A stretch of 64,000 nucleotides of DNA, taken from positions 2,852,001-2,916,000 of the forward strand of contig CATNEN010000029.1 of NCBI GenBank assembly GCA_950097015.1, written 5' to 3'. The stretch is from Macrostomum hystrix (lineage: Eukaryota > Animalia > Platyhelminthes). Below, one piece after another: positions 1 to 64,000 of the stretch; position 1 is the first letter of the stretch, and each line of letters starts with the position of its first letter. The notes below the pieces were generated by a model that worked only from the letters and a program-made list of their open reading frames with translations, was not told the origin of the DNA and ran no database searches. A program made the translations under genes and the position numbers.

Positions 1-546
1 TTACATTTTAGTGAGTCACGCAAAGAAAAGATCGTCTTGTTTTGCAGGAAACTTTAAAGTAGCATTTCATAAAAATAAACCTGATTGTCTACTCATATAA
101 GTAGCGAAGGAAAATTCTCCAATTCAAATATTCATCTACAGTAGATAGTCAGTTATGAAAGTTTTGAGAAAGCGATAAGAATGCTCAGCTCGATAACACC
201 TCTACATGGAGCATATGCACATGCAAGAGTGAGACAGCTAAACAGCGGTGATAAGAGATTGAAAAATTCACTTTAACAAATTGAAAATCTAAGTCAAGAG
301 TGACGCAAGAAATATAATGGCAATAGCAGAATAGAACCGGTAAGAGACTTGCAACTATAAACTGCTGTGCCACAAGTACAGTACTTGGACTTCTCATGTA
401 GAATCAAATCGGGCAAGTTACTAGGTGACAATTAAGAATCCGGAGAAAAAAAGTGATGCAAAAACAACTGAAAAGAAGTTAATTTTGACAAAAAGTTCTT
501 GAAGCTTTCATAAGTTCACAATTAATGGAAATGGAAGGAGACTCAC

Positions 547-2627
547 ACAGCCGCAAGCCTCATCGTCGCCATTGAACAATCGGCATGTCATGCTGACTAC
601 CTCGGCTTCCATGCGGCGCACATCGTTGAAAACCTCCGGGTGAAGAGGGTTTGTCCATGCGAACTCCTTGTAGATCTGGAGTAAAGGGGATAGGGATTAC
701 TCAATCAGCTGCTGTCTACTGAGGGATTACTCAATCAGCTGCTGTCTACTGAGGGATTACTCAATCAGCTGACTGTCTACTGAGGGATTACTCAATCAGC
801 TGCTGTCTACTGAGGGATTACTCAATCAGCTGCTGTCTACTGAGGGATTACTCAATCAGCTGACTGTCTACTGAGGGATTACTCAATCAGCTGCTGTCTA
901 CTGAGGGATTACTCAATCAGCTGACTGTCTACTGAGGGATTACTCAATCAGCTGCTGTCTACTGAGGGATTACTCAATCAGCTGACTGTCTACTGAGGGA
1001 TTACTCAATCAGCTGACTGTCTACTGAGGGATTACTCAATCAGCTGACTGTCTACTGAGGGATTACTCAATCAGCTGACTGTCTACTGAGGGATTACTCA
1101 ATCAGCTGACTGTCTACTGAGGGATTACTCAATCAGCTGACTGTCTACTGAGGGATTACTCAATCAGCTGACTGTCTACTGAAGGATTACTCAATCAGCT
1201 GACTGTCTACTGAGGGATTACTCAATCAGCTGCTGTCTACTGATGGATTACTCAATCAGCTGACTGTCTACTGAGGGATTACTCAATCAGCTGCTGTCTA
1301 CTGATGGATTACTCAATCAGCTGACTGTCTACTGAGGGATTACTCAATCAGCTGCTGTCTACTGAGGGATTACTCAATCAGCTGCTGTCTACTGAGGGAT
1401 TACTCAATCAGCTGCTGTCTACTGAGGGATTACTCAATCAGCTGACTGTCTACTGAGGGATTACTCAATCAGCTGACTGTCTACTGAGGGATTACTCAAT
1501 CAGCTGACTGTCTACTGAGGGATTACTCAATCAGCTGACTGTCTACTAAGGGATTACTCAATCAGCTGCTGTCTACTGAGGAAATTTACTCCATCAGCTG
1601 CTCTCTACTGAAAGATTACAATTTTTGTTTTTAAACATCTAAAAACGCACAAAATATTGTAAATATATTACAATAGCAAATAAATTTGGGAAACTCACCT
1701 GTGCATTCAAATCCGTGAGCTCCTTGCCACCGTGATAAACAGTGCCAGACACTGAGCCATTCGCCCAGTTGACTGACGCCGCTTTGTAGTCCAGCGCCAC
1801 ATTAACCACTTCGGCCTGCGGGTCGGGATTGTAATTAAAAAATGGTTAATCTTTAGTCGCGTATGATATAATAACTTTGCTATTCAACTTTGGTCAAATA
1901 AACGGGGTCATTCCAAGAATTTTAATTAGCTCACGGGACTCATTGATTGTTTAGGCAGCTCCTTAAACGCCTGCCGTTTGGAACTCGAATGACCGGCCTC
2001 GAAAGCCCTTTTGACCTCCTGCACAGACTGCAGCTTCTTAGCGCGAATCTTATTCTTCACCGGTGGCAGCGATTTTACAAATCCAAATATGGATGCCCGC
2101 ATTCGCTCGAACAGGGCTAAGTAATTGAGCATTTACAAAAAATGTGTCTATTTTATCACATTTTAAGCATACAAAACATTAACGTATACTCACTCTCCTT
2201 CGATCCTCAAGTGCATATCTACCCTTTACATTCTAAATTATTTTACATTCTAACTACATATTCCAGTAGTTATACATCAACCCATAGATTCTGTAGTACA
2301 CCATTATCATTAAATCCTAAGTATACCTCTACCCTTAGATGCTCAGCTCAAAGAAAAAAGCCTTGAGAATCCAATAAAAATCTGTTTATTCATTAACCAT
2401 GTTTTGATTTTGAATTACCTATCATGCTTTATATAATTAATACCACTATAAAAAACGAACTCACTGTATTCTGGGTCACAAAGAAAGTTAACAATGCTGC
2501 AAAGCAAAACTGTGATGCCAAATGTCACTAAAAACACTGAAGCAGCATCCAATCCAGCAAATGATGAGTTCAGATAGCTCCTAGCATCATTTAGGGCTAG
2601 CTGTGCATATTCCAAAATAAGGTCCAT
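547..2627 (-). CDS. SGPL1: Sphingosine-1-phosphate lyase, first four coding exons (gene continues left of the window)
   Basis: Exons 2465-2627, 1935-2116, 1699-1815 and 547-675 have GT/AG borders and matching phases. Translation gives an N-terminal hydrophobic anchor, then WANGSVSGTVYHGGKEL and IYKEFAWTNPLHPEVFNDVRRMEAEVVSMTCRLFNGDDEACGC, matching the SPL motif AWSNPLHPDIFPGxRKxEAE. Confidence 0.92.
691..1610. repeat. Intronic minisatellite, 30/31-bp unit GAGGGATTACTCAATCAGCTG(A)CTGTCTACT, ~30 copies
   Basis: Tandem array read directly; lies in SGPL1 intron 676-1698. Confidence 0.97.
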
Positions 2628-4339
2628 GGCTTTCTTAAATTCAATTTGTGTCTAGAAATGTAAATTTAATCATGGGTATTGAAAAGAGACATTTAGCTTT
2701 TATTCTTCATTAAGCTCATATATCCATTGACACTAGACAATATAAGCAATGAAAACAATTATTAATAGCACTAGATAACTTAAAAGGAGTAAAAGTTGGC
2801 TAGTTTAAAAGTGTTTTTTTTAGTTTACTTTAACAGTTGTAACAATTGAACTTGATTATCTAACTTGGAATAGCCTATACTTGTAACTAGATAATATTGC
2901 AAAAAAAATTTAAGCAAAAAATGTAAAATTATCTACAATAATGACTTCTAAATCATTTAATTTTCATATTTAAGGAATAAACAAGCAACATTTTTGCTTT
3001 TTGTAGCTTAGGGCCTATAATTGTAGCTAGCCAGCCTAGGCCTACAAAAAATGTGTAATTGTAATTACAGAGATTATTTTTTCATTGAATAATTTACTAG
3101 GCCTAATTAGAAAATTACAAAGGCTAGTCTATATTTGCCTAGTCTAGCTATAGTTACATGGTAAACACTAATTTAATCAACTTATTTTAGGCACATAAGT
3201 AGGCCATACCATCAGCTACAGATACAGTATAGATAGGCAGATAGTTACATTTCTATTGTTAAAATCGTTAAAAATCGTTTATAATGCTAAAAGCTAAATA
3301 TTTTTGCATAGTCCTTGCCCATTTTTAGAGATTAGCTACAAATTAAATGACAATGATATAGGCGAGGCGGCGAGACCTAGATATTGCTAGCAAGACACAG
3401 AAGGACAAAGGACAAAGGGGTTATACTTGTGCTAAAAAGCTTTCGTACGATAAGTTTGATCTCATCTCCTATCTCAGCAGTAAGTTCAAAATTATGGATG
3501 CGCAAGCTCTATTATAGAAGGGAACCAAAAAGCTTGATTAAGTCGTCGTATGTTAGCTGCAATATATAATTCTATAGTTAATAAGCATAATCTTGTAAGT
3601 TAATTTGCATACGTCTTAATTTTTTAGATTAAATTTCTTTATGATTTTCAGCACTAAGAAAAAATTGTCTCAATTATATCGGCAGAATTTAACGGAGCAC
3701 AATTAAACACCTAAATAAATTAATGTTTCATGTTAATATCCATATTTGAAAATGTACATTCGTATTTCCGAAAAATTAGCTGATTTCCGATTGTAGTTAG
3801 GTAGCGTTTAAATTGATAGCATTCGTTGAATTTTATATTTGCGAACGTTTACTTATTAGTAAAACACCACTCATCGCTTTAAGATATATAAAAGTTTTGT
3901 TTAAAAACTTAAACTGTGATAAAAATGACCGAAACGTGTTTTCTTCCTAAACGTATGGACGAAACCGGTTGAAACACTTCTTTCTGCTTATTACCAGGGA
4001 CTACTATATACTCGGGACTGGGAACGGCCCATTCATGCAAACACGTTTATCAGGCCCATTTCCGAATGTTGCTCGTGGCAAGTCAGTTTTTTCACTAATT
4101 TCGCTACTTATCTCTCTAAAACGTGCCGTTCTCCGCATTTTTTCTAAAAACCTTACGAAAATATCTAGAAAACTATTTCTACATCGTCCTAAATTCTAAT
4201 AACTCCAGCTATTATCCAGCTATATCCAGCTATATCCTAACTTTTTTATTGTATATCGCGGTTTAGTAAATATTGTATACTGTATTTGTAATGCATGACA
4301 ATTAAACAAAGCCAAACTAGTAATTGAAGACTTTGGACT

Positions 4340-5330
4340 TTTATGTGGGATGAGCGAGATCGTACTGCATCTTCTGGCCGTCGTTGACTGTTCCAGGTGG
4401 CGAGATCGTCCGCGTAACCGCGCTGACTGAGAGGTTCCACTGCTTCAAGTTGTCGGATGAGGTGTCGATGAAAATGACGAACAAACAGCGGAGAAAGGAC
4501 AGATCAGAGCATTGCGGGAGGCCTTCTTGAAAAGGGTTCTGCGGCAGTTTACGTCGACGATGCGAACACAGCCCAGACGGGTAGCAAGCCAAGCTTGAAT
4601 CAAGCGCATAGTCTTGGCCCCAATTCCGGCGTCCAGAAGTTTGAGCAGAATCGTCAAATCGTTAAGCGCCAGTGTGGTGCAGTGGCGCCGCTGCGAGGCC
4701 ACCGTTGCTCTCCAGCACGTAATTAATGCGGTTGACAACGATGCGCTCCATCAGCTTAAGTAAAGGCTGGACGTAAAGCTGCTGACAGGGCGGTAAGACC
4801 CGATTTCGCTCTGCGGTTCACCGCCTTTGAGGAGCGCGGGAAGATGCGGGCCGTGTGTGAATTCTGCAGCGCGAAGCCTTGGTCGTAGAAGTTTTTAAGC
4901 AAGCGCAGGGTTTCGTCCAGCGCCGTCTGCGGTAAGGCTTTAAGAAAAATTTGGTCCAAGGCTGTGAGCAGTTGGGAGCGCGAGAACGTTTGGCTTACGG
5001 CTGGTCTGGCTGCTGCCGCTACTGCCGGATCCGCGCGTTGAGTTTGCTCCTGGCCCAGCGGTGACGGGCATGGACCTTGCTGAAGCTGACCTTGGCATAG
5101 ACCTTCACTATTATATTTGCTTTGGCCCTGTCGGAGATGTAACGCCAGCCATGGTGTTTCAACGCGTGCCCACAGGGTGCAATCTATGGCACAGCTTAGC
5201 GCATCCCGGATCCGAGTATTGTTGACGACATCGCCATGGAATTTCTGGACGTGTGCCTGAGCGTTAAAGCGCGGGATATGAACCGCGGACTGTTTAACTG
5301 GTTAATGTTTCTGTTTAATCAGGGCATCCG
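4340..5330 (-). mobile_element. Degenerate non-LTR retrotransposon reverse transcriptase fragment
   Basis: Frameshifted minus-strand pieces in RT order: KLMERIVVNRI, LLDAGIGAKTMRLIQAWL, GLPQCSxLS..LFVIFID, YADD. Confidence 0.7.
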
Positions 5331-5616
5331 TTTTTTAGGACTGAAGTTCACTGCCTGCGTGCTGCAATTGCAATCTCATGTTCTCGTCTTTTCCACTAGG
5401 CCCTTGTAATTCTGTTAATAATTTTGAATCCTTTATCGTTTGTTATTATGAATTTTATTTGCTTTTTATTATTTGGTTGTTATTATGTAATTCGTCCCTC
5501 ATGTCACTGCACGCAATAGAAAAACTCAACTGTAATATTTCTGAATAGATACTTTTTGCAAACTTTGCTTTTTACTTATTAAAGTATTCTTAAGTTCTGC
5601 TTTTCAATACTTTCGC

Positions 5617-5930
5617 TCAACAACAACAACAACAACAAAGTACGCTGTCAGGTGGAAAAGGCAGCGTCACAGTGCACGCTTCAGAGCCTGGGCGCGAACA
5701 AAGGCCGCACCTGCCGGCAGTGTCCGGGGCGCCAGCATCGGCCAGCAGGCAGTCGACAAAACGCGAGTTCGGGCCTGGCCGCGCCGGTAGGGTGCCTGCA
5801 GCGTTAGCAGCAGCACCTCCTGCACCGGCTGCGGGCAGTAGGACTCGGCGCGGATGATGTGGCCTGCAAGCTGGAGTCGCCGAAGTCGCAGCAGTTCACT
5901 CGGACGGGCCAGGCCGGCGCGACGATAGAG
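5617..5930 (-). mobile_element. 5'-truncated LINE 3' end (RTE-like) with (TTG)n tail
   Basis: Minus strand reads LYRRAGLARPSELLRLRRLQLAGHIIR..YRRGQART, typical of an RTE-type ORF2 C-terminus, followed by a (CAA)n tract on + at ~5617-5638. Confidence 0.65.
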
Positions 5931-6377
5931 TGAGATAGTGTATCACGATAGTGATACACTACAAATATTTTCGTTTTATCAACTTCTGAACAGTTAAAAG
6001 TATCGAACTTTCTTTAGGTTTTTTGATCGAACTTTGTTATTAAATTCCTTCCTCAAGGAATCACTGGATTTACTTATATAACTGCAGGCTTTTTCGCTTA
6101 ACTTTTGCAAGGCAATTTCTTTATTTATAAATTGAGTTTCGTCATTAGTCTTTGAAATTCTCTGTTTGAATATTTTTTCAAAGACCGACGCATTGTCATG
6201 GTTCACCGACTGCTGCCTTCCTTCCTACTGCTTCTGGACTATCGGTAAGTTGCTTCAGGCCAGCGAAAGAACCCGCATCAACATAACTCCTCATGGCCTC
6301 TTAATCTCTGCTTATTTTAGGAGCGATTGTTACGCTGCATACTTGTGACGCTCGTCATTACGGATACGACAAGTGAA

Positions 6378-6505
6378 TGCTGCGTGATCCCATGCTGCGT
6401 GATCCCATGCTGGACAAGAGAATGCTGCGTGATCCTATGCTGCGTGATCCCATGCTGGACAAGCGAATGCTGCGTGATCCTATGCTGCGTGATCCTATGC
6501 TGGAC
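6378..6505. repeat. Short 15-bp repeat TGCTGCGTGATCC(C/T)A
   Basis: Several tandem copies interrupted by TGGACAAGxGAA; explains ORFs 6317-6547 and 6327-6554. Confidence 0.85.
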
Positions 6506-6912
6506 TAGACGACAATCTGCTGAAATCAGTAACATCGGTGCGAGCAACTGTTAAATTGACAATTAAAACTCTCTTAGTGATTGAGTAAATTTGCTATTTT
6601 AAGTTGTAATTCACATAGACTCTCCAGTGACGGCTTTGATAAGCATTGTTGATCCCGCAGAGTCCGCGCCTCTATTGTTTTCGCTGTTCTCTCGTGATTC
6701 CCGAAAGCGAAGTCACACGCACAAAAACGCACTGTTGAAATATATAAGCCGAGAGGTCAAGCCTGCGACAGACTTGCAAATTTTTGTAGTCCTTAACTTT
6801 GTCTTTCTTTAACTAAAGATCTTTAAGCACAGCATAAGCATGATGCCATATCAAGGGAGCTTGTAGCCCTGTGGCTAGAGCTTCGGAATTCTGACCCAGG
6901 ATTCTGAACTGG

Positions 6913-7373
6913 CTAAACAGCTTTATGAAGACGCTGTGCGAACTTGCTGGTCTTGCTGGCCAGAATCACACCAACCACTGCATCCGTGCAAGCGTGGTCA
7001 CATGTATACAAACCTGATTGAAGACGGCGTCAGTGTACCCCAGATTCAAGCTGTGACTGGCCATAAGCGAGCGGAAAGCGTCGAGCACTACAATAAAATA
7101 CTAAAGTTTTCAAAGAAAGTGGCGTTGTCTCGAACGATTAGTAGCCGCCTTTCGACAGCACCGTCTACGTCAGACATCTCTGTTCTTCCTGTAGCGCAGT
7201 CTTCTCCTGTGGTCGAAAGCTATACTGTGGTTGACCCGTCAACAACTGCGTCGCCCGCGATCGCAAACTGCAGTGTTGCAATTGGAGTTCCTTCCGCAGT
7301 ACCTAACATTTTCAGCAATTATAAGTTTGAAAACTGCACGATCAGCATAAACCAAGGGCACGGCAGCAACTGA
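6913..7373 (+). mobile_element. Crypton-type tyrosine recombinase C-terminal remnant, frameshifted
   Basis: LNSFMKTLCELAGLAGQNHTNHCIRASVVT, then a frameshift, then NLIEDGVSVPQIQAVTGHKRAESVEHY. This holds the H-x-x-R, H and catalytic Y of YR domains. The ORF ends in FENCTISIN, a tail common in Crypton/DUF3504 proteins. Confidence 0.8.
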
Positions 7374-7989
7374 CCATTGTGCTTTTTACTCACTGTGACT
7401 AAGCTGACAGTTTTTATTGTTTTTATTTCTATTTTCTATTGCGACAAAAATGGTTGCTAAGCTCGCATAGAGCTTCAATTTTCCATACATTTGTCATGCT
7501 AACGTTATACCCTAGATTCGACCATAGACAACAGCGGCGGGCGGGCTGCCGTTAGTTTCAACCTCGTTTCAACACGCGTAGGCTAACTACAACAAACGCT
7601 TTTGCGCGAGTTGTGCAATTTTATCCTGACAATTTATTTATGTCAAGCTCGGTCTTACCGCCTTGCTCGAATGGACATGGAATGGAATAGAAAGGAGGGA
7701 AAGTAAAAAACTGGCATCAAAACGCTTAATGAAATCTGTTAGAAATGAGTTCGCGCTGCATGGATTCAGCCTATTTTCAATAGCCGAAGATTAAAAAAAT
7801 GTGCGTCTTTTATTCAATGCAATAGTAATCTGCTTTGAGTTGAAACCAAAATCCCATTACTTGCAGTAGGTTTGTGTTGGATCAGTGCAGAGCAGAAAAG
7901 AGCAGAAATGCCTGTCCCGCATATGGCTGGATTAGCCATAAAGTAAAACTCATTTCTATGCACATGCATATAAAAGTTCAAATACTTAT

Positions 7990-10900
7990 TGTCGTGTCGT
8001 TTAGAGAGACTCATATGTTTGTTAGTTTAGAGCGAACAAGATAATTATATTTGTGCATCAGTCACATCACTTATATAGAACGCGAAACACAAGTACAACG
8101 TGCGATATTATTGAGCGGTGGCAACGTGCCATGCCCTAGGCATGTACATTAATAAGTTAGCGAAGAGTTAAAGGACATTGGCGGCCCCGCGCCCGCCCAC
8201 GCTCAGGCTATCCATGCGCCTGGCCGCGATAGACCGACGGCGCCACATCTCCCCGTCAACGGAGGACCAGACGATCGGGTGGAACACCCTTGTTGCTGCG
8301 CTCACTTCGTCTGGGCACCGGAGTTGCATTTGTCTGAAAGCTGCCAGCTGGACCGTCCTGCACCTCAGAACCCGGGAGTGAAGCCACCTCAGAGGCGGAA
8401 TCTTTTCCTCCGTCGTCCCTCCCAGGCAAGTGACCAGCTGGTTGCTCATTGCCGTCAGGTAGTGGGCGGATCTGATCCCGATGAGCGAGCACCGGCCGAC
8501 CATCCTCTCGGGTGACCACGGCGGTGTTGTGCCCAGCCTGTACCACGAAACGCGCAGACTCCGTAGGGCTGCCGGCACGAGCCTGGTAGATGACAGGCGC
8601 ATCGACACTGAACGTCAGGGTCAGTGGGCTCCTCAGTTGTCTGCCCATCAGCGCTGACGGACTGCCTCGGCCGTCGCTCCTCGGAGTCGCCCTGTAGTTC
8701 AACAGCAACTTGGCCAGATACGCATCAAAAGATCCGCGATGCACCGGAAATGCCACCAGACCCCGTTTGACAGTCTGGACCATCCGCTCTGCTAGGCCGT
8801 TGGACTCCGGGTGGTACGGTGGCGAGTGTATCTGCGAGCAGCCGATTCTCCGCAGCCAGTCGCGCAGCTCGCCGTCACAGAATTCGGCCGCGTTGTCCGA
8901 GACCAGCGTGCACGGGACACCCAGCCTGGAGAAGATGGCCCGCAGAGTGCGCAGAGTTGTCTGGGCGCTCCGGTCTGGTACTCGAACCGCCTCCGGCCAG
9001 CCAGAAAACGCGTCCACGACGATCAACAGATAGCCGACACCAGGCACGTGCGCGTGGTCCATGTGCACTCGTTGCCATGCGGTGCTTTCCGCGGGCCAGG
9101 TGTGGGTGGCGCGAGCCGGTGGAGTCCGGATCTCCGTGCATTTTGCGCATTGCTTGACGTAGCGTTCCACATCGTCGCAGTGTCCGGGCCACCAGGCTTC
9201 TCTCTTTAACCGGTTTCGTGTCGCCAACGCTCCGCTGTGGGAGTCTCCATGCGCCGCTTGAAGGACTCGAGAGCGCAGCCCTGCCGGAGGTACGATCAGG
9301 TCACCCAGACAGATGATGCTGTCTAGCAGTTGTTCGACTTTTGCGTCCAGTTCAGCTGCTGTCCGGGCGCCGATGCATACATCGTCCTGATAGATCACTT
9401 GGTTCGTCACCAGACCGCCGATCGTGGCTTCCATGGCAGCTTGGAACTGCGCGCTCGCAGTCTTCACGCCGTAAGGCATCCTCGTCCAGCGCAGCAAACC
9501 GATCGGGGTGTTGATAGTGAGGATTTCCCTGGCCGACTCGTCTAGCTCGATCTGGTTGTAGGCGTTCGTAAGGTCAACCGTGGCGAAGTGGGACATCCCT
9601 GACAGCTCTGTAAAGGCTGTCTCGATGTTCGGGAGCGGGTACGAGTCTGTGCAAATTTGCGGGTTCACACTCACTTTGTAGTCGGCGCAGATCCGCAAGT
9701 CGCCGTCCGGTTTCCTCACGATGACGATAGGGGATGCCCACTGGCTGCCTCCGGGGCGGACAGTCTCCAGGATTCCGGCATTGATCAGCTTCCTGAGCTT
9801 AGCGATGACCAGCGGTTTCAGGTGGATCGGGACAGGTCGAGCCTCGAAGTAGCTAGGCCGGGCCTGGTCCTTCAGAACGATGCGGGCCCGGAATCCGCGA
9901 AGCTTTCCTAGCGTGACTGCCGGTGCTTCCTCGACGTTGTGCAGGGACACGCCGTCTAGGTCGAACTGCAGCAAGTCGGTGCCCAGCAGACCGTGTGTCT
10001 TGTTGCAGGCCGCAACGATGATGTCCACGCAGGCGACCTTGTCTTCTAGCTCGACAGCCGCTGTGAAGCTGCCGAGGGTTTTGATGGCTGATCCGTCGAA
10101 CTGCCTGAGTTGCCGGGGGCATTTCCGCAACTTCGGCTCACCCAGTTGCTGCCAGAAATTTCTCGGGATGATGCTGGCATCAGAGCCGGAGTCCAGCTGC
10201 ATCTCCATGCGTTGACCCTCGATCAGCACTGTCTTCAGGCTGCTGGTCTTCTGCTGATGAGTGCTGCTGACTGTGAAGACGGTGTCGGCCCCAGCTGTTT
10301 CCGTGACTTCATGCGCTGCCTTGGTCCCGGATCTGCACACGACCGCGAAATGGTTTCGCTTGCGGCACTTGTTGCAGGTTTTGCCCCAAGCTGGGCAGCG
10401 GTCAGGCTGGTGCTGTAGGCCGCAGGCTTTGCAGGCGGTCTTCGGGCCCCCGCGGTTTTTGTCCACGCTGGCGATGGACGCCGGCTCGATCGTCGCTGGC
10501 TCCGGTGCCTTCTGTCTTTCTGCTCCGCTGTATTGCTGGATGAGCTCGAGTTGTTGGACAAACTCCACGCTGTTTTCGAGCGTCACCTGTTGCTGTGAGC
10601 TCTGGATGTGCTCAAGAATTTTGCTGCGATGCTGTGCATTGTGTAGGCCACTGACCAGCATTGTCTGAATGAGCTCGTCCTCTGCTGACTGTTTGCTGTC
10701 TTCGGCGTTCAGCTTGTCGAATTCGCAGAAGCGAGCGGCCTCTCGAAGTCTCTGGGCGAAATTTTGTGCTGACTCAGTTGCTTCTTGGCGCAGGGACAAT
10801 AACCGAGAGCGCTCGGCGATGACCAGCTTCTTCTTTGGGCGAACCTTTTCCAAGATCATCTTTCTGATGTCCTCGAAGTTCATCTCCTCCAGCTCTTTTG

Positions 10901-11345
10901 GTCTCGCCATCACACTTATAACACGAACTGCGCTTACGCCTGCCCTGGCAAGGAACAAGTCCGTCACCTGTCTCTCCTCTGCCGTGTCCTTCAATTTCTT
11001 ATTGCGGCTCAGGGCGGCGAAGCTCCTCAACCAGGCCTCCGTCGTTGCGGGGTCGTCCAGCGGCAGGTCGTCTGCTCGCGATGCCATTGTCGTGTCGTTT
11101 AGAGAGACTCATATGTTTGTTAGTTTAGAGCGAACAAGATAATTATATTTGTGCATCAGTCACATCACTTATATAGAACGCGAAACACAAGTACAACGTG
11201 CGATATTATTGAGCGGTGGCAACGTGCCATGCCCTAGGCATGTACATTAATAAGTTAGCGAAGAGTTAAAGGACATTGGCGGCCCCGCGCCCGCCCACGC
11301 TCAGGCTATCCATGCGCCTGGCCGCGATAGACCGACGGCGCCACA
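7990..11345 (-). mobile_element. Ty3/gypsy (Mag-like) LTR retrotransposon, internally deleted, recent insertion
   Basis: 258-bp LTRs at 7990-8247 and 11088-11345, TGT...ACA ends, identical by eye. 5-bp TSD CTTAT at 7985-7989 and 11346-11350. PPT GGGGAGA next to the 3' LTR; TGG-starting PBS next to the 5' LTR. Confidence 0.97.
8256..11087 (-). CDS. Gag-Pol polyprotein (Gag with Cys/His knuckles, protease, truncated RT, integrase); RNase H absent
   Basis: 943-aa ORF with CKACG..H..CPAWGKTCNKCRKRNHFAVVC, protease LDSGS, RT WASPIVIVRKPDG/YPLP/DLTNAYNQ/RMPYG/YQDD. About 20 aa after YQDD it passes directly into the integrase HHCC (H-GDS-H..CAKC) and the D-D-E core (VDAFS, SDN, AER). Confidence 0.93.
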   Translation of the reverse strand: MASRADDLPLDDPATTEAWLRSFAALSRNKKLKDTAEERQVTDLFLARAGVSAVRVISVMARPKELEEMNFEDIRKMILEKVRPKKKLVIAERSRLLSLRQEATESAQNFAQRLREAARFCEFDKLNAEDSKQSAEDELIQTMLVSGLHNAQHRSKILEHIQSSQQQVTLENSVEFVQQLELIQQYSGAERQKAPEPATIEPASIASVDKNRGGPKTACKACGLQHQPDRCPAWGKTCNKCRKRNHFAVVCRSGTKAAHEVTETAGADTVFTVSSTHQQKTSSLKTVLIEGQRMEMQLDSGSDASIIPRNFWQQLGEPKLRKCPRQLRQFDGSAIKTLGSFTAAVELEDKVACVDIIVAACNKTHGLLGTDLLQFDLDGVSLHNVEEAPAVTLGKLRGFRARIVLKDQARPSYFEARPVPIHLKPLVIAKLRKLINAGILETVRPGGSQWASPIVIVRKPDGDLRICADYKVSVNPQICTDSYPLPNIETAFTELSGMSHFATVDLTNAYNQIELDESAREILTINTPIGLLRWTRMPYGVKTASAQFQAAMEATIGGLVTNQVIYQDDVCIGARTAAELDAKVEQLLDSIICLGDLIVPPAGLRSRVLQAAHGDSHSGALATRNRLKREAWWPGHCDDVERYVKQCAKCTEIRTPPARATHTWPAESTAWQRVHMDHAHVPGVGYLLIVVDAFSGWPEAVRVPDRSAQTTLRTLRAIFSRLGVPCTLVSDNAAEFCDGELRDWLRRIGCSQIHSPPYHPESNGLAERMVQTVKRGLVAFPVHRGSFDAYLAKLLLNYRATPRSDGRGSPSALMGRQLRSPLTLTFSVDAPVIYQARAGSPTESARFVVQAGHNTAVVTREDGRPVLAHRDQIRPLPDGNEQPAGHLPGRDDGGKDSASEVASLPGSEVQDGPAGSFQTNATPVPRRSERSNKGVPPDRLVLR

Positions 11346-11676
11346 CTTATATATAGCAGTTTGACTGACGCTATTAGAGACGAAAGTTGGTGAGTTTTAA
11401 CAAAGACGCGATCTCATGATGGCCAGTATTGTTTGTATTAGAGTTATTGGTTTTTAACTTCAAGCTAATGGCATATCAATATCAATTGGTGCATTGTCGT
11501 CCTGTTTAATATCGGGCGTACTTTTGTTAACTACTTTTGTTAACATCCAGCATTGAAAATGAGAATGAGAACAGTTTAAAAAACTAGGGCTCTATTGGAA
11601 CAAGGAGTGGTTGCACATGGTGAGTCATTCAATTGTCCGAGTTAAGTGTCATGAGACGTTCAGTGATTAATTTAGC

Positions 11677-12006
11677 TCACTTTGTTGAATTCTTCAGATA
11701 GGCAATGAGATCGGCTCGCTCCTGTTCCTTCTTGAGTCCGGCAAACACCATCTTGGTGCCAGGTATGTACTTCTTAGGATTGAGCAGATACTCAAACAGG
11801 GTCTCCTCGCCCCAGGTGATGCCTTTGCCCTTGTTGGCGTCTGTATAGGAGAAGCCTGGCGCCTGACCAGTCTTCCGGCCGAACAGTCCATACAGATTGG
11901 GGCCCGTCTTGTGGGCGCCGCCCTTCTCAACAGTGTGGCACTGCAGGCAGCGCTGGACAAATATCTTTTTGCCCTTTTCAACATCTCCAGATGGAATCTT
12001 GCCCAT
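11677..12006 (-). CDS. CYCS: Cytochrome c
   Basis: [18 protein letters not shown] (CxxCH), [24 protein letters not shown]; uninterrupted 109-aa ORF. Confidence 0.98.
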
Positions 12007-12357
12007 GGTCAGATTTATCGATTTCTAGAGGTAGGCAGGTTTTGAGTAAAGTATTTGCTATTTCCGTCAGTTTTTCAGTCACCTAAAGGCCATATGCAAT
12101 GCCAATTTAAAGTAAAAATGTACGATTTAGTCTATGGCAGAAAGGCTCGCCAGTGTTTAACCCGATATAGACTCGTCAGGTATTTCTTTCTCGCATTCAC
12201 ATTTTTGTATCCGGTTCCCCTTTCCATTATATTGGCTGCGTTGAATGCCCTAGACAAAAATTCCTTAAGGCTGTGAGAAGGAACGCATGGAATTGACAGA
12301 GAATTTTTTTATTTTTGCATTATATTTTGTTTGTGAAAAAAAGTTTGTTTTTGCGTG

Positions 12358-13500
12358 CACAGCTGTTCACCCAGTGTTTTAATTAGGTGCACGGCAGCCG
12401 TTCACTCAGTGTTTTAATTGGGTGCACGGCAGCCGTTCACCCAGTGTTTTAATTGGGTGCACGGCAGCCGTTCACTCAGTGTTTTAATTGGGTGCACGGC
12501 AGCCGTTCACTCAGTGTTTTAATTGGGTGCACGGCAGCCGTTCACCCAGTGTTTTAATTGGGTGCACGGCAGCCGTTCACTCAGTGTTTTAATTGGGTTC
12601 ACGGCAGCTGTTCACCCAGTGTTTTAATTGGGTGCACGGCAGCTGTTCACCCAGTGTTTTAATTGGGTGCACGGCAGCCGTTCACCCAGTGTTTTAATTG
12701 GGTGCACGGCAGCCGTTCACCCAGTGTTTTAATTGGGTGCACGGCAGCTGTTCACCCAGTGTTTTAATTGGGTGCACGGCAGCCGTTCACCCAGTGTTTT
12801 AATTGGGTGCACGGCAGCTGTTCACCCAGTGTTTTAATTGGGTGCACGGCAGGCGTTCACCCAGTGTTTTAATTGGGTCCACGGCAGCTGTTCACCCAGT
12901 GTTTTAATTGGGTGCACGGCAGCTGTTCACCCAGTGTTTTAATTGGGTGCACGGCAGCCGTTCACCCAGTGTTTTAATTGGGTGCACTGCAGCCGTTCAC
13001 CCAGTGTTTTAATTGGATGCACGGCAGCCGTTCACTAAGTGTTTTAATTGGGTGCACGGCAGCCGTTCACTCAGTATATTAATTGGGTGCACGGCAGCCG
13101 TTCACTCAGTGTTTTAATTGGGTGCACGGCAGGCGTTCACCCAGTGTTTTAATTGGGTGCACTGCAGCCGTTCACTCAGTGTTTTAATTGGGTTCACGGC
13201 AGCCGTTCACCCAGTGTTTTAATTGGGTGCACGGCAGCCGTTCACCCAGTGTTTTAATTGGGTGCACGGCAGCCGTTCACCCAGTGTTTTAATTGGGTGC
13301 ACGGCAGCCGTTCACCCAGTGTTTTAATTGGGTGCACGGCAGCCGTTCACTCAGTATATTAATTGGGTGCACGGCAGCCGTTCACTCAGTATATTAATTG
13401 GGTGCACGGCAGCCGTTCACCCAGTGTTTTAATTGGGTGCACGGCAGCCGTTCACCCAGTGTTTTAATTGGGTGCACGGCAGCCGTTCACCCAGTGTTTA
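12358..13500. repeat. Minisatellite, 35-bp unit TTCACCCAGTGTTTTAATTGGGTGCACGGCAGCCG, ~32 copies
   Basis: Tandem array read directly. Confidence 0.97.
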
Positions 13501-13983
13501 ACTTCGTACAGTACAGTTCCAACTTCTAATATTGCAATTAGATAATGTTCAATGGTAGAACCTGTACTTCTTAAGTACCTGTACGACTCGAGCAGTCGCC
13601 TTGCAGTCCAGCCATCCCTATCCCCTTGGCTAGTTTTCAGCCAAGGGACTTCTGTAAATAATATCAGCGCTATACTCTGAGACCCCCGGTCTTAAAGCGA
13701 GGGAGAAACTCACAGCGCGTGGTTTGCAGTCTACTCTGCAATCTGGGGCTGATAGCGAGCTATCAGGAGCGATGCCACAGACTGAATGTTAGACACAATG
13801 CACACAACAGATAAGAAACTCCTTACTCAAATATATTCTCTAGCTTTTAGTTAGGCTCTAAAGCTATAGACTTTGTCATTTAGAATGAACTGTAGTTCTG
13901 TTTTACAAAGCTAATTACAAGTACAGTGACCAGCCGGCTGCGTTAACAATAGAAAAAAAATTTCCGCTTGCCGCCGAAAGAAA

Positions 13984-15353
13984 ATGCGATTAAAGTTATC
14001 CAAGCTGCACAAGTACCTGCTGCTCTGTTCGTCACTGTCCTGCAGTCTGCTGTTTTTCAGTCATTTCATGGCGAGTTAACATTAGGAAACCCGATAACTT
14101 AATGTAACTAAGTCTTTTTTATGTCTTGTAACTTGCTCTCATTCGCGCTTTTCACACTTTAATTCGCAAGTCGATTCAGGTCGGTCGCAGGTCGAGCTGG
14201 TTAGATGCCATTATGGATGAATACAACAACAGAAGAGAGCAGCCGAATAACTGTGACTCACAGAATGTCAACAATTTAGACTCAAACTGCACTCAGATCC
14301 CGCGAATCCTGCACTACACCTTCGCCAGCGAGAATGTGTACAGCAACTACCAAGACTTCATCAGCCAGTGCCTGGCGCTCAATCCTGACTGGCAGGTGTA
14401 CCTGTGGCGAGATGCCGATGGAGACCGCCTGATCAGGGATCATTATCCCGACTTCGCGGACAAGTTCGCTGGCTACCGGGGCGACCTGCAGAAGTCGGAC
14501 GCCGTTCGGTACGCAGTGCTGCATCGGTTCGGCGGTGAGTCTGTGCTCAAACACACAATGCTTATTCTTCGCGTCCAAGACCCCTACTAGTCCGCTTTGA
14601 AAACGCCTTTGCAGGTGTTTACCTGGACATGGACATTGAGTGCAAGCAGCCTCTGTTCCCCAGGCTGCAGAAGTACCAAGCATTTATCGATCGGGATCGT
14701 TGGGAGCAGACGACGCTGCTGTTCGGCAATCCCCTCTTGCTGATGAACTCGGCCATGGGATCAGTGCCCCGCCATCCGTTCTTTATGTTCATCCTGCATA
14801 AGCTCAAGGCCAATAACGGTCAGTCTCCAGTGTTTAGCACCGGTCCTGTGGCCCTGACGAAGATCTACGTGGACTGGCTGCGGTCCGGCGAGGCCAGAAG
14901 GGCGCCAGAAGTGACACTGCTTCCCTCGCAGGTGTTCTCGGGTCTCATTGACCAGAACAACCCAGCAGTTTTTACTCCGTGCTCGAGGCTACCAGCGGAG
15001 TGTAAGCGAACCATTTGCATTTTTCCTGAGCAAATGTCTTGCGCTTGTTAGCAAAAGTTTCATTTTCGGCCGCCGTTGCAGTCAGAACGCCAGAGCCGAG
15101 TCCGGAGCAGCGTCGGAAGCTCGCGGCCGAGCTGTCCGGCTTCGAGATTGACAGACCGAATTCTTACAGAGGCCGCGACGTGCGCAGGATGGCCTGCGCC
15201 AGCCTGGCTCTCACTGACTGGCGTCGCGGTCTCCATGACAACTGGACTATCGGAGTGCACAGGTTTCTGCACCTGGGCTACGGCTTCGCAGCGTCAAAGC
15301 GGGGCAACAAGTTCAACCTGCTAGCCAGGTTCCCCAGGTTGCGGCTTTATTAG
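13984..15353 (+). CDS. GT32/DXD glycosyltransferase (SUR1/MIPC-synthase-like fold), paralog 1, ~366 aa
   Basis: Exons 13984-14070, 14180-14534, 14615-15001 and 15082-15353 total 1101 nt in frame; intron 1 needs a GC donor. Type II anchor, IPRILHYTF, NPDWQVYLWRD, SDAVRYAVLHRFGGVYLDMD, FSTGP. Confidence 0.85.
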
Positions 15354-15654
15354 CCGGTCTCCTGACCGAAGACAATAAGGTTGTAAGGACGCTTAGCTCC
15401 TTTGATTTGTGATAACCGTTGAATTAGATATAAGATGTACACTTTTTTGTTGAGCATATAAAATCTGATTGCTTATTTACTGGAGTTTGATGGCCTTCTT
15501 GTCGAATGGAATCAGTTGTCTATAGTTCAAACACTACATTACGAACCCACAGGCGGAACCATTGATGATTCCATCGAAAAAATTAATAATCTATTTATAT
15601 TAATATAACACAAACGCAGTTTTATTCGTCATAGTCTATGTTATGAATAGACTA

Positions 15655-18600
15655 TGTCTAACAGATGAGAGCAGTGTCTTACACATGAGAGCCGTGTCTA
15701 GCATATGAGAGCCGTGTCTAGCATATGAGAGCCGTGTCTAACAGATGAGAGCAGTGTCTAACATATGAGAGCCGTGTCTAACAGATGAGAGCAGTGTCTA
15801 GCAGATGAGAGCCGTGTCTAGCATATGAGAGCCGTGTCTAGCATATGAGAGCAGTGTCTAGCATATGAGAGCCGTGTCTAACAGATGAGAGCAGTGTCTA
15901 ACATATGAGAGCCGTGTCTAACAGATGAGAGCAGTGTCTAGCATATGAGAGCCGTGTCTAACAGATGAGAGCCGTGTCTAACAGATGAGAGCCGTGTCTA
16001 ACAGATGAGAGCCGTGTCTAACAGATGAGAGCCGTGTCTAACAGATGAGAGCAGTGTCTTACAGATGAGAGCCGTGTCTAGCATATGAGAGCCGTGTCTA
16101 GCATATGAGAGCCGTGTCTAACAGATGAGAGCCGTGTCTAACAGATGAGAGCCGTGTCTAACATATGAGAGCCGTGTCTAACAGATGAGAGCAGTGTCTA
16201 GCATATGAGAGCCGTGTCTAACAGATGAGAGCCGTGTCTAACATATGAGAGCCGTGTCTAACAGATGAGAGCAGTGTCTAGCATATGAGAGCCGTGTCTA
16301 ACAGATGAGAGCCGTGTCTAACATATGAGAGCCGTGTCTAACAGATGAGAGCCGTGTCTAACATATGAGAGCCGTGTCTAACAGATGAGAGCCGTGTCTA
16401 ACAGATGAGAGCCGTGTCTAACATATGAGAGCCGTGTCTAACAGATGAGAGCCGTGTCTAACAGATGAGAGCAGTGTCTAACATATGAGAGCCGTGTCTA
16501 ACAGATGAGAGCAGTGTCTAGCATATGAGAGCCGTGTCTAACAGATGAGAGCCGTGTCTAACATATGAGAGCCGTGTCTAACAGATCAGAGCCGTGTCTA
16601 ACAGATGAGAGCCGTGTCTAACAGATGAGAGCCGTGTCTAACAGATGAGAGCCGTGTCTAACAGATGAAAGCAGTGTCTAACAGATGAGAGCCGTGTCTA
16701 ACAGATGAGAGCAGTGTCTAGCATATGAGAGCCGTGTCTAGCATATGAGAGCCGTGTCTAACAGATGAGAGCCGTGTCTAACATATGAGAGCCGTGTCTA
16801 ACAGATGAGAGCAGTGTCTAGCATATGAGAGCCGTGTCTAACAGATGAGAGCCGTGTCTAACAGATGAGAGCCGTGTCTAACAGATGAGAGCCGTGTCTA
16901 ACATATGAGAGCCGTGTCTAACAGATCAGAGCCGTGTCTAACAGATGAGAGCCGTGTCTAACAGATGAGAGCCGTGTCTAACAGATGAGAGCCGTGTCTA
17001 ACAGATGAGAGCCGTGTCTAACAGATGAGAGCCGTGTCTAACAGATGAGAGCAGTGTCTAGCATATGAGAGCCGTGTCTAGCATATGAGAGCCGTGTCTA
17101 ACAGATGAGAGCAGTGTCTAACATATGAGAGCCGTGTCTAACAGATGAGAGCCGTGTCTAACATATGAGAGCCGTGTCTAACAGATCAGAGCCGTGTCTA
17201 ACAGATGAGAGCCGTGTCTAACAGATGAGAGCCGTGTCTAACAGATGAGAGCCGTGTCTAACAGATGAGAGCCGTGTCTAACAGATGAGAGCCGTGTCTA
17301 ACAGATGAGAGCAGTGTCTAGCATATGAGAGCCGTGTCTAACAGATGAGAGCCGTGTCTAACAGATGAGAGCCGTGTCTAACAGATGAGAGCCGTGTCTA
17401 ACAGATGAGAGCCGTGTCTAACATATGAGAGCCGTGTCTAACAGATGAGAGCCGTGTCTAGCATATGAGAGCCGTGTCTAACAGATGAGAGCAGTGTCTA
17501 ACATATGAGAGCCGTGTCTAACAGATGAGAGCAGTGTCTAGCATATGAGAGCAGTGTCTTACAGATGAGAGCCGTGTCTAGCATATGAGAGCCGTGTCTA
17601 ACAGATGTGAGCCGTGTCTAGCATATGAGAGCCGTGTCTAACAGATGAGAGCAGTGTCTAACATATGAGAGCCGTGTCTAACAGATGAGAGCAGTGTCTA
17701 GCATATGAGAGCCGTGTCTAACAGATGAGAGCCGTGTCTAACATATGAGAGCCGTGTCTAACAGATCAGAGCCGTGTCTAACAGATGAGAGCCGTGTCTA
17801 ACAGATGAGAGCCGTGTCTTACAGATGAGAGCCGTGTCTAACAGATGAGAGCCGTGTCTAACAGATGAGAGCCGTGTCTAACAGATGAGAGCCGTGTCTA
17901 ACAGATGAGAGCCGTGTCTAACAGATGAGAGCCGTGTCTAACAGATGAGAGCCGTGTCTAGCATATGAGAGCCGTGTCTAACAGATGAGAGCAGTGTCTA
18001 GCATATGAGAGCCGTGTCTAACAGATGAGAGCAGTGTCTAGCATATGAGAGCCGTGTCTAACAGATGAGAGCCGTGTCTAACAGATGAGAGCCGTGTCTA
18101 ACAGATGAGAGCAGTGTCTTACAGATGAGAGCCGTGTCTAGCATATGAGAGCCGTGTCTAGCATATGAGAGCCGTGTCTAACAGATGAGAGCAGTGTCTA
18201 ACATATGAGAGCCGTGTCTAACAGATGAGAGCAGTGTCTAGCATATGAGAGCCGTGTCTAACAGATGAGAGCCGTGTCTAACATATGAGAGCCGTGTCTA
18301 ACAGATGAGAGCAGTGTCTAGCATATGAGAGCCGTGTCTAACAGATGAGAGCCGTGTCTAACATATGAGAGCCGTGTCTAACAGATGAGAGCAGTGTCTA
18401 GCATATGAGAGCCGTGTCTAACAGATGAGAGCCGTGTCTAACATATGAGAGCCGTGTCTAACAGATGAGAGCCGTGTCTAACATATGAGAGCCGTGTCTA
18501 ACCAGATGAGAGCCGTGTCTAACAGATGAGAGCCGTGTCTAACATATGAGAGCCGTGTCTAACAGATGAGAGCCGTGTCTAACAGATGAGAGCCGTGTCT

Positions 18601-19802
18601 AACAGATGAGAGCCGTGTCTAACATATGAGAGCCGTGTCTAACAGATGAGAGCCGTGTCTAACATATGAGAGCCGTGTCTAACAGATGAGAGCCGTGTCT
18701 AACAGATGAGAGCCGTGTCTAACAGATGAGAGCCGTGTCTAACAGATGAGAGCCGTGTCTAACATATGAGAGCCGTGTCTAACATATGAGAGCCGTGTCT
18801 AACAGATGAGAGCCGTGTCTAACAGATGAGAGCCGTGTCTAACAGATGAGAGCCGTGTCTAACAGATGAGAGCCGTGTCTAACAGATGAGAGCCGTGTCT
18901 AACAGATGAGAGCCGTGTCTAACAGATGAGAGCCGTGTCTAACAGATGAGAGCCGTGTCTAGCATATGAGAGCCGTGTCTAACAGATGAGAGCCGTGTCT
19001 AACAGATGAGAGCCTTGTCTAACATATGAGAGCCGTGTCTAACAGATGAGAGCCGTGTCTAGCATATGAGAGCCGTGTCTAACAGATGAGAGCCGTGTCT
19101 AACAGATGAGAGCCGTGTCTAACATATGAGAGCCGTGTCTAACAGATGAGAGCCGTGTCTAACAGATGAGAGCAGTGTCTAGCATATGAGAGCCGTGTCT
19201 AGCATATGAGAGCCGTGTCTAACAGATGAGAGCCGTGTCTAGCATATGAGAGCCGTGTCTAACAGATGAGAGCCGTGTCTAACAGATGAGAGCCGTGTCT
19301 TACAGATGAGAGCCGTGTCTAACATATGAGAGCCGTGTCTAACAGATGAGAGCCGTGTCTAACAGATGAGAGCCGTGTCTTACAGATGAGAGCCGTGTCT
19401 AACAGATGAGAGCCGTGTCTTACAGATGAGAGCCGTGTCTAACATATGAGAGCCGTGTCTAACAGATGAGAGCCGTGTCTAGCATATGAGAGCCGTGTCT
19501 AACAGATGAGAGCAGTGTCTAGCATATGAGAGCCGTGTCTAACAAATGAGAGCCGTGTCTAACAGATGAGAGCCGTGTCTAGCATATGAGAGCCGTGTCT
19601 AGCATATGAGAGCCGTGTCTAACAGATGAGAGCCGTGTCTAACATATGAGAGCCGTGTCTAACAGATGAGAGCCGTGTCTAACAGATGAGAGCCGTGTCT
19701 AACAGATGAGAGCCGTGTCTAACAGATGAGAGCCGTGTCTAACAGATGAGAGCCGTGTCTAACAGATGAGAGCCGTGTCTAACAGATGAAAGCCGTGTCT
19801 AG
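15655..19802. repeat. Satellite, 20-bp unit GAGCCGTGTCTAACAGATGA, ~205 copies
   Basis: Array of about 4.1 kb with recurring variant units. Confidence 0.98.
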
Positions 19803-20454
19803 CTGATTTTTTGTCTAACGGGTTTCAAGTTGTTCTATCAAAGAGATTATAGTTCTTTTGAAAAATTCATCCAGTTTGACAGTTCTAAAACCTGTTTAAT
19901 GAGCGACATTGACTTCGAAAGAAAATTTTGCTGTTTTGTGCAGATTAAGTTGCGGATAAGACAAGAGCATTTAATGCAGCATCTTTCTCTATTGTTTGTC
20001 ATTTGGGCGTACACTCAAGCCTTCTCGCTGCCGCCAATAGATTGGATGCTAAGTTAAGCGTGCCTTAGGCCACGGTCGCTCAAATAAATACGCGGGGAAA
20101 ATGTACACTTGTACACTCACACTGTACAGGTCTTCCCTTGCCTGCCGAAAGTTGCCTCTCTCCCACGGCGAGAAGAATGGCCAATTGGGCTTTATGGGTT
20201 TGAGAAAGAGAGGAAGTCCATATTTGAAAACGTCTTTTGTTTCAAAGGAATAATAGAGGCTGCAATATCACAGGGCTTCTCTCTCCGTTTCAGCTGCCAT
20301 TTCAGTTGGCCTTACACTAGGCGGGTTTGAGTCTAATCAACAACTATGTCACAATGAACAGCAGACACTCACTTCTAAGTGTGGGGTAAGATAACAGCTT
20401 TAATTCTCTCATTTAATTAAAACTTACACAGAATTAATCGAAAATATAGAATAG

Positions 20455-21300
20455 CTGAGATCCCTGTCTAACAGGTAACATCCCCGTCTAACAGGTGAGA
20501 TCCCTGTCTAACAGGTAAAATACCCGTCTAACTGGTGAGATCCCTGTCTAACAGGTGAGATCCCTGTCTAACAGGTGAGATCCCTGTCTAACAGGTGAGA
20601 TCCCTGTCCAACAGGTGAGATCCCTGTTTAACAGGTGAGATTCCTGTCTAACAGTTAAGTGATCTCGGTCGAACAGTTGAGAGTTCCCTGTCTAACAGGT
20701 GAGAGATCCCTGTCTAACAGGTGAGATCCATGTCTAACAGTTGAGAGTTCCCTGTCTAACAGGTGAGAGATCCCTGTCTAACAGGTGAGAGATCCCTGTC
20801 TAACTGGTGAGATCCCTGTCTAACAGGTTGGAGATACCTGTCTAACAGTTGAGATCCATGTCTTACAGGTGAGAGATCCCTGTCTAACAGGTGAGATCCA
20901 TGTCTAACAGTTGAGAGTTGCCTGTCTAACAGGTGAGAGATCCCTGTCTAACAGGTGAGATCCATGTCTAACAGGTGAGATCCCTGTCTAACAGGTGAGA
21001 TCCCTGTCTAACAGGTGAGATCTTTGTCTAACAGGTTGGAGATACCTGTCTAACAGGTGAGAGATCCCTGTCTAACAGGTGAGAGATCCCTGTCTAACTG
21101 GTGAGATCCCTGTCTAACAGGTTGGAGATACCTGTCTAACAGGTGAGATCCATGTCTTACAGGTGAGAGATCCCTGTCTAACAGGTGAGATCCCTGTCTA
21201 ACAGGTGAGATCCATGTCTAACAGGTGAGATCCCTGTCTAACAGTTGAGAGATCCCTGTCTAACAGTTGAGAGTTTGCTGTCTACCTGGTGAGTTCCATG
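20455..21300. repeat. Satellite, 20/22-bp unit GATCCCTGTCTAACAGGTGA(GA), ~40 copies
   Basis: Tandem array; the unit differs from the 15655-19802 unit at 3 of 20 positions. Confidence 0.96.
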
Positions 21301-22063
21301 TCTATGTATTTAAACATTTTGTCAATTATTTAGTTTTTTAGTTCCACAAAACTCATATAGAAACTTTCTTCTTCAACCGATGCACAATAGCAACCAAGCA
21401 AACATAAAATTAGCCTTGTGGCTTGGCCAACTGATTTTACAAAAATCTACGTAATTTTCGTAATGAACAAATAATAAACTATAAAATGACTGGAAAATTG
21501 AGTTACTAGATCTAGCTTTTGACTGCTATTGTGCTTCTTGATAAAGAAACTAAAAAAATTAAGATCAATTGTTAATGAATAAGGCCTTCTAAAATTTTTT
21601 GAAGCAACATGTTTTGTAAGAATTTTCTTACAAATTAAGAATTGGGGGATAACTGAAAAATTATTGAATGAACAGTTAAAAATAGACTGTATTTTAATGA
21701 TAATACTCCACCCTTTCGACTCTCCCACGCCACACCCTTTGCCGACGGTATGGAATGATTTCGTGCCATTTTAAAACTCAAGGGTGTAGACTGAACCCCC
21801 TTTCCCGACTGAAGCTTTTCACTAATGCCACGAGGACTAATCTATGGCTTCTAGCCATAGACAATACTATACTGTATAGTGGCAGTGGGGAAAGGCTGAT
21901 GTACGCTCGAAGCCAAATGTTAAGGCCATGGACACAAAATGTAATGAAGTTTGACCATAGAGATATATTTTTATTTTAAACACCGGAAGGAAATTTAATT
22001 CACAACTTGTTTCCTCTTGTCCCTGTCCCTCTTTGTATATTCTATTCGAAACTGAAACTGAAA

Positions 22064-23458
22064 ATGAGCGAAGACTTCGATAGCCATTCAGTTGCTAGTT
22101 GGTTTACTGCCGATGATGATTCTGTAGATGGATCTATTGATTAGCTCTCCACTGATGAAGAAGATCAAGGCGAACCTGACGGAAATTGGAACCTTGTTCA
22201 AGAAGGCACAGATTCTCGACCAGCACCACTGCCAGAGTTTCTTGGTGTGCCTGTAGTCCAGCCTGGGTTGCAGCTACCTGAAGTGGCCGATGGAAATGAG
22301 ACTGCTTTCATCAAGCTCTACTTGACGGACGAGTTGCTTGAAAACATAAAAACTTGGACGAACTTAAAAGCATGGAACACGTACCATGAAAATTTAGATA
22401 GTGGAACCGTCCCCAAATTTGTGCTTAACTGGAAGGACTGCACTGTCGACGAGGTGAGAAAACTTATCGGAATCATGCTTCTGATGGGTCTTGATAAAAC
22501 GCCAGAAATATCCAGCTACTGGTCAAATGATCCGGCCTTCCATTGTGCGTTTTTGGCCGAGCCATGCTCTCTATCTAGAGTCAGGTTCAAGCAGATTTTG
22601 TCCCGCCTGCGCTTTTATGATTGTACGGAAATTCCAAATCCAGCTGGGCCTCTAGCTAAGATGCATCCTTTTCTGCAGCAGGTGAAAGAGCTGTGCAGCA
22701 CCATCTATATGCCGCGTCAACGGCTCTCGATTGATGAGAGTCTTGTTCTGTACAAAGGAAGACTACAGTTCAAGCAGTACATTCCCACAAAGAGAAATAG
22801 ATAATGCATAAAACTTTACTGCCTGTGCGAATCTGAGTCCAGCTACTTGTGGAATTTTGAGATTCACTCATCTGCTGAGGCCAATCAGCATTTTGGCGAT
22901 GGACTTGGCTGCCAGAATTTATCGATGAGCGAGAGAGTTGTAGCTGCGCTTTGCCGAAATTTGCTCATCTTGGTTACCACGTATTTATGGACAGCTGGTT
23001 CACTTCTCAAAGATTGGTCGCCTGGCTGCTGCAGCGGGACACCTTGCTCACTGGCACAGTGCGCAAGAACCGTGGCATCCCTGGCTGCTGCAGCGGGACA
23101 CCAGCAAATTGGAACAAGGACCATGTTCTTGTTGGACAGAGCTGGCTCGGCAGAATGCAGACAGATTCAGGGTGTCCGCCGTGGCGGTGGCGTGCAGGTT
23201 GTCCCTAAGCCAACAAGCATTTTAGCTTAAACTGCCAGTATTGGTGGCGTCGATCACCTGGACTCAGCTTTGCACCCGTACTTGGCCAATCGAAAAAGCA
23301 TTCGCTGGTTTCACAAACTGGGTTTTCATCTAATCCTTTTGCTAGTTCGAAATTCCTGGATTGTGTATCAACAGTCTGGCGGCAGCAAAACATTTTTGAA
23401 GTTTTTGAGACTGGCAATCAAGACTTTGGTTGAGGACACGGGTGCTGCTATAGTCTGA
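22064..23458 (+). pseudogene. piggyBac transposase fossil
   Basis: DDD motifs SIDESLV, MDSWFTS and GGVDHLD, plus KGRLQFKQYIPTK. In-frame stops at ~22142 and 22802, frameshifts, no C-terminal Cys-rich domain, no clear TIRs. Confidence 0.9.
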
Positions 23459-24422
23459 CTATAGTCAGTCTATGTCTGGACCAATAAATATTTAGCGAAA
23501 TTTGGAGTTCGCAACAAAAAACGATAAGCTTCTAATCAAAATGAATGCAAAACGTGTCAATATAAAACAAAGAAATTGTCAAGATTTAGTTGCTAATTAT
23601 ATAAATTTGACTATTTTTATACTGGGAACTCCAAAACCTAGACAATTGAAAATGTTTTTTTTTTCAGTGCAGATAAAGAAATAATTTATAGGCCTGCTAT
23701 TTTCATTTTTCATTTTTTCGGAAACTGGTAACAAAACAGATAACGGGAAACACACCGCTGGTAACGACTCGTTACCACTATTTTCAATACCAGCCCGTAG
23801 GAACGCGAAAAAGTAACGTTGCAAAAAAGTAACGATCGTTACCAATTTGGTAACTCGTAATGAGTAACGCACACTAAACTGCAACTTTGAAACGTTAAAC
23901 TTGTTAACTTACATATGCTTTTCTTTTATCAATATTACCTTCTTCATTGTCTTAGCTTTGTATTGATTCCTTTGATGAACGTTTTCGTTAGGATTCTTAT
24001 TTTTCCGGTTGTTTATACACCATGCAGTTTTTGTGCTTACCCAGCTGTTTGGACATGTTTATTGCTAGTCATGTGAACTCTAGACTGTACAATTGTCACA
24101 ATTTTAGTTTCTGAAGTTATTGTTCCATGGTACTGTAAAAATACTGGTCAAAAGTTTATTCTACATTATATGCTATATTTCGTTATGCAATAAACTGCGC
24201 TTGACTCGATATCGTGCCATAACAGTCGGCGAGGGCCTTGCCTCGATATAGCATAACGAAATGTAGCATATAATATGGCATAAACTTAGAAGTACTTAAG
24301 TGACGATTTATACTGACTGGCTCGTACGAGTATAAGCAATGCTGGCTTAAATCAATATTTCAACACTCAAACAGGTTTCTCTATAGGCAGCGCGGTTGAG
24401 TGCAGTGACTCAGCTAGTGGCA

Positions 24423-25945
24423 ATGGCACTAGTGCCTCGAAACGGATGGTCTCCGAAGTTATCACCGGCAAAGCTATTTACACTTGGCGGGCTGCTAAGT
24501 GCCTGTTTAGTGATTGGCTTTCAGCTGTCACAGCATAGTATGGTGAGTGTAAGCTGAAGTAGAAGGGACCGTACACACTAAATAGGTCAGATTTTTGTGT
24601 GGCTGGTTTTTGATCTCCAACATTGATCTCCAGATATCACTGATGCTTGCCGTCTGTCTAGCAGTACTTTAAACGATTCACCGCGAACATTAATAGTGTA
24701 ACGCCAAATAACCCGAAATTGTTCACTTCCAGCTCATTAAAAGGTATCTGCCACCTTCCGATTATGGAGATCAGCCCAGCGGCAGCCAAGTAAATGGCTC
24801 GGTAAGAAGCGATGTCCAATTAGCTAAAGAGAAAAATCTTCTCAGAAATTCAACCTTTTGCGCTCAGATCCCGCGAATCCTGCACTACACCTTCGCCAGC
24901 GAGAATGTGTACAGCAACTACCAAGACTTCATCAGCCAGTGCCTGGCGCTCAATCCTGACTGGCAGGTGTACCTGTGGCGAGATGCCGATGGAGACCGCC
25001 TGATCAGGGATCATTATCCCGACTTCGCGGACAAGTTCGCTGGCTACCGGGGCGACCTGCAGAAGTCGGACGCCGTTCGGTACGCAGTGCTGCATCGGTT
25101 CGGCGGTGAGTCTGTGCTCAAACACACAATGCTTATTCTTCGCGTCCAAGACCCCTACTAGTCCGCTTTGAAAACGCCTTTGCAGGTGTTTACCTGGACA
25201 TGGACATTGAGTGCAAGCAGCCTCTGTTCCCCAGGCTGCAGAAGTACCAAGCATTTATCGATCGGGATCGTTGGGAGCAGACGACGCTGCTGTTCGGCAA
25301 TCCCCTCTTGCTGATGAACTCGGCCATGGGATCAGTGCCCCGCCATCCGTTCTTTATGTTCATCCTGCATAAGCTCAAGGCCAATAACGGTCAGTCTCCA
25401 GTGTTTAGCACCGGTCCTGTGGCCCTGACGAAGATCTACGTGGACTGGCTGCGGTCCGGCGAGGCCAGAAGGGCGCCAGAAGTGACACTGCTTCCCTCGC
25501 AGGTGTTCTCGGGTCTCATTGACCAGAACAACCCAGCAGTTTTTACTCCGTGCTCGAGGCTACCAGCGGAGTGTAAGCGAACCATTTGCATTTTTCCTGA
25601 GCAAATGTCTTGCGCTTGTTAGCAAAAGTTTCATTTTCGGCCGCCGTTGCAGTCAGAACGCCAGAGCCGAGTCCGGAGCAGCGTCGGAAGCTCGCGGCCG
25701 AGCTGTCCGGCTTCGAGATTGACAGACCGAATTCTTACAGAGGCCGCGACGTGCGCAGGATGGCCTGCGCCAGCCTGGCTCTCACTGACTGGCGTCGCGG
25801 TCTCCATGACAACCGGACTATCGGAGTGCACAGGTTTCTGCACCTGGGCTACGGCTTCGCAGCGTCAAAGCGGGGCAACAAGTTCAACCTGCTAGCCAGG
25901 TTCCCCAGGTTGCGGCTTTATAACCAGTCGGTGCCGAGAGGCTGA
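24423..25945 (+). CDS. GT32/DXD glycosyltransferase, paralog 2, ~368 aa
   Basis: Exons 24423-24542 (MALVPRNG..LFTLGGLLSACLVIGFQL anchor), 24733-24801, 24868-25105, 25186-25572 and 25653-25945 total 1107 nt in frame, with canonical splice sites. Confidence 0.85.
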
Positions 25946-26130
25946 ATTTCACGTGAATATTCTCCGCATGTCTGTGTAAAATAGCATGTGCCTTGGTGTC
26001 AAAAAGTACTTTTGGGTGGTGAATGGGACACGTGATTATTGGTTATATATAACAAAATTTTATATAACGCTGACGGTGTTTTTACTCTCAGTTGAAACAA
26101 TTCAATTTTCAATCGAAGCCAAGTAACCCT

Positions 26131-27099
26131 GGGTAGTTCTCAAAACTTGGGTTAGAGTTTATGAAGCAAAAGTAAAGTGCAAGATTTATTTTAAATACTC
26201 TGTAAAGTTTTATGATACTACTGTATATGCCTTAAAAGGCAATTTAAAGCACATAAAAACGTCCTGGGGATTCGTTATGGTGAATTTTGATCACTCGTTT
26301 AAGACACCGGAAAATGTGTGAATGGAATTATTTTTATGGGTCTTCCAGAAAAAAATGTTACTAAATTTACTGTTTTAATTCATTTCTACATAAAAACAAA
26401 GAAAAGACGACAGAAAAATCGTTTATTTTAGAGCTGTATATGTGGAAATTATTTATTTTAATTCTCATGACGATATTGCACACTGTCGCAGAGAAATGAC
26501 ACTCTTCCAGGAGTCACTTTGTAGTGCCAAAGAGTAAGACATTTCTATATTCTTTAGAAATACCATTCCTCAGTACGAAGACAATATTGTATGAAGCTAA
26601 ATTGGAAAAAAAGCAAATAAAAATTTGCATTTTAGCTGGTTTTGTACTATAAATAACTACAAAATAAATTACTTCTCCAAGGCCTAAAGTTATTGATAGA
26701 GCAAAGTCTGCAAACGCTGTGAAAAATATGATCCAACTTTACAAGTTATTAATTAGTTATGTGCCCCTTAACAGAAGAAAATTATAAGGCAAATGAACTT
26801 TTCATTGTTTTAAACCTTGAAAGCAACTTAATACGCACTAAACTATTTAGTACCTGTAGGTTTCTTACAGAATCTATTAAGTTACTCAACGGTAACATTT
26901 TTAATTTTAATTAATCTTCAATGAATTATCGCGCAATCAATGGCTGCTAAGCAACAATAAATATTTATATGGTGTCTTTTGTCTTATTTTATTTTCTTGT
27001 ATTGATATTCGGGCCTTTAATGCTCTTTTGTTTATTATTTGGAAAATTTAGTGACGTTTTTTTGTTTTGATGCATCAACCGAAATTTTGAGAACTACCC
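26131..27099. mobile_element. Candidate non-autonomous DNA transposon (MITE-like)
   Basis: Perfect 15-bp inverted repeat GGGTAGTTCTCAAAA at 26131-26145 and 27085-27099, flanked by CCT on both sides, with an AT-rich non-coding interior. Confidence 0.5.
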
Positions 27100-27704
27100 C
27101 CTGTCATTGCTGAGCAAGCATATTAGAAAGTTAGACCATATTTTAAGATAAATAGTACAATTGATTCGTTAATGCTCTTTGTCTAATTGATTATTTCTCG
27201 GGAATAACTCGTAATTAGCAATTTTTAGCTTTTAAGATGTTTAGCTCGTACTTTGTTAGCTTTTGCATCCAATTGCAAACATTCTATGAGTATATATGCC
27301 CTTTTTATTAAACTCTTAGTTAGAGTATGTATATCAAGATTTGCACGATTGGTGATAAATTTAGTTTTGTTTAAAAAGTATTTAAAAGGCTTAAAAAATT
27401 AAAGACTTTTCGAATTTCATTAATTCCTTGACAGAATTAAAAGTGATTACTTATTTAAAATCTCGTGCGTTCCGCTTTCAACGGCAATTTCTCCTCTTTT
27501 TACACATTATGTAGCGCGTGTGATTTCATATTACTCACTCATGAAAAGACTTTTCTATCTATAAAGTTCAAAGTTAAGCCCACTAAGAGAAAATAAATAT
27601 TCCCACTGAGACCTAATTGCAAAAATTACACAAAGTAAATTGAAAGTGCAACATCAAGTATATTATTTATGCATTTCATTTTTTTGGCAAAAATAGAGAA
27701 TTGG

Positions 27705-28282
27705 GAAAAATGACAGGTCACATCAAGGGATCTAGGATGATGACAGGTCAGATCAAGGGATCTGGGATGATGACAGGTCACATCAAGGGATCTGGGATGA
27801 TGACAGGTCACATCAAGGGATCTGGGATGATGACAGGTCACATCAAGGGATCTGGGATGATGACAGGTCACATCAAGGGATCTGGGATGATGACAGGTCA
27901 GATCAAGGGATCTGGGATGATGACAGGTCACATCAAGGGATTTGGGATGATGACAGGTCAGATCAATGGATCTGGGATGATGACAGGTCACATCAAGGGA
28001 TCTGGGATGATGACAGGTCACATCAAGGGATCTGGGATGATGACAGGTCACATCAAGGGATCTGGGATGATGACAGGTCACATCAAGGGATCTGGGATGA
28101 TGACAGGTCACATCAAGGGATCTGGGATGATGACAGGTCACATCAAGGGATCTGGGATGATGACAGGTCACATCAAGGGATCTGGGATGATGACAGGTCA
28201 CATCAAGGGATCTGGGATGATGACAGGTCACATCAAGGGATCTGGGATGATGACAGGTCACATCAAGGGATCTGGGATGATG
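27705..28282. repeat. Minisatellite, 30-bp unit ATGACAGGTCACATCAAGGGATCTGGGATG, ~19 copies
   Basis: Tandem array just downstream of the SKI2 stop codon. Confidence 0.97.
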
Positions 28283-28320
28283 GCAATCAAACAAAAACCA
28301 GGTGGCACATCAAGATTTGA

Positions 28321-31300
28321 TTAGCTATCGTCACGCAGAAACTGACTGTCAACAGAGTCGTCCAGGTACAGGCTGGCTGCGAATACAATGTCCCGCTTAA
28401 TCAGCTGGCTGGCAGTCTCAAACTTTTCGCTCAGCAGACTGGCGCCTATCACTCGGGCAGCGTTGCGAGCATCTTTAAGCAGCTCGTCTAGGCGTTGAAT
28501 GCAGCGCACAATGATGCCCTCCTGCTGATCGGTCAGGCTGGCTATGTCACGGAAACTGGTGCCCCTGCAGGATTGGCGGGTGATGCAAAATGTCTGGCTT
28601 ATTGGTTATTTTTTACACCATTAACCAAATGTAGACTAAGCTCTGTACTAGGGGGGTCGGTGGCAGAGTGGTTAGCGCGTTTGCCTCTCGCGCCAAGGTC
28701 CCTGAGCTCGATTCCGCGGTGAGGCCACATTTATTTTAGCCTGTCGTGTAATTTAAGCCCTTGAGGGCCAACCTCCAAAGCACAGTACACTGCCTTACGA
28801 TGTAAGGCACACCTGTGTGAGCGTATGCCTGCGTACAGTATCTGTGCGTATGTGCTAGTGCAAAATTATTATTATTATTATTATTATAAGCTCAGTACTG
28901 TACCTGGCCCACTCGTAAACGACTCTCATGAGAGCGGGCCGGACACTGTCCGGATCCAAATCCGGCACCAGTCCCAGCTGGCACTCAGACTGCAGGGCCT
29001 GAGCAGTCTCGGCCGTTTCAATCACCCGGTCTAGTGCAAGGCGCAGCTGCTCCGGCAGCTCGCGGAGCATCTCGGCCACGGGGTCGCGACCGGCTCCGCT
29101 GGCGCCGCCGCCGCCGCCGCTTTTATCGGCGGCCTGCACCGACGGAGTTTTCCCAGCAGGTGCAGACTTCGGCTGCGGAGGTGGCGGCGTAGGCGCCTGC
29201 TGAAGCCGGGCCTCGCAGACGAAACAGGAGAATAGCGCGGCCAGGTGAGACGGCTCCAACTGGTCGAAGGCGTTCTGGAACATCAGCTCGGTGATGAGGA
29301 TGCACTGGCTGCTTAGCTCGCAGGCGGCCTGGCCCTTGAGGCGGATCTGGTCGCCAGGGCTAACAAACTCCATGCGGCGGAGCACCTGAGGAGTTTACAT
29401 TGCGCAAGTTGGAGATATGTACATTTGAATTGGGGTTGGGGTTAGCAGATATGTACATTTGAATTGGGGTTGGGTTAGCAGATATGTACATTTGAATTGG
29501 GGTTGGGGTTAGCAGATATGTACATTTGAATTGGGGTGGGTTAGCAGATATGTACATTTGAATTGGGGTGGGTTAGCAGATATGTACATTTGAATTGGGG
29601 TTGGGGTTAGCAGATATGTACATTTGAATTGGGGTTGGGTTAGCAGATATGTACATTTGAATTGGGGTTGGGGTTAGCAGATATGTACATTTGAATTGGG
29701 GTGGGTTAGCAGATATGTACATTTGAATTGGGGTGGGTTAGCAGATATGTACATTTGAATTGGGGTTGGGGTTAGCAGATATGTACATTTGAATTGGGGT
29801 TGGGGTTAGCAGATATGTACATTTGAATTGGGGTGGGTCCGTAGATGTTTTTTTAAATTGGTTTTGCTACGACTTTGGAGTTGTAATCGGCATGGTAATG
29901 GAAAAATGCGCACCTGCAAGCGCTGCTTGTACTCGGACAGGTACTGTAGACTCTCATCCGACAGCTGATGCCGGAGCTGATCTTGCTGCCACAGCAGCTT
30001 CTGGCGGTTCAGAGCCTGGGCGAAGTGCGCATCGAAACTGGGACAGGCGAGGCACTCGTTGGAGATCAGGTCCCGCTGTGACATGGTCAACTGAGCGAAC
30101 AGCTCGGTCTGTCAGTCGGTGAAGGAGTTATGAAAATAACAGCTAACAGCCTGTGCTGAGATTCGAACTCCCGACCTCTCGGTCAGAAGTCCGAAGCTTT
30201 ATAACCACTGGCCTAAAAGTCCGATAGTTTAATTAGAACTACGCAAGTATTCAGGCAGCGAAATTGCTCACTTGGTCGACTTTTCTAAGTCCCATTCCGT
30301 TAAACGGATCCAGCAGTGGCGAGGCGGCACCAGCGGCGGCGGCGTGGTACTTGGTGCGCAGCAGGTCGGCCAGCTCCTGAGCCACCTGGCTGACTGTCTG
30401 GCCGGGCGGCAAGTCGGCAAATCTGGGCATCTCGCGCCGCCTGAAATCTTCAAAAATAACTTTGACACTGTCATCGCCGCGCAGGCTGCCAGCTGTCTGC
30501 TGGCCGACGCCGTCTAGCCAGTCAACGGCGGGCAGTTCAACTAGCTCCGGTTTATATTGGGCGGCTGGTTGGGCAAAGTCAGCCGGACAGACCGGCTCCA
30601 GCCACAGATCTGTGCTAGAAGACAGCTTTGGAGGCCGTGTGGCTAGCGGGCCGAGTGTTAGCAAGCTCATGCGCTCGCCTTCAAGTCGGAGAAGGACGCC
30701 GACTCGGCGAAGGCGCGGCTCGCCCGGCCAAGGCCGCATCACGATTAGCTGGCCTGGACGTGGCCTGGAGAGGAAACAGACAAAGAAATTTAGCGCTAAT
30801 CAATTGATCAAGGGACACTACTGCTAGTAGAGTGTTTTTTTCGGTGCCAGCTGCGATTCTAGTTGTAACTCTTGCTGCGATTCTAGCTGTAGCTCTTGCT
30901 GCAATTCTAGTTGTAGCTCTTGCTGCGATTCTAGTTGTACCTCTTGCTGCGATTCTAGTTGTACCTCTTGCTGCGATTCTAGTTGTACCTCTTGCTGCGA
31001 TTCTAGTTGTACCTCTTGCTGCGATTCTAGTTGTACCTCTTGCTGCGATTCTAGTTGTACCTCTTGCTGCGATTCTAGTTGTCCATCTTGCTGGGATTCT
31101 AGTCACGATTCTAGATAAGACTACTGCAAGGCTTCTAGTTAAACGCATCCTCACCTGAACCCGTTTAGAATCTCCCGAGCCGCCAGCTCCCGCAGCCGGC
31201 CATGCTCCTTTAGAGTGGCCAGGTAGCTGCCCATGGCTATGCCGCCGCACACTCGACAGGACGGCCTGCCGGCTTCGGCGATGCACACCTCCAGCTGCTC

Positions 31301-34300
31301 CAGCTGCCGCTGTCTGTCGCCGAGCATCGCCTGGCTGCTGTCCTCCGAGAAGCTGCGCCGGAGAACCTCCTCAACGCGCAGGGCTCTGCCGCGCAGCAGG
31401 TTGAGTATCATGGCGTAGGTGACACGAAATTTCGACTCCAGCTTAGTGGCCTTGCCGAGAGCCATGTTCTCCAGCGTGGATGCGTCGGGCACGTCGGCTT
31501 TGCAGACAACCACAACCGTACCGGTGGCGTCGAGGCCGCGACGGCCGGCCCGGCCAGCCATCTGGGTGTACTCGCCGGGCAGTAGGGCCCGACGCTGCCG
31601 TCCGTCGTGCTTCACCACAGTGTCGAATAGTACAGTCTTGGCTGGCATGTTGACGCCCATGGCGAATGTCTCGGTGGCGAATAGAATTTTTACCTGTGAG
31701 AAAGAGAGGGCTTCAGATATATATAATAGGAATCAAGGGATTGCTGAACTGGGATCTACAGTATTTTAACAATAGTACTAAAAAACATTTTGCCGCCGGT
31801 TTTTTTAAACCAAGGGGGGGAATTCCCCCCTGACAATTGTTTGTGCTGCACCCGAACGGAGCAAGCACACGAAACTCAAGAACACGGGCCAACTTTTTGT
31901 TGCGCATCTTCTGAAACAAGAATCAAGGCGCCAGCCCTTCAGATCGTCGAGATATTCAACGGCTCTGGCCGAAGGTCAGATTTTTCCCATAGGTGCTAGT
32001 GAATTTTATACCCCGATACACGAATTTGCACTGCGGCTCAGTGCGGCCGTGCGAATCCTTCCAAACTTTATCAGCAGGTCACCCGAATGTGCCTGCATCA
32101 TCTCCTACTATGGTGGTAACCGACTTTGATCTAGACGGAGCTTTAACAAGTAGTAGTTGAGTGTAGCCCAATATCGGAACTTTATCAGCGAACGTACAGA
32201 AATTTGCTTTTGGGACTCCGTAGCCAGCTGGAGGCACCCTGCTGACTGTGCTGACGGCGTCGAGGTGGTGAATGATTGGTTGACAGACTATGCGAGGGTC
32301 CTATGGTTGAGCTTGGTACAGCTGACAGCTGATAGATTACATAGGTGACAGCTGATAGATTACATAGGTGACAGCTGATAGATTACATAGGTGACAGCTG
32401 ATAGATTACATAGGTGACAGCTGATAGATTACATAGGTGACAGCTGATAGATTACATAGGTGACAGCTGATAGATTACATAGGTGACAGCTGATAGATTA
32501 CATAGTTGACAGCTGATAGATTACATAGGTGACAGCTGATAGATTACATAGGTGACAGCTGATAGATTACATAGGTGACAGCTGATAGATTACATAGGTG
32601 ACAGCTGATAGATTACATAGGTGACAGCTGATAGATTACATAGGTGACAGCTGATAGATTACATAGGTGACAGCTGATAGATTACATAGGTGACAGCTGA
32701 TAGATTACATAGGTGACAGCTGATAGATTACATAGGTGACAGCTGATAGATTACATAGGTGACATTACATTGCGATCTATTTATTATGCACAGACTGGTC
32801 GATGAATGTACATTGATTATTGAAACGATTTGATAGGTTGAGGGCTAAAACATGCACTGACACGCAGGTGCATATGCGGTGAGTAAACACTGCTAGAGTG
32901 AGACAGCGCACGAGAGAAAGGGAGTAAGATAACATAGAAAGTAAACGAGGTCTAAAGCATAAAAGTGCAACCGCAAACCCAACAGATTACATAGGTGACA
33001 GCTGATAGATTACATAGGTGACAGTTTTCTTACCAGACCGCGCTGAAACAGCAGCTCAACGACCTCCTTGAGAATAGGCAGTACGCCACTGTGGTGCGCC
33101 CCCAATCCCTTGGCCAGCATGCGCTGAAAGAATTCCACCTGGGGCAGCAGCCGATCCTCCGGACGAAGCTTGGCCACTGCGGCGCGAAAGAATTTATGGG
33201 TTCGATTCTTTTCGGCAGCCGTGTTCAAGTCCAGTTTCTGAAGCGCTGTCAGGCTCTGCACCATGGTGTCAATGCGCTGCCTGCAGGGGGGTTCGATCTG
33301 AATTAGAAGAACCTGGATCGGCCCTCAAATACTAGCGTATCTAGATCGGCCCTCAAATACTAGCGTATCTAGATCGGCCCTCAAATACTAGCGTATCTAG
33401 ATCGGCCCTCAAATACCAATGCATCTAGATCGGCCCTCAAATACCAATGCATCTAGATCGGCCCTCATAAACCAATGTGTCCAGATCGGTCATCAAATAG
33501 CTAAATACGACGATAATTTAATTGTCAAGACTCGCCTAGAGAACATGAAGCAGACAGCTGGCATGCCTTGCCGGTCCTTCAGCATACTGATCACAGACAG
33601 CCAGACATTGCGTTCACTCTTGGGATCCAAGTGACCGCCAGGTCTTGAGTTTTTAAAACCACCGCCGCCGCCGCCACTGCCCTTGCCGCCGCCACTGCCC
33701 TTGCCGCCGCCGCCGCCCTTGCCGCCGCCGCCAGATTCGCGCTGCTTCTTAGACAGCACAGCCGCTTCGTATCCGTCGGAGCGCAGAAATCTACCCTGTG
33801 CGTTGATGAACTGAAAAAGATCCTTGCTAGTGGCGGAGCTGTTGCCGGTGTACAGGTAGTGCTCCAGCGGCACTGGTCGCTTACTAGTGCTAATCACGTA
33901 GATTCTGCGCCGTTTGATGGAGCCGACCCAATTAGCAAACTGCTCAGTGTTGGGCACGGTCGCGCTGAGCAGTATTATGCCTACGTGTGGCGGCAGTAGA
34001 ATGAGCACCTCCTCCCACACGACGCCTCGCTCAGTGTCATTAACGTAATGCACCTCGTCAAAGATGACCCATTCGAGTTCGCGCAGAACGTCGCTGCCGC
34101 CATAGAGCATTGAACGCAGAATCTCCGTGGTCATGATGAGGCATGAAGCGTTTTGATTCACCTGTGTCAAAAAGAGAACTGGTTGAAGATCATTGAATAA
34201 CCTATAGGGCCGCTCCAGGGGGGTCGGTGGCAGAGCGGTTATCGTGTTTGCCTCTCGCACCAAGGTCCCGAAGTTCGATTCCACGGCGAGGTCAGAAGGC

Positions 34301-37300
34301 TTGGGGGCTTGTCGTACAATTGACACCCTTGAGGGCCAACCTCCAAGGCACAGTGAAGTGTACACTGTCTGACGATCAGAAAGTCAGGGCAGACAGGTGT
34401 ACACACCTGTGTGAGCGTGTGCCTGCGTACAGTATCTGTGTGCGTGTGTGCTCAGGAGTCAGAGAAATGGCCAGAATTGCCTCCTCGCTGGCTGTGGGTC
34501 TAGTGTCACTAAATGATGTGCCACTGCCCGCAGCCCTCCTGCAATCATCAATATTAATATTATAGGGCCGCTTCTGTCCATAATACAGTTGTTGGCTTTA
34601 GGGGAGCTTGCAGACCAGTGGCTATAGTTTAGGATTTCTAGCCGAGAGGTCAGGAGTTCGAATCTCCCGGTACCATAATACCAGCACCTCCCCAGTCCAC
34701 AGACGGTACAGCAGTACACAGCCTTTGGAATCGCCGAAGAGGGCCGAAATGCCATAGAATTGTTCTCACCTGAACGTCGCCAGTAACGAGGCCGACATTT
34801 AAAGTGCCGAATCGAAGCCTAAAGTCGTGAAATTTCTGATTAGACAGCGCTTTAATTGGCGAAGTGTAAATAACGCGAGTCTGACGTCGCAACGACTGGG
34901 CGATGGCGTACTCGGCCACGACCGTCTTGCCAGCCGAGGTGTGCGCTGCCACGAACACATCGAGCCGCTTTTCCAGGTGGCAGATAGCGTGCTTCTGAAA
35001 ATTGTCCAACTCGAAGCTCCAGGTAAGGGCTGGAAATGGCACCTGGGCGCTCATGTCCGGCACAGGCTTGCTGGAGTCCACCGCTACGGCCCATTCGAAC
35101 TAAATCAAACAGAGGAAGGGCGAGACAGCGAAATAGTTAAAAAAATGTATTGAAATAATTATTAATAAATTACACCTGCCCCGATTGGTCCAGATGAGCA
35201 GCCGACAGCACAGCCGCAGCTATTGCGCGGCGCATCTGAAGGCTGCGTACGGCTGTTCAGTCCATGGACTGGGGGGACGCCACATTCACCCTCAATTACC
35301 ATCTATTTAACAGCTGGGTGAACTGAAGCAATGCAGAGTTAAGTGCCTTGCTAAAGGACACAAATGACAAGGACACGAATTGTCCGAATGGAGGCGGGAA
35401 GCGAACCCCCGACCACCAATTCGTGAGTCCGACGCTATAACAACTAGGCTAAAACCCCTAGACTTAGGCCTACTTTGGTACTATATGGCTTATTTATATA
35501 AATAAAGTTTACTGGCTCTAGGCCACGTTCTGTGATAGAGTTATAAGGCCTACTGGTTTGAGAGTTGGATTCACGACTTGAAGATCGGGGATTCGCATTC
35601 CAACTCAAATTGAAATATTTGTGTATTTTAGCTACAATTACCCCAAGTGATACTGGTACACATTAAACAGCTGGGTGAACTAAAGCAATGCAGAGTTAAT
35701 ATAAGTGTCTAACTAAAGGACACATATTGTACCGGTTGAGTCGGGAATCGAACCCCCAACCTTCAATTCGTGAGTCCCATGCTCTAACCACAAGGCGCTA
35801 CAACCCCGTGAAACAGTACAAGGACTTCTAAAAACAGGCATAAATGCTACATATAAAAGTCCTTGCATGATGTCACATTTTTTCGAGAGACATGGATGCG
35901 GAAATGTGTGCGCAGTATTAAGTTAAGGCCAATGCTAGGCTTGCGCACCTTGGGCTGCGGAGCCGAGTTAGCCATCTGGCGCAGCTGACTTTGCTGCCGA
36001 CCGACGACAACGGAGCCGCTGGGCGAGGCTGACAACATCGGAAGCTTGCCGGCGGGCGTGGAGGTCACCGAAGTCATCACTGCCGCCTGATCGGCAGCCG
36101 ACTGATGCCGGCTTCTAAGGCTAGGCGCCGAGTCCGGCAAATCGGCCAGGGCTTCAGCGGCGGCAACTTGGCCGCAGCTCACCTGGCGTTGAAGGCCGAA
36201 GTCGCTGCGCAATGTTATTATAGGGAAAGTTCGTTAGTAATTGACGATTGAGGATCGACAAGAGGAGACATCCGACAGGGGAAAGACAAGCTTGACATAA
36301 AACTAGGAATATGTATTTAAAATTAGAGAGACCAATCGACATGAAAATTCAGAACACGGGCTAAAAGTTTCGGCTCTATCCGATCCGATGACACAACTTC
36401 CAGAATCACGGAACATCGACATCGACGAAATATCCAAGGATTCTTGTCGGGGTGTCTGGTGGCAAAAACCACCAATATAGGTATAGTTTTTCTGCTTAGA
36501 AAATTTCATCATGTAACCATGCCGGCGATCGCTTTTTATAATATCGCATTGATTATATCGTTAATTATTATATTGTTGAACCAGTATGGATTCGCCCTAA
36601 ACAAAGCAATCTTATTCGACCTTGTCACCTGGGTCTTCGGCAAGAATCGCTGAATATCTCGACAATGCTGAAGTCGGACGGCTTTGATATTTAGTTCACG
36701 GTAAAATGCGGAAAGTTTTGATCCATGCGGTGGATTTTTGACGACAATTGGTTATTTGGTATGGGAGCTGTCAGTGCGTATTTGAAGGCAGTGGGTATTT
36801 GAAATACGTCGTCTTTCCCCAGGGGAAAACAGCCCCAGGTCTTTGTACTTGTTAAAGCAGGGGTCGGCAACCTCCGGCCCGCGAAGCTCCTAAATCCGGC
36901 CCTTAGCTCCTCCTAACACCTACTCTACAGTACACCCTATCTCATCTCTCCCCTGTCTCACCTCTCCCCTGTCTCACCTCTCCCCTGTCTTATCTCTCCC
37001 CAGTCTCATCTCTCCCCTGTCTTATCTCTCCCTGTCTTATCTCTCCCTGTCTCATCTCTCCGCTGTCTCACCTCTCCCCTGTTTTATCTCTCCCTGTCTT
37101 ATCTCTCCCCTGTCTTATCTCTCCCCTGTCTCACCTCTTCCCTATCTCATCTCTCCCTGTCTTATCTCTCCCCTGTCTTATCTCTCCCCTATCTCATCTC
37201 TCTTGCGTCGTATCTCCACCGTCTCATCTCTCACCTGACTGATCTCTCCTGTGTCTCATCCACAGATACTATAATAACTATAATAACACTTATTATAGTA

Positions 37301-37986
37301 TCTGTGGTCTAATCTCTCCCCTTTCTTCATGCGGCCCGCCGTCGTCTTTAAGATTCTGTCTTTAGCCCGCGGGGTATATAAGGTTGCCGACCCCTGTGTT
37401 AAAGGGATATTTTTAGAAGAAAGCCCGCTCACTCCGGCAAGCTGCACTCGCCCTCCAATGACAAATCCAGCGACAGATCAAGCCCAGGCGGTTTGATCAG
37501 CAGCTGGGTTTGATCAGTTGGCATTGGTGACCACGCCTCGTCCTGTTCGGCGTCAGACGCAACCGTCGCTGCAGATGTAGCAGCGCCGGCGTCCCCTTCC
37601 GGTCGGAAGGGCACGGAGCCGACCGACGGCTCGGTGACGCCGCCCGGCCTACTGGTGTACATGCGCTGCATCGACTGCGGATGCAGCGCCAGAACTTCGC
37701 GCTCCTCAAATCCGGCCAGACGACCGGTGCGCAGATCGCGTCGAATGAACAGTTCGGCCCCGCCTGGCCCCGGCGCCGGCTGGCAGAGCAGCAGAGCCGG
37801 GCCAGACGACAAGGCCGGGCCGGAAGCGGCCGTGGAATAGTCGCGCCATTCAAAAGCCAGATGGGCAGCCGGACTGTCGCACTCGTACAGGCTGGGCAGC
37901 CAGCGAAACGGCGAATCCAATAGGCGGGCTGCATCGGCGAGGTGGCGCAATTTGACGGCCTCGAGGGCGTCTGACGATTCGGACAT
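28321..37986 (-). CDS. SKIV2L: SKI2 (SKIV2L) DExH RNA helicase, ~1310 aa
   Basis: Exons 37448-37986, 35949-36204, 34770-35099, 33536-34161, 33034-33280, 31155-31693, 30272-30764, 29914-30090, 28904-29385, 28321-28564 are phase-consistent; the first junction and the exact start are less certain. Motifs: [75 protein letters not shown]. The N-terminal exon resembles Ski2 rather than Mtr4. Confidence 0.95.
28651..28886 (+). mobile_element. tRNA-derived SINE, family A, with (ATT)n tail and TSD
   Basis: A-box TGGCAGAGTGG and B-box-like GCTCGATTC. 13-bp TSD TAAGCTC(T/A)GTACT with one mismatch at 28637-28649 and 28887-28899. Confidence 0.8.
29410..29838. repeat. Intronic minisatellite, 32-34-bp unit AGCAGATATGTACATTTGAATTGGGG(T)TGGG(G)TT
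   Basis: About 13 copies in SKI2 intron 29386-29913. Confidence 0.96.
30150..30215 (-). mobile_element. tRNA-like SINE head (related head at ~34605-34675, +)
   Basis: Minus strand reads AGGCCAGTGGTTATAAAGCTTCGGACTTCTGACCGAGAGGTCGGGAGTTCGAATCTC, with A and B boxes but a degenerate cloverleaf. Confidence 0.55.
30848..31115. repeat. Intronic minisatellite, 24-bp unit GCTGCGATTCTAGTTGTACCTCTT
   Basis: About 11 copies in SKI2 intron 30765-31154. Confidence 0.95.
31770..32140 (+). mobile_element. Copy of a dispersed TTAA-flanked element family (single arm)
   Basis: Starts TTAA|CAATAGTACTA; similar to 57934-58270 (+) and 43720-44089 (-). Confidence 0.75.
32322..32764. repeat. Intronic minisatellite, 23-bp unit GACAGCTGATAGATTACATAGGT, ~19 copies
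   Basis: Tandem array, plus a detached ~2-unit copy at ~32983-33024 beside the splice donor. Confidence 0.97.
33316..33490. repeat. Intronic minisatellite, 28-bp unit TAGATCGGCCCTCAAATACTAGCGTATC, ~6 copies
   Basis: Fills most of SKI2 intron 33281-33535. Confidence 0.92.
34218..34560 (+). mobile_element. tRNA-derived SINE, family A, longer copy
   Basis: Same head as 28651 (GGGGGGTCGGTGGCAGAGCGG..GTTCGATTC). 12-bp TSD TATAGGGCCGCT at 34203-34214 and 34561-34572. Confidence 0.8.
35150..35458 (-). mobile_element. tRNA-derived SINE, family B, with CORE-like central domain
   Basis: tRNA-like head, central TTGTGTCCTTTAGCAAGGCACTTAACTCTGCATTGCTTCAGTTCACCCAGCTGTTAAAT, AT-rich tail. Other copies or fragments at ~45745-46010 (+), ~35660-35810 (-) and ~58858-58985 (+). 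Confidence 0.75.
36858..37396. mobile_element. hAT (Charlie-type) MITE containing a CT-rich minisatellite
   Basis: Perfect 16-bp TIRs CAGGGGTCGGCAACCT / AGGTTGCCGACCCCTG, 8-bp TSD TGTTAAAG at 36850-36857 and 37397-37404, internal TCTCCCCTGTCT(C/T)ATC array at ~36940-37255. Confidence 0.92.
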
Positions 37987-38639
37987 TGGCCGACTGGCTG
38001 GCGAATTGAATAGTGGAACCCTTCAGTTGATTGTTTACTTATTATGAAACTGCTCACCCAAACATACGAATGTGGATAATTCCTCTAATATGAACATTGC
38101 GTATGGAGTCACTATCAATCACTAACAGGTACATTGCTTATCGAGAAAAATTATAGAAAAAAGTAAATAAAACATAGTAGAACGTTTTGGCTTAATTATA
38201 TACATAAACAAAATGTATATAAAAACGCGATGGATCATGTGACTATTTCAAATGAGCTAAATTATATTTTGTACACAAACATGCAGCGTAGAAATAATGC
38301 AGAACCTTTTCTAAAGGCTTGTTAAAACATGTTTTAAGATGGCAAAATTAAAATGCACACAGATAGAAGCAGCAATAGCAGCTTGAGTAGAGCTTGAGCA
38401 AAACATTTTTTTATAACTGCTTTAAATTAACCTAAATTAACTGCTTTACCAACACTTGCTCGCTAAATGCTTCTCAGAGTCCTCAATATAGATAAATGTG
38501 CTTAATTAAATCAGACAAGGTAAGCACAGTTGAGAGTTAAGAATAACAATATTTAGGGTCAGACACTAAATAAAAAACTATACTTTATACTCAAGGTGCA
38601 AACTACATTACATTTTTTATTAAGAATAATTTTTTTCTG

Positions 38640-39600
38640 CAGATTTTCAGTTAGGGTTCCACTCATGCAGATTAACAGTTGGGGTTCCCATCCTGCAGAT
38701 TGTCAGTTGGGGTTCCCATCCTGCAGATTAACAGTTGGGGTTCCATTCCTGCAGATTACCAGTTGGGGTTCCACTCCTGCAGATTATCAGTTGGGGTTCC
38801 CATCCTGCAGATTGTCACTTGGGGTTCCCATCCTGCAGATTATCAGTTGGGGTTCCCATCCTGCAGATTAACAGTTGGGGTTCCACTCCTGCAGATTATC
38901 AAGTTGGGGTTCCATTCCTGCAGATTATCAGTTGGGGTTCCCATCCTGCAGATTGTCAGTTGGGGTTCCCATCCTGCAGATTATCAGTTGGGGTTCCCAT
39001 CCTGCAGATTATCAGTTGGGGTTCCCATCCTGCAGATTATCAGTTGGGGCTCCCATCCTGCAGATTAACAGTTGGGGTTCCATTCCTGCAGATTACCAGT
39101 TGGGGTTCCACTCCTGCAGATTATCAGTTGGGGTTCCCATCCTGCAGATTGTCAGTTGGGGTTCCCATCCTGCAGATTATCAGTTGGGGTTCCCATCCTG
39201 CATATTATCAGTTGGGGTTCCCATCCTGCAGATTATCAGTTGGGGCTCCCATCCTGCAGATTAACAGTTGGGGTTCCACTCCTGCAGATTATCAGTTGGG
39301 GTTCCCATCCTGCAGATTATCAGTTAGGGTTCCACTCCTGCAGATTATCAGTTAGGGTTCCCATCCTGCAGATTAACAGTTGGGGTTCCCATCCTGCAGA
39401 TTATCAGTTGGGGTTCCACTCATGCAGATTAACAGTTGGGGTTTCCATCCCGCAGATTATCAGTTGGGGTTTCCATCCTACAGATTGTCAGTTGGGGCTC
39501 CCATCCTGCAGATTATCAGTTGGGGTTCCCATCCTGCATATTATCAGTTGGGGTTCCCATCCTACAGATTGTCAGTTGGGGTTCCCACCCTATGGATTCT
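38640..39600. repeat. Minisatellite, 28-bp unit CAGTTGGGGTTCCCATCCTGCAGATTAT, ~34 copies
   Basis: Tandem array between the SPC24-like stop and the SKI2 start. Confidence 0.97.
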
Positions 39601-39731
39601 CAGTAGGGATTTCGATTCTGTCGATTCTCAGGTAGATCCCATTCTGCAGATCTAAATAGTTGTCAGTCATCATATCAGATCCTGAAGTGTTTGACATTTC
39701 AGTGAGAAATATTACAGAATGTTAACTTGAT

Positions 39732-40373
39732 TTAGTCAATGTTAGCCCAGCCGCTGCGAGACCGCATCAGACCCCAAAGGGCTTCCCTAGCGTCTTTACT
39801 GCCGCCAGGTTTTTCCCGGCTATTGCCAACAGCGTTAAGGTTGAATGGGACATCTTCGGCGCTAGACAGACCTAGAAGGCGACCGCACCATCGCTGTTTA
39901 TCGACAGCGCCATCATCGGCGACATCGTCGAACCGAACGCCGGTCGTGGCTTCGAGCAGGCGTAGTTTTCGCGTCAATTTGGCCACGCGTTGGCGCCGTT
40001 CGGCGCGTCGCCGGTCCAGCTCAGACTGGGCAGCTTCGACGCCAGCTTGCTCGTCGACCGCCTTGGCCTTCAGCTGTTCAACAGCAGAGCGAAGGTCGCG
40101 CGACGTTGCCTCGGCTGCCCAGCATTGGCGAAGCTCGGCAGAGCGGCGCTCCTCCAGCGACTGGCCAGTGGCGGCTTGCAGGGCAGCGACATCGCCCAAG
40201 ACTCCCAGGTCTTCCGCTAGGCGCCTGCGTTGTCGCTCAAACGATTCGCTAGAGTGTTGAAACGACCGAGTGGCTGCGGAAGCTGCTAGCTGACGCTGCT
40301 GCATCTGATGAAGCAGCGGCTCTATGGAGGCTATGAACTCCTCGGCGTTTTTCACTTCTTCGACTTCTTGCAT
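39732..40373 (-). CDS. Coiled-coil protein with Spc24-like C-terminal domain (NDC80 kinetochore complex subunit candidate)
   Basis: About 213 aa: long heptad-rich N-terminus, then LLEATTGVRFD..GRLLG..PFNLN..REALWGLM, resembling the Spc24 pattern LYxxIxxIxWD..G..PIxLD..DYLWxLV. The ATG follows a TTGCAG acceptor. Confidence 0.55.
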   Translation of the reverse strand: MQEVEEVKNAEEFIASIEPLLHQMQQRQLAASAATRSFQHSSESFERQRRRLAEDLGVLGDVAALQAATGQSLEERRSAELRQCWAAEATSRDLRSAVEQLKAKAVDEQAGVEAAQSELDRRRAERRQRVAKLTRKLRLLEATTGVRFDDVADDGAVDKQRWCGRLLGLSSAEDVPFNLNAVGNSREKPGGSKDAREALWGLMRSRSGWANID

Positions 40374-42904
40374 CTGCAAGCAGGATTATAGCGAACTTGT
40401 AATCAATGTTTTATTTCCATACTTACAAGTTGTTATCCACAGATACAACAGCGCCATAATTCATGTTGCATATGATTCAAGCATTAAAACTATATAGAGT
40501 CTATAGTGTAAAATGCCACACAACATATACAACATGAGTGGGCAAGATCAATTGAGTGGTAATAACTAAATAATAATCCTAATCCATAACTAAAAGATCT
40601 TCTTCTTTAGACTATTGTTTCATCCCAAATCCAACACTGAGTCTTTAAAAAGTTGCAGGAATAAAATAACTGTTTTGAGTTTTATTCATAATGATTTAAT
40701 GAGACACTTTTTGTTGAATAACTAGCTATAATATATAGCTATAATTTGAGACAGATGGCCAAGCACTTTGAACTTTAGCTGATTGCTAGATCTGCCTGTT
40801 TAGCTTTGTTAGACTATTAAATACATCGAACTTAATAAAGAAACTGAGTTTTACAGTAAAAATCTCTTGAGGTAGGAAAAAATAGTTCAAAATGAATTAA
40901 CATCTCCTACTAAATAGTTCAACAGGCCAGTTAAACTGGTATAAAGTATGAAAATGTAGATTTGCTTTTGCCAGGTATTTATTTTCTAGGCCATAGGAAA
41001 TATTTCTGGTTTTAAAACAGAGAGTATGCTTAACTATACATATACATACCTGAAAGACACAGTCCAAGATAGGATAATAGCTAATAACCAAATACAAAAA
41101 ACAATGGGAATAACAAATGAAAAATGGCTAGCATCTATCAAAACTTTTACATTTAAGCTTCTGCCAAAAACTTTATTTTGAAAAAGAAGAAACAGTAAGA
41201 ATTATTTGAAATTTTCAACATTTATAAGTCTTTCTTTAGGTTCGTAATTGGTAAACATACAAAAGGAGGTTAATTTTATAAATTGTGATTAACTATAGCT
41301 ATAATCAATTTGCTATTTGGCAAGTCCAACAGCTAAGTATACTAAACAAAATATTAATAATTTGCAATGATTTGCTTGGCTTAGTTTGTGTAGGCAACAT
41401 TGATTATACATTTTTACTATTATAATAGCACAATAGATTCAAATGCTACACTGAAGGGTCACTTAAAAGTTTTTTTACTCTTTGACTTTGTTGCAGCAGT
41501 GGCAATTGGCAAACTGTCTATTTATATTTAACTTGTTTGTATTTACCACTGAGACGTCACTATTTCCAATAATATATTTTCCTAACATGTGTTTTTGTTT
41601 CAATTAAGTTGGATTAGGTAGGTTTTTACACCTTCAAAGGAGTGACCACCAAAGTTGGCAAAATTCTGCCTCACTGAAGCTACACTATAAACCCTAATGG
41701 AAGACCGATTTTATTTTGTGCATGTGAAATAGAAAAATGGAAAAATAGTAAACAAGCCGTTTGCGCACGATTGGCACTATTGACTTGTGCACTGCAGACT
41801 GCAGAGATTGTTGAACAAGGCGCAACGTTCTGCGCGGAAATGGCTAAAACTAGCTGATTTCATCGCAAGAAATTAAAAAAATATTTTATTTTGCATGCCT
41901 ATATTGTTAACTAAGAAAAGCATGCTCTGCTAAGATGTTTGAACTTAATTAATATTTTGTTTTCTCACTTCTATTGCTTATAAAAACAATATTAATTTCC
42001 TGGAAATGTCCCTTTTTGAGTTCAAGTTGAAAAAAGACATAAAAGAGCTTGAGTGGAAGTTTTAATTTAAAAGCAAATATACTTAAAAGTAGTCTTCTTA
42101 TTTATGAACAATAAATAGTGTTGATTACTTTTTAAGGGTAAATTGCAAACACTTTTTTCGTTTTACTTTTTTTGTTTTTATTTGAAATGCTAACATTAGG
42201 CCTTTTCTTCCTTACCTGTTGTCGAGAGCTTCAGCGCAAATTTTACTATATACGTTGTTTTCAGTTAATTATATTTTAGTGTTCACTTTTTATAAAAACT
42301 TTTTTTTATTTTGTTTCCTTGGGGTTTACTCGGCATAATAAAGTAAGTATTATATCCAAGCTGTTATGTGCATAGCAGATAATTCGCTTACGCCAAACAC
42401 TACTTTTAGTACTTTCTTTATAAATAAAAATCTGATCTGTAGTGCTGTATAAACCGTAATGGAACACCCATTCTATTTTGTGCATGTGAAATAGTAAAAT
42501 AGTAAAATGTAAAAATGTTTTTCCAAATTTTCGATGCATATTAAGTTCTGAACTACCAAAATAGCTTCTTAAACTTTAATCTAATTATTGTTTCTTGTTT
42601 TATAAGTTTCATAAATCTGTGTCCATAGATCTTTAAAGGATGCTAGCCTAAGTAAAAAATCATTTTTTGTACCACTTACAACCACTTTCTATAAAATGGC
42701 TTGCCAATCACAGGATGAAAACACTTAGTAGGGGGAGCATTGCATGGGCATGACTCATGAGTAATTAGGCCTATGGAGTTTAGAAGCATTTTTAGTTGTC
42801 AGGTAGGCCTAATGTATTTGTGTGGAAATAGTGAATGAATAGGAATGAACTTTATTTGGCCTAGAGTCAAGGAGACCTGCTCAAGATTACTTTTACGTAT
42901 TTAA

Positions 42905-44089
42905 CAGTAGGACTACCAAGCCATTTTGCCGGCCATTTTTATACCAAGAGGGGGAATTCCCCCTGAAAATGTTTTTGCCAGTGCCTGAATGCTTTGGGGG
43001 TGACTGATTGGTTGACAGACTAGTCAAGGGTGTCCTGTGGTTAAGCTGCACCTAATAGTTAGGCTTGAGCAGTGAAATTAGAGAAATTCTAGTCAGGCTG
43101 TCCATAGTCGCCTAGTTCCACCTGTTGTAGGCCCCTAGCTCTTGAAGGTCTAGATAGATGGGTACAGATCAAATCGTCATAGGCCTATTCTAAAATGTCA
43201 TATGATGATGATGATTTGCACAAAAGTGTTGCAATATTTATTTAATATGATAATCTTGACTATTTTTTCATTGCTTATTTTATTTATGAATGCAATTTGA
43301 ATATTTAATGATGCATAATTCAAACAGTTAATTGATTTAAAAGCAGTTAAAAGAAAATGCAGATAAAAAGCATAGATAAAAGTGTTAGGTAGGCACAATG
43401 AACAGACAAATGCAATATGCAAATATTGCAAATCATGACGATGCAATAGAAGGGCACGTTTGAGTTACATGTACATAGCTACATGCTGAACAAAATTCAG
43501 TGCACATGTTAGTGTTATTTTTGTAGAGCCAAGTGAGACTAGGCCAAAAATGTATGCTTTGCTTCGCTTATGCTTTCAACAAAGCTGTTTGTGGAGCCAA
43601 TAAAATAGCAATATGACAACTTTGTGAATGTCACATTGTCCAATGCGGACAATATGACAATTTAGATAATGTTGTTATTTTTTTACAACCCACATATGAC
43701 TATTTAGAATATGTTGATTTCGGCTGGAGCCTAGATAGATAAAAGAGATAGATCTAGATAAAGGTTGGTGACCGCCGTAGTCTGAGATGATGCAAGCACA
43801 TTTGGGTGATATGCTGATAAAGTTTGAAGGTCTGGAAAGGCCACACTGAGGCACAGTGCAAATTCATGTATATGGGTGTATGAAATACACTAGCTCTTAT
43901 GGGAAAAATCGAACCTTCGGCCAGAAACATTGAATGTCTTGACGGTCTGAAGAGCTGGCAACTTGTTTCTTGTTTCAGAAGATGTGCAACAAAAAGTTGG
44001 CCTGTGTTCTTGAGTTTTGTGTGCTTGCATTGTTCTGTTCGGGTGCAGCAAAAAATGTCAGCTATATAAAAACATTGGTAGTTCTACTG
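42905..44089. mobile_element. Non-autonomous DNA element with TTAA TSD and inverted termini CAGTAG(G/A)ACTACCAA
   Basis: TTAA at 42901-42904 and 44090-44093; 15-bp inverted ends with one mismatch; both arms resemble the 31770 and 57934 copies. Confidence 0.75.
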
Positions 44090-47049
44090 TTAAGGATAGG
44101 CCTGAGGGTTTTTTGTGTAGGCCCTACCCTAAAATATCAATCAGGCACCATATTGTTCAATGGTGCTAGTCACTTTGTTAACTGCCATATTGTCAAATGA
44201 TCATAAATTGGACTCATCTATTTATTTGCTCACTTTGTCAACTAGCCAGTCCATCGCCATCTCAAGCTTTGGTCAGTTTGTCAACTAGCCAATTATGATG
44301 TAGTAACTATATATAGGCCTATTGTATATACTGCTGTACATAATATACTCTATACTTAGTCTCCAGGCATAAGGCACAAAATCAATATTAAATATTTCTT
44401 AACAATGCTCTGGCTCTGGCCTCTAGTACCATGTCTAAATGGCCATAGACATCTAGCAGCCTACTCTGCTAGAGACAATTGCTAGGCAGTGATCAAATTC
44501 AGTAGAGTGACATAAAATAAATAAACTTTCTGAGTAATAAGATCTTAGCATCATAAGCATATGGAGGTGAACATAAAATAGTGAAGTCATTCAAACCCAC
44601 CAGCTTAGGCCTAGTAAGCCAACAGGGGGTGCTATACCCCCTAAATTCTAAATAGGCAGACAAGGGGTTGAGTATAGATGCCATTGCACTCATAAACCAT
44701 GTGGAGTCTGGCTGCCATTGGCTACACAACTATTTTTACATAACCTAATATATTTATTATATTTATTTATTATAACATAATAAATGGCAGCCTAAAGAAT
44801 TAAGTAAAAATGTTCACTTTGCAATTGAGAAATTTTGACTTATATTAAAATATATTAAGCTACACCCTGTAAAAATGAAGGCTAGAATTTATTGTTTTTT
44901 TAGTAAATGCTTTGCCAGTTGCAAATGTGAAATGTATGTGTCAACATACAAAAATAGACTATTTTTATTGATAAATGTCATTTAGGCATTGACAAAACGA
45001 AGGTAAAACTTGTAAGGTTAAATATATCAAATCTTAAGACTGCTCCTGAAATAAATAGCAGTATTGCTTGTAACTTGTTAGTAAAGTTAGATTGTCTCCT
45101 TGACTTCACTAACTTTTGACCTGTAATTTAAAAGGAAATAAGTCATTATTTCAAGACCTCAAATTATGCCTGTGGAAACCTTTCCATTCTGAACAAGACA
45201 AGCACTCCAATTGAGATTGTAGATTGTTCCTGTTCAGTCCTTTGTAGATAAGCTCTTTTCTAGTTACAATAGTTAGATGGACTAACATTATATCTACTCC
45301 AAGGGAGTTCCTGACTGCCTGTAGATGCGTTCTTATGAATAATCTTATCCAAGATTAATCCTAAGAAAGATACCCTTTCTATAATCAAGAGGGAGTATGC
45401 AGTATTTGAGATGCAGTATTTTTGCTTTCTAAAAATGTCACTTGGCCACTAGCATGCTTACCAGCTGTCCAGTTTAGTTCCTACACCCTTGTCGATCTTT
45501 GACTAAAGATCAGATTTAACAGATTGTATAATTTGTTCATTTTCAGACATTGTTTCATGTCAAGCATGCATTTCTACTTGTTAGTAATGTATTTTGTATT
45601 TGTACGTTTTTGTGTTTTTGGAAGTTTAATGCGACTTTTTTAATGAAGTTTTGGGTGTGTTTTTAAAGGCTATCATGCATTTATGCAAATACTCGTATAT
45701 CTCACCAGAAATTTTCTGTTTTCACAACCCCATCAGTATCTCTAATCAGGGTATCTCTGATCCCGACTCCACTGTAACAATTTGTGTCCTTCAGCTAGAC
45801 ACTTTGCATTGCTTCAGTTCACCCAGCTGTTAAATGGGTGCCAGCATCAGCTGGGGTAATTGAGGGTAGGTGGGCGTCCCCCAGTCCATGGACTGAACAG
45901 CCGAACGCAGCCCTTCAGACGCACCGCGCAATTGCTGCGGCTGTGCTGTCAGCTGCACATCTGACCCAATCGGGGCAGGTGTAATTTGTTGTTACTATTG
46001 TTATTCGTATTTGTAGTTACTAACTCCTAGTAAAATTTCTAACGAAAAACTTCGCGTTTATTGCGATATATCTTCCGCATTTCTTTTTGGCACCTAGCCA
46101 GCATTTAAAGTCTTCAGGTAGTCTTTCAAATGTTCATTCATCCTTCAATTTATCCAGCACCGCTCAACGTGTATTGTAATTGCTTAGCAACGTAAAAACA
46201 ACGTAATTGCTTATGGCCAGATACTCGCTGAAAACATTCAAAGCTAACGTTAAAATTCAAACTTTCTTATTTGACAAGCATTGACTGCGACACTTAACTG
46301 CGTCATCAGTCAAAAACCCGCACGCTCACTGCGGCGAAATCGTATTCTTTTTGCTCCGCTTGGCATAGCTCATCATTGACGTCTTCCTTCTTGCGCTAGT
46401 GTGTTTTTATGCTGTTACTTTCCTTCTTGATTATGCTAATCTTGTGTGCGCGCATGTGTTCCAGCTTTCTGACCGCATTGACCTGCTCTACCTGTGCGTA
46501 TCAAGTTTATTTAGTATTTTTTTAGTTTGTATATGTGGACGGATGCGAGCTAAATTACGTAAATATTTTATTTCTCTTACTATCTTTTTACTGACAAGGC
46601 TGCCTTTGTATTGTCATTTGCATCCGTTTGTAGTAGATAAAAATTTGACACGTGCAACTTTTGATTTATAACCAAAGCCGACAGAATCAAGGGAAGGACA
46701 ATGCCTGGTTTATTTGAAATAAGAGTACATTTTATGCAAGCGCATTCAGACTGACCGAGTTGTTATGCAGTGGAAACTTTTTCTAAGAAACACTGCATGC
46801 TAAATTAGGACACTGTAGCAATTAACAAAGTATAATCTTCACCTTGTACGATTAGAAGCGTCATTCGAAAATGGAAAATTGAACAATTTGTAGAATCAGT
46901 AACTTCGAGTAAGGTGCTTAAGGGGGTTTCACATCGCTGAACTTATTTCATTTAGTGCACATTCACAAGCCCCTTAAATTAATTTTTATTAATGCTCGTT
47001 GCTCCTCCAAATCTATTCAGCTGCCCTGTGCATTTCAAGGACAATTGAA

Positions 47050-50000
47050 ATGGCGCTTGTTCTGGAGTCAGAGAAAGACGCCAATTATTTAATTAACGAG
47101 ATTAACATTGGCCTCAGATCGCACGTGCCAGCCGAGCAGAGTCAGGCGCTCTTGAAATTTCCCATCCTAGTGCAGAGATATCCCTTTCCAGTGGTCATTA
47201 ACTCAATCTTCTCCAAGATTGCCGATCTATTTCGCGACGGTAGCAATTTTCAACGCTTCGCCATCTTGCACGTGTGCCAACAGTGCGCGCAACACCTGGA
47301 CAGTAGCAAGGTGCGCAACAGTGATTACATCATTAAGATTGTGCTAGGAGTTTGCCACTCCAATGATCCATCGGCGAGGGCGTTGGCTGTGCGATTGTTG
47401 GCTAGCCTGCCTGGCCTCACTGCGGACAACTGCTCCGTGCACAGCGCCGTGTGCTCCGCCCTCGACTCTCACTGGCCGGTTGAACTGGACGCAGCCATCT
47501 GGGCTACGCACCGTCTGGCTCCGCTTTCGCCGGCATTGAGTCGCGGCGCGGCCGATCGACTCCTAGCGGCTGTTGGCGATCTGCGCGTTGATCCGCGCAC
47601 TAAGCTGGCCATTTATGCCGCCTGCTGCTGCCTTGGCCGAGCCGGCGGCGAAGCCATCACCCGACTGCTCTGCTGTCTACGACGCGAGCTGGCCGCCTGT
47701 CCGGCCACCGAGGCCCAGTCGGTGCTGCTGCGGGTGCTCACCCGGCTGGCCCTGATGTTTCCGGCCAGCCTTCCCGGCATGCTTCGCCTCCACTGTCAAC
47801 GACTGCTGCCCGGCCACGGTTCCCAGGACGATAGCGAAGATGTCGACTATGCTGGAGTTGGTGAAACGCGACCCCGTCTGCGTCGCGTCCTGCTCGCTAA
47901 TCTGCTGTCTATGGCCGGACCTGCCGCGGCGCATCACTGGACGCTAGCCGAGGCGCGCATGTTGGTGCGCTTTGTTGAGGCAGCGTCGGCAACGGCAGCT
48001 GCATCAGCTAGCGCTGAAGATGCCGATGTCGTCGACGATAGTCTCCGTGTTGCTGGCGCCCTCGCTGACGGAGACACCTGCCAGCTGCTGTTAGACGCCG
48101 AGCTTCTGCCTCTGCTTCGACGTATCGTCTATTCTGACGCTTCCACTGGTCTAGGCGTCGGCGTAGCTTTATCTCTGGACGTAGCCGTTCGCGTTGCCGT
48201 TGCAACCGCGGACGCCGATCTAGCCGAAGAGCTGGCTTCGCTGCTAGCTGATCGACTGCCTCGCACGGTGGCCGCCACCTCCGAGTCCGTGCTTGACCTG
48301 TTGCTAGGCGCTTGGCACGCGTTGCTAGGCCGCTTTCCTCACCTGGGCGAAGAATTGTTTACGCCAGACCTGCTGGCGTCTCTGCTGGATGGCTCCGGCG
48401 AGGCCAACAAGCTTGGAGTGCGCGCCATCCGCTGTCTCGCCTCCCTCACTCACCGCTGTCGGCCGCCTGTTGATTGCGCCGATTGGCTGGCCAAGTGGCT
48501 GGCCATCGATCGCCTGGCCAATGCCGACCAGGTAGAAGCGGCCTGCGCCCTTTTATTCAAAGCCGACTGTTGCCGATCCGGCCGGCCATTAACTGAACAC
48601 GACGATGTGGTGTTGAACTCACTCGGTCGGTTAAGCAACTGGCAGGTGAGAATGGGCTTGGTTATTAATGCGTCTTAGGGCCAGTCCTAGATCGAGCATT
48701 CTTAAAATGGCCCGTTGGTTACTGATCTTCGTGCAGGCCTATCGCGTCGCCCGCGCCGCCTGTAAGCACGGCCGTCTCGGCCTGGCCGGACGCGTCTTCG
48801 CCCGTCTAGCCAGCTCGCAGGAGCGTCCAGCTTTCTGGCTTCGCGGCCTGGCCCTGCTCTGTCAGGCTGAGTCGGCCGGCTGCACCCTCGAAGGCGACGC
48901 CGACGACGATGGTGAAGACCCTTTTGTACGGCTAGACGCCTGGTGCATGCGACTCCGCGAAGCTCTAGCTAGTTTGGTGTCTGCGAATGGCACTGGCGGC
49001 GACGTAGGAGGGCTCTGGTTTCCTGTGGCGTTTACACGTTAGTAATTTATAGTTGATTTTATAGGCTGCCATGCTTTTCTTCTGGTCATTGATTTATCGA
49101 CTACCCTAACTTCAGGTCATTGTTTTATTGACTACCCTAACTTCAGTTCATTGTTTTCTTGACAGCCCTAACTTCAGGTCATTGTTTCTTGACAGCCCTA
49201 ACTTCAGGTCATTGTTTTCTTGACAGCCCTAACTTCAGGTCGTTGTTTTCTTGACAGCCCTAACTTCAGGTCGTTGTTTTCTTGACAGCCCTAACTTCAG
49301 GTCGTTGTTTTCTTGACAGCCCTAACTTCAGGTCATTGTTTTCTTGACAGCCCTAACTTCAGGTCCTCGATTTCTTGACAGCCCTAACTTCAGGTCATTG
49401 TTTTCTTGACAGCCCTAACTTCAGGTCATTGTTTTCTTGACAGCCCTAGTTTCTTTTGATTCATAACATCCCGCTCCAGCATCTTTCCAAATTTGCCGCT
49501 CTTCAGCCTTAAATTTAGTTTCATGATTGATTCAGTTAGCCGCAGTTGACGCATCGAACAGCCCTTATTGAGTTCATCTTAGATTTTACTTCATATTTTC
49601 ATTATAGCCTCTCCCTCGACCTCTTGCATACTTAACAAGGTCGCCGTTTGAATTTTGTCGCCGCCTGCCAGTCTTTCGCCACCCTGGCCTACCAGCTGCA
49701 GCCTGGCCGTCTAGGCCGGGTTCAACTGACCGTCGCCGCTGCCGAAGAGGCCGACGTTGAAGCCGCGGCCGCTAGGCGCCTTCGGTCGGCCTGCGTTGAC
49801 GCCGATCCGGGCAGTCTAGCGCAGGTCGACTGCCTGGCCTGGCAGATGGCCGCCCTGTCCGCATTGATGCGCGCGCTGGCTTCGTCCAACGACGAGGCGG
49901 CTACTGCTCAGCCACCGCCGTTGATTTTGTCCACACCGTCTGTGTCACCTGAGGCCGATGACGATCTGATGGATGGCGTCGAAGATGCGGACTTGGATGA

Positions 50001-52421
50001 GTCTGCTCAGGCTACTTACACTAAACAGAAGCGATTGCCCTATGCCTCCGCTACTCAGTGCCAGATGTTGCAGGACATTGTGAGCAGCGCTTGGGATCGG
50101 TGAGTTGGGCTTGCGGTGATTGACTAAGTTCTGAATTGCTAGTTTCCTAATTTCCTAAACGTCCTAATTTCCTGTCTTTTCAGGGCTGGTTTCCAGTTTT
50201 TTTTTGTTTTCTTGGGTCCTTCGTCCATGTTTTAAGAGGCCTTTCTAGGACCCTAGATTTTTGCCCAAGTTAAGCTGAAATTTGTACTTTAGGCTTTATT
50301 TTATTAAATTTATTATTTAACGCTCGAAAAGTTTACCTAATCTTGAACGCGAACCGACTGAACTCGTGAAAAACACCGATCATCAGCAGTCTTTCCGAAA
50401 ATAGGCCGAACTTTGGTCGCCAGAAGGTCTAGCAGTCTTATCTATTGGCCTTGACTATGAGCAGAGACCAACCCTTAGTCTGTCCCTCTCTAATCCATTA
50501 CGAGTACGACTGGCCTACTGTGAAAGTTTATCGACGACTTTAAATTGTTTAGTTCTCTTCACCTTTACCTTCGGGTTATTAGTCGCACCATTTCACTTTC
50601 TCTATCAATTAATACATTTCTTATAGATTCTATTTTCGGGTTTTGTCTTTAATTCATCTACCATTTAACTTCTTTCTGAGCTGGTACCTAATGGGTCTTA
50701 GTTGCGACCCGACACTAACTGCCCCTAAGACTTCATCATGGGTTGAACCTACCCATCGAGTCCTCATCATGGGCTTACACTAACACCTGAGTCCTCATCA
50801 TGGGCTAACACTACCACCTGAGTCCTCATCATGGGCTTACACTACCACCTGAGTCCTCATCATGGGCTTACACTACCACCTGAGTCCTCATCATAGGCTG
50901 ACACTACCCCGAGTCCTCATCATGGGCTAACACTACCACCTGAGTCCTCATCATGGGCTTACACTACCACCTGAGTCCTCATCATGGGCTTACACTACCA
51001 CCTGAGTCCTCATCATGGGCTTACACTACCACCTGAGTCCTCATCATGGGCTTACACTACCACCTGAGTCCTCATCATGGGCTTACACTACCACCTGAGT
51101 CCTCATCATGGGCTAACACTACCACCTGAGTCCTCATCATGGGCTGACACTACCCCGAGTCCTCATCATGGGCTTACACTACCACCTGAGTCCTCATCAT
51201 GGGCTAACACTACCACCTGAGTCCTCATCATGGGCTTACACTACCACCTGAGTCCTCATCATGGGCTTACACTACCACCTGAGTCCTCATCATAGGCTGA
51301 CACTACCCCGAGTCCTCATCATGGGCTAACACTACCACCTGAGTCCTCATCATGGGCTTACACTACCACCTGAGTCCTCATCATGGGCTGACACTACCCC
51401 GAGTCCTCATCATGGGCTTACACTACCACCTGAGTCCTCATCATGGGCTTACACTACCACCTGAGTCCTCATCATGGGCTTACACTACCACCTGAGTCCT
51501 CATCATGGGCTAACACTACCACCTGAGTCCTCATCATGGGCTTACACTACCACCTGAGTCCTCATCATGGGCTTACACTACCACCTGAGTCCTCATCATG
51601 GGCTAACACTACCACCTGAGTCCTCATCATGGGCTTACACTACCACCTGAGTCCTCATCATGGGCTTACACTACCACCTGAGTCCTCATCATGGGCTTAC
51701 ACTACCACCTGAGTCTTCATCATGGGCTGACACTAAATTCCAAGTCTTCATCATGTGCTTATACTATATCCTGAGTCTTAATTGTAAGCAAACACCAGTA
51801 TTGTCTCTCGCATTCTGCGGTTCGACTGTCGCCAACGATAACGAGTGTCCACGCTCAACATATGCTCACACTCATCTCAATTGTAGGTTAGCCCAGCTGC
51901 GTCGCGAGGATCGGGTCGACTCGCCGGCGGGCCGGGCTCTCCTATTGGACACAATGTGGCGCATGCTGCGCTGCCCCCTGTGCCTGCCTCGCTACTTCTT
52001 TCAGCGCCTACAGCGCACCAGAATCAGCCTGCACGTCACTCCGGCCAGCAAGTTGGCCGCCCAGCCCGAGCCGGTGAAGGTTGGCATCGACTACGTCTTA
52101 AAGGTCGAAGGCGTCGTAGCTCAGACTGGTCCAGTTTTGATTCGCCGCGTAGCCAGCGTAGCCGTTGTTGTCGCCGTGCGTCCGCATTCGTCAAGCGGCG
52201 TCGACGCATCGGGCGACTCTTTGCCTAGCGGCAGCTGGCAGCAGCGCCTGACGGCCACCCTGCCAGTGCCAACGGATTATTTCAGCAAAGAATTCGTGCT
52301 CAGCTTCAACAGACGGCCGGGCCTCTATCTGATTAAAGTGCACGTGCACCCTATTGATAAAAGCGGCGCCCAGTGGAGTGCAGTTGAAAAGGAGCGGGTC
52401 TACGTGCGCGTTGCTCTGTGA
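47050..52421 (+). CDS. INTS7: Integrator complex subunit 7, ~963 aa
   Basis: Exons 47050-48645, 48737-49037, 49640-50099 and 51887-52421 total 2892 nt in frame. DANYLINEINIGLRS..YPFPVVINS..HSNDPSARA..ALDSH and PRYFFQRLQRT..LKVEGVV match INTS7. Confidence 0.94.
49105..49450. repeat. Intronic minisatellite, 31-bp unit CAGCCCTAACTTCAGGTCATTGTTTTCTTGA
   Basis: About 11 copies in INTS7 intron 2. Confidence 0.95.
50730..51760. repeat. Intronic minisatellite, 31-bp unit GAGTCCTCATCATGGGCTTACACTACCACCT
   Basis: About 33 copies in INTS7 intron 3. Confidence 0.97.
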
Positions 52422-53131
52422 CAATAGCGTGTAGTCTAAAAATAGAACATGAATCTATATGGCTGCATGCATCTGCATTTTCTATTAGTTTTGCTTCATA
52501 AATAGGTCAACAACCATACGTAGTACATAAGTCGCTTCATGTTCATCACTATAAATAAACTGGCTTGTGCCTCCATTTCCAGTTTTTTGCAATGTTGTAG
52601 GGTTTCGATTTTATTATTATTTAATATTTGTAACATAATTTGGCCGAAAATTGTGTGTTCCCTTGATAGGTTACTCTGTGTACTGTGGCGCAACCACAAT
52701 TTCTTGTATAAACTTATGATTGAGTTCAGTAGCTTATCTATGAATACGGTCGATTAATTAGGCCTCTTAAAACACACTTTTTTCGGTTTCTATATAGATT
52801 CTCTATGTATATTTTAGTATAATGTATCGCGTTTCATTTTTATAGATTCACAGTAAGATTTGAACACCAAACTAGGTTTTTATAGTACTAGATTTGAGGA
52901 AACGTAATTATCCAACGAGACGCATTATATATCTGAATTTGAAATTGATTACAACTTTTCTATGGTTAGAACTTTTCCCCTATATAAAATATGTCAAACA
53001 TTTACACAGTTCTTTAACATTTAGATGTATGAAAGCAAGTTTAACATGCAGGTTGAGTTTGCGACATGTGGAGTCAGTTTCGTGTGTGGGGTTCGGTCAC
53101 CTCCAAATTAGACAATCGCACTGGAAGCCAG

Positions 53132-53656
53132 TCACCGCAGTCTGCTTCGAGCTGTCGCATTGCCGGAATAAGTTCGGTAGCTGACAGAGGCGCTGCCGCT
53201 TCCACCGTTGGCTCGGCTACTGCTGTTAGCTGACAACGCCAGGTCCTGCTGAGAAGTCGCCCGACGGCGAATTCTATTCGCTGTTGTCGATGTTGCTGTC
53301 ACCTGTAGGCTGACAACAGCCGACTGGGCCTGACGAAGGTCGCGCATTCGTTGCTCCTTCTCTCTATCCAGCTGGCGGGTTCTCTCAGCTAGCCGATTGC
53401 GCTCCACAATGTTCAACGAGCGGACCATGCGGCCGCGGTCCCGATCGAAGCTGCTGGTCTCCCAGGTCACTTCTTCTCGCTTGTCACGCTGCTGGCGTTG
53501 ACGAATTTCGTACAGCTCCGAGTTAGTCATCTGCTGTTGATCATGCTGCTGCTGCTGCTGCTGCTGCTGTTTATTGCGTTGGATTAGTTTCTTACTAGCT
53601 GCGCCTACTCCATTGCTGTCTGTGATAATTGGCATGACGCATGCAACACTGGGCAT
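53132..53656 (-). CDS. Hypothetical Q/R-rich coiled-coil protein (174 aa or longer)
   Basis: GC-rich ORF with a perfect GCCACCATG context and a CAG tract. A possible in-phase upstream exon joins through a 48-nt GT-AG intron at 53673-53720. No family recognised. Confidence 0.5.
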   Translation of the reverse strand: MPSVACVMPIITDSNGVGAASKKLIQRNKQQQQQQQQHDQQQMTNSELYEIRQRQQRDKREEVTWETSSFDRDRGRMVRSLNIVERNRLAERTRQLDREKEQRMRDLRQAQSAVVSLQVTATSTTANRIRRRATSQQDLALSANSSSRANGGSGSASVSYRTYSGNATARSRLR

Positions 53657-55061
53657 GGTGGCCTTTGATAGGCTATTGGCGCAGATTCTATAATCTAACT
53701 GTTTCTTGCTATTTCTTTACGGCTCTCCGACTGTGTGCTTTGCCAAGCTGCTTTTGACGGGCGCCTCGTCTGTTCTGTGTGGATATATACCACAGTAGAG
53801 ATAGGAAGGAGGAGGTGGTCGACTCCTCCGCTGAAGCTCGATTTCCTGCGTTTGCTGTCCAATTAAAGTGTAGCCAAATTTGTTAATTATATACTCGTAG
53901 GTGTCGCGCTTTTGCTTGGCACACGTCCAGTGACAAGATAACATGTGACAACTTTGATCAGTTTACCTGTTCAGGAATGTAATTTCACTTGAATATAAAT
54001 AAAGTATCTGAATAGCTTCGAGGATTTTTATTTCGTTTAACACCTGCATGGCGAATTTTGAGGGTTAGGCCATAGACAATATAAAAAAATTAAGCGATGC
54101 CTACCCATTGAAATTGTATTAGAGGGGAAAATACTGCGCACGAGTAAAACCTTAGCCAGGCCTCTTAATTCTGTTCTAAATATCAGTTTTTAACAAATTG
54201 AATATCAACATGTGCTCAATCGTATCATTGTCATCGACAACCAAATCGTTTTTCTAACGTTTAAAATCGGTTTTAAAATGAGAGTTGCGCGGTGTAGTTT
54301 TTTTACTAGTTGCACTTCTGTCTCCGGTCTTTTAGCACCCTAGTGTTTTGGTCTTCTGGCTACAATTTTTTAATGCTGACAAAAAAATGAAATATTATAC
54401 TAGATAAGCCACAGAAACAAACATAGCCCAGCCCGCTCGCTTTGCATGATTGACAACTCCTTAGTTTCTAAGTCGATTCTTCTTTGTATCAGCATAAAAC
54501 ATATTTAAAATATGTTTTTTTCTTTCTTCGAAGCTACGAGTATGAAGCTCCAGATAATGTTGTTCGGGCTTGTACTGTTATTCTTGGGTGGCTTATCAGT
54601 CGAGCCTCTATCTAGTTCTAATGAGTATTGTTTAATATCGATTTACTTATCTTATTAATGCCTACATTATTTCTGTCATTAACCTAAAATCTATTTTTTT
54701 TACATGCGTTTAAGCTTATGATTGGCATCTCGCTTCACTCTTAACTGGTATGTCCTCATCTGTTCTCTCATAAAAAATAGATTCACTATTTGTATGATTT
54801 GGCAAAACTCAAAGTCCGGAGCAGAAATGGCAGATAAATTCTAGTTACATTACTGAAACTGAAACTTGTATGCTCAAATGCATATTGTAATATAATTATT
54901 TGTCAGCAAAAGGCAATTTGGGCTTGTCGAACAAAGATTTCCTTTCCATTAGCTCTCTATGATGCATGGCCAGTAGGTCTATAAGCACGCGGCGCATCCA
55001 TGTCGCTGTGTGAGGTAGCTTTGACTTTGCGAGTTGCAATATTCCTTCAGTATTCCAAGTA

Positions 55062-55382
55062 GGTCAAAGTCACGTGGACTCAGAAGACATCATAATCGTC
55101 TCTTCACAACAACTTGCTAATCGCAATCTAATTGTCTGGCAACTATAGGTAGCTGTCTGTTCTTGACATTCTTGGACCTTTGTTGGCCCGATCGATGTCG
55201 ATCGCTGATCGCAAACAGCTTATAAAGGTCAAAGCCACGTGGACTCAGTAGACCTCCTAATCGGCTCTTCACAACAACTTGCTAATCGCAATCTAATTGT
55301 CTGGCAACTATAGGTAGCTTTGACATTCTTGGACCTTTGTTGGCCCGATCGATGTCGATCGCTGATCGCAAACAGCTTATTA
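55062..55382. repeat. Tandem duplication of a ~160-bp segment
   Basis: Two similar copies, each starting GGTCAAAG(T/C)CACGTGGACTCAG, at ~55062 and ~55227. Confidence 0.85.
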
Positions 55383-56315
55383 AGGCCCAATAGCTACAAT
55401 TCGTTCGATTGCACGTGTTTCTTGTATAAAACTAAAATCGCAGAGCTTGCATTTCCTAAGTTTGCCTTCGTGAGTCAACTGTCTTAGTCAAAGGAAAGAC
55501 AATTTGAAGAATTTGAAAAATTGAGTACAACTTATACCATCCAACAAAAATATTTTTTAAATATAATTCTTAACTGACAAATACCGCTGTGCTATTAAGC
55601 AGTGCCATTAAATTGATTTAGTTGGTTTAGTTAAAATTACAATAAATTTATTCCAAAAACAGAGTGTGCTTGAAAAGTGCAATTTGAAATGTACGAAAAA
55701 CGCATCTAGGTAAATAAGAGTATAAACACTCGTATATTGGTTGTTTAGCTAGCGCTAGGTGCACTTTGGGGCTAGTCTTGTGGCTTTCTATCTAAGGGCT
55801 CCAGCGGAAATGCTTGCTATGCGATGACGCCAGAGAGGGTGAGCAGGTGGTCTGCTAGATGCCAGCTAATCCAGATTTTTCTAGTTCCCTAATTTTTTAT
55901 CTCCTATTTCTTCAGCTCGGCCCACAAGTCTCAGAAGTCTTATGCTAATTCACCTAGGCTGAGTTTCAGCAAAAACTGTAAATCTGTTCCTGTATTGTTT
56001 TGTACTCTTCTGGTTTCTGTTAGAGTCTTTAGTTTTGATTTCTGTATATCTGTCTTCTAGAATTCCACCTTATTCAGGTGTTCCGGTTCTGATTTCTGAT
56101 CCTCATGTGTGATTACACCGTGCTTAGGTCTGAATGTACCACAATAATGTGCGATTCGATCACTCAGATGTTCTGGTTGTTATATTTAACTGCGACATAC
56201 TTTAGACAGGGTTCCGCGTTGTTTAAACTTGTAGTATTTTTATTTATTTTTTCCAGCCACATCCCATTACGGCGTCGCTAAAGTACACACACTGATCCTG
56301 CAAACTGCCAACAAC

Positions 56316-59300
56316 ATGAGACCGCCTGCGCGTCAGCAGCAGCAGAGGCGAGCGTCAACTAGAAGCTCCACCGCTGCAGCCAAATCAAAGCCTGCTAGGA
56401 CAAAGTCCAAGAACACGGAGTCGGACACGATTAATCAGAGTAGCAACGGAAGCAACGCTGGCAGCAGCAGTAGCAGCATCAAGGAAAATAACTTCACCTC
56501 CAGCAGCGATGCTTTGAAGCAGCGCGGTCGACCACGTCGCAGCGGCACCGCTGATGCAGCCGCCGAAGCAGATAATATGCCGCCGCGCAAGAAGGCTCGC
56601 CTATCAAAGGCTGCCACCGCTTCTTCGAATTCTTCTTCGCCCGAAGCCGCAGCTGGGCGTCGAAATATCAAAAGAATTATGAAAGCTAAAGACATTTCGA
56701 CGGCTACTAAGGTGGCAGAGGCGGCCGAACGGGTAAGCGGTTTTATTGGACACTTCGATATAACTTGTCTTTTTATGCGCTCCCGAACTACTTGCCTTGG
56801 GCCAGTAGTATGCACTACAACTAAACTCAAGCCTTAACTGTAGCAATAAAAAGCATCGAGCAGTGGAGAGCCACACCTATCCGGCAGTAACTTTTCAAAG
56901 ATGCTTAGTCACTTTAACTGTACTTTCCTGGGATTTATAAGCCAGCTTGCAGCCCAATGAGTATAGTCAGCTGCTGCCATCCATTGAAGGTTCTGAAGCT
57001 CCGCCTAGGTTAAGGCCAGTAGGCATGAAGTCTTAGATAATGCAGACACAATTTGTCGACAAGGTGATGCAATTCAAACGTTTACCAAAGTACGCTCGTA
57101 GTACTGAATCTATTTGACGCTTATCAAATCGAAAGAAACCTCTGTGCTACGGGTACTTTTGTTAATCTGCAGTTATTTTTGTGCCATCTGCATAGGAGCG
57201 ACTTCGCCGCATAGCGGAACGTCAGAAGCAGCAAGAGCAAAAGCAGCAGCAGCAGCAGCAGCAGCGGAGGCGGCGGATGGTAAAAGAAGAAGAGGAGGAA
57301 GCGGACGAGTCAGAAGAAGAGAAACAGGGAGCTGCTGACAATGAGACAGCCAAGGTTATTAATCATGCGGAGTCTGTCAGCCCGCTAAGCAAAAATCGTC
57401 GTTCTCGGTCCCGTTCTCGCCCGCGGACTTCTCAGTCGCCGGAGTCTCCGCCGACGCCGCCCCTAGTGCTGGAGCGAGAGCCGGACAATGGCGCCCCGCT
57501 AGTTGACGTGGCACCCCGAATCTGCCGGCACCTGAAGCCGCACCAGTCCGAGGCTGTGCAGTTTCTCTACGACTGTCTATACGAGAGCGTCGATGAAGCG
57601 CGTCGCGGCTCGCATGGCTCCGGGGCCCTGCTGGCCCACTGCATGGGCCTTGGCAAGACTCTGTCCGTCATCGCCTTCCTGCACGCTGTCATGCGCCGCG
57701 CCAATCCGCAGAAGGCGCCACTGGGCGCCCGCTCAGTTTTAATTGTCTGCCCGCTGAATGTGGCGCTGAACTGGGCCAACGAGTTCCGACTGTGGCTTGG
57801 CAACGAGGCAGCACAGCGACGGTAAAGATAAATTGCCTATGAATTTGAGCACAGACTTATCTGCTCAGATTTTTCATCTCAAGCTGTTGGCACCATATTT
57901 TCTTGACTGTCCATTCACAGTTTCTCACTTTAACAGTAGAACTACCAAAAGTGAATTTCCCCTTGATAATATTTTTGCTGCACCCAAACGGAGAAACGCA
58001 AACACAGGAAACTCGGGCCAACTTTTTGCTGCGCATCTTCTGAAACAAGATTCAATTCGCCAGCTCTTCAGACCGTCGAGATATTCAATGGGGCTGGCCG
58101 AAAGTCGGACTTTCCCCATAAGCGCCAGTGTATTTCATACTCCCCTATATACAAATTAGCACTGCGCCTCAGTGATGCGCCTGCATCATCTCCATCTTCG
58201 GTGGTCACCTACCTTTATCTAGAAAGATTTGCTGGACCTTCAAGGGCTACAACAGGTGGAACTTCTAGGCCTCGTGCCTGTCAGTAGACTGTCAGTAGCT
58301 AATGCCTCGCTTGTAATCTTAAAATAATAAACTAATTTTAGATGCGGCGAGACACCCTTGCCAGTCTGCGAGCTGACCAGCCTCAGGCTAGCTAAAGATC
58401 GTCTAGCGGCGTGTCGCAACTTCAAGGAGTCTGGCGGGATTCTCATTGTCAACTACGATCTGTTTCGCAATTTAGTTCAGGTTTGGAAACAATGAGCCAT
58501 TGTTTTTCATTCCAAGTAGTAAGTAAGTAGTTAATACAGAATAATTTCTAATGCCACAGGGTCGCGGCCTGGCAGCCAAGCGCAAGCAGCGGGAGCTCTA
58601 TCGTCAGGCTCTGCTAGACCCTGGCCCGGATATTGTGGTCTGCGACGAGGGTCACATTTTGAAATCCAGCGCCACCGGCCTAGCCAAAGCCATGAGTCAG
58701 GTGCGCACCAGACGCAGAATTGTTCTCACCGGTACGCCGCTGCAGAACAATCTCATGGAATACTACACTATGGTCAGCTTTGTTAAGCCCAACCTGCTGG
58801 GCACTCAAAAGGAATTCGCTAACAGGTGCGACACCTGGGCCTACCCTTTATTACTCGTGGAGGTTGTAGCCTAGTGGTTAGAACGTCGGACTCACCACTT
58901 GAAGCTCTGGGGTTTGATCCCCGACTCCACTGTAACAGTTTGTGTCCTTTAGACACTTAACTCTGTTTTTTCTTCAGTTTACCGTGAAATTGTAATCACA
59001 TTTATTGTGAATTATTGTTAACTATTATTTATATTATTACTTGAATTCTCTCTAAAGCCTATTCCGCCATATTTGGTTTTGTTCCGAAGGTCCTGGGTTC
59101 GATTTCGCGTTGGGCAGAAAATGTGGGGGACTTGTGGTGAGCGGGTTACTTCATCAGTCGCTGCAAAGACGATTGTGTCGAACACCCTAGCTGCGGCGTC
59201 CTTTGTGAAGGTTCGTGGCTTCAGCGTTCTGAAATAATTAGCCTTAGTCGAAGTTCGAAGCCTTTTAAGCAATCGGAGTCCATAATGCGGCCAGCAAAGC

Positions 59301-62300
59301 ACGGGGCACGATGCGTCAGGGGTAGACAGTCGCTTTTGAATTATGAATTTTAATGCTTTAACAGAAATGATGTACAATCCTAATTTATTTGCAGATTCGT
59401 TAATCCCATCAACAATGGCCAGCATTCGGACAGCACAGCAGCCGATGTGCGCCTAATGAAGCACCGGTCGCACGTGCTTCACGGCATGCTGGCCGGCTGT
59501 GTGCACAGGCGGGACTACACAGCGCTGACTAGGTGAGCCCCTGTTCTAATCACAATGTCTCTTGTTGATGGTGTGCCCGAATCCACAGCGAGGCTACATT
59601 AGTCCCTTAGCTAGCATTTCCTACGTCTTATGCTGAAATTGACTTCTTATAATAACATTATAACCACGACGAGAAATGCTTTCTCCGAAAATTGTAACCG
59701 AATTCCCGCTCACCAGATACCTGCCGCCAAAGCATGAGTTTATTATCAACGTTCGACTAGGAGAAGAGCAGGAGCAGATGTACAGAAAGTATCTGGACCA
59801 GGTGCGGCCGCTGCTGTTTAGCAATTCGGTTTCGCTGTTCGCTGATCAACAGGTGAGTAACCTAATTAGGAAATGTTAGAGCAAGATATGAACTCTAAAC
59901 TTTATTATTGATCATTCTCAACACTCAGGTTCTCTACCGCGTCTGGACCCATCCGCACCTGCTTAAGCTGCACGAAGACGAGGTCGCCAAGCGCGGCGAC
60001 CGTTGGACTGACAACGAAGACGACGATGACACGGATGAAGAAGAATGTGAAGACTGTAGCGATGAGAACGACGAGGCCACCGTCGATGAAGATGAGAACG
60101 GTGATGAGAATGCTGATGAAGATCCAGGTCAACGCCAGGAAGGCAGACAGCAGAGGCTGAGGCAACAGCAGCAGCAGAGTCGCTCATGGCTGGATAGTGA
60201 CAGCGCGGCAAGCGCTGATGAAGTCATCACGGGTTGGACTACGCGTAGACGGCGAGGCGTCGCAACTTCAGACAACGACGACGACGACGGGAATGGCGTA
60301 GCCCCGACTGCCCCGACGCCCCGACCGCCGCAGTGGTGGCATCCATTGTACACTGACACAATGGCTGAAGATGTGTCGCTAAGCGGCAAGCTGCACATTC
60401 TGTTCAGCCTGCTGCGCTCGTTTGACGAACACGGCGACAAGACTTTGGTGTTCTCGCAGAGCCTTCTATCATTGGATATTATCGAGCATTTTCTAGGCAA
60501 ATTGTCTGATAGCGAGGCCGGCGAGACCTGGACAGACGGCGAGGACTACCTGCGGCTGGATGGCTCCACTCCGGCCGCCAGCCGCAAGGCCATGTCCGAG
60601 GCTTTCAACGTGGAGTCCGACAGGCGACTGCGGCTGTTTCTCATCAGCACTAAGGCTGGCGGCCTGGGTTAGTAGGGCTATTGTCTGAGCTTTGTCTGTC
60701 CTGCCATTGAGAATGCCTATTCCAATAGTAGATATAAGTACCCATAATATCACCTTATATTAGAAGTAAATTTCGCTAGAAGTGTAGACTTCTCGATGTT
60801 TATCCGCAGGTATCATACGCGTCAGAGCAACAACGGTAGCAACACACGCTAAGTCCATCCTAAGCGTCAGATAGTCTCTTTAAGGCGGGGGTTGGCAACC
60901 GGGCCAAGTTCGGTCGCTGTCCACTTCCAACACTATCATCTAATCCTTCCCGTCTTGTCCTTCCCGTCTCATTCCTCCCCTGTCTCATCCCTCCCCTGTC
61001 TCATCCCTCCCTCCGTCTAATCCCTCCCTCCGTCTAATCCCTCCCCGGTCTCATCCCTCCCTCCGTCTAATCCCTCCCCTGTCTCATCCCTCCCTCCGTC
61101 TAATCCCTCCCCTGTCTCATCCCTCCCTCCGTCTAATCCCGCCCTGTCTCATCCCTCCCTCCGTCTAATCCCTTCCCTGTCTCATCCCTCCCTCCGTCTA
61201 ATCCCTCCCCTGTCTCATCCCTCCCTCCGTCTAATCCCGCCCTGTCTCATCCCTCCCTCCGTCTAATCCCTCCCTCCGTCTAATCCCTCCCCTGTCTCAT
61301 CCCTCCCTCCGTCTAATCCCTCCCCTGTCTCATCCCTCCCCTGTCTCATCTCTCCCCTGTCTCATCTCTCCCCTGTCTCATCTCTCCCCTGTCTCATCTC
61401 TCCCTCCGTCTAATCCCTCCCCTGTCTCATCCCTCCCCTGTCTCATCTCTCCCCTGTCTCATCTCTCCCCTGTCTCATCTCTCCCCTGTCTCATCTCTCC
61501 CTCCGTCTAATCCCTCCCCTGTCTCATCCCTCCCCTGTCTCATCTCTCCCCTGTCTCATATATCCCCTGTCTCATATATCCCTTGTATCATCTCTCCCCT
61601 GTCTGAACCCCTTTTCCTCAGTGCTAATCCGGCCTGATGTTGTATTTCGGATTTTAAACGTATCACCCGCAGAATATATATTTGTCGAACCCTCCCTTAA
61701 AGCCTCGGGGCGATGTAAAATAATTTTTGTTTGCTACAGTAATGCGTGAAATGAAATAATATTATTAATATGATTGTTATTACTGCCTAAAAAATAACCA
61801 GTCGCACATCACAAAAATACCTGTCGATAATTTAGTCTTATCAAATATTGTCTCCGTCAATTAGGCGTCAATCTGCCAGCGGCCAATCGTGTTATAATCT
61901 TCGACGTCAGCTGGAATCCGTCGCACGATATTCAATCGATATTTCGCACCTATCGATTTGGTCAGACTAAAACAGTTTACGTCTACCGACTAGTGGCTCA
62001 GGGCACAATGGAGGAGAAGATCTACAGCCGCCAGGTCAATAAACAGTCCCTGGGATTTCGCGTGATTGACGAGCACCAGATCAATCGGCACTTCACCGCC
62101 GCTGATTTAGTACAGCTGTACACCCTGTCCGTGGACCGATTCGATCCCCTTAGCGATGCGCGCAAAAAATTCGACCTGCCCGTGGACGACGTGCTTGCAG
62201 GTGAGATCCTGAGATCGAATTCGCTTTCTAATTCCTTTCATCCGATATGTATCGAAAAAACTTTCGCACTCCCGCAGACCTACTAGCCAAGGAAGCCCGC

Positions 62301-63005
62301 TGGATATCCAGCTACCATCTGCACGACTCCCTGCTGGAGAACATCGAGAGCGAACTGCTCACCGACGAGGAGCGCCAGCAGGCCTGGCGTGAGTACGAAG
62401 AGGAGAAGACGGCCAGGCCAAGGATCAAGCAGCTACAGCAGCAGCAGCAGCAATTAGAGCAGCTCAGCCTTACGGCCATAGCAGTAGAAAACGGTGACAA
62501 CAGCGGCAGCAGCAGCGGTGTCAACAATGGCAGCTCTAATGCTCGCATGCCCTACAAGATAGTGAGCTGTCCGACAAAGCCACCGACCGCTACGCTTGGA
62601 CACAGCGCCAGCGCTGTCAATCTGCTTGGCGCTGCGACCAGCGCGCGACCGACCTCTGCTGCAGCCTCCATGCCCAGAGTGGCCAGCTCGGTTGCTGTAC
62701 TGCAACAGCAGAAGCCGGCCCCAAGCACTGAGGAGCAGCAGCAGCAGCAGCAGCAGCTAGAGCAGTTCAGACAGCTGAGGCACCAGTATCCGCTGCAGTA
62801 TTTCAATATCCGCAGCCAGGTGCTAAGCCAACGCCCGGACTTGAAGGATAAGCCGGCCGACCTGAACCGGCTGGCCTGTACCTACCTATTGGACTGGCTG
62901 CGCAGCCAGCAGGAACAACAGGAGCAGCGCCGGCATGAGAGGCAGCAGCAGCGGCAGCAGCAACAGCAGAAGGCTAGTGAACCCATCACAATTGACGATG
63001 ACTAG
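56316..63005 (+). CDS. ATRX: ATRX/XNP SNF2-family chromatin remodeller, ~1174 aa
   Basis: Exons 56316-56732, 57196-57821, 58342-58480, 58560-58825, 59395-59532, 59717-59852, 59929-60667, 61865-62200, 62278-63005 total 3525 nt in frame. LKPHQ..LAHCMGLGKT, CPLNVALNW, PGPDIVVCDEGH, LTGTPLQNNL, SWNPSHD and HDSLL..LTDEERQQAW are ATRX-type motifs. Further upstream exons are not excluded. Confidence 0.93.
57934..58270 (+). mobile_element. Copy of the TTAA-flanked element family (single arm) in an ATRX intron
   Basis: Starts TTAA|CAGTAGAACTACCAAAA; similar to 31770-32140. Confidence 0.75.
60886..61694. mobile_element. Degenerate hAT MITE related to 36858-37396, with an expanded CT-rich minisatellite
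   Basis: Left end CGGGGGTTGGCAACC; right end CCCGCAGAATATATATTTGTCGAACCCTC resembles CCCGCGGGGTATATAAGGTTGCCGACCCCTG. Flanks CTTTAAGG / CCTTAAAG match 6 of 8. Array at ~60945-61600. Confidence 0.65.
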
Positions 63006-63871
63006 TGAGAGCAAATTCATAGCTCATTGTTTTGCTTCTCCAGGTAAAAAAAAATATTTCTAATGCGCTACTCTTAGCAGCATATATTGTGTTTTTATAC
63101 TGAGCTCTATATGCGAGCGTATGCTTCGCTATTCCGATTGCTCCCAGAGCAAACAGCTTTACTTGTTGCAATGTTTTCTGCATTCAATGTATAGTTTCTC
63201 ATTTATTCTAATATCGTTATTATGGAAACTAATTAGTCTGGCTATTTAATATTGTTCGTAGCCCTGTTCCACTTTGTTAATATCTCTTCTTTCATTGGCT
63301 CAGGATTTCTTTGTGTTGCGTACTGTACTCGATTTATTCATAGTTTTTTCCTATTCGCTAATATAATAGAACAGTAAATAACTATTATTCCTCCGAAGGA
63401 GTAGTTCCGCTTTCCGCTAAACTGTTGCTTACTGCTTAGTCAGACCTAAAGTCCATATAATTGACTACGGTTAGTGTATTATGATTTATGAATGTTTTCA
63501 TTAATGCGTGCTGTAAACCAGTTTTCAATAGAAATGCCAAAACTAAACGTAAAACATATTGTGTTATCATAAACAATGGGCTACGTCAAGTAGAATAGTT
63601 ATGTTATTATTATTTACGTGTTTTATTATATTTACTAGCTGTTTTTGCCCGTTGTTTTTGGGGCAGAAATTTAAAGCAAAGCAGTAAGCAATTCACGTCT
63701 CTGTATTAACTTTATAGTGAAGGTCACCATTTATTTATTTACTGCATTAATGAAAAGTGAAGAGTTTGTTTAAGGGCGTTTTAAGTAAAAAATAAGTGAA
63801 AAGTTTGTCCAAACAGCCCCCTCTTGATTACTTCTTTAGAAACATGTCTCTTAGCCACTCCTCTATACAGT

Positions 63872-64000
63872 CAGTGGCAGATCCAGGAATTTTGTTTTGG
63901 GGCGGTCTGTCAGGGGAGCGCCATGAGAATCACAGAGGGGCCGAAAAAGGGCGCCAGGAGCCAAGAAAGGGCGCCAGGAGCCAAGAAAGGGCGCCAGGAG
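63872..64000 (+). repeat. Start of a repeat element (CAGTGGCAGATCCAGG end) followed by a 20-bp tandem GGGCGCCAGGAGCCAAGAAA
   Basis: Three units visible; truncated by the window edge. Confidence 0.55.

What the first reader, a model, noticed from the sequence alone, without database searches (positions are those of the whole stretch)
14292..25921. Paralogs with divergent N-termini share a near-identical 1.06-kb catalytic tract, introns included
Seen: 14292-15350 and 24863-25921 (offset 10571) differ at only one position that I found (TGG/CGG, W to R), including two whole introns. The anchor exons and stems are unalignable by eye, paralog 2 has an extra stem intron ending at the tract boundary, and the stop codons differ. 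The shared ATG|G(T/C)GAGT junction suggests an old duplication. Inference: recent gene conversion homogenised the catalytic domain while targeting or anchor modules stayed distinct, giving one enzyme with two addresses. A recent domain duplication behind a pre-existing anchor exon is the alternative.
Basis: partly seen in the sequence, partly recalled or inferred. Interest (0 to 1): 0.75.

Follow-up and report, generated by a model that had tools for sequence, protein, structure and literature searches.

The report
Gene-converted tandem flatworm glycosyltransferase pair
Two neighbouring glycosyltransferase genes of the flatworm Macrostomum hystrix have unrelated-looking membrane anchors but a catalytic part that is letter-identical, introns included, most likely because one copy keeps overwriting the other (gene conversion), a well-known process.

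Summary
Window 14292-15350 and 24863-25921 are 1059 bp with one mismatch (15243 T/C, W/R), present only twice in the genome, with edges that fall to random similarity. The window is Macrostomum hystrix. Both genes are GT32 (PF04488, DXD) type II glycosyltransferases lying between a cytochrome c gene and a DEAD/DSHCT helicase gene; all three M. lignano homeologous loci have one GT32 gene in that slot. The tract equals the whole folded catalytic domain of the orthologue (residues ~55-353), no more and no less. Other tandem GT32 clusters in this genome show the same 5' edge and clear conversion mosaics (exon A dS 0.08 versus exon B dS 0.64-0.71 in the same gene pairs). Best reading (about 0.7): a lineage-specific whole-gene tandem duplicate whose catalytic domain is kept identical by interlocus gene conversion while anchor, stem and UTRs drifted apart. 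The same pattern is published for mammalian FUT1/FUT2/Sec1, and this scan has noted gene conversion on other DNA of this genome. Ordinary: a new member of a known kind.

The parts
11677..12021 (-). cytochrome c gene, upstream synteny anchor
   Evidence: tblastx 90% aa to the cytochrome c gene upstream of the single GT32 gene in M. lignano L016
13984..14070 (+). paralog 1 (P1) exon 1: 29-codon signal anchor (MRLKLSKLHK + LLLCSSLSCSLLFFS), ends ATG|GCGAGT (GC donor, phase 0)
   Evidence: best 15-aa KD 1.96; only 5% of random stop-free 29-codon stretches reach 1.9; splicing inferred, no RNA data
14071..14179 (+). P1 intron 1 (109 nt, GC-AG), inferred
14180..14291 (+). P1 stem, unique to P1, continuous in frame with the tract (…NNLDSNCT)
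   Evidence: single-copy in genome
14292..15350 (+). tract copy 1: exon A 14297-14534, intron 14535-14614, exon B 14615-15001 (DXD = LDMD), intron 15002-15081, exon C 15082-15350; TAG at 15351-15353
   Evidence: (PF04488 25.3 bits, cut-off 23)
15243..15243 (+). only internal difference: T (Trp) in P1 vs C (Arg) at 25814 in P2; a CpG C>T change; middle position of an N-x-T sequon
   Evidence: Arg in all three M. lignano copies, and the column varies across the family (S,N,A,R,G,E)
15655..21304 (.). spacer: 20-bp minisatellite x207 (15655-19801) and a related 20-bp array (20456-21304)
22178..23443 (+). spacer: piggyBac-like transposase remnant
   Evidence: PF13843 E=1.6e-28; tblastx
24423..24542 (+). 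paralog 2 (P2) exon 1: 40-codon signal anchor (…LFTLGGLLSACLVIG…), ends ATG|GTGAGT, phase 0
   Evidence: KD 2.14
24543..24732 (+). P2 intron 1 (190 nt, GT-AG), inferred
24733..24862 (+). P2 stem, unique to P2.
24863..25921 (+). tract copy 2 (same exon and intron layout, offset 10571)
25922..25945 (+). P2-specific C-terminal tail NQSVPRG plus TGA; the M. lignano orthologue also has a tail with a sequon after …LY
28294..37986 (-). DEAD/DSHCT helicase gene, downstream synteny anchor (extent approximate)

Best explanation
P1 and P2 are a lineage-specific tandem duplicate of one GT32 (Och1/A4GALT-type, GT-A fold, DXD) Golgi-type type II glycosyltransferase gene of Macrostomum hystrix. After a whole-gene duplication, the weakly constrained parts (promoter, signal-anchor exon, intron 1, stem, C-terminal tail, 3' UTR) diverged beyond recognition. 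The constrained catalytic domain kept enough identity to go on recombining, and repeated interlocus gene conversion between copies originally only a few kb apart keeps it identical, carrying the two short internal introns along. The one internal difference (Arg to Trp in P1, a CpG transition at a family-variable site) arose after the last conversion event. Shown: tract identity, sharp edges, copy number, gene family, synteny, the single-copy outgroup, and conversion elsewhere in the family. Inferred: that P1's 5' module descends from the same ancestor, that both genes are expressed, and that different anchor/stem modules give different localisation or regulation.
For: (1) 1059 bp with 1 mismatch and identical introns; only two copies in 220 Mb. 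(2) Immediate flanks are single-copy DNA, so the edges are not repeat-insertion breakpoints. (3) The tract corresponds to residues ~55-353 of the M. lignano orthologue. In its AlphaFold model that is exactly the confident globular domain; residues 27-51 (stem) have pLDDT <50 and the tail is also low. Random duplication breakpoints would rarely hit both limits. (4) P1 has its own ATG-started, basic-then-hydrophobic 29-codon exon ending in a phase-0 donor, then a 39-codon open stem in frame. This is the same 'anchor exon | phase-0 intron | stem+A exon' layout as P2 and the orthologue. (5) All three M. lignano loci show cytochrome c – one GT32 – helicase, and no annotated gene there could have donated an anchor. 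(6) Independent proof of conversion in the family: in cluster C38:3.33 Mb, exon A dS is 0.08 but exon B dS is 0.64-0.71 for the same gene pairs, and identity blocks start 6-12 nt before exon A. A second cluster has blocks starting at -16, and our pair starts at -5/-9. (7) Published precedent with the same anatomy (PMC4398370).
Against: P1 and P2 anchors, stems, intron 1 and flanks show no significant similarity, so common descent of the 5' modules rests on architecture alone. No background divergence can be measured for this pair, because everything alignable is converted. P1 intron 1 needs a non-canonical GC donor, and no RNA evidence was available. The assembly was Pilon-polished with short reads (PMC10468722), which could have erased a few true differences inside the tract. 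The only internal difference lies 108 nt from an edge.
Confidence: 0.7

Rival explanations
1. Recent partial duplication: a ~1.06-kb piece of P2 (the catalytic exons plus their introns) was copied very recently about 10 kb upstream, landing in frame behind a pre-existing or fortuitous anchor/stem ORF and creating a young chimeric gene. No earlier P1 catalytic domain ever existed.
For: Very sharp edges with no graded decay of similarity. P2 looks ancestral, with Arg at the variable site and a C-terminal tail like the orthologue, whereas P1's frame stops on the very first codon after the tract. The outgroup has one gene.
Against: Both breakpoints would have to fall within a few nt of the fold limits, and the copy would have to land in frame behind an ATG-started signal-anchor exon with a phase-0 donor. 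By rough estimate that joint chance is well below 1e-3. The M. lignano intergenic region has no annotated gene to supply such an exon. Other clusters of the family share the same 5' edge through demonstrable conversion.
Confidence: 0.17
2. Mechanism as in the best explanation, but P1 is not a second working 'address'. It is a silent or decaying copy, with a weak GC donor and no C-terminal tail, whose catalytic part merely looks intact because P2 keeps overwriting it.
For: GC-AG intron 1, a marginal TM segment (KD 1.96), loss of the tail with its sequon, a derived Arg>Trp change. Conversion involving inactive or pseudogene GT paralogues is described for Sec1 (PMC4398370).
Against: P1's 5' ORFs are open and correctly phased. 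The single change is at a family-variable position. No disabling mutation was found anywhere.
Confidence: 0.25
3. Assembly or polishing artefact: the two tracts are really more diverged, or are one locus, and were homogenised or duplicated by canu/Arrow/Pilon.
For: The assembly was polished with multi-mappable Illumina reads. The only internal difference lies near an edge, where reads anchor uniquely.
Against: The tract is about 1 kb with unique flanks on both sides, far shorter than PacBio reads. One difference was retained. The flanks are distinct, single-copy and carry distinct 5' exons. Reported QV is 42.8. Similar blocks at 88-98% identity elsewhere in the family were not homogenised.
Confidence: 0.05

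Closest known systems
Gene conversion among mammalian alpha1,2-fucosyltransferase paralogues FUT1/FUT2/Sec1 (PMC4398370)
   Same: Linked Golgi type II glycosyltransferase paralogues whose catalytic-domain coding sequence is homogenised by gene conversion, while the transmembrane and stem regions are too divergent to align.
   Different: A different CAZy family (GT11, not GT32). The conversion was inferred across 23 species, whereas here there is one species plus one distant outgroup. Here the tract covers the entire domain including two introns, at 99.9% identity.
Variable-first-exon clusters UGT1 / GCNT2 / protocadherin (PMC1885805)
   Same: The same end result: several N-terminal modules, each with its own promoter, attached to one identical C-terminal or catalytic part.
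   Different: There the constant exons exist once and are shared by splicing. Here the constant part is physically duplicated and kept identical at the DNA level. Membership: not a member.
GT32 glycosyltransferases (yeast Och1, animal A4GALT/A4GNT); solved structure 9n3s
   Same: PF04488 match above cut-off, DXD motif, N-terminal signal anchor. The orthologue model's best PDB match is Och1 (Foldseek E=4.4e-9).
   Different: Only 14-18% identity to solved structures. No Gb3_synth (PF04572) hit, so the automatic UniRef name 'alpha-1,4-N-acetylglucosaminyltransferase' is not backed here. Donor and acceptor are unknown.
Other gene-conversion mosaics noted by this scan in the same genome (SLC23, TEP, NACHT, EGFR, fibrinogen-lectin, ZAP-like, HELZ2-like pairs)
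   Same: Old tandem or inverted paralogues with sharply bounded near-identical blocks (AI notes, not checked by me).
   Different: Different gene families. In the SLC23 case the introns were reported as diverged, whereas here the introns are converted too.

Membership tests
GT32 / Pfam PF04488 Gly_transf_sug | Profile match above Pfam's gathering score | tested here: met
   Exon A alone: 25.3 bits vs cut-off 23; M. lignano orthologue P0001: 55.8 bits, E=7.5e-15
GT32 / Pfam PF04488 Gly_transf_sug | DXD metal/nucleotide-sugar motif after the …RY..L..FGG.Y motif | tested here: met
   …SDAVRYAVLHRFGG|VYLDMD… identical in both copies; D139 and D141 invariant in a 21-sequence alignment
GT32 / Pfam PF04488 Gly_transf_sug | GT-A fold closest to a solved GT32 enzyme | tested here: met
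   Tested on the orthologue model (pLDDT 82.6), not on the window's joined protein: top hit Och1 9n3s, E=4.4e-9, followed by other retaining GT-A enzymes
GT32 / Pfam PF04488 Gly_transf_sug | Type II topology: short cytoplasmic tail, signal anchor, luminal stem | tested here: inconclusive
   Hydrophobic 15-aa windows with KD 1.96 (P1) and 2.14 (P2) after basic residues; stems carry N-x-S/T sequons. Splicing of the anchor exons was not verified
GT32 / Pfam PF04488 Gly_transf_sug | Retaining alpha-glycosyl transfer activity; donor and acceptor specificity | not testable with these tools
   Needs an enzyme assay
A4GALT/A4GNT subfamily (Gb3 synthase-like) | C-terminal Gb3_synth domain (PF04572) | tested here: not met
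   No such hit at E<=1 on exons B and C or at E<=0.1 on P0001
Interlocus (non-allelic) gene conversion / concerted evolution | Near-identical tract with abrupt edges inside otherwise diverged paralogues, with non-coding DNA inside the tract homogenised too | tested here: met
   99.9% identity inside, including two introns; random similarity outside
Interlocus (non-allelic) gene conversion / concerted evolution | Flanks are homologous but anciently diverged (a whole-gene duplicate) | tested here: inconclusive
   No significant sequence similarity; only shared exon architecture, phase-0 intron after the anchor, and a Cys three residues before the domain
Interlocus (non-allelic) gene conversion / concerted evolution | Discordant synonymous divergence between segments of one gene pair | tested here: met
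   Met for sister clusters of the same family (exon A dS 0.08 vs exon B dS 0.64-0.71). Cannot be measured for P1/P2 itself
Interlocus (non-allelic) gene conversion / concerted evolution | Paralogues group by species, not by gene, when compared with a species that has both | not testable with these tools
   Only M. lignano was reachable and it has one gene per locus

The most novel reading that the evidence does not exclude
In the greatly expanded GT32 family of Macrostomum (at least 48 exon-B matches in M. hystrix), conversion may be systematically delimited to the fold. It would stop within about 5-16 nt of the first catalytic residue in three independent clusters, acting as a DNA-level 'constant region' that lets anchor/stem (localisation) modules and promoters diversify freely. 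That would be a duplicated-gene equivalent of variable-first-exon clusters such as UGT1, and P1/P2 would then be one enzyme delivered to two places or tissues.
Probability: 0.25. Interest if true: 0.45.

Novelty: new member of a known kind. Interest (0 to 1): 0.25.

Why it matters
This is a clean, well-bounded example of concerted evolution in a free-living flatworm model genus. It shows that the near-identity does not date the duplication, which matters for anyone dating duplicates or calling 'recent' paralogues in this genome. It is also a warning for annotation and short-read mapping in the large GT32 family. If both genes are expressed, the pair is a natural experiment on how the cytoplasmic tail, TM segment and stem of a Golgi glycosyltransferase direct an otherwise identical enzyme. 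It does not reveal a new mechanism.

Tried and rejected
(1) Residual homology just outside the tract: blastn word 7 and a boundary-anchored extension alignment against 1000 shuffles and 1000 random loci were not significant. My by-eye impression of graded decay was not supported. (2) Homology of anchor exons and stems (P1/P2/M. lignano): local BLOSUM62 scores against 5000 shuffles gave P=0.07-0.97. (3) Edges as repeat-insertion breakpoints: rejected, because the adjoining 105-790 nt are single-copy. (4) A mobile cassette: rejected, only two copies. (5) RNA genes in the identical introns: no Rfam hit in 11000-28500. (6) A second, hidden M. lignano paralogue: P0002 (2262 aa) and P0141 (1389 aa) are fused models of the same gene. 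(7) Sister-species orthologues: the full-length search with P0001 returned only M. lignano proteins plus one alga. (9) Toxin relation: the weak TcdA/TcdB-type hits are below threshold and reflect the generic GT-A/DXD fold. (10) The window is not human. The M. lignano orthologue served as a proxy for folding.
Full report
OBSERVATION. The two stretches 14292-15350 and 24863-25921 (offset 10571) are 1059 bp long and differ at one base: 15243 is T in copy 1 and C in copy 2, giving TGG Trp versus CGG Arg. Ungapped extension drops to background on both sides. BLAST adds four more bases (TGC plus one A/G mismatch), giving 1063 bp at 99.81%. The genome (220 Mb, 42 contigs) contains only these two copies. 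Two 80-nt GT-AG introns (14535-14614 and 15002-15081) lie inside the tract and are identical. Flanks share nothing detectable, either by blastn with word size 7 or by an extension alignment anchored at each edge and compared with shuffles and random loci (P=0.45 and 0.24).

WHAT THE GENES ARE. Exon A (14297-14534) matches Pfam PF04488, the GT32 'sugar-binding region containing DXD motif', above the curated cut-off. The motif …RYAVLHRFGG|VYLDMD… is split by the first intron. I read the gene models exon by exon, by reference.
- P1: exon 1 is 13984-14070 (29 codons, basic tail plus hydrophobic segment, ending ATG|GCGAGT). Intron 1 is 109 nt. A second exon from 14180 runs through a 39-codon stem straight into exon A. 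Exons B and C follow, with TAG immediately after the tract.
- P2: exon 1 is 24423-24542 (40 codons, ending ATG|GTGAGT). Intron 1 is 190 nt. The stem starts at 24733. The same exons A-C follow, then seven extra codons (NQSVPRG) and TGA.

ORGANISM AND ORTHOLOGUE. A full-library HMMER search with exon B found two outstanding hits at 60-61% identity and everything else at 45% or less. These are Macrostomum lignano GT32 proteins. The assembly statistics (220,453,370 bp, 42 contigs, longest contig 35,345,953 bp) are exactly those published for Macrostomum hystrix, a canu PacBio assembly polished with Arrow and Pilon (PMC10468722; contig length). The window is not human.

SYNTENY. In all three M. lignano homeologous loci the order is cytochrome c (-), one GT32 gene (+), DEAD/DSHCT helicase (-). 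In the window the order is cytochrome c (11677-12021, -), P1, P2, helicase (from 28294, -). The long M. lignano models P0002 and P0141 are fusions containing the same gene, not a second paralogue. The duplication is therefore specific to the M. hystrix side, or one copy was lost before M. lignano's polyploidisation. Synonymous divergence from M. lignano is about 1.0, which leaves ample time for unconstrained DNA to randomise.

The orthologue has the same architecture: a 26-codon anchor exon, a phase-0 intron, stem+A in one exon, then B and C with introns at the same positions. It has Arg at the variable site, so P1's Trp is derived (a CpG C>T change). That residue is the middle of an N-x-T sequon and varies freely in the family. 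The orthologue also has a C-terminal tail after …LY, as P2 does, and a Cys three residues before IPRILHYTF, as both P1 and P2 do. The segment is in frame and stop-free, and most family members have no intron there, so it is probably coding or optionally retained.

WHERE THE EDGES FALL. An AlphaFold model of the orthologue (21-sequence alignment, mean pLDDT 82.6) has four parts: a TM helix, a disordered stem (residues 27-51, pLDDT <50), a confident globular domain from about residue 56 to 353, and a floppy tail. Its best PDB match is the GT32 enzyme Och1 (9n3s), followed by other retaining GT-A transferases (sequence-level support). The tract maps to orthologue residues ~55-353, so it is the entire fold and nothing else. 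The DNA immediately outside the tract is single-copy: at least 790 nt upstream and 105 nt downstream of P1, and 575 nt upstream and about 206 nt downstream of P2. The edges are therefore not repeat-insertion breakpoints.

THE FAMILY SHOWS CONVERSION DIRECTLY. The genome has at least 48 exon-B matches, none above 48% aa identity to this pair.
- In the three-gene cluster at C38:3.33 Mb, exon A is 96-98% identical in all pairs, but exon B is only 78% identical between one gene and the other two.
- Nei-Gojobori dS is 0.08 for exon A against 0.64-0.71 for exon B in the same gene pairs. One duplication date cannot produce that, so it is the signature of gene conversion.
- Those blocks begin 6-12 nt before exon A. 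A second cluster (C38:13.77-13.86 Mb) has exon-A blocks beginning at -16, and one further pair in that cluster (L021-L024) begins at -183.
- A pair at C38:2.70 Mb is homogenised only in exon B. A tandem pair at C38:13.82 Mb shares a 1189-bp gene-body block at 98.5%.
- A plain 6-kb inverted segmental duplication at C3:9.53 Mb shows what an unconverted recent duplicate looks like.
The P1/P2 edge at -5/-9 fits the recurrent edge seen in those two clusters. The anchors and stems in the C38:3.33 Mb cluster also differ while the catalytic exon is near-identical.

MECHANISM. The best reading (confidence about 0.7) is a whole-gene tandem duplication in the M. hystrix lineage. Weakly constrained parts then decayed, and repeated interlocus gene conversion was confined to the region that selection kept similar, sweeping the two short introns along. 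The spacer is now 9.5 kb but consists largely of two 20-bp minisatellite arrays (4.1 and 0.85 kb) and transposon remnants, so the copies were once closer. By established knowledge, proximity favours conversion.

Against a recent partial duplication: both breakpoints would have to coincide with the fold limits, and the copy would have to land in frame behind an ATG-started signal-anchor exon with a phase-0 donor. Only 5% of random stop-free 29-codon stretches in this window are as hydrophobic, and the outgroup has no annotated gene in the interval to supply such an exon. In favour of that rival are the very sharp edges, the lack of measurable homology between the 5' modules, and P2's more ancestral look. 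I give it about 0.17.

An assembly or polishing artefact is unlikely (about 0.05). The tract is much shorter than the PacBio reads, the flanks are unique, one difference survived, and family blocks at 88-98% identity were not homogenised. Pilon polishing could nevertheless have removed a few true differences.

FUNCTION. Both copies encode the same intact catalytic domain of a GT32 retaining glycosyltransferase; donor and acceptor are unknown. The automatic UniRef name 'alpha-1,4-N-acetylglucosaminyltransferase' is not backed by a Gb3_synth domain. The copies differ in cytoplasmic tail, TM segment, stem length, sequons and C-terminal tail. These are regions that, by established knowledge of Golgi enzymes, influence sub-Golgi localisation. 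'One enzyme, two addresses' is therefore reasonable but untested. P1 could instead be a weakly used copy kept intact by conversion (GC donor, no tail), and I put that at about 0.25.

COMPARISON AND NOVELTY. The same anatomy is published for mammalian FUT1/FUT2/Sec1: conversion along the catalytic domain, with TM and stem too divergent to align (PMC4398370). Variable-first-exon clusters such as UGT1 and GCNT2 reach the same end by splicing (PMC1885805). This scan's earlier notes report conversion mosaics in several other tandem families of this genome (AI notes, not checked by me), so the scan has found this process before on other DNA. The finding is a real, clean new member of a known kind. 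Interest is about 0.25.

LIMITS. Rfam found nothing in 11000-28500.

Noticed in passing
window 15655-19801 and 20456-21304 (also 692-1619, 12360-13499, 27710-28282, 38637-39591, 50758-51777 and others): At least 15 minisatellite arrays with 15-35-bp units in 64 kb. The largest is a 20-bp unit repeated 207 times, with strong GC skew, between the two GT32 genes. The next array shares the TGTCTAACAG core. A 30-bp array abuts the 3' end of the helicase gene.
   Followed up: no
window 22178-23443: piggyBac-like transposase remnant (PF13843, E=1.6e-28). A related element sits in an intron of the M. lignano helicase gene.
   Followed up: partly
window 8256-11087 (-): Gypsy-type Gag-PR-RT-IN open frame of 943 aa between cytochrome c and upstream DNA, already noted by the scan as s1-366078. 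Pfam domains confirmed; no RNase H hit was listed.
   Followed up: partly
window 24152-24287: Inverted repeat with 41-nt arms (88% complementary, 54-nt loop), 135 nt upstream of the P2 start codon. It is part of a repeat that also occurs at C1:12.96 Mb.
   Followed up: partly
window 26128-26700: Young dispersed repeat with 94-99% identical copies on C38, C3 and C2, starting about 206 nt after the P2 tract.
   Followed up: no
G000 C38:3.33 Mb, 2.70 Mb, 13.77-13.86 Mb, 13.82 Mb, 14.2 Mb; C3:9.528-9.544 Mb (loci L019-L035): The GT32 family has at least 48 exon-B matches, many in tandem clusters with gene-body-limited identity blocks (88-98.5%). There is also one plain 6-kb inverted segmental duplication at 99.2%.
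   Followed up: partly
window 46999-52421 (+); 28294-~38000 (-); 11677-12021 (-): Conserved neighbours: Integrator subunit 7 (INTS7_N/C), a DEAD/DSHCT (SKIV2L/MTR4-like) helicase with minisatellites in its introns, and cytochrome c (90% aa to M. lignano).
   Followed up: no
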